Source: a virus
Taxonomy: Duplodnaviria; Caudoviricetes
DNA: 64,000 nucleotides
Reading direction: 5' to 3' (one strand)
Virus record (IMG/VR): IMGVR_UViG_3300005077_000489
Coordinates: 147,230 to 211,229 of that record
Shown: one piece after another, positions 1 to 64,000 of the stretch
How positions within the stretch are numbered: position 1 is the first letter of the stretch
How the letters are laid out: every line of letters begins with the position of its first letter
The notes under the pieces: generated by a model
The model's input: the letters and a program-made list of their open reading frames with translations, nothing else
What the model was told of the DNA's origin: nothing
The model's database searches: none
Program-made: the position numbers and the translations under genes

Positions 1-593
1 TTGTATGGAGGTCTAAGGGTGGTTCAGATACTATTACTAATTTGATTACATTATGTAAGAAGTGCCACAACAAGGTACATAGTAATAAATTAACATTGGA
101 CTTACGAGGTTCTAACAATTTTAAAGACCGTATAGCACAACGTACAATGCAAGGTAAATCTTATCTTTATAGACAATTAGGAAATCCTGGGTTAGTTTAT
201 GGATATGAAACCGCTGAGCAGCGTAAGAAATTACAATTGGATAAAACACACATGATAGATGCATTTATAATTGCTGGTGGTAATAAATATACAACTGATA
301 ACTCTTATTTCATAAATTTCAGACTTAGGCAAACTAGGCGACAATATTATGATTTGCCTAGAAAAGGGGTGGGTAGAGTTAGATATCAAGTCAATGAAGA
401 ATTAAATGGATTTAAAAAAGGGGATGTCGTTTTGGTAAAATCTTTTGTGAAACAAATTAATTCGATTCGTAGTGATGGACGCTTAGGTTTTTCTAAAAGC
501 ATAAATAGTGGACCACAGACGGCACTACCAAAACATTGTATATTACTAGAACGCCAGAAGACAGTTGTCTTTAATACAGTTAATATAAGGTAG
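1..593 (+). CDS. iscB: IscB (RRXRR/HNH, IS200/IS605 OMEGA RNA-guided nuclease), 3' part only, truncated by window edge
   Basis: Frame is open from base 3: VWRSKGGSDTITNLITLCKKCHNKVH is an HNH motif. It is followed by YGYETAEQRKKLQLDKTHMIDAFIIA (RuvC-III, 'K-x-H-x-x-D-A' typical of IscB) and a basic C-terminal domain (FKKGDVV). The ORF-track start at 42 is internal. Confidence 0.8.
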   Translation, partial: VWRSKGGSDTITNLITLCKKCHNKVHSNKLTLDLRGSNNFKDRIAQRTMQGKSYLYRQLGNPGLVYGYETAEQRKKLQLDKTHMIDAFIIAGGNKYTTDNSYFINFRLRQTRRQYYDLPRKGVGRVRYQVNEELNGFKKGDVVLVKSFVKQINSIRSDGRLGFSKSINSGPQTALPKHCILLERQKTVVFNTVNIR

Positions 594-599
594 GTAAAA

Positions 600-2141
600 A
601 TGGCTTATGAAAACATTAGGTTAGATGTGGCTTCTTTTTGTGCGGCGGGTGAGTATTTCTATGAAATGAAACCTGCTCCCACTAATATGCTTATACAGAA
701 ATCGAGTTACGGCGATTCTGTAATGGCTTATCCATTTTCGCACGAGATAGATTTATCCCTTGCAGGAGGAGCATTCTTATCTCTTCAGTACGATGGAATA
801 AACTTTTGGTCTTTGGAGAAAAGATATATAGATGGACAAGGAACAGAAAAGGAGAGGATCTTAAGGAGATGGAGGATAGAGAACTTTGTTTGTAATCTAA
901 AAGACTCTTGGCGTATAAGAGCACAAGGAATAGAGAGTATAAATGGAGAAGCCTTTGCCATAGAACATTACTATAATACAATTACTACAGCAGTTGGTCC
1001 TGGAACAGGTAATCTAGATAGGATTTATTTGACATATCCGCGTGCATCCTTTTTCCACGTTACTGATAAATTGACTTTAAAGTCGGCTACTCAGGATTAT
1101 ATACAAGATGTTGCTGTTGCTACTACGCCTGATAATTCAACGGTATGGACTGCAGAACCTGTAACTAATGTTTACTTACCCGGGGATTCTGTTGTTTTAC
1201 GAAGGGATTTATACTTCTTTAATAATCAATCACCCAGCGAGGGTTCAGCCGGTGCCGCTCTTTACCATTTTTCGGTCCCGCACATAACTGCTGCAGATCC
1301 TACTGCTCTTAATGAATTAACCTATAAAGGCTGCCATGAAAGTGGGGTTTATGAACAGACTAAGTGTGCTACCTTCATAACGACCTCTGGACAGTCAGAC
1401 GCCATTAATCAGTCATATTACACCGGGTTAATAAGTTATGTTAGAGGGCAACAATTATTGTTGAAAAGACCAAACTTACCCGGGGGCGGATTACAGTATC
1501 CTGGTCCAAGTTCTGCTGGAGTTGTAACAACTGGTTTTGATTATGTCGGTACGAATACAGAATTCAGAGATAATGTGTCTTCTATGATTATGGACAACGC
1601 TCTAAAGAATGATAGGATTAATCTCTGGACTATTTATGACTTAGGTGCTTCTGTGCATCCTACTAATTGTGTTAGTGTTAATATCTATAGATTGCAGATG
1701 GGTTATACGTATGGAGCACTGGAAGGGAGCTGGTCTACCTATAATTATGTTGTATCGGTTCTGAAACCACTTGTAACCTCTATTGCCTTGACTGCAGAAC
1801 CCGCTTTAGTTGTTGCTAACGGGGTAGACAGGGCATTTATATGGGCTACAGTAAGAGACCAATATGGTGCGGCATTAAATTATAAACGTGTCGTGTTCGG
1901 ACTACAGGCTACGGATGACGATGCCGAGGGTTATTTTATTTGCCCAGACTCAATCTCATCTTGTGTCCCTGGTAGTTTTACGTGGTTAGACAGCCCACCG
2001 CACAAAGAGGCTGAAGTATTAACAGGGAGTCAATCGTCTTATCCTGGCGGACCCCCGGCTATGGGTGGTCAAGCAGTCATAGAGTGGAGGTCAGGAACTA
2101 AGGCTGGGTTAGTTACGATTGTTGCTATAGTACAACCGTAA
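600..2141 (+). CDS. Putative virion structural protein with C-terminal invasin/intimin-type Ig (Big_1) domain
   Basis: 513 aa. C-terminal SIALTAEPALVVANGVDRAFIWATVRDQYGAALNYKRVVF...AGLVTIVA matches the Big_1 pattern; lies in the structural block. Confidence 0.55.
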   Translation: MAYENIRLDVASFCAAGEYFYEMKPAPTNMLIQKSSYGDSVMAYPFSHEIDLSLAGGAFLSLQYDGINFWSLEKRYIDGQGTEKERILRRWRIENFVCNLKDSWRIRAQGIESINGEAFAIEHYYNTITTAVGPGTGNLDRIYLTYPRASFFHVTDKLTLKSATQDYIQDVAVATTPDNSTVWTAEPVTNVYLPGDSVVLRRDLYFFNNQSPSEGSAGAALYHFSVPHITAADPTALNELTYKGCHESGVYEQTKCATFITTSGQSDAINQSYYTGLISYVRGQQLLLKRPNLPGGGLQYPGPSSAGVVTTGFDYVGTNTEFRDNVSSMIMDNALKNDRINLWTIYDLGASVHPTNCVSVNIYRLQMGYTYGALEGSWSTYNYVVSVLKPLVTSIALTAEPALVVANGVDRAFIWATVRDQYGAALNYKRVVFGLQATDDDAEGYFICPDSISSCVPGSFTWLDSPPHKEAEVLTGSQSSYPGGPPAMGGQAVIEWRSGTKAGLVTIVAIVQP

Positions 2142-2142
2142 T

Positions 2143-4128
2143 ATGGAAAAGTCTATATTAATAAGAGGCCCAAGTGAAAAAGAGAGTAATCACAATGTCC
2201 AGAGTTATACCTACGGGCATGAGTGGGGAGAGTCTGTAGAATATCTAGACCCCGATAATGATGCGGTTTATAGTTATTATAGAACTAATGGACCTCCGGA
2301 TTATAAGATTACAGGAGAGTTTGATACTCCGTGGGATACCCAACTGTACATACCACAGGGGATTCTACTAGCTCCACGCGATGACCCTGGTCAAACCATG
2401 ACATACGGAAGAAAGCCCTCCTATGTACGTATTATAGCTAACAAAGGGGCTTGGCCACATATAACGGAGGAAGAAAGAACATGGATACAATCACATCTGA
2501 GCGAGGTCACGGATGAATTCTTATGCCCTGTTTTTTGGGGGTTGGACTTTGTTTATTTCTTATATCGCGATCCTTCTCTTTACGGAACTGTTTGTAATCC
2601 TGGTGGTTATTTTACTATTAGGACGCAAGAAGAAATAGAAACACATCAGATGATAGATGCACCTTGGAATGCAGTTAACATAGAGACAATGACCATAAGT
2701 GGAACTCTAATCAGTGGTTCTACTACTTTAAGTATAACCATGCCTTGGGTTGATACTGGCGGTCTTACAGGCTTCTATATGGATACGAGTTTTTTAAATA
2801 CTGGAGGTTACTTCTTCCTGGGACCTAATGCTCAGGGAGAGTCTGGTTCAGCTCGACTTATTTCTATAATAGACAGTGAAAATGTAGAAATTACTCCCAC
2901 ACCTTATACCTTTCAACATGGAGATGCTATATTATATAAAGACTCCTCTATAGAGAAAGGATATGATTTTCATGTACCCGAGGGATCTGGAGCACATATT
3001 CTGGGAGGCGGGGAATACACAACATCAAGCGGAGGACACAGTACTGAAACCTTAATAGAGTTGAGAGGAGGACTAGAGACTTTTACTATAATAGAGACTT
3101 TTATACCTATTCCTTGGGCTATACCGGCTCCCTATTCTATTCGCAATGTACCATTCACCAATATTTGGCAGCGATTTCAGAATCCCTCCGTTCCATTAAA
3201 CTGGGATACATTAATCTATAAAGTTAACGGGTTAGATATTACCCCAGATGTAGAGTTGACACTTATCCCGGGGGGAGCCGAATTATTTTATGACCCTCCA
3301 ACAGATTTTCCACTAGCTAGTAAGGTCTACATAGATATTTATGTTTCTGCTTCTCCTAGTATCCTGAGAACTTTTGCGGATAATGTAATAGTTGGTACAG
3401 AATATGTGAATATTGCTGATGGTGATGCTTCTATTATACAACCAGGAGGCTTCGTATTCTTAGGACCAAATAATCTGGGGCAGAGCGAATCAAAAGAAGT
3501 TCGGGGGGTAGTTAATGATACGCAGATATTGATATATGCGACAGAATATGAATATTCTGCTGGAGACGAGATTCTATATACATATGATGATTATCCTTTA
3601 TCTATAAAGTATTGGTTCGATATCGTAGATGATTTTAAGCCACCTACTATATATAATATGTATCCTTCACAAGGAATGGTGAACATAGATGTAAACCACT
3701 GGATACGATTCGAGATAAGGGATGAGGGTTTGGGGGTGGATATAAGTTCCTTAACCTTTACTGTAAATAACTTAGTTGTCATACCTACTATCTATAAGTA
3801 TAGTGATTATTGGTATCAAGTTATTTATGAACCACCCGTACCTTATTATTATAACGCTCCTATTGAGTGTTTTGCAACTGTCACAGATTTATCTAGTCAG
3901 AGAAATAGAGCCTTCGCTGTTTGGAGTTTTAATACAGGTCCGTCTGTCACTCCAATAATAATGAATCCTGTTCCTGGCTATTGTGCATTTCCAGTACATG
4001 CAAATGCTGATGTGAAGTTAGACGTTTTTGCTAGGGAAGGAGGAGCTAATTGGCCCTCCATGACTTTTACTATAGACCAAAAGAAGTATGAATACTATAG
4101 TTATCCGAAAATCTATAGGTTTAAATAA
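2143..4128 (+). CDS. Putative virion structural protein with internal repeats and Ig-like (Big_5/SbsA-like) domains
   Basis: 661 aa. Duplicated segment (GGYFFLGPNAQGESGS...YTFQHGDAILY / GGFVFLGPNNLGQSESK...YEYSAGDEILY). DDFKPPTIYNMYPSQG...IRFEIRDEGLGVDISSLTFTVNN is an Ig-like module. Confidence 0.5.
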   Translation: MEKSILIRGPSEKESNHNVQSYTYGHEWGESVEYLDPDNDAVYSYYRTNGPPDYKITGEFDTPWDTQLYIPQGILLAPRDDPGQTMTYGRKPSYVRIIANKGAWPHITEEERTWIQSHLSEVTDEFLCPVFWGLDFVYFLYRDPSLYGTVCNPGGYFTIRTQEEIETHQMIDAPWNAVNIETMTISGTLISGSTTLSITMPWVDTGGLTGFYMDTSFLNTGGYFFLGPNAQGESGSARLISIIDSENVEITPTPYTFQHGDAILYKDSSIEKGYDFHVPEGSGAHILGGGEYTTSSGGHSTETLIELRGGLETFTIIETFIPIPWAIPAPYSIRNVPFTNIWQRFQNPSVPLNWDTLIYKVNGLDITPDVELTLIPGGAELFYDPPTDFPLASKVYIDIYVSASPSILRTFADNVIVGTEYVNIADGDASIIQPGGFVFLGPNNLGQSESKEVRGVVNDTQILIYATEYEYSAGDEILYTYDDYPLSIKYWFDIVDDFKPPTIYNMYPSQGMVNIDVNHWIRFEIRDEGLGVDISSLTFTVNNLVVIPTIYKYSDYWYQVIYEPPVPYYYNAPIECFATVTDLSSQRNRAFAVWSFNTGPSVTPIIMNPVPGYCAFPVHANADVKLDVFAREGGANWPSMTFTIDQKKYEYYSYPKIYRFK

Positions 4129-4142
4129 GAAGGAGGGTTAAG

Positions 4143-5300
4143 ATGCAAGTAGGTAAAATATCATCTTATAACTTAGAAAAGAATTTTAATAAATTTTACA
4201 GTGAAATGAATGGGACTACTGGGTCTGGTCATGTTAGTTATTGTCCTAAGATAATACATAACCAAGAACAGATAGTTCGTTGCCAACTACGGGATGGGTC
4301 AGCAACCCCTAATGGGATAATAAAATATTGGAACATGGACGGTACAGAGGCTGCTCAATTCACCATTGGTTCCGGGGGAGTGCCTTATAAGAATGTACTA
4401 GACATTGCTTGGATAAATGATGAAATGAAATTTGTTTACATTACATCTGACCCTTCCCTAGTGACTGGTAGTACTTATAATATATATAAATGTGGTGTAG
4501 ATGGAGCCGACCCTGAGTTACTAATTAGTGAGTTTGATGGTGGGTCGGAATATGCTGCGTGGGCGGTTGCGTCTGTTAGTGGATATGTGGGTATTTGTGC
4601 TAGTGATACAGATCTATTCGTGAAGACGGGTAAAAATCTGTATAAAATTCCCGAAGGTACTACTGGTGATTGGGGATCTGTGAGTGGAGATACAATTTTG
4701 TTAGATGACGGTTTCCATTACGGAGACGGCGTGGGGTGCCAGAATCTGATGTACCAACCAGATGCTACTACTTCAGGTTATATTTTATATACATGGTATG
4801 ATTCGTCAATCGATACTTTGTACTTAAGGAGTATAGACACCCAAGATACTATGGCATATGATGCGTCTAGATGGGCTATGCTTGATGTTACCTATTATTC
4901 GAGTGTAAAAGAACCCATATTCTTAAATCAATTAGATACTGATGCTTTACATGTTTTAGTACCTACGGCAGTTACAGCTACCGGTACTGTTACCCAGCAA
5001 GCTGCTTACCTTAATGTTTTTAATATTGATGACAATATTGCGGCATTTTTGAATGTTAATTCCTCTGACACAGTGATGCCTGCTGGTATCGGTGCTACCT
5101 CCGACATTATTGCCACAGTAGTTAATTGTTGGGGTACCACGCTGTCAGGGAAGTTGGTTCAGTTCTGGGTCAGTAGTGGAGATGGCGGAGTTTATCCTAC
5201 ATATGATACTAGTGATGCAAATGGGCGTGCTCAAACAGAATTTACTACTGGAGCTAACGTAGGTATATCGACCGTTGCAGTTGTGGTTAATGAAGCATAA
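4143..5300 (+). CDS. Putative virion structural protein with C-terminal Big_1 Ig domain
   Basis: 385 aa. C-terminal ATSDIIATVVNCWGTTLSGKLVQFWVSSGDG...TSDANGRAQTEFTTGANVGISTVAV is a Big_1 signature. SD AGGAGG precedes the ATG. Confidence 0.55.
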   Translation: MQVGKISSYNLEKNFNKFYSEMNGTTGSGHVSYCPKIIHNQEQIVRCQLRDGSATPNGIIKYWNMDGTEAAQFTIGSGGVPYKNVLDIAWINDEMKFVYITSDPSLVTGSTYNIYKCGVDGADPELLISEFDGGSEYAAWAVASVSGYVGICASDTDLFVKTGKNLYKIPEGTTGDWGSVSGDTILLDDGFHYGDGVGCQNLMYQPDATTSGYILYTWYDSSIDTLYLRSIDTQDTMAYDASRWAMLDVTYYSSVKEPIFLNQLDTDALHVLVPTAVTATGTVTQQAAYLNVFNIDDNIAAFLNVNSSDTVMPAGIGATSDIIATVVNCWGTTLSGKLVQFWVSSGDGGVYPTYDTSDANGRAQTEFTTGANVGISTVAVVVNEA

Positions 5301-5308
5301 GGATTGTT

Positions 5309-8300
5309 ATGGATTGTACTATAAGTGGTGTAATAACAGGTTCTGGAACTTTAACTACGAGCGGTACAACTGTATCGGGCGGTTGCCCCTCATGCTCCGG
5401 CAGTCATTATGTTTATTATACTTATGCAATACCTAGGGAGTGCATCAATGCTACTACCACTTTATTTACTTCTGTAAGTGGACTAGAGCAGGATTATGTA
5501 TTACAGACGCAACAAATACAAGATACGGTTGGTTTTGGTCCTATAGACATTGGTGAAGGTTTAATTGCATGGCATAGATTTGTAGAGTCAGATGGTTATT
5601 ACTATGATTGGTCTTCAAACACTTATGATGCCCAAGCCTTAGGGAATGTAATTAATAGTGAGGGAAGATACGGTCAGGGGGTCCGCGTCGGAGAATATCC
5701 CCATGGATGTATCTCTGCTCCTATACCTACCCAGAGTGGGAGCAACTATATGTTGTCATTCTGGTTGAAACCCTCCGTTCTGCTTACTTCGGGTAATAAT
5801 ACTTCGTTCCGTTTATTTGAATCGGATACTTTCTATGGCGATCATTTCGCTGATTCTAATGACTACAATGTGCTACGTCCATATAAAGGGTGGACGCTGC
5901 TGAATACTACAACTACGGCTGTAGCCGGATATAATTCTACGTACCTTAGATTTAAGGGAGCGTCCAACACTAATTGGTTTTCTGGTACGTGGACAGCCTC
6001 TACAATATATTTTAATATAGAAAGAAACAGAGATTGGGATATAGAGACGGAACTATTAACAAACGAACTCATTGGTGACCAGGCTGCTGGATTTATCTTT
6101 TTTGACCGTTTGTCTTATGTTAATTATTGTTCATTAATAATAGACTGTGATAACAATGCAGTTACCACTTATGATGATTTGACTCCACCTATGGATGGGA
6201 ATACATCCCCTACCCCTTACATAGTTGCTGCTACGTCAGAGAATAGTTCTAGTTATGCTGCTTATAAGGCTTTTGACCATTCTAATGATAGTTATGGCTG
6301 GAGGTCTAATACAGGATTACCAGCAGCCATATATTTTTATTTTGGTATTCCCATATATGTAACACATTATAGGTTTCGTAGTGTGAATGCGGCGGACAGT
6401 AGAGGGTTTCCTGCAAATTTTACTTTATACGGGAGCAATGCTGCCAGTCCTAGTGTTAGTGATGATGCCGATTGGGTTCAGATAGACCAAAGGACATCTA
6501 CTTCTTATCCAGGACAGGATGGGTATACTTCTTGGTTCGCTATTTCGTCACCTTCTTCTTATACATATTATAAGATAAAGATTACGTCTGTTAGTAGTGA
6601 CACTTTTGTTTGGATAGGTGAAGTAGAGTTTTCTGAGTATGAGTATACTCCGGCTACAGTTAGTGTTTTAGTCCAGACAGATTCCTTCTCTTATACTGTT
6701 TCCTCTAGTATCACCCAGGACTTATTATCTACTTTCAAGCTAGGTTTGGTGAAACGTGGTAATATAATAACATTTAGATACAAACCATATTACGCAAATT
6801 ATTGGTTAGATACAATCTACGAGATGGATTGCTCTCTATGGAGTAATTCCATGGCTCTGGGATTGCAAAGTAGAAACCCATCGGGAGTTTCGCCAGAGAT
6901 TTATTTTGATTATCTATCCTTTACTCGTGGTCTAAAACCTGATAACGTCGGGGATGAAGAAGCTCCTGGTAGATTAATTATATCATATAATGAGACTGAT
7001 GTTTATGGGGAAATCGGGGTACGAGATGATAGTCGAATTTGGGCACAGACTACACGAAGTGGTCATGCTTTTGGTACCTCTACATATAATTGGGAACCGG
7101 ATACTTGGTATTTATTACAGTTTGGTTTTGCTCCTGATGCTGCTGCCGGTGATTATACTTGGTGGGTAGATGCGACTCGGGAGAATGGTTTACTGGTTGG
7201 GTCGGGTACCGGTGGGTCTTCTATTTATTATAATAATGTCATTAATTATTTTGATTCTTATCCTATGCCCGCCAGTGGAGTTTTTACTATTGATGAGGTT
7301 TCTCACTGGAGTAGGTGGCTGACTGCGGAAGAAATTCTTAGAATGTTAAACAGGGTTTCTCAATCTGCGTGGTTGGCAGTGGCAGATTATTTATATGGCA
7401 ACGATAGTTTTTTGACTGCGGCTGTTTCCGTATCTGGAGGTTATGGTTTGTACTCCGATGTAAACCATAAGGATTTCTATTATCATACACAGTATCAAGC
7501 ACCCTTATTACCACAAGCAGAAGTAACTTATAATAAGATTAGTTATAGGATACAGAAGGAATACAAGGTTGTGGCGGCTCGGATAGATGAATTTGTACTG
7601 AATATATTTAGATGTTCCAGTGGTTGGATAACTAATATGGAAGAATGTTTCAATTGTGCTAATAGTAGTGCTTGTCTCTGCGATGTCCGCGGCGGTATTG
7701 CTATTTATACCTTGCCGTTCTGGGGCAATCAATTCAATAAATTATTCCATATTATAAGCCGACAGAAGTATAATTACAACAATGTGTTATTAATCCGTAT
7801 AGATACTCTGACCGGGCAGTATTCAATCATGGGTTACGATTTAAATTCTCCCTATCCAACTTCTTTAATCCCGGCAAACAACCAGCGTATGATACATCCG
7901 GAATTATTATGGCAAGATGAACCAAATATAACTATAGAAATTTCTGATTTCGGTGGTAACCTCGCTGAGGATCGGAGTCGTGTTTGGATAAAGAGAGAGA
8001 ATGTTGGGTATAATACTTTTACTAAAATTGATGATTTCTGCTTTTATGAAGAAGACTTTAAATTACTACCCACTTATTCAGGTTCTTTAGGGACGACTGT
8101 ATCAGGGAATGGATGGACAATAGTAAATATCGATAATACTATATCTTGCAAGGTTAATGATAACTTTAATAGTAATGTTGTGTTGGATTATACTGACATA
8201 GTTGCGTCCGGGGTCGAAGGAAGTTTGACCACCTCTGGGCTCAACGATAGTTTGGAAACAATAAAAAATTATACTTATTACTATAATCCTGAATGTTCTA

Positions 8301-10987
8301 TAAGCGGAACTAGGAATCTAGAGGTGATAACAACAAGTGGTGCTTGGTCTAGTATTTTAGGTAATAATTTAACGGCACCCTTTGCTTATCAACTCATACC
8401 TTCTACTGTTTCTGGGTGGGATTTTATTACTAAAGTAAATAGTTCTTTTGAGGGAGATACTAGAGGACAATATTGTGGGCTGATGGCTGCTTCACCGACA
8501 AACAATACTAAATATACTCAATTGTTACTTTCTCCGAGTGGTGTTATACTTAGACCGACACCCACGTTGAGTGGTGTTTATATTAATACTGGTAAAAATA
8601 GTTATGACCCCATCTGGTTCAAAATAAATAAGAACAATAACGTATTAAAATATTACTGGTCTCTTACAGGTAGTTCCTGGACACAGTATACGTCCGTGAG
8701 TGGAGAGTCCTTTCTTAATACTAATAACTTAGCAGTTGGTCCTGTAGTTATATCAGAACGAGCGGGATATGACACTGGGGTTACAAAAGCCTGGTTTGAG
8801 TTTGTAAAATTTACCACATCTGGGAATAATACCAGCGAAATAAATTTTAATAATGGTGGGTGGGAACTCCTGTTAGAAGGTTCATACCCTGTTAATTCTA
8901 TAGATAATTCCGGTTATGTAAGCTATACCAAAGTGGCTGACTACAGATATATTTTGAACTATGAACCAAAAGAGTCATTCGTGGGTGGTGAACAGGTCTA
9001 TGTTCGTACAGAATCCCACGATGTGCCTAGTTTTAAGATAGACTATTCTTATGGTAATGACCTACTATTACTCAAAGGTGACGGGGTCCACGGTCAAGTT
9101 GTGGACAGTAATTATGGAGAATTGGGGGCTAGCGGTATTAATACTGCTTTTATATTTGACTCCTCTTCCTATAACTTAAAAACATATTCCGTATCAGGGA
9201 CTAATAGTGTAACTACTACGACCGGTATAAAATATTTGGGTAATGGTTCCTTTTATTTCCCCACTAATATTGGTCTTACTACTGAGGCTGTGCCCTATGA
9301 TTTATCTACCACTAATTGGACATTTCATACATGGATCAATACTACGTCCACTTCGGGTAGTATACTATCCTTTCTGCCTATTACAGGTAATAGTTTTATA
9401 TGTAAATATTATAGTAGTAGGTTGAACTTCTTAAGTGGGACTACCCTATTAGGTTCTGGAACTATCTTTACCATCCCTACTGGTTGGAACCACCTCGGTG
9501 TGATGCGTAATAATGATTATCTATATGGTTATTTTAACGGTAAGATGGTTGCTTCCTCATACATCGGTAATATTACGTTGGCTACAGCATCGGGTAGCAG
9601 AATAAAATTGATGGGTGATAATATAACAGGTTATCTAGATATGGTTACGTTAAAAGATAGCCCTATATTCTCTGATACTCTAGTATCAACAAACGATCTG
9701 GATATTATTACTTCTTTTAATATTGCTAGTAGTCATGGTTTCGAGGTTACGTTGAATTGTGTAACAGACGACCATGCCCCCGTGGTTGTACCAGTAGACC
9801 CAGTTCCTTACCAACAATTAATATGTCCTTCGTCGGGTATTGTTTTTGATATCTTAGACGATTTTACAGGTGTGAAGTGGACACAAACCAGTATTATAAT
9901 AGATGGTATAACTGTTTGGTCTGGCGGGAACAACATGACAGACTACTTCGATGATAGAGGCACATTGATATATGAGGAGACAGGGGAGAAGGGCGGTGAG
10001 TGGGCAGATACGCAAGGAACCTCCTTCGAAAAATCAGACGGGATAAACCGATTACTATATCCTCCTGGGACAGTATACAGTGGTAGTGGTGCTTGGGGAC
10101 GCCGTTATACATATTATTTACCCGATGCAACACAAATTAATTATTTTGGTAGAACAATAAATATTACGATATCTGGCACAGACGATTTTGGCTACCTATC
10201 ATATTTAGATAGTTTTTACCCTAATGAATTTTCTTATGATTACGAATTCAGTTTCATTTATAACACTAATATTCAATTCGCGAATTGTTTTATGGTTCCT
10301 GGAGAAAGTTATCGTATAGATGAAATAGAAGCTCGCGGGTGGAACTTCTGTACAGATATATTTGACAGTGAATATCCGGTTACAGATATAGATGATGCGG
10401 AATGTTATATAAATTTCAACGACGGTATAAATCAGTTTACTGCATCAGGGACTTGGATGACAACATGGACGGGTGAGTTAGGTACTACATCTGGTGTCTT
10501 CCATCGAATACAATGGTATCCGGATAATCATTGGAACTGGGGTGGTAACAGGGCGATGTACTTAACTATAGAAGCACATAATACGCATCCATATTGTGAT
10601 GTCTATAACACCGTAGAGTATATATATTACTATGGTAAAGAAATTTGGTGGTATCACACCGCGAGGCGTAATGATTTAAAACAATACCCTCCTTTTGATT
10701 TGAACCATAAGTTACCAGTTCTAATAGGCATAAAGACACAGGACTTTATACCTGAAACATTTTTCAGGTCTTATCTGTTCTGGACGCATCCCGGTAAAAC
10801 ATATGATTTGGGAGTTACACTGAAAGCTATACCAAAACCGACGAAGGATTTAAAAGTCGGTATACTGGCACATAGTCATTACTTACAATATAGTGAGGAT
10901 GTTGATGTAGAAATCTATTGTAAAGATTTAGATGGAAATGAAATAACATATACGTGGATTTTTACCACGGAAGATAAACCAAATTAA
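5309..10987 (+). CDS. Large virion (tail/fibre/decoration) protein with discoidin-like, LamG/ConA-like and Ig-like domains
   Basis: 1892 aa. TPPMDGNTSPTPYIVAATSENSSSYAAYKAFD...YTYYKIKIT...IGEVEF (discoidin/F5-8C-like). WTFHTWI...GWNHLGVMRNNDYLYGYFNG (LamG). WDFITKV...CGLM...WFKINKNNNVLKYYWSLTGSSW (DUF1349-type ConA). 40 Ser-Gly dipeptides counted by hand. Confidence 0.6.
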   Translation: MDCTISGVITGSGTLTTSGTTVSGGCPSCSGSHYVYYTYAIPRECINATTTLFTSVSGLEQDYVLQTQQIQDTVGFGPIDIGEGLIAWHRFVESDGYYYDWSSNTYDAQALGNVINSEGRYGQGVRVGEYPHGCISAPIPTQSGSNYMLSFWLKPSVLLTSGNNTSFRLFESDTFYGDHFADSNDYNVLRPYKGWTLLNTTTTAVAGYNSTYLRFKGASNTNWFSGTWTASTIYFNIERNRDWDIETELLTNELIGDQAAGFIFFDRLSYVNYCSLIIDCDNNAVTTYDDLTPPMDGNTSPTPYIVAATSENSSSYAAYKAFDHSNDSYGWRSNTGLPAAIYFYFGIPIYVTHYRFRSVNAADSRGFPANFTLYGSNAASPSVSDDADWVQIDQRTSTSYPGQDGYTSWFAISSPSSYTYYKIKITSVSSDTFVWIGEVEFSEYEYTPATVSVLVQTDSFSYTVSSSITQDLLSTFKLGLVKRGNIITFRYKPYYANYWLDTIYEMDCSLWSNSMALGLQSRNPSGVSPEIYFDYLSFTRGLKPDNVGDEEAPGRLIISYNETDVYGEIGVRDDSRIWAQTTRSGHAFGTSTYNWEPDTWYLLQFGFAPDAAAGDYTWWVDATRENGLLVGSGTGGSSIYYNNVINYFDSYPMPASGVFTIDEVSHWSRWLTAEEILRMLNRVSQSAWLAVADYLYGNDSFLTAAVSVSGGYGLYSDVNHKDFYYHTQYQAPLLPQAEVTYNKISYRIQKEYKVVAARIDEFVLNIFRCSSGWITNMEECFNCANSSACLCDVRGGIAIYTLPFWGNQFNKLFHIISRQKYNYNNVLLIRIDTLTGQYSIMGYDLNSPYPTSLIPANNQRMIHPELLWQDEPNITIEISDFGGNLAEDRSRVWIKRENVGYNTFTKIDDFCFYEEDFKLLPTYSGSLGTTVSGNGWTIVNIDNTISCKVNDNFNSNVVLDYTDIVASGVEGSLTTSGLNDSLETIKNYTYYYNPECSISGTRNLEVITTSGAWSSILGNNLTAPFAYQLIPSTVSGWDFITKVNSSFEGDTRGQYCGLMAASPTNNTKYTQLLLSPSGVILRPTPTLSGVYINTGKNSYDPIWFKINKNNNVLKYYWSLTGSSWTQYTSVSGESFLNTNNLAVGPVVISERAGYDTGVTKAWFEFVKFTTSGNNTSEINFNNGGWELLLEGSYPVNSIDNSGYVSYTKVADYRYILNYEPKESFVGGEQVYVRTESHDVPSFKIDYSYGNDLLLLKGDGVHGQVVDSNYGELGASGINTAFIFDSSSYNLKTYSVSGTNSVTTTTGIKYLGNGSFYFPTNIGLTTEAVPYDLSTTNWTFHTWINTTSTSGSILSFLPITGNSFICKYYSSRLNFLSGTTLLGSGTIFTIPTGWNHLGVMRNNDYLYGYFNGKMVASSYIGNITLATASGSRIKLMGDNITGYLDMVTLKDSPIFSDTLVSTNDLDIITSFNIASSHGFEVTLNCVTDDHAPVVVPVDPVPYQQLICPSSGIVFDILDDFTGVKWTQTSIIIDGITVWSGGNNMTDYFDDRGTLIYEETGEKGGEWADTQGTSFEKSDGINRLLYPPGTVYSGSGAWGRRYTYYLPDATQINYFGRTINITISGTDDFGYLSYLDSFYPNEFSYDYEFSFIYNTNIQFANCFMVPGESYRIDEIEARGWNFCTDIFDSEYPVTDIDDAECYINFNDGINQFTASGTWMTTWTGELGTTSGVFHRIQWYPDNHWNWGGNRAMYLTIEAHNTHPYCDVYNTVEYIYYYGKEIWWYHTARRNDLKQYPPFDLNHKLPVLIGIKTQDFIPETFFRSYLFWTHPGKTYDLGVTLKAIPKPTKDLKVGILAHSHYLQYSEDVDVEIYCKDLDGNEITYTWIFTTEDKPN

Positions 10988-10988
10988 C

Positions 10989-11021
10989 TATCCTGCTAGG
11001 AATTACAGCAGGGTATCTTTG
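10989..11021 (+). terminator. Putative intrinsic terminator / stem-loop
   Basis: TATCCTGCT-aggaattac-AGCAGGGTA (9-bp stem with one G-U) followed by TCTTTGT, immediately after the 10987 stop codon. The U-tract is weak. Confidence 0.45.
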
Positions 11022-11039
11022 TAATGGAGGATTTTTATT

Positions 11040-12659
11040 ATGGCTACACCACGTTGGACGGAATTCTATACTAATAGTAGTGGGGTTGGTATAAGCTCCT
11101 ATTTAAACTTAGGACATACACATGATTATATGTACGGGAGAGGTACTCCTCCAGCATTACGTGGTATTACTCCTAGTGAAATACCAATAACCCTAACCTC
11201 TTCTACTAATGATTTGATGGTAACAATGAACGATGGGTTGGCTTCCACGTCAAAGACATTTACCCTGGCGAGCGGAACAAACCTAGACCCAAAGATTCTA
11301 GCACAAGATATAACAGATAAGATGCATCGCGAATACCCTACCAATCATCCTATCTGGACTAATGCCTATTGCTTTTGGTGGGATAATGCGTTTGAATTAC
11401 GGGCTGGAATTGCAGGATTAAATGCCTCTGTTTCTGTTGACTACACAGCCAATAGTGCTGCAGATGCTCTAGGCTTCACCCACGGTGTCACTGCTTATGG
11501 TTCTGATAATTACAGATTATACGGTGGACAAATAGCTGCCGGAAATAAGACTACCAATACTTGGAGTGGGTCAATGACCGGTAGCGGAACTTCTTTTGCT
11601 CCATCTTGGGATGAGTATGTGTTAATGGCAGTTAATGGTGATGCTGGCACCGGACAAGGTACCGCCGAGATAATTACTCATGCTAGTGGTTCCTATCCTG
11701 GAACATTAACTTTAGGTGGTATCTATAACTATGGTGATAATACGACCTATCACATGCACGTAACAGTCAGTGGGTCTTCTTCTTATATGACCGGAGTAAA
11801 GGATGCTGTTCCTGTTATGACTTGGTATGGTGAAGGTGGCGATACTACTATGTCTGGTTCACAAGAATTGCTATATGCTAATTATCCGTACCCATTAGGT
11901 AATAAGGGTTTGTGGGTGAAATTTACAAATGCACCTTTTACTTATCCTGGGGATGCTTGGCAGATACAGGCTAGTGGAGTGTTAACACCGGAAGGATATG
12001 ACTACCAGTGGGGTTCCGCAATGCGGAAAGTTATATGGAGTTCTATTAAAGGTGACACCGAATGGACGCAACAATCAACCGCTACCTTTGGTAATTATTT
12101 TAGGGTTGGAAGGGCTGGTGTATATTTGTCAGCCAATCAAGACTACAATGTGGCACCTGGGGATGTAATTCGTGTGCGGGTCCCTGGTCCTGTTCCTTAT
12201 AGATATGATGTATCTTCAGTTGACTTAGGTAATATTACTGTTACTACGGCTTCCAGGGTTGTGGCCATGCGGTTTGACTTAATAGCTGGGGCTGTGGAAT
12301 TAACTAATGTTAAGTTTAGTTTATTAAATAATGGCGGTATGGGTTATCATGACGGAGTTAATACTCGCTTTCCTTATGGTACTGTGGGTGCTGGTCAACC
12401 AGCGGTAAACACAGATTATGATGTTGGTTGGTGGAACCAAGTCAATGTGAATGACTTAACTCCTCCTAAACCGGATTACTTATATGAGATAGATAATAAT
12501 TTAACTGTGGTATCGACTGCCGACGATTCTAAGACAGTGGGTATAGACCCATTTACATCGTTGATGTCTGACTTTATTTATTTTGCAATACAATTGGGTG
12601 CTGATGAGAGCGGTCAGAAGACTGTTATTTACAGATGTTATTTTGACTATACGGAGTAA
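11040..12659 (+). CDS. Putative virion structural protein (Gly/Thr/Ser-rich, beta-rich)
   Basis: 539 aa with SD GGAGG; composition and position match the structural block; no family recognised. Confidence 0.5.
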   Translation: MATPRWTEFYTNSSGVGISSYLNLGHTHDYMYGRGTPPALRGITPSEIPITLTSSTNDLMVTMNDGLASTSKTFTLASGTNLDPKILAQDITDKMHREYPTNHPIWTNAYCFWWDNAFELRAGIAGLNASVSVDYTANSAADALGFTHGVTAYGSDNYRLYGGQIAAGNKTTNTWSGSMTGSGTSFAPSWDEYVLMAVNGDAGTGQGTAEIITHASGSYPGTLTLGGIYNYGDNTTYHMHVTVSGSSSYMTGVKDAVPVMTWYGEGGDTTMSGSQELLYANYPYPLGNKGLWVKFTNAPFTYPGDAWQIQASGVLTPEGYDYQWGSAMRKVIWSSIKGDTEWTQQSTATFGNYFRVGRAGVYLSANQDYNVAPGDVIRVRVPGPVPYRYDVSSVDLGNITVTTASRVVAMRFDLIAGAVELTNVKFSLLNNGGMGYHDGVNTRFPYGTVGAGQPAVNTDYDVGWWNQVNVNDLTPPKPDYLYEIDNNLTVVSTADDSKTVGIDPFTSLMSDFIYFAIQLGADESGQKTVIYRCYFDYTE

Positions 12660-12668
12660 TTTATTCTA

Positions 12669-13313
12669 ATGATTACTAGAACATATCCAACAGAGTACTC
12701 TCTTTATGGTGCTGATGTTGATATAATACAAGCAATACGGGATAAGATAGGTGATAGGCTGGAACTTAGGAGATACTATTTACCATCAGGCAATGAGAAT
12801 TTAGCACGGTACGTTCAGACAGACAATCTAACATTTTACGACAGCACCACCAAGTTCTGGCCTTATCACATTAAGGTAGGATCTCTGACCTGCTCCGGTA
12901 TCACTAATCCACAGGTCCTGGGTTATCATTATTTAGTGTTCCAAGACCCTGTAGGAAATGTCACTACATCCGGGATAGACTTCTGGGTGGATACATTTAA
13001 ATTATCTGATTATGAAATATGGACGGCGTACTTAAGTGTAGATTTATCTCCGTTGGTTAAAGACCCTGACTGTATTACAGAGGATATGGAAATAATTAAG
13101 GCTGCAATAGACTTAGTTCCGAGTATGCGTACTAAAATAGATGATTTGTATACTTCTAAAGAGGTCGTTGATAATGATACCAGATACAGACAAGACCGAG
13201 CGACCTCTATAGACCCATTTAAAGATTTATTGGATGGTTTGCAAGACCAACTTGATAAACTCATTAAGGAAAATTGTTATAGATTATTACAAGATGGTTA
13301 TAGGGTTGAATAG
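12669..13313 (+). CDS. Putative head-tail connector/adaptor-like protein
   Basis: 214 aa. 'IQAIRDKIGD ... FKLSDYEI ... helical C-terminus' resembles the IR-x-x-IGD / SD-x-EI pattern of gp15/gp6-like adaptors; weak. Confidence 0.35.
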   Translation: MITRTYPTEYSLYGADVDIIQAIRDKIGDRLELRRYYLPSGNENLARYVQTDNLTFYDSTTKFWPYHIKVGSLTCSGITNPQVLGYHYLVFQDPVGNVTTSGIDFWVDTFKLSDYEIWTAYLSVDLSPLVKDPDCITEDMEIIKAAIDLVPSMRTKIDDLYTSKEVVDNDTRYRQDRATSIDPFKDLLDGLQDQLDKLIKENCYRLLQDGYRVE

Positions 13314-13321
13314 GAGGAGAT

Positions 13322-13645
13322 ATGAGGGGATGGGTGGTTAAATACAAAGATGGACAAGTAATAGCTGAATGGGATTTCGGAAAGCCCTTCAGTCAATTAC
13401 CAAATCAAAATAGTATAGATGCTGTGGCAATAGTACACAGAGATACAAACAGAAAGTGGATTATTAGTGGTAAAGAAAATTATTTTGCTATGAAAAGAGA
13501 ATCGATGCTGATGGGGTTAGGAATTAGCAGCGGAAGAAGAATTGAATCGAGAACAATAGGGTATTGGGAAGACGGTAAAAAAGTGCTATTTACCGTAGAT
13601 GAACTTACAGGAGAACCACGCGGTCCTTATCTAGCGAAGGAGTAA
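13322..13645 (+). CDS. Hypothetical protein
   Basis: 107 aa, SD AGGAGGAG, tiles the operon. Confidence 0.6.
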   Translation: MRGWVVKYKDGQVIAEWDFGKPFSQLPNQNSIDAVAIVHRDTNRKWIISGKENYFAMKRESMLMGLGISSGRRIESRTIGYWEDGKKVLFTVDELTGEPRGPYLAKE

Positions 13646-13652
13646 GGACTAG

Positions 13653-16600
13653 ATGCCTTCCTATCTTAAATATCGAATAAAGCATACTTCAGAACAAACT
13701 ACTTCATTATATGATTATCAGGCATTACCTCCTGATATATTAGAACAAATGACTAACAGTGGTGTCTTCGAGGAAACAGATAGAAATATCTTGCCTTCGA
13801 CCTGCACGTTTATCACTAGAGTTATGTATAATGATATATATTACTATCTGTGTGGAATAAAAATAATAGCACAACGCTCAGATTTAATAGCCAGTGATGA
13901 AAGAGAAGGAGATGGAAAGCTATTAGATAAAGAGGGCTGGAATGAACGCCGGGTTTCAGGGGCTCTTAAAACTAAAGGCGATAACTTATTCCAATCATCC
14001 GAACCTAATAAATTCTCTTATGTAGAAAATGCGTATTTCAAATGTAAATACTGTAATATGAGGACTGCTTCCGCCACAAAGCACGGTATTACTACAGACG
14101 AAACAATAGAGTTCCCTATATGCAATTGTTATACTCCGCGTGGAGGTATGGCAATCACAGTGTTCGATGGTGCTGTCCAAGGCAATTTGGCTACAGGTTA
14201 CATATCCAATGTTCAAAATCCCGAGGAGTTTACTAATACAACGCAAGAATGGGGAGAGGCGTCTTCCGATCTAGAGAAGTATATGCATAATGTGAATAAG
14301 CCTTTTGTAGCATATCCTAATATACCGCAACCTCAGTCAAAACAACCCGAATATCCTCCCTCTGATAAAATTGGAATTATTTATGTACTATTAAACGCTA
14401 GGGCTCGTGTAGCCCCTTGTTGCTATTATAACAGTATACCATGGCAATATACCAGTAGATATTTCAGATTAATAGATTTGGCTGTTGCCCAACATAAAGT
14501 AAAATGTGGTAAAGCAGTAGGTACCGAAAATAAATTTGAGGATTTTAAACCATATCCTGTATCAAATAAGACTGGTATTAGTGATATCGGAGTATATACT
14601 TATTTAGATGAGAGCGATTACTACCCAGATTCGGACCCGGATGCTTATTTTAAAAATATTTTGTTAGGGCGAAATTACGATCCTTCTTTACCTGAGTGCG
14701 GTAACAACAGAAGGTTGATTTACACTCTACATTATGCTGTGACTGGTAAATTAACTAGAGACATAAGAGAGGATGATAAAGGTAAATGTACGGATTTACC
14801 ACAAGATGGGATTTGGCATTATGACAATAATTCTACCTTTTCTCCTAGGAATTGTAATCATCCGAGTTGCTCAGTAAAATATCAATGGGGTCACCTATGT
14901 AATGGTGGCGGCTCCTTTGATTTGGCACTTGGCAAAGCGTGTCCTTATTATGAAAATCCATTAATGGGGGATAAAGATACAAATAGATATTCTAAGTTAC
15001 AGAATATGTATGCTGGGGACTCTGTCACCGGGGCTGCAATACTGGAGTTAATGTGGATGTGCAAAGGCGGTCTTCCTTGGACACAAGAGGAGTGGGAAAC
15101 AGTCTGGAGAGTTCCTTATATATGGTCTACAGTCCCGTTTAGTCCAATAGCTTATCAGACAGATTTGATAACAGACGAGTCTGGTAAAAAAATAAAAAGT
15201 AATTTATGGCATACCGAATATAAACAGTATGCTCAACGTACTAGCGTAGATTTGGTTACAGGTAAGATACAAGTAAAACCTCCTGTTTTATTACCTGGGG
15301 GAACTGTAACGTTAAGGAAACGTAAAGATGCTAGCTCCTTAGAGGATGGCGAACGAATCCCTGATTTTCCTACAATTGTAAGAAACATTCAAATGAACGC
15401 TACAGGAACCATAAGAATACTTTGGCCAAATCCTGATTTAAAAAATTCGACCTTTAATGTTACCAGCCCGCAAGACTACGCTAATCAACTCCTAGAATTA
15501 AAAACTAAGGTATACAATAAATTAATATGGTCCAGAGATAGTTTGGGGACGGAAGTGATTGCATATGCAAATCCTTTTGAACTAGAGTCCGGGATATATT
15601 GTATAAATACAGCATTTCTTGTTGGGGCGTGGGCACAGAAACGATATGAATTAGAAGATGCTCTAGAATCTAATGATTTACTTACCAAAAGGGTACAGAC
15701 GATACTACAAGATTTGTGGCATGATTTAATAAGATCAAAAATAGCCGGTGCTTCTTCTATACTTGATGGAATGCCATTATTAAAGACCTCTATATCTTCC
15801 TTAGGTAATATAATATTTCCTCAAGTTCCCCTTAGTTGTTTAGAAGATATTAATCATATTATTGTGTTTGGTTTCAATAAAGCAGGAATGATATCATCTT
15901 ATATGGTTAAGGTACGCCCTATTTTCTGTCATGGTTATACATATCAAGCAGAGACTTCCCTATGTACTTCCTGGAAGGCTGTGTGGAATGGTAGACCTTC
16001 TCTTTTTTACAACGCTAATCGTCTAAAAGATATTAATGTAACTGAGGAGGATGGTAATAAAATATTGAAGGGCTCTTCTATAATGATAGGCAACACTATG
16101 TATAATACTTCTACTGGTATAAAAGTAGATGTATCTACACTGGATTATTTTATAGCAGAGCAGCAAGGTAAACTGGTTGCACTAATAAACTCTGTTGGGT
16201 CTGCCGATAGTGATAGTTTAAGAACATCGTTGAATAATCAGATTATTTCTACTAATAGTTATTTAACCTCTCTTATAGAACAAAGGCGTAAACAACTTCT
16301 GGATGACTCCAGTATTTATACTGATCCTAAAACTATCTCAGAAGTTATAACCTATCTTAATGAACGTATACGCTATCTAAATAATGAAATATCAATTATA
16401 GACAGGGTCTTAAAAACTTCTTTAACAGAGCAATCCACTTTAGCCTATCAAACATTAAAAAATGATTATGATGTAGAGCGTAGGGCTCTGCAGCAGAAGG
16501 TAATCCAACTTGCAGGTAGCAGCGGTGGGACCACCACAACTACCTCTTCCACTCCGGATACTGATAATGACGAACAAGATGAGGCATATGATTATAGAAG

Positions 16601-19600
16601 TGTTAACAGGTCCTACAGTGCTGGTAAAGCCGGTAATGTAGATATCTTACAAGACACAAGAAACTATACCGCTGGAGATATAGATACAGACGAAAATGGC
16701 TCTATTACCATAGATTCTACCACAGAACTGCCTTCTCCATACCCGTCTAGGTACTATGTACCTTACTTAAACCCAGACGTAACAAAGCATAAGGACTTAG
16801 ATAATTATTATAAGTTACTAAAAACGGCTACCAAGGAAAGTATTACTTTAAACATACCGGATAACTCGGGTGTAGCAAAATGGAAGGTACTGGAAGTATC
16901 TCAGAAGACAGATAAGATATTAGCAGGTTCTTATTCGTTTCCGTGTAGTGGTGCCAAGAAGGTTGTAGTGTATTCTACTAGAGATTCCGACAATCCTAAT
17001 AATAGTAAGGGGGCAGACCAACCAAAGGGTGTTAAGTTAACGGAAGATTTAGGAAAATGGTATAAGACATCTTCCTGTAATCATATGATTATATTAATTA
17101 TGAATCCGGAGATTTTCAATAGGCATACTGAGAGGATGATCTTTAGTCTGTCGGGACAAATGTCTGTCTGGGATAAAGATGCTTCGGGAAATTTAGTGGA
17201 GAGCAAAAAATTAATAAAGTTTGTCCCTATAAATTATACTCAGGTTCCTCGTGCATTCCCCGGTTATAACAGGTCTAAGGACGCGGCACAAATTGGTTTT
17301 ACAACGGAAGACGGGGTAACCTATTCTAAAATACAAGTATCGGAAGGGGTAGAAGTATTAGAATTAGATGATAACAATAGGCATCCGTGGGTATTTTTTG
17401 CCTATCCAGTTAGTGAAGAGACCTATGTGCAGGAATGGCGTTTTTATGATAAGGCATGGAGTCCGGTTGTGCCCAATCAGCAGCTAGTAATAATACCAGA
17501 TAAAGTTGAACTAGATTTATATATAGAATTTGCTTATATAGCAGAAATATATGATTCCTTTGGTTCCGACCAATATAAGTGGGAAAACAACGAGTGTCAA
17601 ACGAAGATACTGCACGACCATCCGAAATCTGGTGTCATCCGCACGGTTATGGATTATACAGATGCCAATAATAAAGTTGATGGTTTTACTAAGGTACCGG
17701 CGGGCTCCCATTCTATGGCTACTCTTTGGCCTTATGCAAGATATGCGTGTCGTGATTATGAAATAACATATGCTTGGAGGGATACATATAAAGGATGGGA
17801 GTTAACCGTTCAAAATATGTTGGGGGAGTGGAGTAGTAGTAGGCAGGGGTATCACAATAGAACTTTCAGCCAACCACAAACCCTTACTTACTATACGCAG
17901 GGAGACCATGACTTAGGAACAGAATTTCAACCGAAAATAGCGTATAAAGAGCGTGCAGTAAGAGAAGAAAATATGAACGTTGGAATATATGATGTAAAAC
18001 GTTCTGCCTACGGAGAATCCTTCGAGACAAAAACAGATAAGTCTATCACAGATAAAGACCCTATTAACAGTTTTCCTACTGGCGAGGGGCGTGTTTGTGC
18101 TCCCCCTAGATCTTCCCAAGGTGCCGCATATTATCCATATACTAGATGTGAAGAATACTCCCTGTATGTGCCACGCCATAAAACGTATATCTGGGATTTC
18201 CTGGAGAAGTGGAGGAATAAACCAGAGGAAAATGAGTATCTAGGTGGTCTTAGATTGCGGGCGACTGACTGGTGTGTTAAAGGCGGGACCGTAACGAGAA
18301 AGAGGCAGTGGTCAAAATACTGGTACTATGATCCCACCAAAGAAACATCTTTCTTAGGTAGATCTAAAACAAGAGGACCTGTATTCCCATTAGAATATAA
18401 GGAGTATTATGAATTACCTACAAAGACAGTATTCTTAAAACCTTATTCTATACGTACTGGTTCAGAATCACAAGATTGTTACTGTCCTGAATGTAATAAA
18501 TATTTTGTTTGTGCGGACAGCCCTGGGCAATGTCCTTATTGTAATTCGAAAAGTATAGAGCGTGTGACGGGTTGGGATGCCCATTGGCTTACTTTGTTGG
18601 AGCGAGTGGATTCCGAAAGCACCTCTTATACTCCCCAGTCCTCAGAGGATACCGAGGCTTCTAGTGTTACAGTCACAGTTCTGAAATCTTCTGGGTTACC
18701 GAACCAATATTATCAATGGCGTGAATTAGTTACGCGTTTATTCAATGCCTGGAAATCAAATGGGACATATTCGGCACAATCTTTCACAGATTTTGAAAGA
18801 GAACAAGCCCGCGGAAGAACCAAAGGTTGGTATGCTAACATTGTAGGAGGAAAACTGGAGTTTGTTAATGATGAGGGTAACTACCAGTCTAGTGCGGCTG
18901 CCTCTGCGGGAGATGCTTCCCCCCGTGACATGGTCACTGGTTGTGAAAAAACTGACTTAGGAAAACGGAGTGATTTAGGTTCTTTTCAAATAAGTGATGG
19001 CTATATACCAGGTAGCGTTGATTTTTCGTCATCCACTACGAGTAATGAACTAGATACGCTGGAGTCAGAAGTTACTATTGCTACAGAACAAGTGGCGGCT
19101 ATTGAAGCAGACCTTGAAAATTTCAGGTCTTGGCGTAATACGATGACTTCGAGCCCACATACACTTTATGAGGTTGGCGGGGTTACATACTCATTACGTG
19201 TCTGTAGTGACCCAGAATATTACAAAGGGGAGGAATGTATAGATACAAAGATTTCAGCATTGGAGAGCCAACTGGTTGAGGCTACTAATGTAATGAATAA
19301 GAAAGAAGGTATATTATATGATAAGTATCAAAACACCGCTGCCGGTTATATTAGGAAAGATATAGCCACAAAAGCGGCTAAGGCTAGGACACAAATAGAA
19401 GCTAGTTGCATGCGTTATTATGAGTATACCCAAAAGTCTTTTGGTTATAATTTACCATGGAGCCCTTATGACTCCCCACCGCTCTTTGGTAATATGGGTA
19501 GAGAATTCTGGGGTGTTGATCTATGTACCCTAGGCTCTGTTATATCTTGGTTACCACGACGTGCTACTAAAATAATTCAGGTTAATAATTGGAATGGTTC

Positions 19601-22600
19601 ATCGGATAATACGAAGATACCTAGTTGGTGGACCGCCGGAAACCCAGAAGGTGAGCCCCTGGAATTAATTACTTTGTTGAATCCACCAATAGAATGTACT
19701 AGGGCAATAAGTCTGATGTCCTCCACTGCCCAGAATCCTTTCTATAACTATGTGATGTATGATAAGCCCTTCTATGAAACGATTCCCAGTCCTGCTACCA
19801 GTAATGAAACGAATATATTTGAAAATAGATACTGGGTAAAAGATTTGCGTATAGTTACAAAGCATGACACCGGACATTACGGAGAACAGGGTTATAGATC
19901 TGATGTGGGTCGGTTTGTTATATTTGGTAGGGAAGGGGACCACACCCGGGATTTTAAAGTACACGGAGATAGCCCATCGCACTATGACTATTACGAAAAT
20001 ATCTTTGATACTATAACTGGTTTTTCAAGTGGTAGTTCCGGGTCAACAGAAACTAGTGTACCCCCTCTCTACTATATAGAGGGTAAGGATGTCAAAGGCT
20101 TTTCGGTCGGACATAATGAAACTATGTCTGTCGGTGACTATTATCCTGGTTATTTCAGCCCTATAAATCATTCTAAATTTTTTACAGGGTTCCAATCTTC
20201 TCCCGCCGGAACCAACAATATACATTGGGCGTGGCCTGTATCTAATAAAGATATACTAAGAAGATCTAAACGTCTAGTTCGGTGGTATGCTGATCAAATA
20301 ACTTCTAATGCTGATAATACAGATGTAAAATTTGAGGCAGATTACAAAGAAGACGAGGGTATTAATGCTCTTTCTTATTTAGCCTGTGCACCTTATTTAA
20401 AGAAAAGAACTACTACGGGTGAAGACGATGGCAGGGAGATATCTGGAGGACCTAAATTAAAAGAGGATACTAATTCTCGTACCTTATATAATAATGAAGT
20501 TCGCCATAAAAACACTTATTTTGCTATAGTTGCTGAATCAGAACGTGTTTATGGTGGTGTACTAAGACCTCCTCTAATCTGGGTAGAACAAATAGATAAT
20601 AAAAACTTAACAGAGATAGGGCACTTCAAGGTTCCTAGTTCTGATTCTATGCCCCACAGAATTAAGACAGATGGGACGTTGCAACCTGTAAAGTTAGATG
20701 AGGGTGACGAAAACTTCAAAAATGCTGATGGTTCCCCTAGTTACAAGACAGCATTCTCTACTGGTTCTATAAGTGATTTAAGTAATAATTATGTAAACCC
20801 GGCAGACGGTGCCAATTTGTTTACGTCAAAAGGAGTAAATAGTTCCGGTTACTTTCCTGGTTTTATAGCCGACTATATTGATTATAGTTATATAGGTAAA
20901 GTTTATAATGAAAAGAGGCTTTATGATTTAACTACTGTGAGTGGTAATCGTTGGGCTAACACCAGATTGACAAAGAAGATTTCTTCATTTGGGCAGAACA
21001 ACCATGAAGTTACTGGAACAATTACTATACCTAGATTTGAGGCTAACGCCAGTCACATAGAGTTAAAGTTAAACTACGGGTTCGAGGATGGAATTATAAG
21101 TAAATTATTCACGAATTACTCAGATGCTATTACCCTACAGATACGTGTTTATGGTAGTCCTGTCCCGGGTGTTAATCTAACTACCGGTAACTTTGATAAA
21201 ACACTAACCAAGTCTATACCACTTAGTAATTCTGATTTAACAGAAGACGGATCTGTTATATTTGATTTAGACTTTTTGATGACTAAAAGTATAGCGATAG
21301 AATGTACCTTTTTAGTACATATGAATGTAACAGATTTTTACCTTGGTCCTTGGAAGGGTAAAGAAACGAAGATTGAGGTCGGAAAAACTGTTCCGGATGC
21401 GGGTAATTACTGTTACTTTAAAGACCTATTTGATTATGTAAAACTGGGTATATTATTCCCAGGTAAGTGTGCAGAAGTAGTAGAAGTGGAAGAACGTGGC
21501 TTTGTTATAACCACTGGTGGTAGTTGTTTTCATACTACATCTACAGGTAAGACCAAAGACCCGAAAGAAGACACGAAGACGTCAACACAGTATAATTTTT
21601 TTACTGACTCCCAATCTTACTGGTATAAACCAAACTGGTCGGAGTCATATAACAGGACCGACCCAAAAGAAGGTTGGTGGCAAAATTCAGGACGATCTGA
21701 TGATGCTTGGGTTACTGAGGGTTACAAAGCCATGCTTGCATCTCTCCAAGAGAGTGACTCTAATATAGGGAAAGTACCGAAAGCAGAGGTTTTCCCTAAA
21801 GTTTGTGTTGAAATTCCTGAGTTGTGCTACTCCAGATTAAAGATGGAGGCGTGGGAGAATGATATTCCCTCGGTAGAAGGTAAAGACTGGACATGGGGCG
21901 GCGTGTGGACGACCAGGATGTCAGGACCAGAATGGACTACTAATGACCAATATCCTAGTAGAGATAAAATTTGGTGGCCTGCTATCCCTTATGGTGAAGG
22001 TCATTTAACATTTAAAGGAAGGTATTTTAGTTTTGGTCAGCAGTATAAAGATGAGGCTAGAGTTAGGAACAACAGCAACAAAAGAGTAATAGATACTAAT
22101 GATAAGTATAATGAATATGCTTACAAGTATGAGTTAACGGCTTTTGATGCTCTGCTGAAAAGTGTTGAACAAATAGAGAACCTAAGTGCCGAACAAAGAC
22201 GTAGCTTAGCCTATAGCAGGCATTACGGGGGCTCTGTTCCCAACTCTATAGCACCGGGTCAACCCTATAATTCATCGATATCATACTCCACAACGGCTGG
22301 TACTACGTTGGGTAATTTCAGTGGAAGGTCTGCTAATGATGCTCTACAAGATGTTATGAAAACCTCTGATTGGGCGAACAATATGGCTAACAGTGCTACC
22401 GATGCTATATATGATACAGTTAATAATGCTAGAAATTACATAGTAGCAGATAGGCGGCAATGGAGATTATTAGAAGAAGTAGCAATGGACGTAGACGAGG
22501 TAAGTTGGGATTTGCTACGAAACAGGGAGGAGATTCCACAAAAAGAAATATTTGGTCTGGCAGAAAGTAGGAATGATATGGGAGGTAGAATAAGGATGAA

Positions 22601-23078
22601 GTCTATCGTACCGTATCATGATTGGGACGAGATATTTGAAATAACGGGCGGGAAAGCCAAATCTAGTGGAATGCCCAGCAAAGGATTAGAGCCTATAACT
22701 CCGGAGAAACTAGCAAGTATAAATGCTGATGCCTATATGGATTGGCATGATTGGAATTGGACAGAGATACAAAGTTTTTCTTTTAGAGAGGAAGAAAATG
22801 ATAAGTATCCAAAGAAGAAAGGTAGTTCTGGAAAGAAGTGGTCCACAATTCTTATACGTAAGTGTGGAGAGCGGTGGGTACATAGCAAGGCAGGGGCAGT
22901 GATTTCTGGAGACTGCAGCAGCAGTGATGGTTCTGTAGGAGGGCAAGCCCCTGACTGTAAAGACGTAAAACTTAAGTGGGACCCCCCGCGTGCTAGTAGT
23001 TCTTGGCCTGTGTGGAAGTCTGGTGTGTCTACAGATGGAAGAACGCTCAAGCGTTCAGATCCGTGGTGGAGATTTTAA
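13653..23078 (+). CDS. Giant (3141 aa) Cys-rich putative virion protein with coiled coils and Zn-ribbon motifs
   Basis: Uninterrupted 9.4-kb ORF with SD AAGGAG. Contains CKYC...CNC and CPECNKYFVCADSPGQCPYC motifs and two heptad-like helical stretches. Function unknown. Confidence 0.55.
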   Translation: MPSYLKYRIKHTSEQTTSLYDYQALPPDILEQMTNSGVFEETDRNILPSTCTFITRVMYNDIYYYLCGIKIIAQRSDLIASDEREGDGKLLDKEGWNERRVSGALKTKGDNLFQSSEPNKFSYVENAYFKCKYCNMRTASATKHGITTDETIEFPICNCYTPRGGMAITVFDGAVQGNLATGYISNVQNPEEFTNTTQEWGEASSDLEKYMHNVNKPFVAYPNIPQPQSKQPEYPPSDKIGIIYVLLNARARVAPCCYYNSIPWQYTSRYFRLIDLAVAQHKVKCGKAVGTENKFEDFKPYPVSNKTGISDIGVYTYLDESDYYPDSDPDAYFKNILLGRNYDPSLPECGNNRRLIYTLHYAVTGKLTRDIREDDKGKCTDLPQDGIWHYDNNSTFSPRNCNHPSCSVKYQWGHLCNGGGSFDLALGKACPYYENPLMGDKDTNRYSKLQNMYAGDSVTGAAILELMWMCKGGLPWTQEEWETVWRVPYIWSTVPFSPIAYQTDLITDESGKKIKSNLWHTEYKQYAQRTSVDLVTGKIQVKPPVLLPGGTVTLRKRKDASSLEDGERIPDFPTIVRNIQMNATGTIRILWPNPDLKNSTFNVTSPQDYANQLLELKTKVYNKLIWSRDSLGTEVIAYANPFELESGIYCINTAFLVGAWAQKRYELEDALESNDLLTKRVQTILQDLWHDLIRSKIAGASSILDGMPLLKTSISSLGNIIFPQVPLSCLEDINHIIVFGFNKAGMISSYMVKVRPIFCHGYTYQAETSLCTSWKAVWNGRPSLFYNANRLKDINVTEEDGNKILKGSSIMIGNTMYNTSTGIKVDVSTLDYFIAEQQGKLVALINSVGSADSDSLRTSLNNQIISTNSYLTSLIEQRRKQLLDDSSIYTDPKTISEVITYLNERIRYLNNEISIIDRVLKTSLTEQSTLAYQTLKNDYDVERRALQQKVIQLAGSSGGTTTTTSSTPDTDNDEQDEAYDYRSVNRSYSAGKAGNVDILQDTRNYTAGDIDTDENGSITIDSTTELPSPYPSRYYVPYLNPDVTKHKDLDNYYKLLKTATKESITLNIPDNSGVAKWKVLEVSQKTDKILAGSYSFPCSGAKKVVVYSTRDSDNPNNSKGADQPKGVKLTEDLGKWYKTSSCNHMIILIMNPEIFNRHTERMIFSLSGQMSVWDKDASGNLVESKKLIKFVPINYTQVPRAFPGYNRSKDAAQIGFTTEDGVTYSKIQVSEGVEVLELDDNNRHPWVFFAYPVSEETYVQEWRFYDKAWSPVVPNQQLVIIPDKVELDLYIEFAYIAEIYDSFGSDQYKWENNECQTKILHDHPKSGVIRTVMDYTDANNKVDGFTKVPAGSHSMATLWPYARYACRDYEITYAWRDTYKGWELTVQNMLGEWSSSRQGYHNRTFSQPQTLTYYTQGDHDLGTEFQPKIAYKERAVREENMNVGIYDVKRSAYGESFETKTDKSITDKDPINSFPTGEGRVCAPPRSSQGAAYYPYTRCEEYSLYVPRHKTYIWDFLEKWRNKPEENEYLGGLRLRATDWCVKGGTVTRKRQWSKYWYYDPTKETSFLGRSKTRGPVFPLEYKEYYELPTKTVFLKPYSIRTGSESQDCYCPECNKYFVCADSPGQCPYCNSKSIERVTGWDAHWLTLLERVDSESTSYTPQSSEDTEASSVTVTVLKSSGLPNQYYQWRELVTRLFNAWKSNGTYSAQSFTDFEREQARGRTKGWYANIVGGKLEFVNDEGNYQSSAAASAGDASPRDMVTGCEKTDLGKRSDLGSFQISDGYIPGSVDFSSSTTSNELDTLESEVTIATEQVAAIEADLENFRSWRNTMTSSPHTLYEVGGVTYSLRVCSDPEYYKGEECIDTKISALESQLVEATNVMNKKEGILYDKYQNTAAGYIRKDIATKAAKARTQIEASCMRYYEYTQKSFGYNLPWSPYDSPPLFGNMGREFWGVDLCTLGSVISWLPRRATKIIQVNNWNGSSDNTKIPSWWTAGNPEGEPLELITLLNPPIECTRAISLMSSTAQNPFYNYVMYDKPFYETIPSPATSNETNIFENRYWVKDLRIVTKHDTGHYGEQGYRSDVGRFVIFGREGDHTRDFKVHGDSPSHYDYYENIFDTITGFSSGSSGSTETSVPPLYYIEGKDVKGFSVGHNETMSVGDYYPGYFSPINHSKFFTGFQSSPAGTNNIHWAWPVSNKDILRRSKRLVRWYADQITSNADNTDVKFEADYKEDEGINALSYLACAPYLKKRTTTGEDDGREISGGPKLKEDTNSRTLYNNEVRHKNTYFAIVAESERVYGGVLRPPLIWVEQIDNKNLTEIGHFKVPSSDSMPHRIKTDGTLQPVKLDEGDENFKNADGSPSYKTAFSTGSISDLSNNYVNPADGANLFTSKGVNSSGYFPGFIADYIDYSYIGKVYNEKRLYDLTTVSGNRWANTRLTKKISSFGQNNHEVTGTITIPRFEANASHIELKLNYGFEDGIISKLFTNYSDAITLQIRVYGSPVPGVNLTTGNFDKTLTKSIPLSNSDLTEDGSVIFDLDFLMTKSIAIECTFLVHMNVTDFYLGPWKGKETKIEVGKTVPDAGNYCYFKDLFDYVKLGILFPGKCAEVVEVEERGFVITTGGSCFHTTSTGKTKDPKEDTKTSTQYNFFTDSQSYWYKPNWSESYNRTDPKEGWWQNSGRSDDAWVTEGYKAMLASLQESDSNIGKVPKAEVFPKVCVEIPELCYSRLKMEAWENDIPSVEGKDWTWGGVWTTRMSGPEWTTNDQYPSRDKIWWPAIPYGEGHLTFKGRYFSFGQQYKDEARVRNNSNKRVIDTNDKYNEYAYKYELTAFDALLKSVEQIENLSAEQRRSLAYSRHYGGSVPNSIAPGQPYNSSISYSTTAGTTLGNFSGRSANDALQDVMKTSDWANNMANSATDAIYDTVNNARNYIVADRRQWRLLEEVAMDVDEVSWDLLRNREEIPQKEIFGLAESRNDMGGRIRMKSIVPYHDWDEIFEITGGKAKSSGMPSKGLEPITPEKLASINADAYMDWHDWNWTEIQSFSFREEENDKYPKKKGSSGKKWSTILIRKCGERWVHSKAGAVISGDCSSSDGSVGGQAPDCKDVKLKWDPPRASSSWPVWKSGVSTDGRTLKRSDPWWRF

Positions 23079-26000
23079 TGAGTATCTCAGAATTTAATGT
23101 TAATGTAGAATCTGAATATAATGTGTTAAATGAGTGTAGGTACATTCGTAATAAGGACCGATGTATATATGACTCTAACGTAGGCTATGAAGCCCGCTTT
23201 GATAAGGGTGATAATGGTTTTACAGATAATTTTGGAATGAACTGGTTCATGGCTACCGGCTACTTCATGTGGGGTATATCTACACAAACTTCTTGTTACA
23301 TATCTTTAGCAGAACCCTTAGCATACAGTTTTGAAGCAGATTTTTTCCCTGATTTTGACTTGGATTTATTATTACGTTATGATGATAATTATGTAACATT
23401 ACCAACTAATTTAAATGCCAGATTAATATGGAAAATGGAGACGGATGCAGATTGGCATGCCGATGCTGTAGTAGACTTTACTGTATACCCGGATGGAATA
23501 TGGCATAGGTATAGCATAAATATGTTGGAAGAACCACGGTGGGTGGGAAACTGCGTTGATCTGCGGTTATATATATTTACTGACGGAGCAAAAGATGTAG
23601 AATTTATAATAAAGCGTCTCGCCTTCAAATCGGATTATTATTTTAAATGTAAATTTCCTCCTTGTGCTTATAATAGGAGTTATAAACATCCTTGCCAAGG
23701 AGTCGGTACTTTCGCAAGGGCATATAGTAGTGAGAGGCGTCGGACAGTAAAGATAGATGATGATAATTCTAGATTGGGGGTAAGCATAGATAGATACCCT
23801 GTAAAATATATAGATTTGGATCTGAGCCACTGTATAGATTGTTGGTCTGTGGCACAAGATATTACACTGAAATTAAATACATTATCTTTCGGTGGTTACA
23901 AGTTTGCGGAGTGTATCTATGATGATATAGAAGAAAATTTTTCCATATATACAGGGACACGCGGAAGTTCCGGGAGTGTAGAGATATATCATGGCGGAGA
24001 AAAAGATGCTACAGAGGAGCTGGGATTTTCTGTTTCAGGAACCGGAGTTAGGGCATGGCGTACAGAAGTAGGTTTAGATCCGGTAGATGGGTTCCAAGAA
24101 GCCTACCAAAAACTTCCAGCCAGTATTCTTTATAGATTACCTAATTCAACTGTAACCACCATAAATTATGATCCGGCTAAACCTATTACTGAGATTGGTA
24201 GGTCAGATTTACTGGGGTTACCAAGTGAAACAGTATTTCAGGAATCAGTTATTGAGGGTTTCATACAAATAGATATTTTTGGACAATCAACTTACGGTGG
24301 TAAAATAGATTATATAGAATTTAAAGGTGAAATTATAAGTAACAAAAGTAGGTTATTACTACTAAGACCTAGTAGCGATAGTTCATTTAGTGTTATCTAC
24401 ATAACTACCGTGGATTCATCAGATATGAAACGAGGGCAGGAGACCGTATATAAAAAGAGTGTAGATTGGAACTTAAAACCAGGTGACGTATTTGGTTTGT
24501 ATATGTGTAAGCCGGTTATACATACTGAAGACAACCCTAAATTAAAACCCGAGATGGTCTATAAATATTCTTGGGTAGAAATTAGAAAATACAATATAGC
24601 TGTAGGGGATGAACTCTCTTTTTCTACTAAGGACATAAAATTCTATGGTTATGAAAGTCTACCTGTTTATGGTTACTCTAATATTACTAACCCCGGGCAC
24701 GGTATAGAAGCAGAATTGCGTTATGAATATGGTATTAGTTATGCTTCAGTTATTGGTGATACTAATTCGGATGTTATAGATATAAATTTGATGACTATAG
24801 ATTCCACCCAAGTTAGAATGTCTAGTTCTGTTTCTCCTGGTTCTCTGCAAAGTGCTACAGACTTAGATTTGGCGGTAGAAATAGATTCCGAAACTAACGA
24901 TGCCTTCTGGATAGATTTTTGGTTTCCAGGTTATATACATACGATTTATAAGATGGTTACCTATTATGAGAATGTTAGTAATTTACGTTCTTTTTGCTGG
25001 GAATTTTGGGCAGAGGAAGACGAAAGGATAGGTCTTCAGTGGAATAGATTTTATACATTCTTGACCGAAGCGAATCCTATAGGTAGTGCGGAGTGGTGGA
25101 TACGTCTGTATGACCCCGCGGTGGTTATAATAAACGGATGGCAAGACGCTACTGGAACTCCGTATTTAGGTGCCAATTATGTTACGGCTGACCCGAATGA
25201 TTATTATCCTGGTGTAGAAGAGGACATAGTAACTCTCAGGTCTGATGATGCAACGGGCGTAGTTTGGAATAAATTGGAACAAACGTTCTTTCCTATACAT
25301 ACTCGTGGACTACGTCTATATTGTTGGAGATGGAATAGTTCAAAGGTGACAGGAGTAGAGATTTATGCCAAGTTCGAAAGTGCACAAAGTATATTACAAG
25401 CCATAGAAGCCTATGGGTGGAGTGGTCCGGAAGTCTTTTCTACAGAAAAATATGATATAGTTGACCTAGAAGGTCAGATATGGCGTTCTTCTAATATTAG
25501 TAGGGCAGAAACAGTTGATTATAAATATGATTTGGACTTTCAAATACAAATGGATGAAGATGAGGCTACTGATATATTACTTTCTCCTGTTGGTACTACC
25601 CTCCGTAAATTAGATTTTGATGTAAAGGGTCTACCCGCTAGGATACAGCAGATAAAGTTAATAGGTCAGAAGCTAGCAGTAAGACTAGAGGCGGGGTCTG
25701 AACACGAGCCTATTACGGAAGTAGCCAACCTATCTTGGGGTGCTCCTTCCGATGGTCGTGACTTTACTTATGGACCTTCTAAGGAATATAGGATTTGTAA
25801 TGATACTGGTCATCGTGCCAATCTTATATTGAATATAGCAAATCCTTTAGCAATAGACCAAGCATGCGTTTTTTCCAGCGATTTATCGTCACTTGCTTCC
25901 TTAGAAGATCCTTACAGAGGTATTAGAGCGGAACTAATTTGTGCAAACGATTTTGAGATATGTAATCATAGGTCTATAAATTACCATGCACGGGCATACT

Positions 26001-29000
26001 CAATCCTTGCAGCAGAACCAATCTCTTGGTATTCAACCAGTACTAGTGGTATCGTGTGGCAAACACTAGTTTCTGGTAATCCTTTTTCAGATACATTTAG
26101 ATGGAACGAACCTAAAGATCCTTTTAGTAATTGGAATATTTTTAACTGGGCTAATTCAGAGGAAATAACTGTAGACAGCGGCACCCTAAATTTCTCTGTC
26201 TCTTCTAAAGCACCAAATGTAGAGCGTGGACAGTGGTTAAATCCTACCTATTTTCAAGATGTACAAAAAGAATCAACCTTTTATTTGGAAACAAAAGTAC
26301 CCACCGCTGTAGCACAAACTGCTGGCGTCGATGTGTCTGCTGGAATAGTCCTATGGGATGATAATGATATAAATAAATATGTTCGTTTAGAGCGTTACTC
26401 AGGAAATAATGTATCTACAGTGTCCGGGCTTTCTTACGGCGATTTAATACATTTAGATGTGCCCTTTGGTGATTACATACGTTACGGAGACCAATCATAT
26501 TATACATTAATATCAGGAGTTAACCCCACAATATTAAGTGTTGATAGACCGGAGTATGGATTACTCTTTAGAATTGCTAAGAATGCAGAAAAAGTCGAAT
26601 TTGCTTATAGATTACCGTGGGACACGTGGACTACAGTTAGTGCTTTCTCTTTGTCTGGTTGGTCAAAGGATTTGCGTATTGGTGTATTTGGGTCCGCCCA
26701 GGCGGTTTCCAGAGATACCGTCGATACGCTGTGCGAAGTTAGTTTTGATTATGTATCATATAAGGCAAGTACTAATAGGTATACAGAACCGTTCGACTAC
26801 TATTTCGACTTCGACGACTTTGTAAACAACCACGGATTGTGGACAGCACACAATGCTGAGACAACCGCTATTCTAAGCTCAACTGCAGCATCAGGTATAC
26901 ATATAAAAAGACACTTTGGTAGAGGAACCTATAGTTTTTTTGACAAATATTTAAACAGTCCTGCGTTACTTACGGATTGGGGGTCCACAAAAGATTATAG
27001 TGATGCGTGGTTTAGGATAGCGGACTATGACGAGACCACCCTAGCCACAGGTACTTTAACAGCAGGGGTACTAATCAGAGATGCTGGTAATCCTCTAGTA
27101 AATTATGCTATATATGGTCTCAATAAACCCGATAGATTATTATTAACAATAACCGGTAGTAATTATTATATACCGATAGATCCAATTACTAGCACATCTG
27201 GAATTTATCTAAGTGTACAGAAGGGTGTAAATGTATTGATATTTAATTATTCTTACGATGGTAATATCTATAATGTTGCTTCGGGTATAACTACGTATGG
27301 ATGGTCACAGGAAACGGCAGTAGAACTAGGGTTTTCCTCAGATTTTAATGATGTTACATTTAGTAATATAGAAGTAGGAGCGTCTATGTTTGGTGCCACA
27401 GATGTAACTGCTGAGTTTGAACCGCCCTTACCGGTGCTTAATATTTATGGGCGGGGAGGAGATATTACTAATATACAGTATGCTACTACTGTGACTGGTA
27501 TAGAATATACTACTTTTTCTGATGTATCACCACCTACAACTAAGTTTATAAAATTTACTAAATCGAGGGACGTCGAAATAGATACTAATGCGATAAAAGT
27601 AATACCAGACCCTAGAATGGCTAAGGCAGTGGGATATCCTTTACAACAGTTAGAAATTCCAGATTATAATCAGCAATTGTATGATTATGCCGGTAATATA
27701 CAAATATCTGATGGGCTAGTTACTTCTTCCGGCGGAGGCTGGTCTCAAGATTTAACATATAAAGGTATTCCACAGTTTGATATACCTGTTATGGCTATAG
27801 ACTTGGGGAGTATATTTGAGTTAGGACGTAACCCCTTGTCCATATCTTCCGCTAAAGGACGTTTTTCAGACAGTAATACTGATTATTTGATAGATGTCAG
27901 TTGGCCCTCTGTATCCTACGACGAATGTGGTTTTAAAAGGAAATGTCTTTATAGTTCTAATAATGAGTGTACTGCCACGATAGAGTGGGGTAAACCCAAG
28001 ATGATTTACGAAGGGGAACAGGGATCTATAGACTATTATTTTGCTGGTGAGTGTAATGGTGTTTCCACAACTGCGGGGAGTGTAAACAAAGCCTGCCCAC
28101 TGTTCAATTCGGGGAGGGGTCGTTGGTGGTTATTAGAGAGTACCAATTACAGTAATACTACGGTTTCCGCTGGTGCCGTGTGGTTCCTAGGTCCTCTAGA
28201 AATTAATCATATACAGAAACCATATCCCATAACTAATAATATAGACTGGTGGACAACTGACTATGGGCTCATGCACTACATTGATAATACGGCATATTAT
28301 CCGGATTATACGTTGGTTTATAGTTATCCGGGGCTAAATGTAGAAGGTTCTGTTTATTTTAATGGTTTGGGAAATCCCTATTGGAAACTTGCTACTGACC
28401 ATGAATGGACTTTCGAGGACAAATTTTCTATTGATTTATCTTTGAATAATCCTGGTAATATTGATAAAATAGAAATACGTCTTGGAAGAGACCCGCAATG
28501 TTGCTGGTTATTTACTGTAACAGGTACATTGACACAGACATGGAGTAGTCATACATGGTTGTTCAAAGATGCGGAAGTTATTATAAATAGTGACATAGCA
28601 CTAGAAGAACCAGTTTATACGCAGCACGACATGGAGTTTTATCAAATAGAAAATTCCCCTTATCGTCCATTGCCTTATCTAAACCATGGGTATGTGGAAG
28701 TAACTGTTTCTGGTAGTGGTTATTCTGACATTTATATGAAAAATATGAAGCACATCCGCTCCAGATTTGCCGACGATTACTTATTCCTCGGTATAAACGA
28801 TTCTTTATATATTCCGGAGTTAGATTTAACCAATAAAGGAACCATACAATTTGATTATTATCCTTCTGAGGCTGCCGTTAATTTAGTTGAGGGAGACCCT
28901 CGTAGTTTCTTGTACTCTATTGCTACTGTTAGTAATGCTAATACAGGCTTGTGCTTGGTACTCAGTATGCAATTTGGTTGGACTATCTATTGTTTTTCTC

Positions 29001-29566
29001 CAGAAGAGCAAGTAATATTAGACTTCTTACCCCCCAAGGATATTGCAACCCGGGTCATTCCTAGTCTATCTAATCCAGGTCCATTCCGTATTGTCATGAG
29101 CTGGTGTCCTCCCACTATTCCTGGACTGACTGATACTGTAGCATTGTGGGTTAATGGTTACTTGGTTTGTAATGGCTTGTTTGAATCTTTGGAAAATTAC
29201 TTCAAGACTGATGATATACGGGTGACATTAGGACGAGGAGCAAGTGTTTTTGATTACCAAGAAGACAATGAGATGGCAGCTTATGCAAAATTTAAAAATT
29301 TAAAAATCTATAAACAATCTGTTAGTAGACCTGACATAGATTTAGACAGCACTGCATTAATACCGGAAAATTTATTTGAATTATCCACAGACGGTTCTAC
29401 CTGGAAGTCCTTTTTAAATAATGAACTTCCTATAAAAGTACATGGCGTTGAGCACGGAGACTGTACTACTTTTTACTTGAGGAATATACGTCCTAGGAAA
29501 GAGATAAAAGCACTACATACTAGATTTACGGCTAATTTAGAAACTATGTGGGAGGTCTCTCAGTGA
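23078..29566 (+). CDS. Large virion protein with CBM-like and multiple ConA/LamG-like domains
   Basis: Start moved from 23003 to ATG 23078 (TAATG overlap, SD GGTGGAG). FTVYPDGIWHRYSINM...WVGNCVDLRLYIF is CBM-like; FYLETKV...AGIVLW...FRIAKNAEKVEFAY is DUF1349-type; GTIQFDYYP...VMSW...ALWVNG...FKNLKIY is LamG-like. Confidence 0.55.
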   Translation: MSISEFNVNVESEYNVLNECRYIRNKDRCIYDSNVGYEARFDKGDNGFTDNFGMNWFMATGYFMWGISTQTSCYISLAEPLAYSFEADFFPDFDLDLLLRYDDNYVTLPTNLNARLIWKMETDADWHADAVVDFTVYPDGIWHRYSINMLEEPRWVGNCVDLRLYIFTDGAKDVEFIIKRLAFKSDYYFKCKFPPCAYNRSYKHPCQGVGTFARAYSSERRRTVKIDDDNSRLGVSIDRYPVKYIDLDLSHCIDCWSVAQDITLKLNTLSFGGYKFAECIYDDIEENFSIYTGTRGSSGSVEIYHGGEKDATEELGFSVSGTGVRAWRTEVGLDPVDGFQEAYQKLPASILYRLPNSTVTTINYDPAKPITEIGRSDLLGLPSETVFQESVIEGFIQIDIFGQSTYGGKIDYIEFKGEIISNKSRLLLLRPSSDSSFSVIYITTVDSSDMKRGQETVYKKSVDWNLKPGDVFGLYMCKPVIHTEDNPKLKPEMVYKYSWVEIRKYNIAVGDELSFSTKDIKFYGYESLPVYGYSNITNPGHGIEAELRYEYGISYASVIGDTNSDVIDINLMTIDSTQVRMSSSVSPGSLQSATDLDLAVEIDSETNDAFWIDFWFPGYIHTIYKMVTYYENVSNLRSFCWEFWAEEDERIGLQWNRFYTFLTEANPIGSAEWWIRLYDPAVVIINGWQDATGTPYLGANYVTADPNDYYPGVEEDIVTLRSDDATGVVWNKLEQTFFPIHTRGLRLYCWRWNSSKVTGVEIYAKFESAQSILQAIEAYGWSGPEVFSTEKYDIVDLEGQIWRSSNISRAETVDYKYDLDFQIQMDEDEATDILLSPVGTTLRKLDFDVKGLPARIQQIKLIGQKLAVRLEAGSEHEPITEVANLSWGAPSDGRDFTYGPSKEYRICNDTGHRANLILNIANPLAIDQACVFSSDLSSLASLEDPYRGIRAELICANDFEICNHRSINYHARAYSILAAEPISWYSTSTSGIVWQTLVSGNPFSDTFRWNEPKDPFSNWNIFNWANSEEITVDSGTLNFSVSSKAPNVERGQWLNPTYFQDVQKESTFYLETKVPTAVAQTAGVDVSAGIVLWDDNDINKYVRLERYSGNNVSTVSGLSYGDLIHLDVPFGDYIRYGDQSYYTLISGVNPTILSVDRPEYGLLFRIAKNAEKVEFAYRLPWDTWTTVSAFSLSGWSKDLRIGVFGSAQAVSRDTVDTLCEVSFDYVSYKASTNRYTEPFDYYFDFDDFVNNHGLWTAHNAETTAILSSTAASGIHIKRHFGRGTYSFFDKYLNSPALLTDWGSTKDYSDAWFRIADYDETTLATGTLTAGVLIRDAGNPLVNYAIYGLNKPDRLLLTITGSNYYIPIDPITSTSGIYLSVQKGVNVLIFNYSYDGNIYNVASGITTYGWSQETAVELGFSSDFNDVTFSNIEVGASMFGATDVTAEFEPPLPVLNIYGRGGDITNIQYATTVTGIEYTTFSDVSPPTTKFIKFTKSRDVEIDTNAIKVIPDPRMAKAVGYPLQQLEIPDYNQQLYDYAGNIQISDGLVTSSGGGWSQDLTYKGIPQFDIPVMAIDLGSIFELGRNPLSISSAKGRFSDSNTDYLIDVSWPSVSYDECGFKRKCLYSSNNECTATIEWGKPKMIYEGEQGSIDYYFAGECNGVSTTAGSVNKACPLFNSGRGRWWLLESTNYSNTTVSAGAVWFLGPLEINHIQKPYPITNNIDWWTTDYGLMHYIDNTAYYPDYTLVYSYPGLNVEGSVYFNGLGNPYWKLATDHEWTFEDKFSIDLSLNNPGNIDKIEIRLGRDPQCCWLFTVTGTLTQTWSSHTWLFKDAEVIINSDIALEEPVYTQHDMEFYQIENSPYRPLPYLNHGYVEVTVSGSGYSDIYMKNMKHIRSRFADDYLFLGINDSLYIPELDLTNKGTIQFDYYPSEAAVNLVEGDPRSFLYSIATVSNANTGLCLVLSMQFGWTIYCFSPEEQVILDFLPPKDIATRVIPSLSNPGPFRIVMSWCPPTIPGLTDTVALWVNGYLVCNGLFESLENYFKTDDIRVTLGRGASVFDYQEDNEMAAYAKFKNLKIYKQSVSRPDIDLDSTALIPENLFELSTDGSTWKSFLNNELPIKVHGVEHGDCTTFYLRNIRPRKEIKALHTRFTANLETMWEVSQ

Positions 29567-31515
29567 AAATAGTTGCTACCCAAGAAGGTATAGAAATAAA
29601 CGGTGTATTTCTAAGTAATACATGGGAGATACAAACTTTTATTAATGCACATGCCCCTAGTGATTTGCAGGTTGGTATTGGAGCAGTAAACCCTATTGAC
29701 TTACATGTGTTTTTCCGTGGTGTTTACTCATTTCCACTCCACGATTTATATGTAGATTTGGGTATTATTAGTCCTAAAGATTTGGAAGTAAACCTAGGTA
29801 TAAACTTACCCATGACCCTTGCGGCAGTAATTGACAGCCACTTGCCAAGGGATTTATTAATTAGTACGTACGCGGTGGCTCCACATGATTTATATGTAGA
29901 ATTCTGGATTGCACACCACCATTATCTTGAATCCTTTATTAATTCTCACTCACCTGTAGATTTGCCTATAAACTTTGGGATATTTAATATTTTAGCCTTG
30001 TCCGGTTACATTGGTGCTCATCCGCCGATGGATTTAGCGACGCTCTTACGTGTTGTGAAGACCGGGAACAGAGCACTCACTATTTATTTAGCTGCTAATA
30101 AAACTGGAATGTTAGATTTGACTTTAGATATGTATATTTGGGGGATGAGGCAGTTGGATGTGAATCTAGGCGGGCATCTACCAGAAGATTTAGATGTGGA
30201 TGTATGGGTTTGGGGGTATCACGATTTACCTGCGTTAATAGAAACTGCATATCCGAGCACTTTAGCAGTAGATATTATTCCTACACCAGAAGAGGGAGTT
30301 GATTTAAGGGTTCTTCATAGTGCCTCGCATACATCTTACTTTTCTGTTGTATTTGATACGTGGACTACATGGAAAGAATTAGCTGTTAATTTACTAGGTT
30401 TATATTCATACAATCTCGACGTTAATTTTACAATGGGCGGTTACTTACCATTGTATATTGATGTTCCTATGACCACAGGATACAAAAATTTATTTGTAAC
30501 ATTAAAACCTTCTTCTAGAGTACAAACCACATTCATACCTATTTATACTATGGAAATAAGAGACTTAATAATATCAATCAACCAAGGGTGGCCTTGTGGG
30601 TTCGGCTCATCATACAGATTATTAGAAGTTTATTGTAATCCTTCTTATTTCCTTAACTTCTCTGTCCCTTTCAAGGTCATACACGGGAGTGGTAACCCAG
30701 TCTTAGGTACATATATAAACAAACCTTATTTTGATACTTACATCAGGACTTATGCTTTGGAGTTTTGGTTACCCGAGGATATTGTTTATCCTGATACTTT
30801 TATATCTGATGAAGTTGGTATAGTGTACGATAATGAGTTTGACGAAATAACTCAAGAAATTATAACTATTAATTTCTCTTGGCCACGTTTCAGAAGATCA
30901 ACAGGTAATCTTAATTTTTCAGTTTATGTAACCCCTTATAAACAAGACAAGTGGTATTCATTAAATGTTATGCTTAGGGCAGTAAAACCAGATTTACCAA
31001 TTATGCCACAATCGCAACCCTTAGTGCAACGAGACGGATATGCGGAGCCTGTCTGGCCACATGTGTTCCAAGTAAAAGAAATAGAACTCTGGTCAGAAGA
31101 TTCATCGGAGATAGTGAGGGTGATAGAGTTAATGTTTGGTGAGCAAGTACGTAAATATTACTGGTTGTCCAGAACACAAACAGCATATGCTGCAGATGTC
31201 TTTGAGAGATGGACCCTGCTTGCCAGTGGTTATTTACCACACGCTGAATATAGTGGTCAGATAGATTATGTTACAATGCGAGAAATTAGTGACATGAAAA
31301 GATATAGCACAGTTGATGCTGCTGTGAAGGCTCTTCTATCTAATTTTCTTTACAGCGACCTGAAAAATCTAGAAGTTTCATTAATAGCCTCGGGAGGATA
31401 CCACCTACTAAATATATATATGGACATATGGGGTAGAAACAGATTTAATAATCTATCAGTTAAAATAGAACCTATGCATCCATGTGACCTTGAAGTCTCG
31501 ATAACTTGTGTGTAA
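29563..31515 (+). CDS. Putative virion protein with ~11-12 aa 'DL' beta-strand repeats
   Basis: Start moved to GTG 29563 (GTGA overlap with upstream stop, SD GGAGG at 29551). The N-terminal ~300 aa are repeats such as HAPSDLQVGIG / VNPIDLHVFFR / ISPKDLEVNLG / HLPEDLDVDVW. Confidence 0.55.
   Translation: MKIVATQEGIEINGVFLSNTWEIQTFINAHAPSDLQVGIGAVNPIDLHVFFRGVYSFPLHDLYVDLGIISPKDLEVNLGINLPMTLAAVIDSHLPRDLLISTYAVAPHDLYVEFWIAHHHYLESFINSHSPVDLPINFGIFNILALSGYIGAHPPMDLATLLRVVKTGNRALTIYLAANKTGMLDLTLDMYIWGMRQLDVNLGGHLPEDLDVDVWVWGYHDLPALIETAYPSTLAVDIIPTPEEGVDLRVLHSASHTSYFSVVFDTWTTWKELAVNLLGLYSYNLDVNFTMGGYLPLYIDVPMTTGYKNLFVTLKPSSRVQTTFIPIYTMEIRDLIISINQGWPCGFGSSYRLLEVYCNPSYFLNFSVPFKVIHGSGNPVLGTYINKPYFDTYIRTYALEFWLPEDIVYPDTFISDEVGIVYDNEFDEITQEIITINFSWPRFRRSTGNLNFSVYVTPYKQDKWYSLNVMLRAVKPDLPIMPQSQPLVQRDGYAEPVWPHVFQVKEIELWSEDSSEIVRVIELMFGEQVRKYYWLSRTQTAYAADVFERWTLLASGYLPHAEYSGQIDYVTMREISDMKRYSTVDAAVKALLSNFLYSDLKNLEVSLIASGGYHLLNIYMDIWGRNRFNNLSVKIEPMHPCDLEVSITCV
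29641..30510 (+). repeat. Degenerate protein-level tandem repeat (~11-12 aa, consensus x-x-P-x-D-L-x-V-x-[LIF]-G)
   Basis: Roughly 20+ imperfect units visible in the translation; the DNA is degenerate. Confidence 0.7.
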
Positions 31516-31568
31516 ATTTTTTTTACTTTAAATTCTGGTAGTTTATAAATTTTTGGCAAAAAAACTGC

Positions 31569-31603
31569 TAGTAGAGATCGATTTGTGTACTATATTAATT
31601 ATA
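31569..31603 (+). promoter_or_regulatory. Phage promoter/operator motif, copy A
   Basis: TAGTAGAGATCGATTTGTGTACTATAT is 25/27 identical to 55741-55767. Confidence 0.55.
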
Positions 31604-31714
31604 AGAAACTTGAAAAAAATATATATTATATATATGTACATATAAGAAGAATATGGGGAGAGAGGGGAGGGAGTGTAACGACCGAGGCTCTCATCACAGT
31701 TTAAGAAAATTATA

Positions 31715-31750
31715 GAGTAGAGTTGAAAGTGTGTACTATATACTATATAG
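31715..31750 (+). promoter_or_regulatory. Phage promoter/operator motif, copy C (TAGAGT-N17-TACTAT) upstream of dnaN
   Basis: GAGTAGAGTTGAAAGTGTGTACTATATACTATATAG is 31/36 identical to 55741-55776, with sigma70-like 17-bp spacing. Confidence 0.6.
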
Positions 31751-31788
31751 TGGGTGTAAAAATGTTTTTTTATATAAGAGGTTAATAT

Positions 31789-32967
31789 ATGCACGTTGTA
31801 GTTCCTACCTTTGATTTTATTAGAATGCTGAACAATCTTAAGCCATTAAAAACCCTAGTAACCACAGGATTTGAGTTTGCGGTGTACACACTGGAGACAC
31901 AAGGTTCTGATAAATTGAAACTCATTGTTGGTGATGGTACGAATTTAATGGCTTCTACAGAGATATTTGCAGACGTAAAAAAGGAAGGCAAGTTAAGTGT
32001 TAATGGTAATGATTTCTTGCAACTCATGTCTAAAATTCATCCGGATGCAAGAGGAGCAGGTTCCAAAGAGATAGAGTTAAAAACTACTAGTACTAAGCTA
32101 CATGTAAAGACTTATACTAATTATGTGGGTGCTAAAAAGGCTGTAGAAAATAAAAGAGAATTTAGTTTGCTAACTAAAGACTTAGTAGCAAAAGAGACCT
32201 TGCAAAAGACTGAATATGAATTTAAAATAAAGGCTGTATTCATGTCTGAAATTTTTAAAGTTTTAAGTAGAATGGTATCTGCTTATACATCTGACATAGC
32301 CGGATTATCAGGTGTTTTGTTAAGGGTCAAAGATAAGATGCTGCGTTTCGTGGTGTCCGATGGCAAACGAATACTAGAGGTATTTTTTCCAGAAGCCGTC
32401 AATTGTAATGATGTAGATGTGATACTTCCTAAAATTACTTGTCTATTATTGCAAACTTTATTGATGGAGGGTGATACGTTAAAAATATCTTATGACGGTA
32501 ACCGCCAAATTAAATTTGAGATAGATACGCAAGGATTAAAGACAGTAGTCATGTCAGGAATAATAGTTGCTTATTTTCCCCCTTACGAGAGTATATTTAA
32601 TAACACAGGTGAAGTCTTAACTATGGACGTATCTATTTTGACGGATAATATTACTAATATCCGTAGAGCAATAGATGACGAAGCATTTCGTATACATATA
32701 AAGTTTGACGGGGATACCTTAGCATTAGGTAACTACAATTATTCTGACGGTCACATAAATTTTTCTAATAGTAATATCCCAGTCGTTTCTTCTTCATCAA
32801 GCGGTTTTGAAGTATTACTAAATGCCTTTTTATTAGAAAGTCTTATTTCTCTAATACCTGCAGAAAGTATAACACTTATAATACCGGAAAATCAACCTAT
32901 TATCTTGGATAATTGTGATAATTCTTTGAGAGTAAGAGCTGCCTTGGCACGTGCCATAGCAGACTAG
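31789..32967 (+). CDS. dnaN: DNA polymerase III beta subunit (sliding clamp)
   Basis: 392 aa. LSGVLL...LRFVVSDGKRI, VILPK, FPPYESIF and LNAFLLESL match beta-clamp motifs (atDG.RL, iiP.k, fPdy..vi, fN..yl.d.l). Confidence 0.8.
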   Translation: MHVVVPTFDFIRMLNNLKPLKTLVTTGFEFAVYTLETQGSDKLKLIVGDGTNLMASTEIFADVKKEGKLSVNGNDFLQLMSKIHPDARGAGSKEIELKTTSTKLHVKTYTNYVGAKKAVENKREFSLLTKDLVAKETLQKTEYEFKIKAVFMSEIFKVLSRMVSAYTSDIAGLSGVLLRVKDKMLRFVVSDGKRILEVFFPEAVNCNDVDVILPKITCLLLQTLLMEGDTLKISYDGNRQIKFEIDTQGLKTVVMSGIIVAYFPPYESIFNNTGEVLTMDVSILTDNITNIRRAIDDEAFRIHIKFDGDTLALGNYNYSDGHINFSNSNIPVVSSSSSGFEVLLNAFLLESLISLIPAESITLIIPENQPIILDNCDNSLRVRAALARAIAD

Positions 32968-32979
32968 TGAGGAGGCTAA

Positions 32980-33666
32980 ATGGCACGACCAAAGAAACCC
33001 ACTAAAGATGCCGGGTTGTTTAGTGGTGAGGATTTTGAGAAAAAATGTATTTCGTATTTGCATGAGAATGGTTATGCTATATTCAAGGCAGACGATATAC
33101 ATAATATTGATGAGGCTGAGTGTGTGCGTAAACTGAGAATGGTGGGGTATCGCGTAGAACATATTCGAGATTCTTTGGTAAAGGTGGATACGGAAAAGAT
33201 AATATCTGCTGATGACATTGTATTATACTTTTATGAGTTTTTAAAAAGATATAATCGTTCTTGGTTCGACCCGGATAAGTTGAGTAACAAAGAGCACCGT
33301 AAGATAGATTGTAGTGTCGTTAATTCTTATCTTAGATGGCGAGTAGACTCCGGAGATATCGCTTTGAATGATGCTATGAAGGAGTTATTTCTACTGATAG
33401 ATACTTTGTTTGAAAAAGCGAATGAATGGGGAATAGAAGTCAGGGGGATAGGGATACTAAGCATCAATACTAATAAATCTTTTGTGATGTCCTTACTAAG
33501 GGAAGCCAATCTTAAAAAAGATAATACGTTAGAATACGAGGTAGAGGTATTGATAAATGAACCCGATAAAGTTACCTATTTAAATCTGCTAGATAAAGCC
33601 AAAAAAGAAATGAGAGCAGCCACGAGACCTATAAAAACAAGACGTAAAAAAATATCATTGAGGTAG
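32980..33666 (+). CDS. Hypothetical protein (replication operon)
   Basis: 228 aa, SD GAGGAGG, basic termini; no family recognised. Confidence 0.65.
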   Translation: MARPKKPTKDAGLFSGEDFEKKCISYLHENGYAIFKADDIHNIDEAECVRKLRMVGYRVEHIRDSLVKVDTEKIISADDIVLYFYEFLKRYNRSWFDPDKLSNKEHRKIDCSVVNSYLRWRVDSGDIALNDAMKELFLLIDTLFEKANEWGIEVRGIGILSINTNKSFVMSLLREANLKKDNTLEYEVEVLINEPDKVTYLNLLDKAKKEMRAATRPIKTRRKKISLR

Positions 33667-33674
33667 TCAACTAG

Positions 33675-34895
33675 ATGTCTAAAAAAGAAAAAGATAAAGA
33701 AAAAAATAAGAAAGAGCCAGAGAAGAAAGAAAAGATTAAAAAGGCAAAAGAAGAACCTACAGATGTAATCTCAATAGACCCAAAGAAAGCATTTAAATTA
33801 GTCTCAGACCAAGTGGACAAAGATTTTAATAATGCTTTTCATGCATGGGCTTATGAGGAAGAAAAAATTATCCAGAGACGTTTTAGTAGCGGATCAATAG
33901 GTGCTGATGTCGCACTAGGTGGTTATGGGTTACCACATGGTAGAATTATTGAACTATGGGGTCCATCACAAAGCGGTAAAACTAGCCTAGCCTTAGATAT
34001 TGCATGGCACCTTCAGAAACAAACAGGTCTAGCTGTAGTCTTTTTTGATTTGGAGCATAAGTTTGATAAGACTTTATTTTGGCGTTGGCGTGGCGAAGGC
34101 TTCGATAGAGAAATGACAAAATATGAGGAACCCTTCACCGGGGAGGATTTTTTCTCCATGCTGTCCCGCTACGTGGAGAGTGAGGCTACCGGCATCATTA
34201 TAGTAGACAGCGTCAGCGGAATAAAATCTGCGGCAAAACTAGAGAGTGATGACCAGACTACACACTACGGGGCACAGGCTAATTTAATAGCTCAGTACTT
34301 ACCCAAGATTTCCGGTTCAGCAGCTAGAACCGGAGTTCCCATGATTTTTATTAATCAAGTCAGGGCTAATATGGAAGCTCATAGGATGGCTAAGAAAAAG
34401 ATTAAGATATTAAGGAAGGGTGGAGGCTTTGCTTTTGACCATTGGATTGCTATTTCTTTATTTGTTGATAGAAGCACTATTATAACCGATGGAACTCGTG
34501 ACTTAGGTCATTGGTCTGTAGTCCATGTATATAAAAATAATTCTGGTGATACATTATTTAAATCATTTAAGTCTAAATTATATTATGGGTGGGGATATGA
34601 TACATCGGCTGAGCTGGCAGCACATGCTATTGGTTTGGGTATCTTTCCTAAGACCTCTGAAAAAGGACATCATTATATAATTGATGGTAATACGTTGAAT
34701 GGCGAGGAAGCCGTAGCCGAGTTTTTGAAAGGACGTCCCGATTTATGCCCAGGAATTATAGAAGATATAAGAGCCATGCATCTATCGGGAAGAAAGGACA
34801 CGGTTGATAAGTACATATCTCAATTATCTTGGGAGTCAACAGGTAACGAAGGAATTCTTATCATGGATGAGGAAGAGGACTATTCTGATGAGTGA
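33675..34895 (+). CDS. recA: RecA/UvsX recombinase
   Basis: SSGSIGADVALGGYGLPHGRIIELWGPSQSGKTSLAL (Walker A), IIIVDSV (Walker B), IFINQVR, GGFA. Confidence 0.92.
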   Translation: MSKKEKDKEKNKKEPEKKEKIKKAKEEPTDVISIDPKKAFKLVSDQVDKDFNNAFHAWAYEEEKIIQRRFSSGSIGADVALGGYGLPHGRIIELWGPSQSGKTSLALDIAWHLQKQTGLAVVFFDLEHKFDKTLFWRWRGEGFDREMTKYEEPFTGEDFFSMLSRYVESEATGIIIVDSVSGIKSAAKLESDDQTTHYGAQANLIAQYLPKISGSAARTGVPMIFINQVRANMEAHRMAKKKIKILRKGGGFAFDHWIAISLFVDRSTIITDGTRDLGHWSVVHVYKNNSGDTLFKSFKSKLYYGWGYDTSAELAAHAIGLGIFPKTSEKGHHYIIDGNTLNGEEAVAEFLKGRPDLCPGIIEDIRAMHLSGRKDTVDKYISQLSWESTGNEGILIMDEEEDYSDE

Positions 34896-35235
34896 TTTGG
34901 AAGATAAGATAAAGGAATTATTGAAAGCAGCCTTTCCTAGGGCAACCATTAAAGAACAGTATTTCGTTAAGTATAATGGTGCCTCTCTAATTTTTGATTT
35001 TTATATTCCTTCTGTTGGTGTTCTAGTAGAATGTCAAGGAGCACAACATTATAAATTCGTTGCCCACTTCCATGGTACAAAAGATGAGTATGAATCTGCA
35101 TTAAGAAGGGATAAGTTAAAACAGGAATATGCTCTGAAGAATAAAATGTTTTTATTGGAAATTCCGTATAATAAACTACCGGCTAATCATGTCGATTTGT
35201 TTAATCAAATTTATGAGGGAGTGAATAATGCCTGA
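34888..35235 (+). CDS. PD-(D/E)xK / DUF559-like endonuclease
   Basis: Start moved to ATG 34888 (SD GAGG). IFDFYIPSVGVLVECQGAQHY...RDKLKQEYA...LLEIPY. Confidence 0.7.
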   Translation: MSDLEDKIKELLKAAFPRATIKEQYFVKYNGASLIFDFYIPSVGVLVECQGAQHYKFVAHFHGTKDEYESALRRDKLKQEYALKNKMFLLEIPYNKLPANHVDLFNQIYEGVNNA

Positions 35236-35689
35236 AGAATCTCCACTTCGGTTTCCTGACAGTTTATTGGAAAATTATGCTGATGTAGATAATTTAGTGA
35301 TGGAAAGTTTTAGTGATAAAACCATATCTAATTTACCATATGAAGATGAAAGAGATATCCGGAGGATGATGGCGGCTTTGTCTAGATTTTTAGGACATCT
35401 ACAATTTACATTGAACCTCCATAAAGCCGCGGTGGTTAGACTAAAAAGGCAATTTGAAGGACTAAAGAATAAGACTGCCGCTACTTTAGATGGGATAACT
35501 GACCGGACATCATCTAATGTATTATTAACCAAGGTATATAAAAAAGAACCTAAACTAGAAAAGATACAAGAGCAGTTGGCAATAGAAGAATCGTGGGTAG
35601 AATATTATAATGGGTTACCAGATAGAATTTCTGAGCATATACAAGTATTCAAATATGAGTTACGTAGACGAGAGGACGGGAGGCAATAA
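35228..35689 (+). CDS. Putative UvsY-like recombination mediator (helical)
   Basis: 153 aa, predicted long helices, positioned between recA and the helicase; sequence match not certain. Confidence 0.4.
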   Translation: MPEESPLRFPDSLLENYADVDNLVMESFSDKTISNLPYEDERDIRRMMAALSRFLGHLQFTLNLHKAAVVRLKRQFEGLKNKTAATLDGITDRTSSNVLLTKVYKKEPKLEKIQEQLAIEESWVEYYNGLPDRISEHIQVFKYELRRREDGRQ

Positions 35690-35691
35690 TA

Positions 35692-37137
35692 GTGCAAAAC
35701 ACATTCGAGCATAAACACACTGAAAGAGCCCTATTAGCATGCATTCTACAGAAACCGGACCTCCTTATAGAGTTGGATAATACTTTTGGTTTAGATGCAT
35801 TCAAGTCTCCTATTAATAAGACTATTCTAGAAGAGGCTCTAAGATTATATGAAATGGGCTATTCTAGATTGGATAACGAATTGATATTTAATGCCGTGTT
35901 TATGCGCGGGTTGCCGGATTTAACCAATGAACAAATTGTCAGTTATATAAATTCATTATTACAGGCAAACGTACATGAAGTTAATTTCCATTCTTACCTA
36001 AATGATTTGTTCGATGTACACATGAAAGACCGATTGAATACAATTCTTACTTCTAATACAGGAAGATTGTATACAGAACGTGAAAAAACCCCCGCATTAG
36101 AATTGATCGGATCTGTTCAGAATCAATTATATACTATAGACAATAGGATTGGTACAGAGGACGTAGTAGATGTATTTGCTAGTATGCGTGATACTGTCTT
36201 AGAACGTAGGGAAAATCCGGAACAATTCAGGGGTATAAGTACCGGTTTTCCATTATTAGATCAGATTATTTTGGGGTGGTTAAAAACTAAATTCTACTTT
36301 GTTTCTGCCCGACCTTCAGTAGGTAAATCCACGCTGTTAATGCAGTGGGCTATAAAAGGATTGTTATATTCTAAACAAGATGTACGCGTGTTATATTTGG
36401 ATACCGAAATAGGAGGATCTGAGTTTACTATACGAACCGCTGCCCATATATCCGCTGTTAATGGATTAAAATTACTCGCTGGTGAACAATTAGATGAAAA
36501 GTCCATGGATGTGTTGAATAGGTCCTTCGATTTTGTAGAGCAATATAAAGATGTTTTTCACCACAAATATATACCAGGCTTTAAACGGAGTCAGGTAATA
36601 AATCTTATTAAAAAATATGTATATAATCATGGAGTTAATTTAGTTGTGTTGGATTATATCAAAGAACCGGAGGGCGGTGAGGAAAACAGAGCCGGGTGGC
36701 AAGTAGTAGGAGATTTAGCCAGGAATTTTAAAGATACGATGGGCGAATTAGATATTACTGGGTTGTCTGCCCTCCAACAAAACAGAAAAGGTGAGGGGAA
36801 AAGTAGGGTAGAGGGTGAAGCCTTTGCAGAATCCGATAGAGTTTTACAGTATTCAGATGTGGCATTCATGTTGAATCGGAAGTCTGGTAAAGAAGTGAAG
36901 GAAGAAGGGATAGAGGCGGGTACCCATAGATTACAATTACACAAAGCGAGATATACTAAAAGATTATACAATGGTATTAATCTGCGGTTTTACGGGCATT
37001 GCTTCAGATTTGAAGAAGCAGCATTACAACAAACGATAGGGAATACAGAGGATGCAGAGCCAGTTACAATTGAAGAAGAGACCCCACTCCCCAAGGCGAC
37101 ATATGGAGCAATCGAACCACTCTTTAAAATTGGATAG
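35692..37137 (+). CDS. dnaB: Replicative DNA helicase (DnaB family)
   Basis: GTG start. ERALLACIL N-domain; GISTGFPLLD; ARPSVGKS (Walker A); VVLDY (Walker B); LQQNR. Confidence 0.9.
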   Translation: MQNTFEHKHTERALLACILQKPDLLIELDNTFGLDAFKSPINKTILEEALRLYEMGYSRLDNELIFNAVFMRGLPDLTNEQIVSYINSLLQANVHEVNFHSYLNDLFDVHMKDRLNTILTSNTGRLYTEREKTPALELIGSVQNQLYTIDNRIGTEDVVDVFASMRDTVLERRENPEQFRGISTGFPLLDQIILGWLKTKFYFVSARPSVGKSTLLMQWAIKGLLYSKQDVRVLYLDTEIGGSEFTIRTAAHISAVNGLKLLAGEQLDEKSMDVLNRSFDFVEQYKDVFHHKYIPGFKRSQVINLIKKYVYNHGVNLVVLDYIKEPEGGEENRAGWQVVGDLARNFKDTMGELDITGLSALQQNRKGEGKSRVEGEAFAESDRVLQYSDVAFMLNRKSGKEVKEEGIEAGTHRLQLHKARYTKRLYNGINLRFYGHCFRFEEAALQQTIGNTEDAEPVTIEEETPLPKATYGAIEPLFKIG

Positions 37138-38164
37138 AGGTATTATAGAATACATCAAACAAGTAGTAGACCCGGAATTGATTGCTTCTAGTCTGGGTAT
37201 CTCTGGGGATAGACGTTATGGTAATACTATACGTACCACATGTCCGTTTCATGCAAGTGAGAACAAGACTACTTTTTCATTAAATTTAGATACCGGAAAT
37301 TGGTCATGTTTTTCTAATGGTTGCCACCATGGTTATAGTGATATAATAGGGTTGGTACAATTATCTAAGGGTATAAATTTTGTTGAGTCCATAAAATATA
37401 TAGCGGCATTAGCCGGTATAGATTTAACTAGTGATTATACAGAGCAGGCAGAGTCAGCTCTTAGACGAAAAGATGTTACTGATTTTATTAGGCGTGTTAA
37501 AAAATCTAAAGTAGAGATGGATTTGTGTACTATATCTAATATAGAGGAAGAAATTTTTAAATGGGTACAAAATAGAACCAGTTACTTTTATGATAGAGGC
37601 TACCGTTATGATATACAAGATTATTTTGAAATAGGTGCTAATGTAGATAGATACGGAGTACCACGAGCCTGCTTCCCTATAAGGGATGAGAACGGAAAGG
37701 TTGTTGCGTGGGATGGACGGCGGCTAGATGGGGATGAAGAACCTAGATATTTTGTGCAACCAGAAGGATTTGTGAAGGGTAAAGTATTTTACCATTATCA
37801 TAAGGCAAAACATTATGTAAGAGTTTTTGATGGTATATTATTTGTAGTAGAGGGTTACAAAGCTTGTTGGTCTATGTTCCAAGCAGGTTACATTAATACG
37901 GTTGCTTGTATGGGAGCAGGATTCCAAGGGGACCAAAAGAATATTTTGTTGAGGGATTTACATATTAGAGAAGTAGTGCTCTGTTTAGACGGGGATATTG
38001 CAGGGAAAAATGGAACCGCCAGAGCACAGAGGGAACTTGGTCATTTGCTTAACTTATCTGTAGTAGAAATGCCGGATGAGCAAGACCCCAGTACCTTGGA
38101 CTTAAAAACATTACACACACTTATATTAAACAGAAAGGGAGTTAATCATGGAAACGCTACATAA
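37052..38164 (+). CDS. dnaG: DNA primase (CHC2 zinc finger + Toprim); true start uncertain (37103 or 37130 likely)
   Basis: CPFH...FSLNLDTGNWSCFSNGC zinc finger; FPIRDENGKVVAWDGR; VVEGY; LCLDGDIAG; DPS. Confidence 0.88.
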   Translation: MQSQLQLKKRPHSPRRHMEQSNHSLKLDRGIIEYIKQVVDPELIASSLGISGDRRYGNTIRTTCPFHASENKTTFSLNLDTGNWSCFSNGCHHGYSDIIGLVQLSKGINFVESIKYIAALAGIDLTSDYTEQAESALRRKDVTDFIRRVKKSKVEMDLCTISNIEEEIFKWVQNRTSYFYDRGYRYDIQDYFEIGANVDRYGVPRACFPIRDENGKVVAWDGRRLDGDEEPRYFVQPEGFVKGKVFYHYHKAKHYVRVFDGILFVVEGYKACWSMFQAGYINTVACMGAGFQGDQKNILLRDLHIREVVLCLDGDIAGKNGTARAQRELGHLLNLSVVEMPDEQDPSTLDLKTLHTLILNRKGVNHGNAT

Positions 38165-38822
38165 TCCATATCAAAACGGGCAAACAACACCACCGAATCA
38201 AGAAGGACAGGGTCAATATAACCCTCAGCAAGGTCAACAGTATGTCCCCCAACAGAATACCGGACAGTATAACCCACAGCAAGGACAGCAATATGTACCA
38301 CAACCAGCATCTATGCCACAACCAGCACCGCAGCAACAGGCACCTGTGCCGCCTGCTCCACAACCGGGTCAACAGTGGTCGGGTCAACAGAGTGGTGCGT
38401 GGCCACAAGGGCAACCAGCACAGCAGTATACACGTGTAGAAAATACAAAGTTAGGTACTATTACAGGTCAAGCGTTACAAGGTTTGAATGTTATTACTAT
38501 AGATGGGTATTTGAACAATCCTAAGCTCACTACTACTGCAAATGGTTTTGTCCGACTTAATATGTTTATTGTGTGGGAACAACCACAGTTTGATAACGAA
38601 GGTAACAGACGTGTTGACCCAACCACGGGTAGATATGAAACGAGGGATATGAAATTTATGTGTCAGGCTTGGGGAAATATTGCTCAAGAATTAGGTAATT
38701 TACCTGTCGGTACACCGGTACAGATTACGGGTCAACTTAATGTTTGGAACGCTGAACGAAATAGAAATGCTCCTGCTAAGTGGGTTACCGACATAAAAAT
38801 AATTAGTTACAAACAATTATAA
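38148..38822 (+). CDS. ssb: Single-stranded DNA-binding protein (C-terminal OB fold) with N-terminal Q/P/G-rich low-complexity region
   Basis: LNVITIDGYL...PKLTTTANG...F.CQAWGNIAQEL..LPVGTPVQITGQLNV is a canonical SSB OB fold. The first ~90 aa are Q/P-rich. Confidence 0.75.
   Translation: METLHNPYQNGQTTPPNQEGQGQYNPQQGQQYVPQQNTGQYNPQQGQQYVPQPASMPQPAPQQQAPVPPAPQPGQQWSGQQSGAWPQGQPAQQYTRVENTKLGTITGQALQGLNVITIDGYLNNPKLTTTANGFVRLNMFIVWEQPQFDNEGNRRVDPTTGRYETRDMKFMCQAWGNIAQELGNLPVGTPVQITGQLNVWNAERNRNAPAKWVTDIKIISYKQL
38211..38303 (+). repeat. Two imperfect 42-bp direct repeats encoding GQYNPQQGQQYVPQ
   Basis: 38211-38252 and 38262-38303 give identical 14-aa peptides with synonymous differences. Confidence 0.85.
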
Positions 38823-38834
38823 GCCGGAGTTAAT

Positions 38835-39611
38835 ATGAATCCATACGAGATTTTAGGTGTAAGAAAAGATGCTAGTGCTGAAGAAATAAAAAAAGCATAT
38901 AGGAAATTAGCCCAAGAGACGCACCCCGATAGAAATCCTGATGATAAGGATTCTGAGGAAAGATTCAAGAAGATTTCTAGTGCTTATGATATACTTTCTA
39001 ATCCTGAAAAGAAAAGACAGTACGATAATCCTAGTTTTTTTAATGGTCCTTGGGGTTTTAGTTTTGAATCTTTTATTAGGCGACCGCCTGCCCCGCCGGT
39101 TCCCAGACACGGGACCCTCCGCGGGAATGATATTAATTTAGGTATAAATGTAAATCCTTTTCAATTAATACTGGGAGAACTTCTTACTATAAAGTACAAG
39201 AGACCGACGCGTTGTAATATATGTGATGGTCACGGAGCCGACATAGAGCATTGTCCTGCGTGTGAAGGTTATGGTTTTATAAGAGAAGTGAAGGAAGCCG
39301 GTTTCCAGAGGATGGTGAATGATTATGCTTGCGATTCTTGTTTATCTACGGGTATAAAAAAGACAAATGTTTGTAATAATTGTAAGGGTAGCGGCTTGAT
39401 TATTAGTGATACAGAAGTAAGTTTTAATTTAAATCAGGGAAATCATAAAGAAATAATCATACCGGAGTATGGGGGTCATGGTCCTATGCAGGGTCCCCCT
39501 GGTAATCTGGTTATTTCATTACAACTTGTCTTTCCTAGTGCCGACCAGATTAATGATAAGGCTAAGGAACATATTCGTAAGGCTATTGAACATATATATA
39601 ATAAGAGGTAA
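38835..39611 (+). CDS. dnaJ: DnaJ-like co-chaperone (J domain + Zn finger)
   Basis: NPYEILGV...[10 protein letters not shown]...HPDRN; [32 protein letters not shown]. Confidence 0.92.
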
Positions 39612-39614
39612 TAT

Positions 39615-40175
39615 ATGAGAATCTTAGGAATAGATGGTGCATTAAATCATAGTGGGTGGGCTCTACTAGATATGAAGGACGGAGAAGGTTGGGAAGGTGT
39701 TTCTGCATCTAAGTACGGAACTATAAAAGTTAAGCAGAAAGAAACCTTGGGCTTTAAGTTACAATATATACGTGCCGAACTGGTTAAGTTGTGTAAGTCC
39801 TTGAGACCTGATATCATAGTATTAGAAGATGTCTATTCAGGACCAAACAAGAAGACGGTCGCACGCCTAAACAATGCTAAAGGGGTTTTTGTACTAACTG
39901 TTTATGATTTGTTAGGCAAAGACCCTATTTTTGTTGGTGCTTCCGAAGCAAGGTCATGCTTAGGTCTAAAGAATAAAGAGCATGCTTATTCCTTTTTTGC
40001 AGATAAATATAAATTAAAAGAAAGTGATGATGATATAACTGATGCCTATGTCTTAGCATGGTGGTATATTAAACAGCACCGTGAAGAGTGTAATATAAAA
40101 AAGAAAAGTAAGAGAAGAATCAAAAAAGAAGATGCTGGAACACGAACTAGACAAAAGAATAACAGAAAAAAATAA
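39615..40175 (+). CDS. ruvC: RuvC-like Holliday junction resolvase
   Basis: MRILGIDGALNHSGWALL...PDIIVLEDVY...DDITDAYVLA. Confidence 0.82.
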   Translation: MRILGIDGALNHSGWALLDMKDGEGWEGVSASKYGTIKVKQKETLGFKLQYIRAELVKLCKSLRPDIIVLEDVYSGPNKKTVARLNNAKGVFVLTVYDLLGKDPIFVGASEARSCLGLKNKEHAYSFFADKYKLKESDDDITDAYVLAWWYIKQHREECNIKKKSKRRIKKEDAGTRTRQKNNRKK

Positions 40176-40404
40176 ACCACGAAAACTAGAGAAGAATGGG
40201 CGGGCAGTTGGTCTACAACTCAAAAGTGGTATTAAAATTATAGGTGTGCTCAATGATCATTCCACTAATAAGTTAGTTGTAGAAGATTGGCTGGACCAAG
40301 ATTTAGTAAAGGAAGTACACAGAGCTACAATTGTAAGGATTATGGTTCTAATTGATGGAGGTAATAATGACGGAAAACTTAGAGTATACAAAAGAGCAAC
40401 CTAA
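40132..40404 (+). CDS. Putative Sm-fold (Hfq/LSm-like) protein
   Basis: AVGLQLKSGIKIIGVLND...KLVVED...KEVHRATIVRI aligns by eye with Hfq V-x-I-x-L-x-NG-x-x-L-x-G ... VYKHAISTV. Confidence 0.5.
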   Translation: MLEHELDKRITEKNKPRKLEKNGRAVGLQLKSGIKIIGVLNDHSTNKLVVEDWLDQDLVKEVHRATIVRIMVLIDGGNNDGKLRVYKRAT

Positions 40405-41713
40405 ATTACCGGCGGAGCCAAAGAAGAAGATCCGTCTAGTATTCTATGGGGACGCACCCTGCGTTGCTACAGGATTTGGAAAGGTGTCTAGTAATATTTT
40501 ACCTGTATTTCATGAATCAGGTGATTATGTCATATCATGTTTTGGTGTGAACTATATGAATGTACCACATCCATATCCTTTCCAGATTTATGGTATGTTG
40601 CCTAATCCACAAGGTGACCCCTATGGGCGTGAAAAAATCCAACAGATTTTACCGCAGATGGAGTTTGATATTGCTTTCTTTTTGCAAGACTCCTTTATTT
40701 TAACTTTTCTGCCTAATATTATTAATGAGTGCCGGAAACGCGGGCGGAATTTTAGGTCATTAGTCTATTTTCCTATCGACGGCGTGCCGTGGGTAGAATG
40801 GATACAAGCTATGTCTGCTGCCGATAGATGCGTAACTTACACGCAGTATGGTAGGCGGCAGTGTATAAATGCTTACCCGGAGATAGAGCCTAAACTAGAA
40901 GTAATACCGCACGGTATTAGTCTGAGGGAATTCTATCCCCTGTCGCCGGAGGAAGTAGAACAAAAGCGTAAGGTTTACTTTGGTAAACATGCAGATAAAT
41001 TCATCGTTATTAACGTGAATAGGAATCAACAACGAAAAGACCTACCGGCTAGTATGATGGCTTTTAAATTGTTCAAAGCGGATTGTCCTAATAGTGTGCT
41101 ATATTTACATTGTGCTGAAAAAGATGTAGGTTGGGATTTACCTAGAGTTGCTAAGCATTTAGGATTAAAACTTGGAGAAGATGTATTGTTTCCTCCTAAC
41201 TTCAATGTTAATAGTGGTTATCCAGTAGAGATTGTAAATCATCTGTATAATTGTGCAGATGTGTGCATTTCCTCAACCGTTGGCGAAGGCTGGGGTCTAA
41301 GTGCCTCAGAATGCATGGGAACTAGAACACCAGGTATTTTTCCGCAGAACACGTCTCTGACAGAAATCTTTGCGGATGGGAGAGGTTTCCTTGCTCGTAG
41401 CGGAGATACAGAAAATATGAGAATAGTTCTTCCCATGGATAATGAGGTGGTTAGACCACGAACCAATGTGAATGATGTTGCGAAATATCTTAAGCGTCTT
41501 TATGAGGACAAACAGTCGGGAGGTAGGATAGCAAAAAATATTACTGACAAAGCATACAAGTGGGTCGTAGAGAATCTACAATGGGAGAAACACATAGTCC
41601 CCAGATTTGATAGGATTATTAAAGAACTCGTGTATGACTTAACAAGACCGATAGAAGTAATTAATCCTGGTAGAGAGACAAACGAGGATTGGAGACGTGG
41701 GGAATTAATTTAA
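40367..41713 (+). CDS. Glycosyltransferase, GT4 (GT-B)
   Basis: Start moved to ATG 40367 (SD GGAGGT). TGFGKV; NVNRNQQRKDL; YNCADVCISSTVGEGWGLSASE (E-x7-E). Confidence 0.88.
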   Translation: MTENLEYTKEQPKLPAEPKKKIRLVFYGDAPCVATGFGKVSSNILPVFHESGDYVISCFGVNYMNVPHPYPFQIYGMLPNPQGDPYGREKIQQILPQMEFDIAFFLQDSFILTFLPNIINECRKRGRNFRSLVYFPIDGVPWVEWIQAMSAADRCVTYTQYGRRQCINAYPEIEPKLEVIPHGISLREFYPLSPEEVEQKRKVYFGKHADKFIVINVNRNQQRKDLPASMMAFKLFKADCPNSVLYLHCAEKDVGWDLPRVAKHLGLKLGEDVLFPPNFNVNSGYPVEIVNHLYNCADVCISSTVGEGWGLSASECMGTRTPGIFPQNTSLTEIFADGRGFLARSGDTENMRIVLPMDNEVVRPRTNVNDVAKYLKRLYEDKQSGGRIAKNITDKAYKWVVENLQWEKHIVPRFDRIIKELVYDLTRPIEVINPGRETNEDWRRGELI

Positions 41714-41733
41714 ATATAATAAAGAGGTTAGTA

Positions 41734-42918
41734 ATGGAAACTAGAAATAATGTTGAGGTAAGGATACAAGGTATTAGAATTGTTGGACCAGTATTCGATG
41801 GCAGTGGTTATGCCCAAGGGATTCGTAATTATATTCGTGGGTTATTCAATGCAAAGGTCCCTTTTCATATTTTGCCTATCTCATTCGAAAAGGATCGCCC
41901 TGAACTCACAGACATAATTAATATAAATGGACAGGAAATAACTGAACAAGATTTCTTACGTTCTCTTTGCCATCAAATGGAATATGATGTTAATTTTGTT
42001 AGGTTAAGCCCCGAAATAGCTGTACAATTTTTGGACGATAAAGCAATTAATATATGTGCTTGTGCGTGGGAAACAACACGATTAGATCCACATTGGGTAG
42101 ATTGTTGCAATAGGTTTGATGCTATTTTTGTTGAGAGCCAGTGGTTGGTGCAAGTATTTACAGATTCCGGAGTTAAGAAGCCTATATATTGCGTACCGAA
42201 TTGCGTGGATGTTAGTAAGTATACCCTAAAGGATAAACCTAATATGGATAAGACTTACCAGTTCTATGCTATTATGCAATGGACAGAACGTAAGAACGGA
42301 ATTGGTTTATTGAAGTCTTACTTTAACGCCTTTACTCCTAAAGATGATGTGGTATTAATTCTTAAGACTTATCTTACCCGGGTAGAAGCAGGGAAAGACC
42401 AGAAGACACAAATTGTAGAGCATATAAATAGTTTAAAACGTTCCCTTAATTTACTTACTGGTTACCCACCAGTCTATTTGATTACTGAGAAGTTGACCAA
42501 CGAGGCTCTAATTAAATTACATGAAGATTGTGATTGTTATGCAATGTTAGACCGAGGGGAGGGCTTTGGTCTCCCATATATGGACGCGTGTGCTGCTGGC
42601 AATCCTATTATTGCTCCTAACTTTGGTGGAACTAGAGAATTCCTTAATGAAACTAATAGCTACTGTGTAGACGGTCAACTAACTTACGTTGATAATATGA
42701 TGTGGAGCAATTTTTATCGCGGGAACCAAGCATGGTTTGAGCCTAATTTACTGACTGCTTCTGAATTAATGAGACATGTATATGAGAATAGAGAAGAAGC
42801 CTTTCAGATGGGTTTGAATGCCAGACAGAATGTTGAAGAGAATTTTAATAGAGAAGTAATTACTAATAGGTTACTCGGTGCGTTGGCAGAAGTAGTGGGT
42901 AGAAAGAGAGGCATGTGA
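41734..42918 (+). CDS. Glycosyltransferase, GT4 (GT-B)
   Basis: Start moved to ATG 41734 (SD AGAGGT). DGSGYA; AWETT; QWTERKN; RGEGFGLPYMDACAAGNPII. Confidence 0.88.
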   Translation: METRNNVEVRIQGIRIVGPVFDGSGYAQGIRNYIRGLFNAKVPFHILPISFEKDRPELTDIININGQEITEQDFLRSLCHQMEYDVNFVRLSPEIAVQFLDDKAINICACAWETTRLDPHWVDCCNRFDAIFVESQWLVQVFTDSGVKKPIYCVPNCVDVSKYTLKDKPNMDKTYQFYAIMQWTERKNGIGLLKSYFNAFTPKDDVVLILKTYLTRVEAGKDQKTQIVEHINSLKRSLNLLTGYPPVYLITEKLTNEALIKLHEDCDCYAMLDRGEGFGLPYMDACAAGNPIIAPNFGGTREFLNETNSYCVDGQLTYVDNMMWSNFYRGNQAWFEPNLLTASELMRHVYENREEAFQMGLNARQNVEENFNREVITNRLLGALAEVVGRKRGM

Positions 42919-44690
42919 GTATTGTGAAATTAGCAGTAGATTTGGTAAGAGAGCCCTACAAATTATTGGGAATTAGGATAGAGGGTCGTAAGGAAATATT
43001 CAAAGTATCTTGCCCTAAGGGTCATGAATTTGAGATATCTCGGACTAAGTGGGGTTCTGGGAATAGATGCCCCGTCTGTCGTAATTCTAAAAGTTTAGAT
43101 AATAAACGGAATATAATAAAAGAGTTTTTTAGTAAAGAGGGATATACTCTTTTGTCTGAATATTCTGATGCTCTTACTAAACTAGAATATGTTTGTCCAG
43201 AGGGGCATAAAGGTTCCATTAGGTGGGACCATTTTAGAGATGGATATCGGTGTGGTATATGTACAAAGGGTAGTCACGTAGACCCTGAATATATAAAAGA
43301 CTTATTAGAAAGTGAAAGGTATAAAGTTGTTTCTATTAATAAATTGAAGTGGGATTATGAATTAAGATTAGTATGCCCTAATAACCACAATATTACTATG
43401 AGGTGGTTGACCTTAAAAAAAGGTAAGAGATGTTATGTGTGTGATGGGCGCGTATCTAAGATAAATTATGATATAGTTAAAAATTCATTTGAAGAAGAAG
43501 GTTATGAGCTTTTATCTACTTCATATATTAACTCTGGTTCTTATTTATATTACAGGTGTCCAGAAGGACACGAAGGTAAAATAATATGGTCTAATTGGAA
43601 TAAGGGCATAAGATGTGGTCAGTGTAAGCATGATAGTATGAAGGTTACTGATACTGTTATTAATAATATACTGAGAGGCACTAATAAGACTTATTTAAGT
43701 AAAAGATACGATAATGTTAAATCCCCCTTAGTAACATTGCGTTGTGAATGTGGTGAAGAATTTGAAGTTCGGTTTAGAAATATAAGAAGAACAGGTCCTA
43801 GATGCCCAAGTTGTGATAAATATCATTCTAAGAATGAGGATGAGATTTATAATTTTATATTCGCGTATTATCCTGATACTCTTAGAAATAGATGGGATAT
43901 ATTAAATTCTAGAAATGAGATTGATATTGTTATTCCAGAAAATAAATTGTGTGTTGAATACTGTGGTTTATATTATCATACGGAATTATCTGGTAAAAGA
44001 GAAAAGAACTACCATCTAGATAAACTATTAAAAGCAAATCAAGGAGGCTACAATCTTATTACTATCTTTGAAGACGAATATTTACTGAAGAAAGAATTGG
44101 TATTAAACATGCTATTAAGAAAGATTAATAAATTTAATGGTTTTAAAATATATGCGAGAGATTGTTATATTAAAGAAGTGTCTAGTGAATCTGCTAATCT
44201 TTTCTTAGATAAATATCATATTCAAGGAAAGGGTCATTCTACTAAAAAGGTAGGTGCTTATTTCGGTGACTATTTGGTGGCTCTTATGACATTTTCAAAC
44301 GGAAATATTTCTAAAGGGACCAAGAATAAGGATAAAACCTTTTGGGAGTTGGACAGGTTTGCAGTTCACTCTGATTTTTGTGTAGTTGGAGTTGGTTCAA
44401 AATTATTATCTTATTTTGAAAAAAAGTATGATCATACCGTTATTATCTCGTATGCTGACAGACGCTGGTCTACTGGAAACCTATACTATAAACTGGGTTT
44501 TGAACTAGACGGGTTTACCAGACCCAACTATTGGTATACCAAGGATTACAAAACTAGGATACACAGATTTGCTTTAAGAAAAAATAAAGAGGATGACCAA
44601 GGTATAACAGAATGGGAGAATAGAAAATCTCAGGGGTATGATAGAATCTGGGATTGTGGAAATATGAAATTTATAAAAAGGAATTTGTAA
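42915..44690 (+). CDS. Free-standing Hef-like homing endonuclease with five N-terminal Zn-ribbon repeats
   Basis: Five C-P-x-G-H...C-x-x-C type repeats; EIDIVIPENKLCVEYCGLYYH (PD-(D/E)xK); C-terminal ARDCYIKEV...FLDKYHIQG...WELDRFA...ISYADRRWSTGNLYYKLGF...RIWDCG, as in T4 Hef-type enzymes. Confidence 0.75.
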   Translation: MSIVKLAVDLVREPYKLLGIRIEGRKEIFKVSCPKGHEFEISRTKWGSGNRCPVCRNSKSLDNKRNIIKEFFSKEGYTLLSEYSDALTKLEYVCPEGHKGSIRWDHFRDGYRCGICTKGSHVDPEYIKDLLESERYKVVSINKLKWDYELRLVCPNNHNITMRWLTLKKGKRCYVCDGRVSKINYDIVKNSFEEEGYELLSTSYINSGSYLYYRCPEGHEGKIIWSNWNKGIRCGQCKHDSMKVTDTVINNILRGTNKTYLSKRYDNVKSPLVTLRCECGEEFEVRFRNIRRTGPRCPSCDKYHSKNEDEIYNFIFAYYPDTLRNRWDILNSRNEIDIVIPENKLCVEYCGLYYHTELSGKREKNYHLDKLLKANQGGYNLITIFEDEYLLKKELVLNMLLRKINKFNGFKIYARDCYIKEVSSESANLFLDKYHIQGKGHSTKKVGAYFGDYLVALMTFSNGNISKGTKNKDKTFWELDRFAVHSDFCVVGVGSKLLSYFEKKYDHTVIISYADRRWSTGNLYYKLGFELDGFTRPNYWYTKDYKTRIHRFALRKNKEDDQGITEWENRKSQGYDRIWDCGNMKFIKRNL

Positions 44691-44869
44691 TGAATACTGA
44701 TGATGTGAGTAAACTAAAAGAGAGAATTAAAAATTTAGAAACTTTGTTGGCGGCTAAGCAAATTGAGTTAGATGCATCTGAGGAGCGGGTAGTTAATTTG
44801 GAAAAACGTATAGATGAATTAGTTGGAACATTTTGTGACTTGAACCAGCGTAGAAGAGGCTGCTACTAA
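44690..44869 (+). CDS. Small coiled-coil hypothetical protein
   Basis: Start moved to ATG 44690 (TAATG overlap, SD AAGGA); heptad pattern. Confidence 0.5.
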   Translation: MNTDDVSKLKERIKNLETLLAAKQIELDASEERVVNLEKRIDELVGTFCDLNQRRRGCY

Positions 44870-45759
44870 TGATTTCTATAATTACTTCATTAAGAAATAG
44901 AGCATTTTTATTGGATGTGAGTTTACATAGGATATGTGAAGAACTAGATTGGGGTCCACACAGTAAACTAGAAATTAATGTGGGAGGAGGTATTAGCGAA
45001 GACAACCTAGCTGAAGTACTTGCTAGGGTGAGTAGAACAAACACCGGTAGAACTGTAGTTTGTAAAAAATGGGACCTACCCAGAAGTAAAAGTGTGTATG
45101 CTCATCCTTTTAATTGCCCAGCCGAAGAGTATAACATTCTAGTTAAATTGGCTTCTTCAGAATATATACTAAAGATGGATGCAGAAATGTTTTTAGTGTC
45201 AGAAACATTTATTCCTGAAGCATATAAACTCATTACCAGTGGTAGTTACATTGTGATGCCTTTACCATTACACACTGAATATGCTCCTAGTAGTATTAAT
45301 GAAAGCTCCGATACTATAATTAAGTTATCTTTTGCTAATAAGTATAATACGCATATTAATCCTGCTAATGCACAAACCACTAATGTTTACTATATGGCAA
45401 TGTTTAAACGTACAGATTACTTAAATTTAGGTGGTGTAGATGAACGTTTTGTTGAGAATGGGATCGGGAGTGAAGATGATCATATGCTGTCTGAATGGCG
45501 TAGGGTTTATGGACAAGATAAAACTAGGACATTAACAGAGCACCGGGCGATTCACCAGTGGCATGGGGAATGGGGAAGAGGCGTTCCACAACACTTGCAC
45601 CGTTGGGTACAGGCTAATGCTAATCTTAGACATAAGCTGACAGGTCACAAACCTAACGAAGGTATAGAATGGGGTAGGTTGTATGAGCATATTACACTAA
45701 CAGAATGGCATAACGGGGAAAAGGTGATAGATAATAAATTGTTAGGGGAACTATTATGA
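44869..45759 (+). CDS. Glycosyltransferase, GT2/GT7C-like (GT-A)
   Basis: MISIITSLRNR...EYILKMDAE (DxD-like); LGGVDERF..GIGSEDD matches the GT7C/GT2 'GGFDERF.GWGxED' motif. Confidence 0.8.
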   Translation: MISIITSLRNRAFLLDVSLHRICEELDWGPHSKLEINVGGGISEDNLAEVLARVSRTNTGRTVVCKKWDLPRSKSVYAHPFNCPAEEYNILVKLASSEYILKMDAEMFLVSETFIPEAYKLITSGSYIVMPLPLHTEYAPSSINESSDTIIKLSFANKYNTHINPANAQTTNVYYMAMFKRTDYLNLGGVDERFVENGIGSEDDHMLSEWRRVYGQDKTRTLTEHRAIHQWHGEWGRGVPQHLHRWVQANANLRHKLTGHKPNEGIEWGRLYEHITLTEWHNGEKVIDNKLLGELL

Positions 45760-46760
45760 ATATTGTAATGATTACACCACCTTATGTGGACTCGGTTTCT
45801 ATGTCTGTAACGGATGGGTTGTTACAATTAGGGCATAGAGTTATTGACGGGCGTGGTTTGGGTTTGAACTATATGGAGTCCAAATCTAATCAAGTATTCG
45901 ATACTAATGACGAGTCTGAGGAATTAGATTTATATATCGCAGCAGATACGCACACGGCAGATTGTACAGCTAGTGAGTGGATGACTAAGGATATGAGATT
46001 AGTTAAGAAAATTATAATACATGGGCACGACCGCTGGTCTGGTTATGAAAATGCTCCTGATTGTTACGTGATCCCAGTAGACATGTCTTCGTGGATTGCT
46101 AAAGCGGTTTTTTACAGGGATTGGGACGGTAATCACCCAATTAAAATGTACGATGATAGACAAAGAATATTCAGGGGTGATTTTCCTATCTATCCTATAG
46201 ATTATGCAATTGAACGGAGATACCAAGAAACTTGTAATAAGCATATGAAGCCCTATAGTAAAAGAGAAAATAATGTGGTATTCTTCGGTACTCTATCCAC
46301 CGCCCGCCGAGGTTATTTCTTGGAGCGTTTATCTTCTAGTGTAGATAAGGTTGTTTATGATGCGTATCGCTTCAATACGCCCGATGGTAAATGGTCTAAG
46401 CACGTGTATGGTAGATATACACATGACAATGATTACTATAAAGAATTGTGCAACTCCAAGATGGTTTTTGCTCCGATGGGCGCGGGGTCTTCGTGCTTCA
46501 GACACATGGAAGCCTATGCTTCGGGAGCTATACCAGTTATACAAAGCTATCCTGCAGATATAGTAACACTACATAATTTTATTGATGGAGAGAATTGTAT
46601 CTTATGGTCAGATGAAAAGGAATTAATAGAAAAGGTCTCTTATTATTTGGATAACCCCGCGGAAGGAGAAGAACTGGCTGCTAAGGCATTTAAATACGGA
46701 CAAGAAAATTTAACTACGAAACATCTAGCAGAGTATATACTATCTAAATTGGAGTTTTAA
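45756..46760 (+). CDS. Glycosyltransferase, Glyco_trans_1_2 / exostosin(GT47)-like
   Basis: YYKELCNSKMVFAPMGAGSSCFRHMEAYASGAIPV...ELIEKVSYYLDNP. Confidence 0.75.
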   Translation: MNIVMITPPYVDSVSMSVTDGLLQLGHRVIDGRGLGLNYMESKSNQVFDTNDESEELDLYIAADTHTADCTASEWMTKDMRLVKKIIIHGHDRWSGYENAPDCYVIPVDMSSWIAKAVFYRDWDGNHPIKMYDDRQRIFRGDFPIYPIDYAIERRYQETCNKHMKPYSKRENNVVFFGTLSTARRGYFLERLSSSVDKVVYDAYRFNTPDGKWSKHVYGRYTHDNDYYKELCNSKMVFAPMGAGSSCFRHMEAYASGAIPVIQSYPADIVTLHNFIDGENCILWSDEKELIEKVSYYLDNPAEGEELAAKAFKYGQENLTTKHLAEYILSKLEF

Positions 46761-46762
46761 TC

Positions 46763-47692
46763 TTGAGATTTCAGTTATTTGGTACTCCCTACTATGAGTA
46801 CTGCCAAAGTACTTTAGCAGAGGGATTAAAAGAATTGGGTCATGAAGTATATGGGTGGAACGGGGAAACAACCAACTATAAAGATTTATATCAAGGGCAG
46901 GATATAGATGTCTTTATAAATGCTTTTCCGCACCCTAACAAAGGTGAGAAGATAATTAAGGAAGGTGTACCTAATATAATAATTTGGCCATACGATATTA
47001 GCGATAATTTACCTTTTGAATCGGCTAAGTACAGATTTACCGCAGCATTTGTAAGAGACTTGATGGTTAATCTAGGAAAAAGTGTGTTTCCTTTTAATTA
47101 TGGTATAGAAAACAGGTACTACTGTATAACAGATAAGATTAACAAACCACTAGCAGAGAGACCAATTGATGTGATATTTACTGGTGAAGCAGTAGGGAAA
47201 AGAGTGAGTTATATAAGATTATTACAAGAGCATTTTAAATCATTGAACTGCATGTTGGACTTCAGGAAATACAGTGGCTATCCTTACCAAAGTAAACCCA
47301 ATACCTATTGGTGCCAGTGGGTTAATGGTAGGTTTTGTCATTATGATGATTATTATGAGGCACTATCAGAATCTAAAATCGTACTAAGTTTAAACGGTTC
47401 TGGTCCTGAGTGCGGACGTCATTACGAAGCGTATGCGAGTGGCGGACTCCCCTTGATACAGAAGTCAGGCACTATACAGATAGAGCCTTCTATACCAACG
47501 AGGTTCCCTAATATCGTGTTTGATAGACCTGTAGAATTGTCGGATAAGATATCTTATTACTTGGGACATCTAGACGAGGCACAAAATTTAGCGAATCAGG
47601 TTTTTGAATTCGGAAGAAATAATTTACGTACAATACACAGAGCACAATATGTTTTGGATAAGTTACAGGAGGTTATAAGTGAAGCACGTTAG
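46763..47692 (+). CDS. Glycosyltransferase, Glyco_trans_1_2 / exostosin(GT47)-like (paralog of 45756)
   Basis: TTG start. RPIDVIFTG; YYEALSESKIVLSLNGSGPECGRHYEAYASGGLP...ELSDKISYYL. Confidence 0.75.
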   Translation: MRFQLFGTPYYEYCQSTLAEGLKELGHEVYGWNGETTNYKDLYQGQDIDVFINAFPHPNKGEKIIKEGVPNIIIWPYDISDNLPFESAKYRFTAAFVRDLMVNLGKSVFPFNYGIENRYYCITDKINKPLAERPIDVIFTGEAVGKRVSYIRLLQEHFKSLNCMLDFRKYSGYPYQSKPNTYWCQWVNGRFCHYDDYYEALSESKIVLSLNGSGPECGRHYEAYASGGLPLIQKSGTIQIEPSIPTRFPNIVFDRPVELSDKISYYLGHLDEAQNLANQVFEFGRNNLRTIHRAQYVLDKLQEVISEAR

Positions 47693-48356
47693 ACAAATAA
47701 TAGAAAGTAATAAAGGTATCGTAGATATCGTAGGAGATGATTCCTTGACCCATAAGGGTTTTAAATATCACAGTAGTTTTGATTTTACTGTTGATAAACT
47801 AGATAAGTTCTGTAATGTTATAAGATTACTGGAGGCAGAGTGTGGCGGAGATACGGTTATAGAATTGGGTTGTGGCTCGTCGGTCATGGCTACATGCTTG
47901 AAAGAGGAGACTTCTTATTTAGGTCTGGATGGTAATCCTGATGCAGGTATGTATGTCAAGGGTATGAATAAAGAGAACAAACACGTTATAGTTGTAGACT
48001 TTACTAAAGAATTTATGTTAGAGCCTACAGTTAAGGCAGATTTGCTTATTTCCTTTGATGTCTTCGAACATCTTCCTGAGGAAAAGATAGATTTTGTTAT
48101 TAAACAAGTGAGTCGTTTACTGAAGCCGAATGGCCTAGCTTTTTTCATAATAGATAGGCTTCCTCTCCAAGAACATATAACAATTAGGGACCTAAGTTGG
48201 TGGCAGAATAAATTTGAGACTATAAATAAGTGGCGTAGAATTGAATCAGAATCTTTTATGCAAGTGTTAAGGGAGAACCCTTGTGGGCATTGGGTACAAA
48301 ACATACAGTGGCATAATTATTTGCTCTACAGGGGTGATGGTAATGGGCTCTTTTAG
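47679..48356 (+). CDS. Class I SAM-dependent methyltransferase
   Basis: VIELGCGS; DLLISFDVFEHL; RLLKPNG. Confidence 0.85.
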   Translation: MKHVRQIIESNKGIVDIVGDDSLTHKGFKYHSSFDFTVDKLDKFCNVIRLLEAECGGDTVIELGCGSSVMATCLKEETSYLGLDGNPDAGMYVKGMNKENKHVIVVDFTKEFMLEPTVKADLLISFDVFEHLPEEKIDFVIKQVSRLLKPNGLAFFIIDRLPLQEHITIRDLSWWQNKFETINKWRRIESESFMQVLRENPCGHWVQNIQWHNYLLYRGDGNGLF

Positions 48357-49263
48357 TCTTAATGGTTTAGAATATACTTATCTGCATAACAACCCTAACC
48401 CTAATGCTAAGTACGGATTAGCAATTACGTTCTGGTACACTAATATGAATGAACTTATCTTCTTTTTGCAATTGATAAATAAGACGTGGCTAAATAGGGA
48501 TAAGATAGAAATTGCAATTTGTTCTTTCGCTGATTTAAGCCCTGCACAATACGAAGCGTGCGAACCTTTGTGCGAGAAGATTATTAAACCTAGCTTTAAT
48601 CCAGGAAAAGAATCCGGGACTACATCACACATGAATGGTGCTGTACATTCCCTTCTGCAGAACCCGAATTTGAAAACTATAACTCATGTTGACTCAGATG
48701 AAATAATCATTAACCACGCTTATTTCTTTGGTTATGCTAATATGCTATTAGACTCAGGTAAAGTTATGCTGAATACTCAAGAGACTTATTTGTATGATAT
48801 GCAAACTATGACTGAGTATAAAGTAGAGTACAAAGAAGATTGGACTAAAAGATTAAATCATTTCATGATCGTGAATACTGCTAAGATAGGTAATTATTTT
48901 CCGGTCAGGATGGCTGGTAATTTTCATAAAGATTTGTGGGATCACTTTGTAGACTCCGGGTTTACACATGATGATTTATTCTTACTGAAACGTGTAGTTA
49001 CTACTAATGATATACAACCTAATATGCTATATGGCTTTAATTTTCACTTAGGCAACGTACACGAATGTAATACTTGTGAGTGGCCGGAGAATGAGGATAG
49101 GAAAATACGGCTGTTAAGACTTATGTCAGTGCCTATATGGGATGATATAATCTTAGGATTCAAGTGGCACGTGAACAGAGAGTCCCCTGTACCTAATTAT
49201 AAGATCTCTAAGCAACCCCCATATGATGGTTATGACACTAATATGTACGATATAAGGAGATAA
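48343..49263 (+). CDS. Putative GT-A fold glycosyltransferase
   Basis: Start likely ATG 48343 (SD GGGGTG). NPGKESG...MNGAV...TITHVDSD (DxD); weaker similarity than the others. Confidence 0.5.
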   Translation: MGSFSLNGLEYTYLHNNPNPNAKYGLAITFWYTNMNELIFFLQLINKTWLNRDKIEIAICSFADLSPAQYEACEPLCEKIIKPSFNPGKESGTTSHMNGAVHSLLQNPNLKTITHVDSDEIIINHAYFFGYANMLLDSGKVMLNTQETYLYDMQTMTEYKVEYKEDWTKRLNHFMIVNTAKIGNYFPVRMAGNFHKDLWDHFVDSGFTHDDLFLLKRVVTTNDIQPNMLYGFNFHLGNVHECNTCEWPENEDRKIRLLRLMSVPIWDDIILGFKWHVNRESPVPNYKISKQPPYDGYDTNMYDIRR

Positions 49264-49265
49264 CA

Positions 49266-49979
49266 ATGACACTAGATGAAAAAATAAGAAGTTTAGTGGG
49301 TCAAGATACAATCGTCTTTAAAGACTCCAAAGAAGGTAATATATTGTTGGAGAATATACAAAAGTATGATAGCAAAATTTTTGATAATAAATTATTAATA
49401 AATAAATTTACAAAAAATACATTTTTGTATATGCAGGGATTATATAGGTTTACTAAGTGTATTCAGCCAGAATTAATTGTGGAACTCGGAGTTAGAGAAT
49501 CATACAGTAGTGTTAGTTTTTTAGAAGGCTTACGTGGAACGACAGGGAGACTAATAAGCTTCGATCCACAATTTATTGGTAATCCCTTACTTACTGATAC
49601 TTTGAAAAGTAAATGGACATATTACCCACTGTACGATTACGAGGGGTTCGACAAGTTTTCTTTATATATCACCAATATCGATGTCCTGTATATTGACATA
49701 GACCCACATGATAGAGAGGGTACTAGCAAAGTATTAAGGGAGGGCTTCATAACAAATATAAAAAGGGATGGTTATATACTATTAGATGATACGGCCCCAC
49801 AACATCAGCAAGAAGTTAACAACAGATACAATAATCTGTTTGATGTCGGAGCAAAATATGGAGTGTTGTCTTCTATTTTAGTTTTCATAGAAGAATATAG
49901 TGATAGTATCGAATTTGCATTTAGTATTAATAATAAGGACTCTAATGGATTAACTATTATTAAATATAAAAAATTGTGA
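49266..49979 (+). CDS. Class I SAM-dependent methyltransferase (Methyltransf_24-like)
   Basis: LIVELGVRESYSS...LISFDP...IDVLYIDIDPH...GYILLDDT. Confidence 0.8.
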   Translation: MTLDEKIRSLVGQDTIVFKDSKEGNILLENIQKYDSKIFDNKLLINKFTKNTFLYMQGLYRFTKCIQPELIVELGVRESYSSVSFLEGLRGTTGRLISFDPQFIGNPLLTDTLKSKWTYYPLYDYEGFDKFSLYITNIDVLYIDIDPHDREGTSKVLREGFITNIKRDGYILLDDTAPQHQQEVNNRYNNLFDVGAKYGVLSSILVFIEEYSDSIEFAFSINNKDSNGLTIIKYKKL

Positions 49980-49992
49980 GAGATTTATAGAT

Positions 49993-51000
49993 ATGGGTAA
50001 AAAAATATGGACCGACGAAGAAAAATTATTATTAAAGAAATACTTTCCTACCACCTCAACGAATGATTTGGTGTTAATCCTTAATAATAGATATCCTTGT
50101 AAACAAATTAGATATAAGGCTTATAGTATGGGTTTGCAGAGGGATGAAAACCTCTTTATATACGGGCACACCAGGAGAAAGGATATATTAAATTTCTCTG
50201 TGGTTGATACTGAAGAAAAGGCTTATATATTGGGATTCATAGCGGCAGATGGGGCATTAGTAGAGAAAAAGAACTCCTCTTCTGTCCTATCAATAAAATT
50301 ACATAAGAGAGACCTACTACATCTTGAAAAAATTAGGGACATAATTTGTCCTAGTTTGAGTATTTATCATACTGTGCGTGATAATTGTTGCGGTATTAGG
50401 CTTGGCGATCCTCTATTATCAAATGAATTATTTAAACATGGAATTATACATAGAAAAACGTACAATCCGCAAATTCCTGGGACTGTTCCTGATCATTTAA
50501 TTAAACATTGGATACGTGGTTACTTTGACGGTGATGGTTCTGTTTATCATTTAAAGAATAATTATGATAAGATTTTTTGTCACATAACAGGATACAGTAA
50601 AAGTAACAATAATATCTTGTTAGATTTTATTCATGATACTTTTGTATCTCATATGAACAGAGAGAAAATATGTGATTGTAACCCCAGCAGGAGTCAACGT
50701 AAAGATACGGTTAGGATTTCTTATTCGCATAATAAGTCTATTTGTTTTTTGCAGTGGATATACAAAGATGCTACCATATATTTAGGTAGAAAATATGACA
50801 AAGTATTGCCTTTTATGTCTACTCCTCCCGATTGTAAAAGATGTGGTACCAGAGGGAAGTCTTATGCTTCCAAGAAATTATGGACGGATGAGGAAATCCT
50901 TCTATTAACATCCAATAAGGACATGCCTGTGGATTACTTGCTATCTATAATAGATCGGTCCAAAGAAGCCATCATGCGTAAATTAAGAGGCTTAAAATAA
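49993..51000 (+). CDS. Free-standing LAGLIDADG homing endonuclease with Myb/HTH-like WTDEE repeats
   Basis: KAYILGFIAADG and WIRGYFDGDGSV (two LAGLIDADG helices); WTDEEKLLL and WTDEEILLL at the two ends. Confidence 0.88.
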   Translation: MGKKIWTDEEKLLLKKYFPTTSTNDLVLILNNRYPCKQIRYKAYSMGLQRDENLFIYGHTRRKDILNFSVVDTEEKAYILGFIAADGALVEKKNSSSVLSIKLHKRDLLHLEKIRDIICPSLSIYHTVRDNCCGIRLGDPLLSNELFKHGIIHRKTYNPQIPGTVPDHLIKHWIRGYFDGDGSVYHLKNNYDKIFCHITGYSKSNNNILLDFIHDTFVSHMNREKICDCNPSRSQRKDTVRISYSHNKSICFLQWIYKDATIYLGRKYDKVLPFMSTPPDCKRCGTRGKSYASKKLWTDEEILLLTSNKDMPVDYLLSIIDRSKEAIMRKLRGLK

Positions 51001-51001
51001 T

Positions 51002-51757
51002 ATGCAGTATTATTGTGTGATAAGCATTCCTAAATGTGGGACTTATCTAATTAATAGTGTTCTTTCCAGTCTTTTTGATGTTACATATAGTAGTAGATTT
51101 GTGTTTGGTACAGCTGGTATTGCTGAAGTAGATAAAAGTTTAAAGGTGAATCCCCCTGTGACTAAGCACCAACATCAAGGGATATTAACACATATGTACT
51201 ATAGTAACGAGAGCCTGAGTGAAATGCTGAACCGCGGCTATAAAATAATTTTTATATATAGACATCCTTTTGATGCCGCTGTCTCTTTTGTAGAGGGAGC
51301 GATAAAAAGAATATTCCATGATCCTATGGCAAAATATATGATTACTAAATTAAAAAAATCTAACGAGGACAAATACTTTGCTTTGCTACGCGGGGTTCCG
51401 AAGATAAAACACCCAAATGCTGTGGGTCTTAAAGAGATGTATTTAAAACGTTTAGGGTGGATGGATTCAGATAAGATAATACATATAAAATATGCTGACC
51501 TCGTAGGTGAGGCTTTTGGTGGTAGTAATGAAGGGCAGCAGGAAGTTGTAAAGAGAATGTCCTCTTATTTAGAAATACCGGACGTACAGATTATAGAGGC
51601 ATTAAAAAATTCTATAGGTGTGGAATCAAAGACAGCTAAGACGTTCAGGAAAGGAACTGTAGGTCAGTGGCGTAATGTGTTTACTGATAGATTAAAATAT
51701 GAATATAATCGAGAGTTAGAAGAAATATTGAACCTTCTATATCCTATAGAAGAATAG
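51002..51757 (+). CDS. PAPS-dependent sulfotransferase (Sulfotransfer_1/SULT-like)
   Basis: SIPKCGT (5'-PSB loop), YRHPFDAAVS (3'-PB), FRKGTVGQW (RKGxxGxW). Confidence 0.88.
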   Translation: MQYYCVISIPKCGTYLINSVLSSLFDVTYSSRFVFGTAGIAEVDKSLKVNPPVTKHQHQGILTHMYYSNESLSEMLNRGYKIIFIYRHPFDAAVSFVEGAIKRIFHDPMAKYMITKLKKSNEDKYFALLRGVPKIKHPNAVGLKEMYLKRLGWMDSDKIIHIKYADLVGEAFGGSNEGQQEVVKRMSSYLEIPDVQIIEALKNSIGVESKTAKTFRKGTVGQWRNVFTDRLKYEYNRELEEILNLLYPIEE

Positions 51758-51768
51758 AGGAGTCTACT

Positions 51769-52314
51769 ATGATCGGAAACATTTTTTGGATTTGGGGTTT
51801 ATCCGGCTCAGGAAAGACTACTTTAGGTTATAGGTTAGCCAAGGAACTAGGTTTTCTTTTTCTGGATTCTGATATCGTCAGGAAAGTTCTACATTCTCCA
51901 GTGGACTTTAGTAAAGAGGGACGTCTTGCCTATCAAGAAACGTTGAGAGCACACGTGGAAGAATTACAGTATCTAGAAAACAATATTGTAGTAGCATCTA
52001 TAACACCCTTGCAGCAGATGCGAAACCTTAATAGGATGCGGTTTGATAATTATTTTGAAGTATATTTGAAGTGTGATATACCCACATTAATTGTCCGTGA
52101 TCCTAAAGGTTTGTATCGCAAAGCTTTGGACGGCGTATTGCAAAATTTTACCGGTATCTCTGGTACGTTCGAACAACCCGCCAACGATATAGGCGATGAA
52201 AATAGTATACCAGATTTAGTTATAGATACCACCGATGAGGAAAACCATAGTTACGATAAGTTATACAAGGCTGTCCTTAAGTTCACAAATTGTAGAAAAG
52301 TTGTTAATCAATAA
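51769..52314 (+). CDS. cysC: Adenylyl-sulfate (APS) kinase
   Basis: WIWGLSGSGKTT; LDSDIVR; EVYLKC...RDPKGLYRKA...NFTGIS..FEQP. Confidence 0.93.
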   Translation: MIGNIFWIWGLSGSGKTTLGYRLAKELGFLFLDSDIVRKVLHSPVDFSKEGRLAYQETLRAHVEELQYLENNIVVASITPLQQMRNLNRMRFDNYFEVYLKCDIPTLIVRDPKGLYRKALDGVLQNFTGISGTFEQPANDIGDENSIPDLVIDTTDEENHSYDKLYKAVLKFTNCRKVVNQ

Positions 52315-52333
52315 GATAGGAGGTCGTCTAAAT

Positions 52334-53062
52334 ATGCATCTTGATAATAGAATAATTAAATATACAGCTATACAACCTAATGATAGAGTTGTTTTTATGC
52401 ATGTACCTAAAGCTGCTGGTACATCGTTCTGCGTCATCTTGGAGGAGGTTTATAAAGAGAAATTTTTCAATATTGCTCCTTTCATCCCGACTACGTGGGA
52501 GCCATACTTACCGAAAGGGCTTAATCAATTTCAAGCTTTGGCTGGTCATTTTAGTATTGGCAACGGTGAAATCTATGAAATGTTCGACGGTCCTTTTGTA
52601 CATCTAACGATGTTTAGGGACCCAGTAGAAAGAGTCCTATCAGCTTATAATTATATCTTAATACATCCTGCTCACCACCAACATGAACTAATAGCAAACC
52701 GTGGTTTAGCAGAGATTTATAAGAATAATGAAGCTTATAGATTTATGTTTAAAAATTTACAAGTCCTCTTCCTGTCTGGTGCCCCTAGACCAACCAGGAG
52801 TGATTTAGAGATAGCCAAAGAGAATCTTGAGAAGTATTTCAGTATCTTCGGGTTCGTGGAGGATAATCAATGGTTCATAGACATACTCAACAAAAAGTTT
52901 GGGTGGCAGGAAGAACAAAAATTTAATAACATTAGTCAATATGATAAGTCCATCTTTTCTGTCAGGGATTTAATAGCAGAAAATAATGAATTAGATTTAG
53001 AATTATATGATTACGCTTTAAAATTATATAACAAACGTAAGGACGAGAATTATTATGGGTAA
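52334..53062 (+). CDS. PAPS-dependent sulfotransferase (Sulfotransfer_2, carbohydrate-sulfotransferase type)
   Basis: Start moved to ATG 52334 (SD GGGAGGT). FMHVPKAAGTS and TMFRDPVERVLSAY. Confidence 0.85.
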   Translation: MHLDNRIIKYTAIQPNDRVVFMHVPKAAGTSFCVILEEVYKEKFFNIAPFIPTTWEPYLPKGLNQFQALAGHFSIGNGEIYEMFDGPFVHLTMFRDPVERVLSAYNYILIHPAHHQHELIANRGLAEIYKNNEAYRFMFKNLQVLFLSGAPRPTRSDLEIAKENLEKYFSIFGFVEDNQWFIDILNKKFGWQEEQKFNNISQYDKSIFSVRDLIAENNELDLELYDYALKLYNKRKDENYYG

Positions 53063-53579
53063 ATATGGGATGTCTGAGACCGATAAGGTCAGGGATGTAC
53101 TTGCTAAGTTTTGTGTTGGTAACGGATTAGATTTGGGTTTTGGTGGCTCTGCTATTTTGCCTACTGCAATAACAGTGGACATGATAGGCGGTGCTTATAC
53201 TAATTTTAATGATGATGTTCAAAATTTGCAGGGGGATGCACGGGACTTATATTGGTTTCAAAATAATGTTTTAGATTATGTGTATTCTTCTGCATTACTA
53301 GAAGATTTTCCTCCAGAAGACACCTTGTGGGTTATGAAAGAATGGTTGCGTGTATTAAAGGTAGGTGGTAATTTAGTTTTGTACTTACCTGATGAAAAGG
53401 CTTATCAAGATTGGTATGAAAAAGCAGGGGAAGTTGCCAATCCAGGTCACCAAAACCATGACTTAAATCTAGAGTGGTTCAAAAAGCATATTGTTAGTAA
53501 ATTAAATGTAGAAATTATACATGAAAATCCTTTATCCGGGGGCTATATGTTTGAGATAGTCTTGAGGAGGTTAGCATGA
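53055..53579 (+). CDS. Class I SAM-dependent methyltransferase (Methyltransf_11-like)
   Basis: GLDLGFGG; LDYVYSSALLED; EWLRVLKVGG. Confidence 0.85.
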   Translation: MGKYGMSETDKVRDVLAKFCVGNGLDLGFGGSAILPTAITVDMIGGAYTNFNDDVQNLQGDARDLYWFQNNVLDYVYSSALLEDFPPEDTLWVMKEWLRVLKVGGNLVLYLPDEKAYQDWYEKAGEVANPGHQNHDLNLEWFKKHIVSKLNVEIIHENPLSGGYMFEIVLRRLA

Positions 53580-54163
53580 GTTTAGAGTTTATAGATTTAT
53601 ATAAAGATGTAGTGAATAATACTGTGTTAACCCCAGATAGACTGTGGCATTTGTGGGTCAATGCTAGAACTAGGGTGGGCATAGAAGGAGCCATGGCAGA
53701 GTGTGGTACTTTCAGAGGTGGCTCCGCCTACCTGTTATACAAGGCTGTCCATGGTGCTAAAAGACTACACGTTTTTGATACTTTTGAGGGAATTCCTAGT
53801 GAGCAAAGATTAGATGGAGAGCACTCACCTGGAGATTTTTCGTGTGATTATGATACAGTAAAAAGTTTTTTATCTTCGTGCGGTGGGGTGATATTACATA
53901 AAGGCCTCGTCCCCGCCAGTTTGGTTGCTGTAAGAAGAGAAACTTTTAATTTGGTCCATTTAGACATGGATTTGTACGAACCAACTTATGAGGCATTAAA
54001 ATTCTTTTGGAATAGAATGTCTGTAGACGGGGTTATAATCCTAGATGATTGGGAAAGTTTATTTGGTATAAACGATGCAGTAGAGAAGTTTGCTAGTGAG
54101 CAGGACAAAAAAATTAAGTATATGAAAACTACCGTTATGCAATGTATGCTAATTAAGGAGTAA
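53576..54163 (+). CDS. TylF/MycF/NovP-family sugar O-methyltransferase
   Basis: EGAMAECGTFRGGS; VFDTFEG; VHLDMDLYEPT; GVIILDDW. Confidence 0.9.
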   Translation: MSLEFIDLYKDVVNNTVLTPDRLWHLWVNARTRVGIEGAMAECGTFRGGSAYLLYKAVHGAKRLHVFDTFEGIPSEQRLDGEHSPGDFSCDYDTVKSFLSSCGGVILHKGLVPASLVAVRRETFNLVHLDMDLYEPTYEALKFFWNRMSVDGVIILDDWESLFGINDAVEKFASEQDKKIKYMKTTVMQCMLIKE

Positions 54164-54168
54164 GTCAA

Positions 54169-54615
54169 ATGACCATGTATTGGTGGGATATAAGAATGAC
54201 AGAGAAAGGTTGCATAAGAAATTTTCGTGGTACGAAAGTTGATAAAAAATTTATTAAAGAACATCCGTGGATTCCTAGGATATTTTATGATAGACATAGC
54301 GTAGCAGGATGGGATAGTAATTATATGGACCCAGAATATACTATACAATTTTTTTGTGATGATACAGATATTAATGTTATTTTACCCGCAGCATGGGGAA
54401 TGTGGAATAATGCAAATACCTATGCCATGGAGATAGAAGCTTTACGTTTATATCTAAAAGAGATGAAAACTAATGTTAATGCTGCTATATTCTTGAAGAA
54501 GGAAGCTATGAAACGTTGGGGAGAATGGTTGGGGGATACAGAGAACTTAGAGGAAGACATTGTTGGTTGGGAAGAAAGGGTCGATAAGAAATTAAGTGAG
54601 TGGAGGAATAGATAA
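54169..54615 (+). CDS. Hypothetical protein
   Basis: 148 aa, SD AAGGAG. Confidence 0.6.
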   Translation: MTMYWWDIRMTEKGCIRNFRGTKVDKKFIKEHPWIPRIFYDRHSVAGWDSNYMDPEYTIQFFCDDTDINVILPAAWGMWNNANTYAMEIEALRLYLKEMKTNVNAAIFLKKEAMKRWGEWLGDTENLEEDIVGWEERVDKKLSEWRNR

Positions 54616-54617
54616 AT

Positions 54618-55577
54618 ATGAAGATTTTAATTACCGGAGGGGCTGGATTTCTCAGTAATATAATTATTAGAGACCTCTTAAAAAGAGAGGATGTAGAAAG
54701 GGTTGTGGTTGTAGACTCTTTGGAGTATAAAGTAAATACTTTCTGGGATGTTTGTGATGACCTCCGTTTTCATTTTATAAGAGCAGATATATTGAGTCAA
54801 CCAGAGTTAATGGAAGATTTGTATAGAGAAGCTGATGTTATTATTCCTGCTGCAGGACCTGTAGGATATCCTAAATCAAGTTTTTATAAAGTAAATACTT
54901 GGGCTTTGAACCATGCTACAATAGTTGATATGCTACTTGATATACGTAATCTGAATAAACGTGTTATTTATCTTAATTCAAATTCTGGATATGGTATTAG
55001 ACCCGGCGAACAGATTACTGAGGATATGCCATTAAATCCCATATCGGAATATGGTCGCTCTAAGGTTGCTGCAGAAGCAGTAGTATTATCGGAATCCCAA
55101 GTTTCACTTAGATTGGGCACAGTTGCTGGAGTTAGTCCTTGTATGCGTTTGGATTTATTAACCAACGATTTTGTTTTCCGAGCGGTTAAGGACAATGTCA
55201 TCACCATTTTTCAAGGTGCCGCATCTAGAAATATAGTGGGTATAAAAGATGTTAGTAAGGCTGTAATGTTTGGGATAGATAATTTTGAGCAAATGAGAGG
55301 AAGACCTTTTAACGTGGGTGAAATAAATATAACTAAGTTAGAGTTGGCTAAGAAAATTTCAGAGTATACGGGATGCCATGTAGTAGAAGCTGAGTTTGCT
55401 GCAGATAAAGATAAAAGAGATTATAAAATTGATTGTCAGGCAATTAAAGATTTAGGTTTTAATTTTGACCAGGATTTAGATTCCTTAATTCAACAGTTAA
55501 TAAAATTTTATTCTACTATTTCTCTAACATCTGGTAATGTAAGGTTCGAGAATAATGAGTTTATGTGTTTGGTATAG
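54618..55577 (+). CDS. NAD-dependent sugar epimerase/dehydratase (extended SDR)
   Basis: ILITGGAGFL; NSNSGYG; YGRSK (YxxxK); RLDL.NDFV. Confidence 0.9.
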   Translation: MKILITGGAGFLSNIIIRDLLKREDVERVVVVDSLEYKVNTFWDVCDDLRFHFIRADILSQPELMEDLYREADVIIPAAGPVGYPKSSFYKVNTWALNHATIVDMLLDIRNLNKRVIYLNSNSGYGIRPGEQITEDMPLNPISEYGRSKVAAEAVVLSESQVSLRLGTVAGVSPCMRLDLLTNDFVFRAVKDNVITIFQGAASRNIVGIKDVSKAVMFGIDNFEQMRGRPFNVGEINITKLELAKKISEYTGCHVVEAEFAADKDKRDYKIDCQAIKDLGFNFDQDLDSLIQQLIKFYSTISLTSGNVRFENNEFMCLV

Positions 55578-55733
55578 TTATCTCTATTAGTAGTGTGCGA
55601 TAATTAAAAAAAGAATATTGGAGCCAAGATCATACATTGGCATTGGTCTATAGATGATACTATTGAGCAACTAATAAAATTTTATAAGAGTGTCTCGTTA
55701 TCATCTAGTAATTTATTTTATGAAAATTGGTAG
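55578..55733 (+). pseudogene. Vestigial 3' end of a second epimerase allele
   Basis: Frame from 55578 reads LSLLVVCDN*KKNIG...WSIDDTIEQLIKFYKSVSLSSSNLFYENW*, paralleling the upstream gene's tail DLDSLIQQLIKFYSTISLTSGNVRFEN. One in-frame TAA, no start codon. Confidence 0.65.
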
Positions 55734-55740
55734 AAATATA

Positions 55741-55776
55741 TAGTAGAGATGAATTTGTGTACTATATATTATATAG
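55741..55776 (+). promoter_or_regulatory. Phage promoter/operator motif, copy B (TAGAGA-N17-TATTAT)
   Basis: TAGTAGAGATGAATTTGTGTACTATATATTATATAG directly precedes SD GGAGG of 55786; shared with 31569 and 31715. Confidence 0.6.
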
Positions 55777-55785
55777 GAGGTCAGT

Positions 55786-56145
55786 ATGCCTTATACCATG
55801 TGGAGTGTTTGTACTTATTGTGAACGCCGTTATGTAAACTATAACGATTGGTGTGAATTATTAGATATGGACTTCATATTATGTCACGAAAGTGGGTTAC
55901 CGCAGGAAAAGAATATAACAGAGTGCATTGGTTGCGAGCTAGCAGCGTGGGAAGAGGATACGGACCTTGAATATATAGATGACCTATTTATAATGGACGG
56001 AGACGGTGAAGATGAATATGAGTGGAAAGAGTGTACAGACGGACATGAGTCTAGTAATTGTGGAGAACACGAAAGTAACTTGTCAGAGTTGCTTATACAG
56101 TCAAGATATGACCGGTGGAGGGACGGGGACTTCTTCCCGTGGTAA
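55786..56145 (+). CDS. Small acidic Cys-rich hypothetical protein
   Basis: SD GGAGG; CTYC, C, C, CIGC motifs. Confidence 0.55.
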   Translation: MPYTMWSVCTYCERRYVNYNDWCELLDMDFILCHESGLPQEKNITECIGCELAAWEEDTDLEYIDDLFIMDGDGEDEYEWKECTDGHESSNCGEHESNLSELLIQSRYDRWRDGDFFPW

Positions 56146-56302
56146 AGTGATCTATTGTTGCCTGAACCCCGAGCCCGTAATGAAGGAAGCAAAACAATTC
56201 TGCGGGCAGGGGTTATGGTTGATCGAAGGTGAACTTTATGTTTTTAAGGAAGCCTTTATGAAGATATATAGGAGGGGTGAAGATGAGTCAATGGAGAGAT
56301 GA
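56045..56302 (+). CDS. Small Cys-rich hypothetical protein (overlaps 55786 ORF)
   Basis: TCQSCLY...YCCLNP...FCGQG pattern typical of small phage metal-binding proteins. The start may be 56006 or 56045. Confidence 0.4.
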   Translation: MSLVIVENTKVTCQSCLYSQDMTGGGTGTSSRGKVIYCCLNPEPVMKEAKQFCGQGLWLIEGELYVFKEAFMKIYRRGEDESMER

Positions 56303-56987
56303 TTGGGGTGGTAGCGTTAATTACGGAAATAAAAATGAAGTTCTAATTAATGTTATCCTAGATAAATCCGGCTCGATGTATGATGATCAGATTGATACTA
56401 TTAATTCTTTTAATAGTTTTTTTAATGAATTTAAAACAGAAGATGGGATAGATTATAAGGCTACATTAACATTATTTGATACTAATGTTACTACATTATT
56501 TCAAAATGTACCTGTAAAAGATATTCCTAAACTAGATACTACTAATTATTGTCCGGATGGGATGACTGCACTATATGATGCTGTGGGCAGAACTATAAAG
56601 AATGTAGGCGAGCCCGCACAGGATACTAGGGTGTTTATGCTAATTATAACTGATGGACAAGAGAACTCTTCTTTGGAATGGAGCAGAGAGGGAATAAAGA
56701 AGTTAATAGAAGAAAAAACAGAGTTACCTAATTGGACATTTACTTTCTTAGGCACTGGTATAGATGCTTGGGCTGGCGGAGGTTCCCTAGGTGTTGGTTA
56801 CGGTAACATCGCTACTTGGAACGGTGGTAATACAGTAAGTGGTATGGCTTGTAACTTAGCACGTTCTGTAAAATATTATTCTGGTATTACTTTGGATAGT
56901 TTTGTTGCAGAAAAGAGTTCGTATTTTAAAGGGGCTACAAATCTGTCCAATGCCGATACTTGGCAAGCAGACACGGAGGACAAATAA
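56283..56987 (+). CDS. von Willebrand factor A (vWA) domain protein
   Basis: Start ATG 56283 (SD GGAGG). ILDKSGSM (MIDAS DxSxS), GMTALYDA, IITDGQENSS. Confidence 0.88.
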   Translation: MSQWRDDWGGSVNYGNKNEVLINVILDKSGSMYDDQIDTINSFNSFFNEFKTEDGIDYKATLTLFDTNVTTLFQNVPVKDIPKLDTTNYCPDGMTALYDAVGRTIKNVGEPAQDTRVFMLIITDGQENSSLEWSREGIKKLIEEKTELPNWTFTFLGTGIDAWAGGGSLGVGYGNIATWNGGNTVSGMACNLARSVKYYSGITLDSFVAEKSSYFKGATNLSNADTWQADTEDK

Positions 56988-57012
56988 TGGTATCAGGGAG
57001 TAATAGAATTAG

Positions 57013-57801
57013 ATGCCTAGACAATGGTTAAAATGGACAGAAAACGACAGGATTACCCTGACTCAAGTATACTCAAATTTATCAAAAGAAGATATACAGA
57101 AATTGCTGCCGTCCCGTTCTTGGGGGAGTATAAAAACTTATGCTCGTAGTTTAGGATTATCAAGAAATAGGATTCCAAAGACAAAGTGTATATTAGATTT
57201 TTCTAAAGTAGACTCTGAGGAGAAGGCTTATTTAATAGGTTTTATAGCTGCTGACGGTAATATATCAAAAAGAACAGCTAATCGTAGGCTGAAAACTTTA
57301 AATATCTCTTTAGCTGAGAAAGATGAGGCGCATCTTAAATTGTTGAGGAATTTATTATGCCCTAATTCTGTAATAAGAAAATGTAGGAAGAGAATTGGAC
57401 AAAATATGTACGAGTTTAGTTTGTGGGATACAGAAACATGCGATTCATTGATTAAATTAGGTATAGTCCCAAATAAAAGCAAAATTCTAAGACTACCGGA
57501 TATAGATAATTTTTTATTTATGGATTATCTTAGAGGTTACTTCGACGGAGATGGTTCTTTTTATACGGATAAAAGTAATATATTACATGCAGAGTTGGTA
57601 AGTGGTTCTGAATTGTTTCTCGCTGATATTAATGAAAAATTGAAATTATTTCTAGGACTTTCCTCAACTATAACTAAGTGTAAAACCGCTTTCAGACTAC
57701 GTTATTATAATAATAATGCAATAATTTTGGCTAAAGGATTATATGCTAATGCTACGATTTCTTTAGATAGAAAATATAATATTATTAAAAATTTTATATA
57801 A
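57013..57801 (+). CDS. Free-standing LAGLIDADG homing endonuclease (paralog of 49993)
   Basis: KAYLIGFIAADG and YLRGYFDGDGSF; N-terminal WTENDRITL. Confidence 0.88.
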   Translation: MPRQWLKWTENDRITLTQVYSNLSKEDIQKLLPSRSWGSIKTYARSLGLSRNRIPKTKCILDFSKVDSEEKAYLIGFIAADGNISKRTANRRLKTLNISLAEKDEAHLKLLRNLLCPNSVIRKCRKRIGQNMYEFSLWDTETCDSLIKLGIVPNKSKILRLPDIDNFLFMDYLRGYFDGDGSFYTDKSNILHAELVSGSELFLADINEKLKLFLGLSSTITKCKTAFRLRYYNNNAIILAKGLYANATISLDRKYNIIKNFI

Positions 57802-57815
57802 AGGAGATTATAAAT

Positions 57816-64000: not shown

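What the first reader, a model, noticed from the sequence alone, without database searches (positions are those of the whole stretch)
51002..53062. Compact PAPS module: APS kinase sandwiched by two unrelated sulfotransferase families
Seen: SULT-type (PKCGT...RKGxxGxW), cysC and Sulfotransfer_2-type (HVPKAAGTS...RDPVER..S) genes in tandem; no ATP sulfurylase in this window. Known: CysC converts APS to PAPS, the donor for both families, and dissimilatory sulfate reducers make abundant APS but do not need PAPS for respiration. Inference: phage cysC here is not an assimilatory 'auxiliary metabolic gene' but a donor supply for sulfation, possibly tapping a sulfate-reducing host's APS pool.
Basis: partly seen in the sequence, partly recalled or inferred. 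Interest (0 to 1): 0.75.

Follow-up and report, generated by a model that had tools for sequence, protein, structure and literature searches.

The report
Phage PAPS kinase feeding two sulfotransferases
An uncultured 211-kb phage carries an APS kinase wedged between two sulfotransferases inside a sugar-chain-building gene island, and a survey shows such pairs are common in phages. Phage 'cysC' genes therefore mostly seem to supply the sulfate donor for sulfating something (probably a glycan), not to help the host make cysteine.

Summary
ST1 (51002-51757, SULT-like), an APS kinase (51769-52314) and ST2 (true start 52334, to 53062; heparan-sulfate-2-O/6-O-sulfotransferase-like fold) form a tight co-oriented trio with all cofactor and catalytic motifs intact. 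The trio sits in a ~23-kb island of glycosyltransferases, O-methyltransferases and sugar-nucleotide enzymes.

The whole 211-kb record has no ATP sulfurylase, CysD or PAPS reductase. The same is true of the complete 545-kb relative. The module is syntenic in relatives.

Of 50 CysC-carrying IMG/VR records, 34 encode a sulfotransferase, and in 21 it lies within 5 kb of cysC. Only 2 of 49 random viral records encode one. Only 4-5 of the 50 have a PAPS-reductase-like gene and 1 has a sulfurylase.

The core reading therefore holds and generalises: cysC here is a PAPS supply for sulfation, not an assimilatory AMG. The held literature still counts phage cysC as assimilatory. Earlier notes of this scan had already seen CysC-sulfotransferase cassettes on other phage DNA.

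Three points are not supported:
- The two families are not "unrelated" (profile-profile probability 95%).
- A sulfate-reducing host is untested; the host is unknown.
- The acceptor is unknown. A cytoplasmically built glycan, possibly on virion proteins, is the best guess.

The parts
51002..51757 (+). ST1: cytosolic-SULT-like PAPS-dependent sulfotransferase (251 aa)
   Evidence: PF00685 E 1.9e-7. P10, K11, G13, T14, H64, R87, S95, R216, G218 and W223 are invariant or nearly so among phage orthologues and 45 homologues. The AF2 model has pLDDT 92.8, and its best PDB folds are SULT7A1 and SULT1E1 with PAP, TMq up to 0.66.
51769..52314 (+). CysC: APS kinase (181 aa), member of a phage-specific clade
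   Evidence: PF01583 E 3.6e-25. Best solved relatives are archaeal APS kinases 8a8h and 2yvu. The P-loop, D33/D35 (LDSD), R38, R52 and the RDPKGLY..FTGI lid are invariant in 33 sequences. Clade members are 46-64% identical; no cellular CysC exceeds 41%.
52334..53062 (+). ST2: carbohydrate-type sulfotransferase (242 aa; the longest ORF starts at 52235)
   Evidence: PF03567 E 1.8e-9. H23, K26, G29, H72, R95 and S103 are invariant in 43 sequences. The AF2 model has pLDDT 93.2, and its top PDB folds are heparan sulfate 2-O- and 6-O-sulfotransferases, TMq about 0.6. The RBS supports the 52334 start.
49993..51000 (+). LAGLIDADG homing endonuclease inserted directly upstream of ST1
   Evidence: PF14528. 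HNH or LAGLIDADG genes occupy the same position in relatives L006, L008 and one 27.6-kb contig.
53055..54163 (+). Two SAM methyltransferases (Methyltransf_11; TylF-type sugar O-methyltransferase) directly downstream
   Evidence: PF08241 E 6.5e-7; PF05711 E 2.9e-18. The same ST2-TylF/MT-epimerase order occurs in L008, L009 and L010.
54618..55577 (+). NAD-dependent sugar epimerase/dehydratase
   Evidence: PF01370 E 6.7e-24.
40352..63567 (+). Surrounding glycan island. It holds 2 GT4, 2 Glyco_trans_1_2, a GNAT/Mom-like protein, 5 methyltransferases, 4 SDR epimerases/dehydratases, an HldC/TagD-like nucleotidyltransferase, an HddC-like nucleotidyltransferase, an HddA-like kinase and 2 homing endonucleases
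   Evidence: No protein in it has a convincing transmembrane segment.

Best explanation
The trio is a phage-borne sulfation module.

1. The host's own ATP sulfurylase makes APS. This is inferred, because the phage encodes none.
2. The phage APS kinase phosphorylates APS to PAPS.
3. Two distantly related PAPS-dependent O-sulfotransferases, one SULT-like and one HS-2-O/6-O-ST-like, move the sulfate onto two different positions of an acceptor.
4. The by-product PAP is left to host phosphatases.

The acceptor is most likely a sugar chain built in the cytoplasm. Neighbouring phage glycosyltransferases would build it from phage-made nucleotide sugars (a heptose/deoxy-sugar arm), and the adjacent O-methyltransferases would decorate it. 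Its carrier is unknown; virion proteins are the leading guess.

Carrying only the kinase makes sense. APS is made by every sulfate-assimilating or sulfate-respiring cell, whereas PAPS is scarce, or not made at all in hosts that reduce APS directly.

Shown: gene order, family membership, intact motifs, folds, synteny, and the statistical linkage of cysC to sulfotransferases across phages. Inferred: the enzyme activities, the source of APS, and the glycan acceptor and its carrier.
For: Identity of the three enzymes:
- Pfam hits.
- Conserved cofactor and catalytic residues in alignments of phage orthologues and wider homologues.
- Confident models whose best solved matches are PAP-bound sulfotransferases and APS kinases.

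Operon-like packing with individual RBSs.

Context:
- A 23-kb island of GTs, MTs and sugar-nucleotide enzymes.
- A GT2-ST1-type fusion among ST1 homologues.

No assimilatory partners:
- No PF01747 or PF01507 in the 211-kb record.
- None in the 100%-complete 545-kb relative G001.

Synteny. ST1-CysC-ST2 or ST-CysC occurs in L008, L009, L010, L013 and two further contigs.

Generality:
- Of 50 CysC-carrying IMG/VR records, 34 have a sulfotransferase family match, against 2 of 49 random records (Fisher p 6e-12).
- Size-matched at 25-130 kb the figures are 17/27 against 2/34 (p 2e-6).
- After dereplication at 60% CysC identity, 21 of 28 clusters are positive.
- A sulfotransferase lies within 5 kb of cysC in 21/50 records, against about 0.8 expected.
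- Direct ST-CysC adjacency was verified by Pfam in four unrelated loci.
Against: - No activity, product or acceptor has been shown.
- CysC scores below NCBIfam's equivalog cut-offs (96 against 138.7 bits). It has LDSD for LDGD and Tyr where canonical enzymes have the Asn of ENIRR. The solved archaeal APS kinases it matches best also lack that Asn.
- The record is only 86% complete, so a sulfurylase could lie in the missing part.
- The survey used the 50 best of 270 confirmed loci. Its records are partly related and larger (median 90 kb) than the controls (35 kb).
- No phage PAP phosphatase was found.
Confidence: 0.75

Rival explanations
1. Classical auxiliary metabolic gene: the phage cysC boosts the host's assimilatory sulfate reduction (more PAPS for CysH, then sulfide and cysteine) during infection. 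The sulfotransferases are unrelated passengers.
For: This is how phage cysC is interpreted in the literature (PMC10914622 and bioRxiv 10.1101/2021.01.05.425418). A minority of CysC phages do carry PAPS_reduct-family genes: G010, G012, G014 and G024.
Against: - This genome and its complete relative have no cysH, cysD or sat.
- cysC sits 11 and 19 nt from two PAPS consumers.
- The ST linkage is conserved in the clade and enriched across phages.
- The PAPS_reduct genes in the survey are 10-50 kb from cysC and occur in ST-negative records.
Confidence: 0.05
2. One reading: the host is a dissimilatory sulfate reducer, and the kinase-only design exists to tap its large respiratory APS pool.
For: - The phage lacks a sulfurylase.
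- The closest large relative is held by a 'sediment metagenome' run.
- One low-ranking DnaJ look-alike cluster is Thermodesulfobacteriota. This is a lead only.
Against: - No host assignment was possible. TerL is only about 25% identical to Bacillus, Clostridium and Microcystis phages.
- The best cellular CysC hits are scattered over many phyla at 41% identity or less.
- Kinase-only CysC-ST modules are widespread: 49 of 50 surveyed records lack a sulfurylase match above the family cut-off.
- Published phage cysC genes are mainly marine or freshwater and are transcribed under oxic conditions. Any sulfate-assimilating host supplies APS.
Confidence: 0.1
3. The CysC-like protein has drifted to another phosphoryl acceptor, such as a sugar or nucleotide of the glycan pathway, and the sulfotransferases rely on host PAPS.
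For: It scores below the NCBIfam equivalog cut-offs. The clade has its own substitutions (LDSD, GR for DR, no ENIRR) and is more than 55% diverged from all cellular CysC.
Against: - All residues invariant across bona fide APS kinases in the alignment are kept, including the APS-kinase-specific lid.
- The best PDB matches are APS kinases only, down to E 1e-10. The shikimate kinase matches have E >= 2e-4.
- Canonical CysC genes in unrelated phages show the same linkage to sulfotransferases.
Confidence: 0.07
4. Sulfation is real but the acceptor is not a glycan. It could be DNA, a small molecule, or protein tyrosine (RaxST-like).
For: - The acceptor is unknown.
- A Mom-like/GNAT protein lies in the island.
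- ST1's nearest folds are small-molecule SULTs.
Against: - ST2's nearest folds are carbohydrate sulfotransferases.
- The module is embedded among GTs, sugar O-MTs and nucleotide-sugar enzymes.
- A GT2-ST1 fusion exists among the homologues.
- The genome has no thymidylate-synthase-like hydroxymethylase for hm-pyrimidine DNA glycosylation.
Confidence: 0.15

Closest known systems
Bacterial 'sulfation cassettes' with a dedicated PAPS supply. One example is the adipostatin adp operon: adpST + adpP1 (APS kinase) + adpP2/P3 (sulfate adenylyltransferase); PMC12135136. From my own knowledge, rhizobial nodPQ-nodH and Xanthomonas raxPQ-raxST are further examples.
   Same: A sulfotransferase is genetically coupled to its own APS kinase, so that a specialised product can be sulfated independently of the cys regulon.
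   Different: The phage keeps only the kinase step and has no ATP sulfurylase. It serves two sulfotransferases of different families. It lies in a viral glycan island, not in a bacterial BGC or nod locus.
Phage 'cysC AMGs' as described in viromics (COBRA, PMC10914622; Kieft et al. preprint 10.1101/2021.01.05.425418)
   Same: The gene family is the same, and it is found mostly in large aquatic phages. One reported case is a 210-kb lake phage that expresses cysC.
   Different: Those papers assign cysC to assimilatory sulfate reduction and never mention sulfotransferases (0 occurrences). Here the genomic context and the survey point to sulfation.
Mycobacteriophage virion glycosylation loci (Freeman et al. 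2023, as cited in PMC12619734)
   Same: Phage-encoded soluble GTs plus O-methyltransferases build glycans in the cytoplasm on capsid and tail proteins without any export machinery.
   Different: Those loci have no sulfotransferase or PAPS enzyme. Here the carrier protein is not identified.
Heparan sulfate 2-O- and 6-O-sulfotransferases (4ndz, 3f5f, 5t03) and cytosolic SULTs (5x2b SULT7A1, 1hy3 SULT1E1)
   Same: Same fold and the same 5'-PSB, 3'-PB and catalytic His layout.
   Different: Sequence identity is 14-22%. The phage proteins are minimal soluble domains of about 250 aa, and their acceptor specificity is unknown.
Archaeal APS kinases (M. thermolithotrophicus 8a8h; A. pernix 2yvu)
   Same: These are the best sequence matches among solved structures (E 1e-23 and 6e-22). 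They share the P-loop, the Asp pair, the Arg residues and the lid, and they likewise lack the canonical ENIRR Asn.
   Different: The phage clade has LDSD for LDGD and is virus-specific.

Membership tests
APS kinase (CysC, PF01583, EC 2.7.1.25) | Walker A P-loop GxxGxGK[ST] | tested here: met
   GLSGSGKTT at residues 9-17; S12, G15, K16 and T18 are invariant in 33 sequences.
APS kinase (CysC, PF01583, EC 2.7.1.25) | LDGD motif with its two Asp, and the downstream Arg | tested here: met
   LDSD, with D33, D35 and R38 invariant. The Gly is Ser or Ala in the phage clade.
APS kinase (CysC, PF01583, EC 2.7.1.25) | FSxxDRxENIRR: the phosphosulfate-binding Arg and Asn | tested here: inconclusive
   The Arg (R52) is invariant. 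The Asn position is Tyr here and Tyr/Phe/His in the clade. The solved archaeal APS kinases 8a8h and 2yvu have His there.
APS kinase (CysC, PF01583, EC 2.7.1.25) | Mobile lid RDPKGLY..A..G....FTGI | tested here: met
   R110, D111, P112, K113, G114 and Y116 are invariant; F127, T128 and G129 are nearly so.
APS kinase (CysC, PF01583, EC 2.7.1.25) | Curated family score thresholds | tested here: inconclusive
   The Pfam gathering score is passed (89.2 against 21.1 bits). The NCBIfam equivalog and subfamily cut-offs are not reached (96-103 against 127-139 bits).
APS kinase (CysC, PF01583, EC 2.7.1.25) | Catalysis of APS + ATP -> PAPS + ADP | not testable with these tools
   Needs an enzyme assay or cysC complementation.
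Sulfotransfer_1 (PF00685, cytosolic-SULT-like) | 5'-phosphosulfate-binding loop PKxGT | tested here: met
   SIPKCGTY; P10, K11, G13 and T14 are conserved.
Sulfotransfer_1 (PF00685, cytosolic-SULT-like) | 3'-phosphate-binding Arg...Ser and the C-terminal RKGxxGxW | tested here: met
   R87 and S95 are invariant. R216, G218, G221 and W223 are conserved.
Sulfotransfer_1 (PF00685, cytosolic-SULT-like) | Catalytic His | tested here: met
   H64 is invariant in 46 sequences.
Sulfotransfer_1 (PF00685, cytosolic-SULT-like) | Sulfotransferase fold | tested here: met
   The model has pLDDT 92.8. Against SULT7A1 with PAP the TMq is 0.62-0.66, E 8e-9.
Sulfotransfer_2 (PF03567; HS2ST/HS6ST/Gal-3-O-ST-like) | 5'-PSB HxPKxxGT and 3'-PB RDPxxRxxS | tested here: met
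   H23, K26, G29, R95, P97 and S103 are invariant in 43 sequences.
Sulfotransfer_2 (PF03567; HS2ST/HS6ST/Gal-3-O-ST-like) | Catalytic His (GH) | tested here: met
   H72 is invariant and G71 nearly so.
Sulfotransfer_2 (PF03567; HS2ST/HS6ST/Gal-3-O-ST-like) | Carbohydrate-sulfotransferase fold | tested here: met
   The model has pLDDT 93.2. The top matches are HS 2-O-ST 4ndz (E 3e-8, TMq 0.61) and HS 6-O-ST 5t03/5t05.
Dedicated sulfation cassette (nodPQH / raxPQ-raxST / adp type) | Sulfotransferase adjacent to its own APS kinase | tested here: met
   The gaps are 11 and 19 nt, and the arrangement is conserved in relatives.
Dedicated sulfation cassette (nodPQH / raxPQ-raxST / adp type) | Own ATP sulfurylase (Sat or CysD/CysN) | tested here: not met
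   There is no PF01747 or PF01507 match in the 211-kb record or in the complete 545-kb relative. The island's HxGH nucleotidyltransferase looks HldC/TagD-like (HFGH, LKGSSTS).
Assimilatory sulfate-reduction AMG set | PAPS/APS reductase (cysH) or other downstream assimilatory genes alongside cysC | tested here: not met
   PF01507 is absent. Sulfite reductase and cysK were not searched.

The most novel reading that the evidence does not exclude
This lineage of huge phages makes, entirely in the host cytoplasm, a sulfated and O-methylated heptose/deoxy-sugar glycan that it attaches to its own virion, for example to the giant lectin-bearing fibres or the capsid. This would be the first sulfated glycoconjugate made by a prokaryotic virus. 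More generally, most 'cysC AMGs' counted in viromes would report virus-directed sulfation and not sulfur assimilation.
Probability: 0.3. Interest if true: 0.8.

Novelty: new variant of a known kind. Interest (0 to 1): 0.6.

Why it matters
Phage cysC is routinely tallied as an assimilatory sulfur-cycling AMG, and ecosystem-level conclusions are drawn from it. If two thirds of cysC phages carry sulfotransferases, often next door, those tallies measure something else: a virus-encoded capacity to sulfate glycans or other molecules.

Published work states that the role of phage sulfotransferases is unclear (PMC10580990). Sulfated, methylated glycans on virions or infected cells could affect adsorption, shielding from defences or grazers, and particle stickiness in sediments and water.

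The module is small and soluble, so it is directly testable in vitro.

Tried and rejected
- **Single-sequence CysC scan.** The search for related loci with the single CysC sequence found nothing. An alignment was needed.
- **Sequencing runs.** For the window's module none was listed, and no RNA holder was listed. For the 545-kb relative, two 'sediment metagenome' runs were listed, one with a small share that I did not lay.
- **Host assignment.** TerL is only about 25% identical to Bacillus, Clostridium and Microcystis phages. The DnaJ look-alikes are mostly viral. No cellular genome holds a CysC more than 41% identical. No CRISPR-spacer resource was available.
- **Proteins after cysC in L006 and L011.** The 190-195-aa proteins there are not sulfotransferases.
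- **148-aa ORF at 54169-54615.** It is not homologous to the 149-aa ORF after ST2 in L008, so no synteny is claimed for it.
- **Family searches of the own genome that found nothing.** Sulfotransfer_3, CysQ-type PAP phosphatase PF00459, phosphoglycosyl transferase PF02397, thymidylate-synthase-like hydroxymethylase PF00303.
- **Island HxGH nucleotidyltransferase as a hidden ATP sulfurylase.** Its motifs and its NCBIfam hits (RfaE domain II, TagD) fit a sugar-phosphate nucleotidyltransferase, and it lies 8 kb from cysC. I rejected the idea as unlikely but did not exclude it.
- **Moraphage paper (PMC12619734).** It describes a different, contractile-tailed lineage and does not mention sulfur genes.
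- **Complex prediction and read laying.** Not used; no binding or expression claim is made.
Full report
**What is there.**
The window is the last 64 kb of a 211,229-bp IMG/VR viral record, linear and estimated 86% complete by CheckV. The record is a tailed phage. It has a large terminase, a portal and tail genes and giant ORFs of up to 13,616 aa.

At the stated coordinates there are three co-oriented genes:
- ST1, 51002-51757, 251 aa, Pfam Sulfotransfer_1, E 1.9e-7.
- An APS kinase, 51769-52314, 181 aa, PF01583, E 3.6e-25.
- ST2, Sulfotransfer_2, E 1.8e-9.

The longest ST2 ORF begins at 52235, inside cysC. The ATG at 52334 has an AGGAGG 8 nt upstream and equals the 242-aa gene call on record. 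The genes are therefore separated by 11 and 19 nt and do not overlap.

**Are the enzymes intact?**
*CysC.* It keeps the P-loop, both Asp of the LDGD motif (here LDSD), Arg38, Arg52 and the RDPKGLY..FTGI lid. All of these are invariant in a 33-sequence alignment that includes cellular enzymes. Its best solved relatives are APS kinases only, led by the archaeal 8a8h and 2yvu.

It falls below NCBIfam's equivalog cut-offs, and it has Tyr where canonical enzymes have the Asn of ENIRR. The two archaeal structures also lack that Asn.

*ST1.* It has the 5'-PSB loop (PKCGT), the catalytic His64, the 3'-PB Arg87/Ser95 and the RKGxxGxW motif. These are conserved in its phage orthologues and in 45 homologues.

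*ST2.* It has HxPKxxGT, the GH His72 and RDPxxRxxS, invariant in 43 sequences.

*Folds.* AlphaFold models are confident, with pLDDT 92.8 and 93.2. The ST1 model matches PAP-bound cytosolic SULTs (TMq up to 0.66). The ST2 model matches heparan sulfate 2-O- and 6-O-sulfotransferases (TMq about 0.6).

The two families are not unrelated. Their profiles align at 94.9% probability over the cofactor-binding half.

**Context.**
The trio lies in a ~23-kb co-oriented island (window 40.3-63.6 kb) with these contents:
- Two GT4 and two Glyco_trans_1_2 glycosyltransferases.
- A GNAT/Mom-like protein.
- Five SAM methyltransferases, including a TylF-type sugar O-methyltransferase.
- Four SDR epimerases/dehydratases.
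- HddA-like, HddC-like and HldC/TagD-like sugar-activating enzymes.
- Two LAGLIDADG homing endonucleases.

None of these proteins has a convincing transmembrane segment. The whole genome has no flippase- or polymerase-like multi-pass protein and no phosphoglycosyl transferase. It also has no thymidylate-synthase-like hydroxymethylase. The island therefore looks like cytoplasmic assembly of a decorated glycan on a soluble acceptor.

**No assimilatory partners.**
The whole record has no ATP sulfurylase and no PAPS_reduct-family (CysD/CysH) match at E<=1. It has no CysQ either. The closest large relative is a 545-kb record rated 100% complete, with CysC 64% identical. It also has neither a sulfurylase nor a PAPS_reduct match.

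**Relatives.**
The CysC belongs to a distinct clade of about 25 metagenomic proteins at 46-64% identity. The next hits are cellular CysC at 41% or less. Among 185,579 species genomes, none holds anything closer than 41%.

Contigs carrying clade members show the same island and the same linkage:

| Contig | Arrangement |
|---|---|
| L008, 149 kb | ST1-CysC-(63 aa)-ST2-...-MT-epimerase |
| L009 | ST1-ST1-CysC-ST2-TylF-epimerase...RNase HII-NTP transferase-GHMP kinase |
| L010 | CysC-ST2-TylF |
| 114-kb contig | ST2-CysC-GT...ST2 |
| 48-kb contig | ST2 5 kb downstream of CysC |
| L013 | ST1 upstream of CysC and two ST2 directly downstream |

Homing endonuclease genes recur immediately upstream of the module.

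**Is the linkage general?**
A CysC alignment retrieved 270 confirmed loci from IMG/VR. I searched 50 of the best 80 records whole.

| Family | Records with a match (of 50) |
|---|---|
| Sulfotransfer_2 | 19 |
| Sulfotransfer_1 | 20 |
| Sulfotransfer_3 | 15 |
| At least one of the three | 34 (68%) |
| PAPS_reduct | 5 (4 above cut-off, all in ST-negative records, 10 kb or more from cysC) |
| ATP sulfurylase, above cut-off | 1 |

As a control I took 49 IMG/VR records hit by an arbitrary 14-mer. Two of them had a sulfotransferase, and neither of those two had CysC. Comparisons between the CysC set and this control:

| Comparison | Result |
|---|---|
| All records, Fisher test | p = 6e-12 |
| Records of 25-130 kb only | 17/27 against 2/34, p = 2e-6 |
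| Dereplicated at 60% CysC identity | 21 of 28 clusters positive |
| Records at least 90% complete (tallied from the tables) | 11 of 15 positive |
| Sulfotransferase within 5 kb of cysC | 21 records (7 within 1 kb); about 0.8 expected from the control density of 1.6 ST genes per Mb |

Pfam scans of four unrelated loci confirmed direct pairs:
- ST1/3-CysC-HNH-LicD-ST4-like.
- Radical SAM-ST2-CysC-GT2-GT2.
- A TPR-Sulfotransfer_3 fusion next to CysC.
- ST2-CysC between a 3,100-aa ORF and a DUF4376 tail-fibre-type gene.

Caveats. The 50 records are the best-scoring subset. Some share ancestry. They are larger than the controls. IMG/VR contains some misclassified DNA.

**Interpretation.**
The best reading is a sulfation module. 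Host-made APS is converted by the phage kinase to PAPS, which two sulfotransferases spend on two positions of an acceptor. The acceptor is most likely the glycan made by the surrounding genes.

The evidence for a glycan acceptor is:
- ST2's carbohydrate-sulfotransferase fold.
- The island itself.
- A GT2-ST1-type fusion among the homologues.

The carrier is not identified. By analogy with mycobacteriophage virion glycosylation (cited in PMC12619734), and given the lack of export genes, virion proteins are the leading guess, at perhaps 35-40%.

The kinase-only design needs no special host. Every sulfate-assimilating or sulfate-respiring cell makes APS, while PAPS is scarce or absent where APS is reduced directly. 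This last point is from general knowledge.

**The sulfate-reducer idea.**
I could not assign a host. A relative occurs in a sediment metagenome. A low-ranked DnaJ look-alike cluster is Thermodesulfobacteriota. Neither is evidence of host.

Published phage cysC genes are mainly marine or freshwater, and in one lake they out-express bacterial cysC under oxic conditions. I rate the sulfate-reducer host at about 10%.

**Comparison with what is known.**
Sulfotransferases coupled to a dedicated PAPS supply are known in bacteria. One example is the adipostatin operon, which pairs adpST with an APS kinase and both sulfurylase subunits (PMC12135136). nodPQ-nodH and raxPQ-raxST are further examples from my own knowledge.

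The phage version differs in three ways. It drops the sulfurylase, it serves two sulfotransferase families, and it sits in a viral glycan island.

In the searchable literature I found no paper linking phage cysC to sulfotransferases:
- The two papers that analyse phage cysC most fully treat it as assimilatory and never mention sulfotransferases.
- A 2023 paper states that the role of phage sulfotransferases is unclear.
- Viral sulfotransferases are widely annotated, in cyanophages, phiRSL1 and giant viruses.

Within this scan, CysC-sulfotransferase cassettes had already been noted on other phage DNA: 64 notes in at least 57 genomes. The idea is therefore not new to the scan. My survey is an independent test that agrees with those notes.

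**Verdict.**
- Observation: confirmed.
- Interpretation: partly supported. The core is right. The host speculation is untested, and 'unrelated' is wrong.
- Novelty: a new variant of a known kind of system.
- Interest: moderate to high, because it changes how a commonly counted viral 'AMG' should be read and because it is easy to test at the bench.

Noticed in passing
L005:1465-2442 (G000:C1:71744-72721, outside the window): A third, 325-aa Sulfotransfer_2-like gene (E 2e-3, below cut-off) lies just upstream of the tail and tape-measure genes. It keeps the Lys and the GH His, but the 3'-PB motif is degenerate (Arg to Gln, Ser to Ala). It may be a non-catalytic or divergent relative.
   Followed up: partly
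window 49993-51000; L006:6728-7998; L008:4964-5524: Homing endonuclease genes (LAGLIDADG or HNH) sit immediately upstream of ST1 or CysC in this phage and in several relatives. The module may be a hot spot for homing-endonuclease insertion and mosaic exchange.
   Followed up: no
L294:12032-13063 (G000:C1:32032-33063): A 343-aa protein gives a strong match to Pfam Volactin, an actin homologue described in haloarchaea (E 6.6e-60). This is unexpected in a phage that otherwise has bacterial-type replication genes.
   Followed up: no
L294:63-941:- (G000:C1:20063-20941): A 292-aa protein has a weak DHH-family N-terminal match (E 1.3e-4, below cut-off). NrnA-type DHH enzymes can hydrolyse pAp, so it could remove the sulfotransferase by-product. 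This is a lead only.
   Followed up: no
L293:365-1480:- and L293:17169-18035:-: A TnpB/IS605 OrfB-type gene lies at the left end of the record, and there is a caspase-domain (Peptidase_C14) protein.
   Followed up: no
window 42915-44690: A 591-aa island protein has a weak GNAT match. Its counterpart in L009 carries a weak Mom-family hit. Mom modifies DNA adenine, so a nucleic-acid target for part of the island is not excluded.
   Followed up: no
L017:11-14468: In an unrelated 92-kb phage, ST2-CysC sits between an ORF of at least 3,100 aa and a DUF4376 tail-fibre-type gene. This hints that in some phages sulfation is tied to tail fibres.
   Followed up: partly
L057:8355-9917: A TPR-repeat::Sulfotransfer_3 fusion of 520 aa lies directly upstream of CysC in another phage. 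TPR domains suggest a protein acceptor or partner.
   Followed up: no
G000:C1:74903-115753, 124195-138420; window 5309-10987, 13653-29566: There are giant ORFs of 13,616, 4,741, 1,892, 3,141 and 2,187 aa. The largest has been treated by other reports of this scan. The 1,892-aa ORF had no Pfam match.
   Followed up: no
P0266 (metagenomic homologue of ST1): A 573-aa protein fuses a GT2 glycosyltransferase to an ST1-type sulfotransferase. Other homologues are tandem double or triple sulfotransferases of 550-990 aa.
   Followed up: partly
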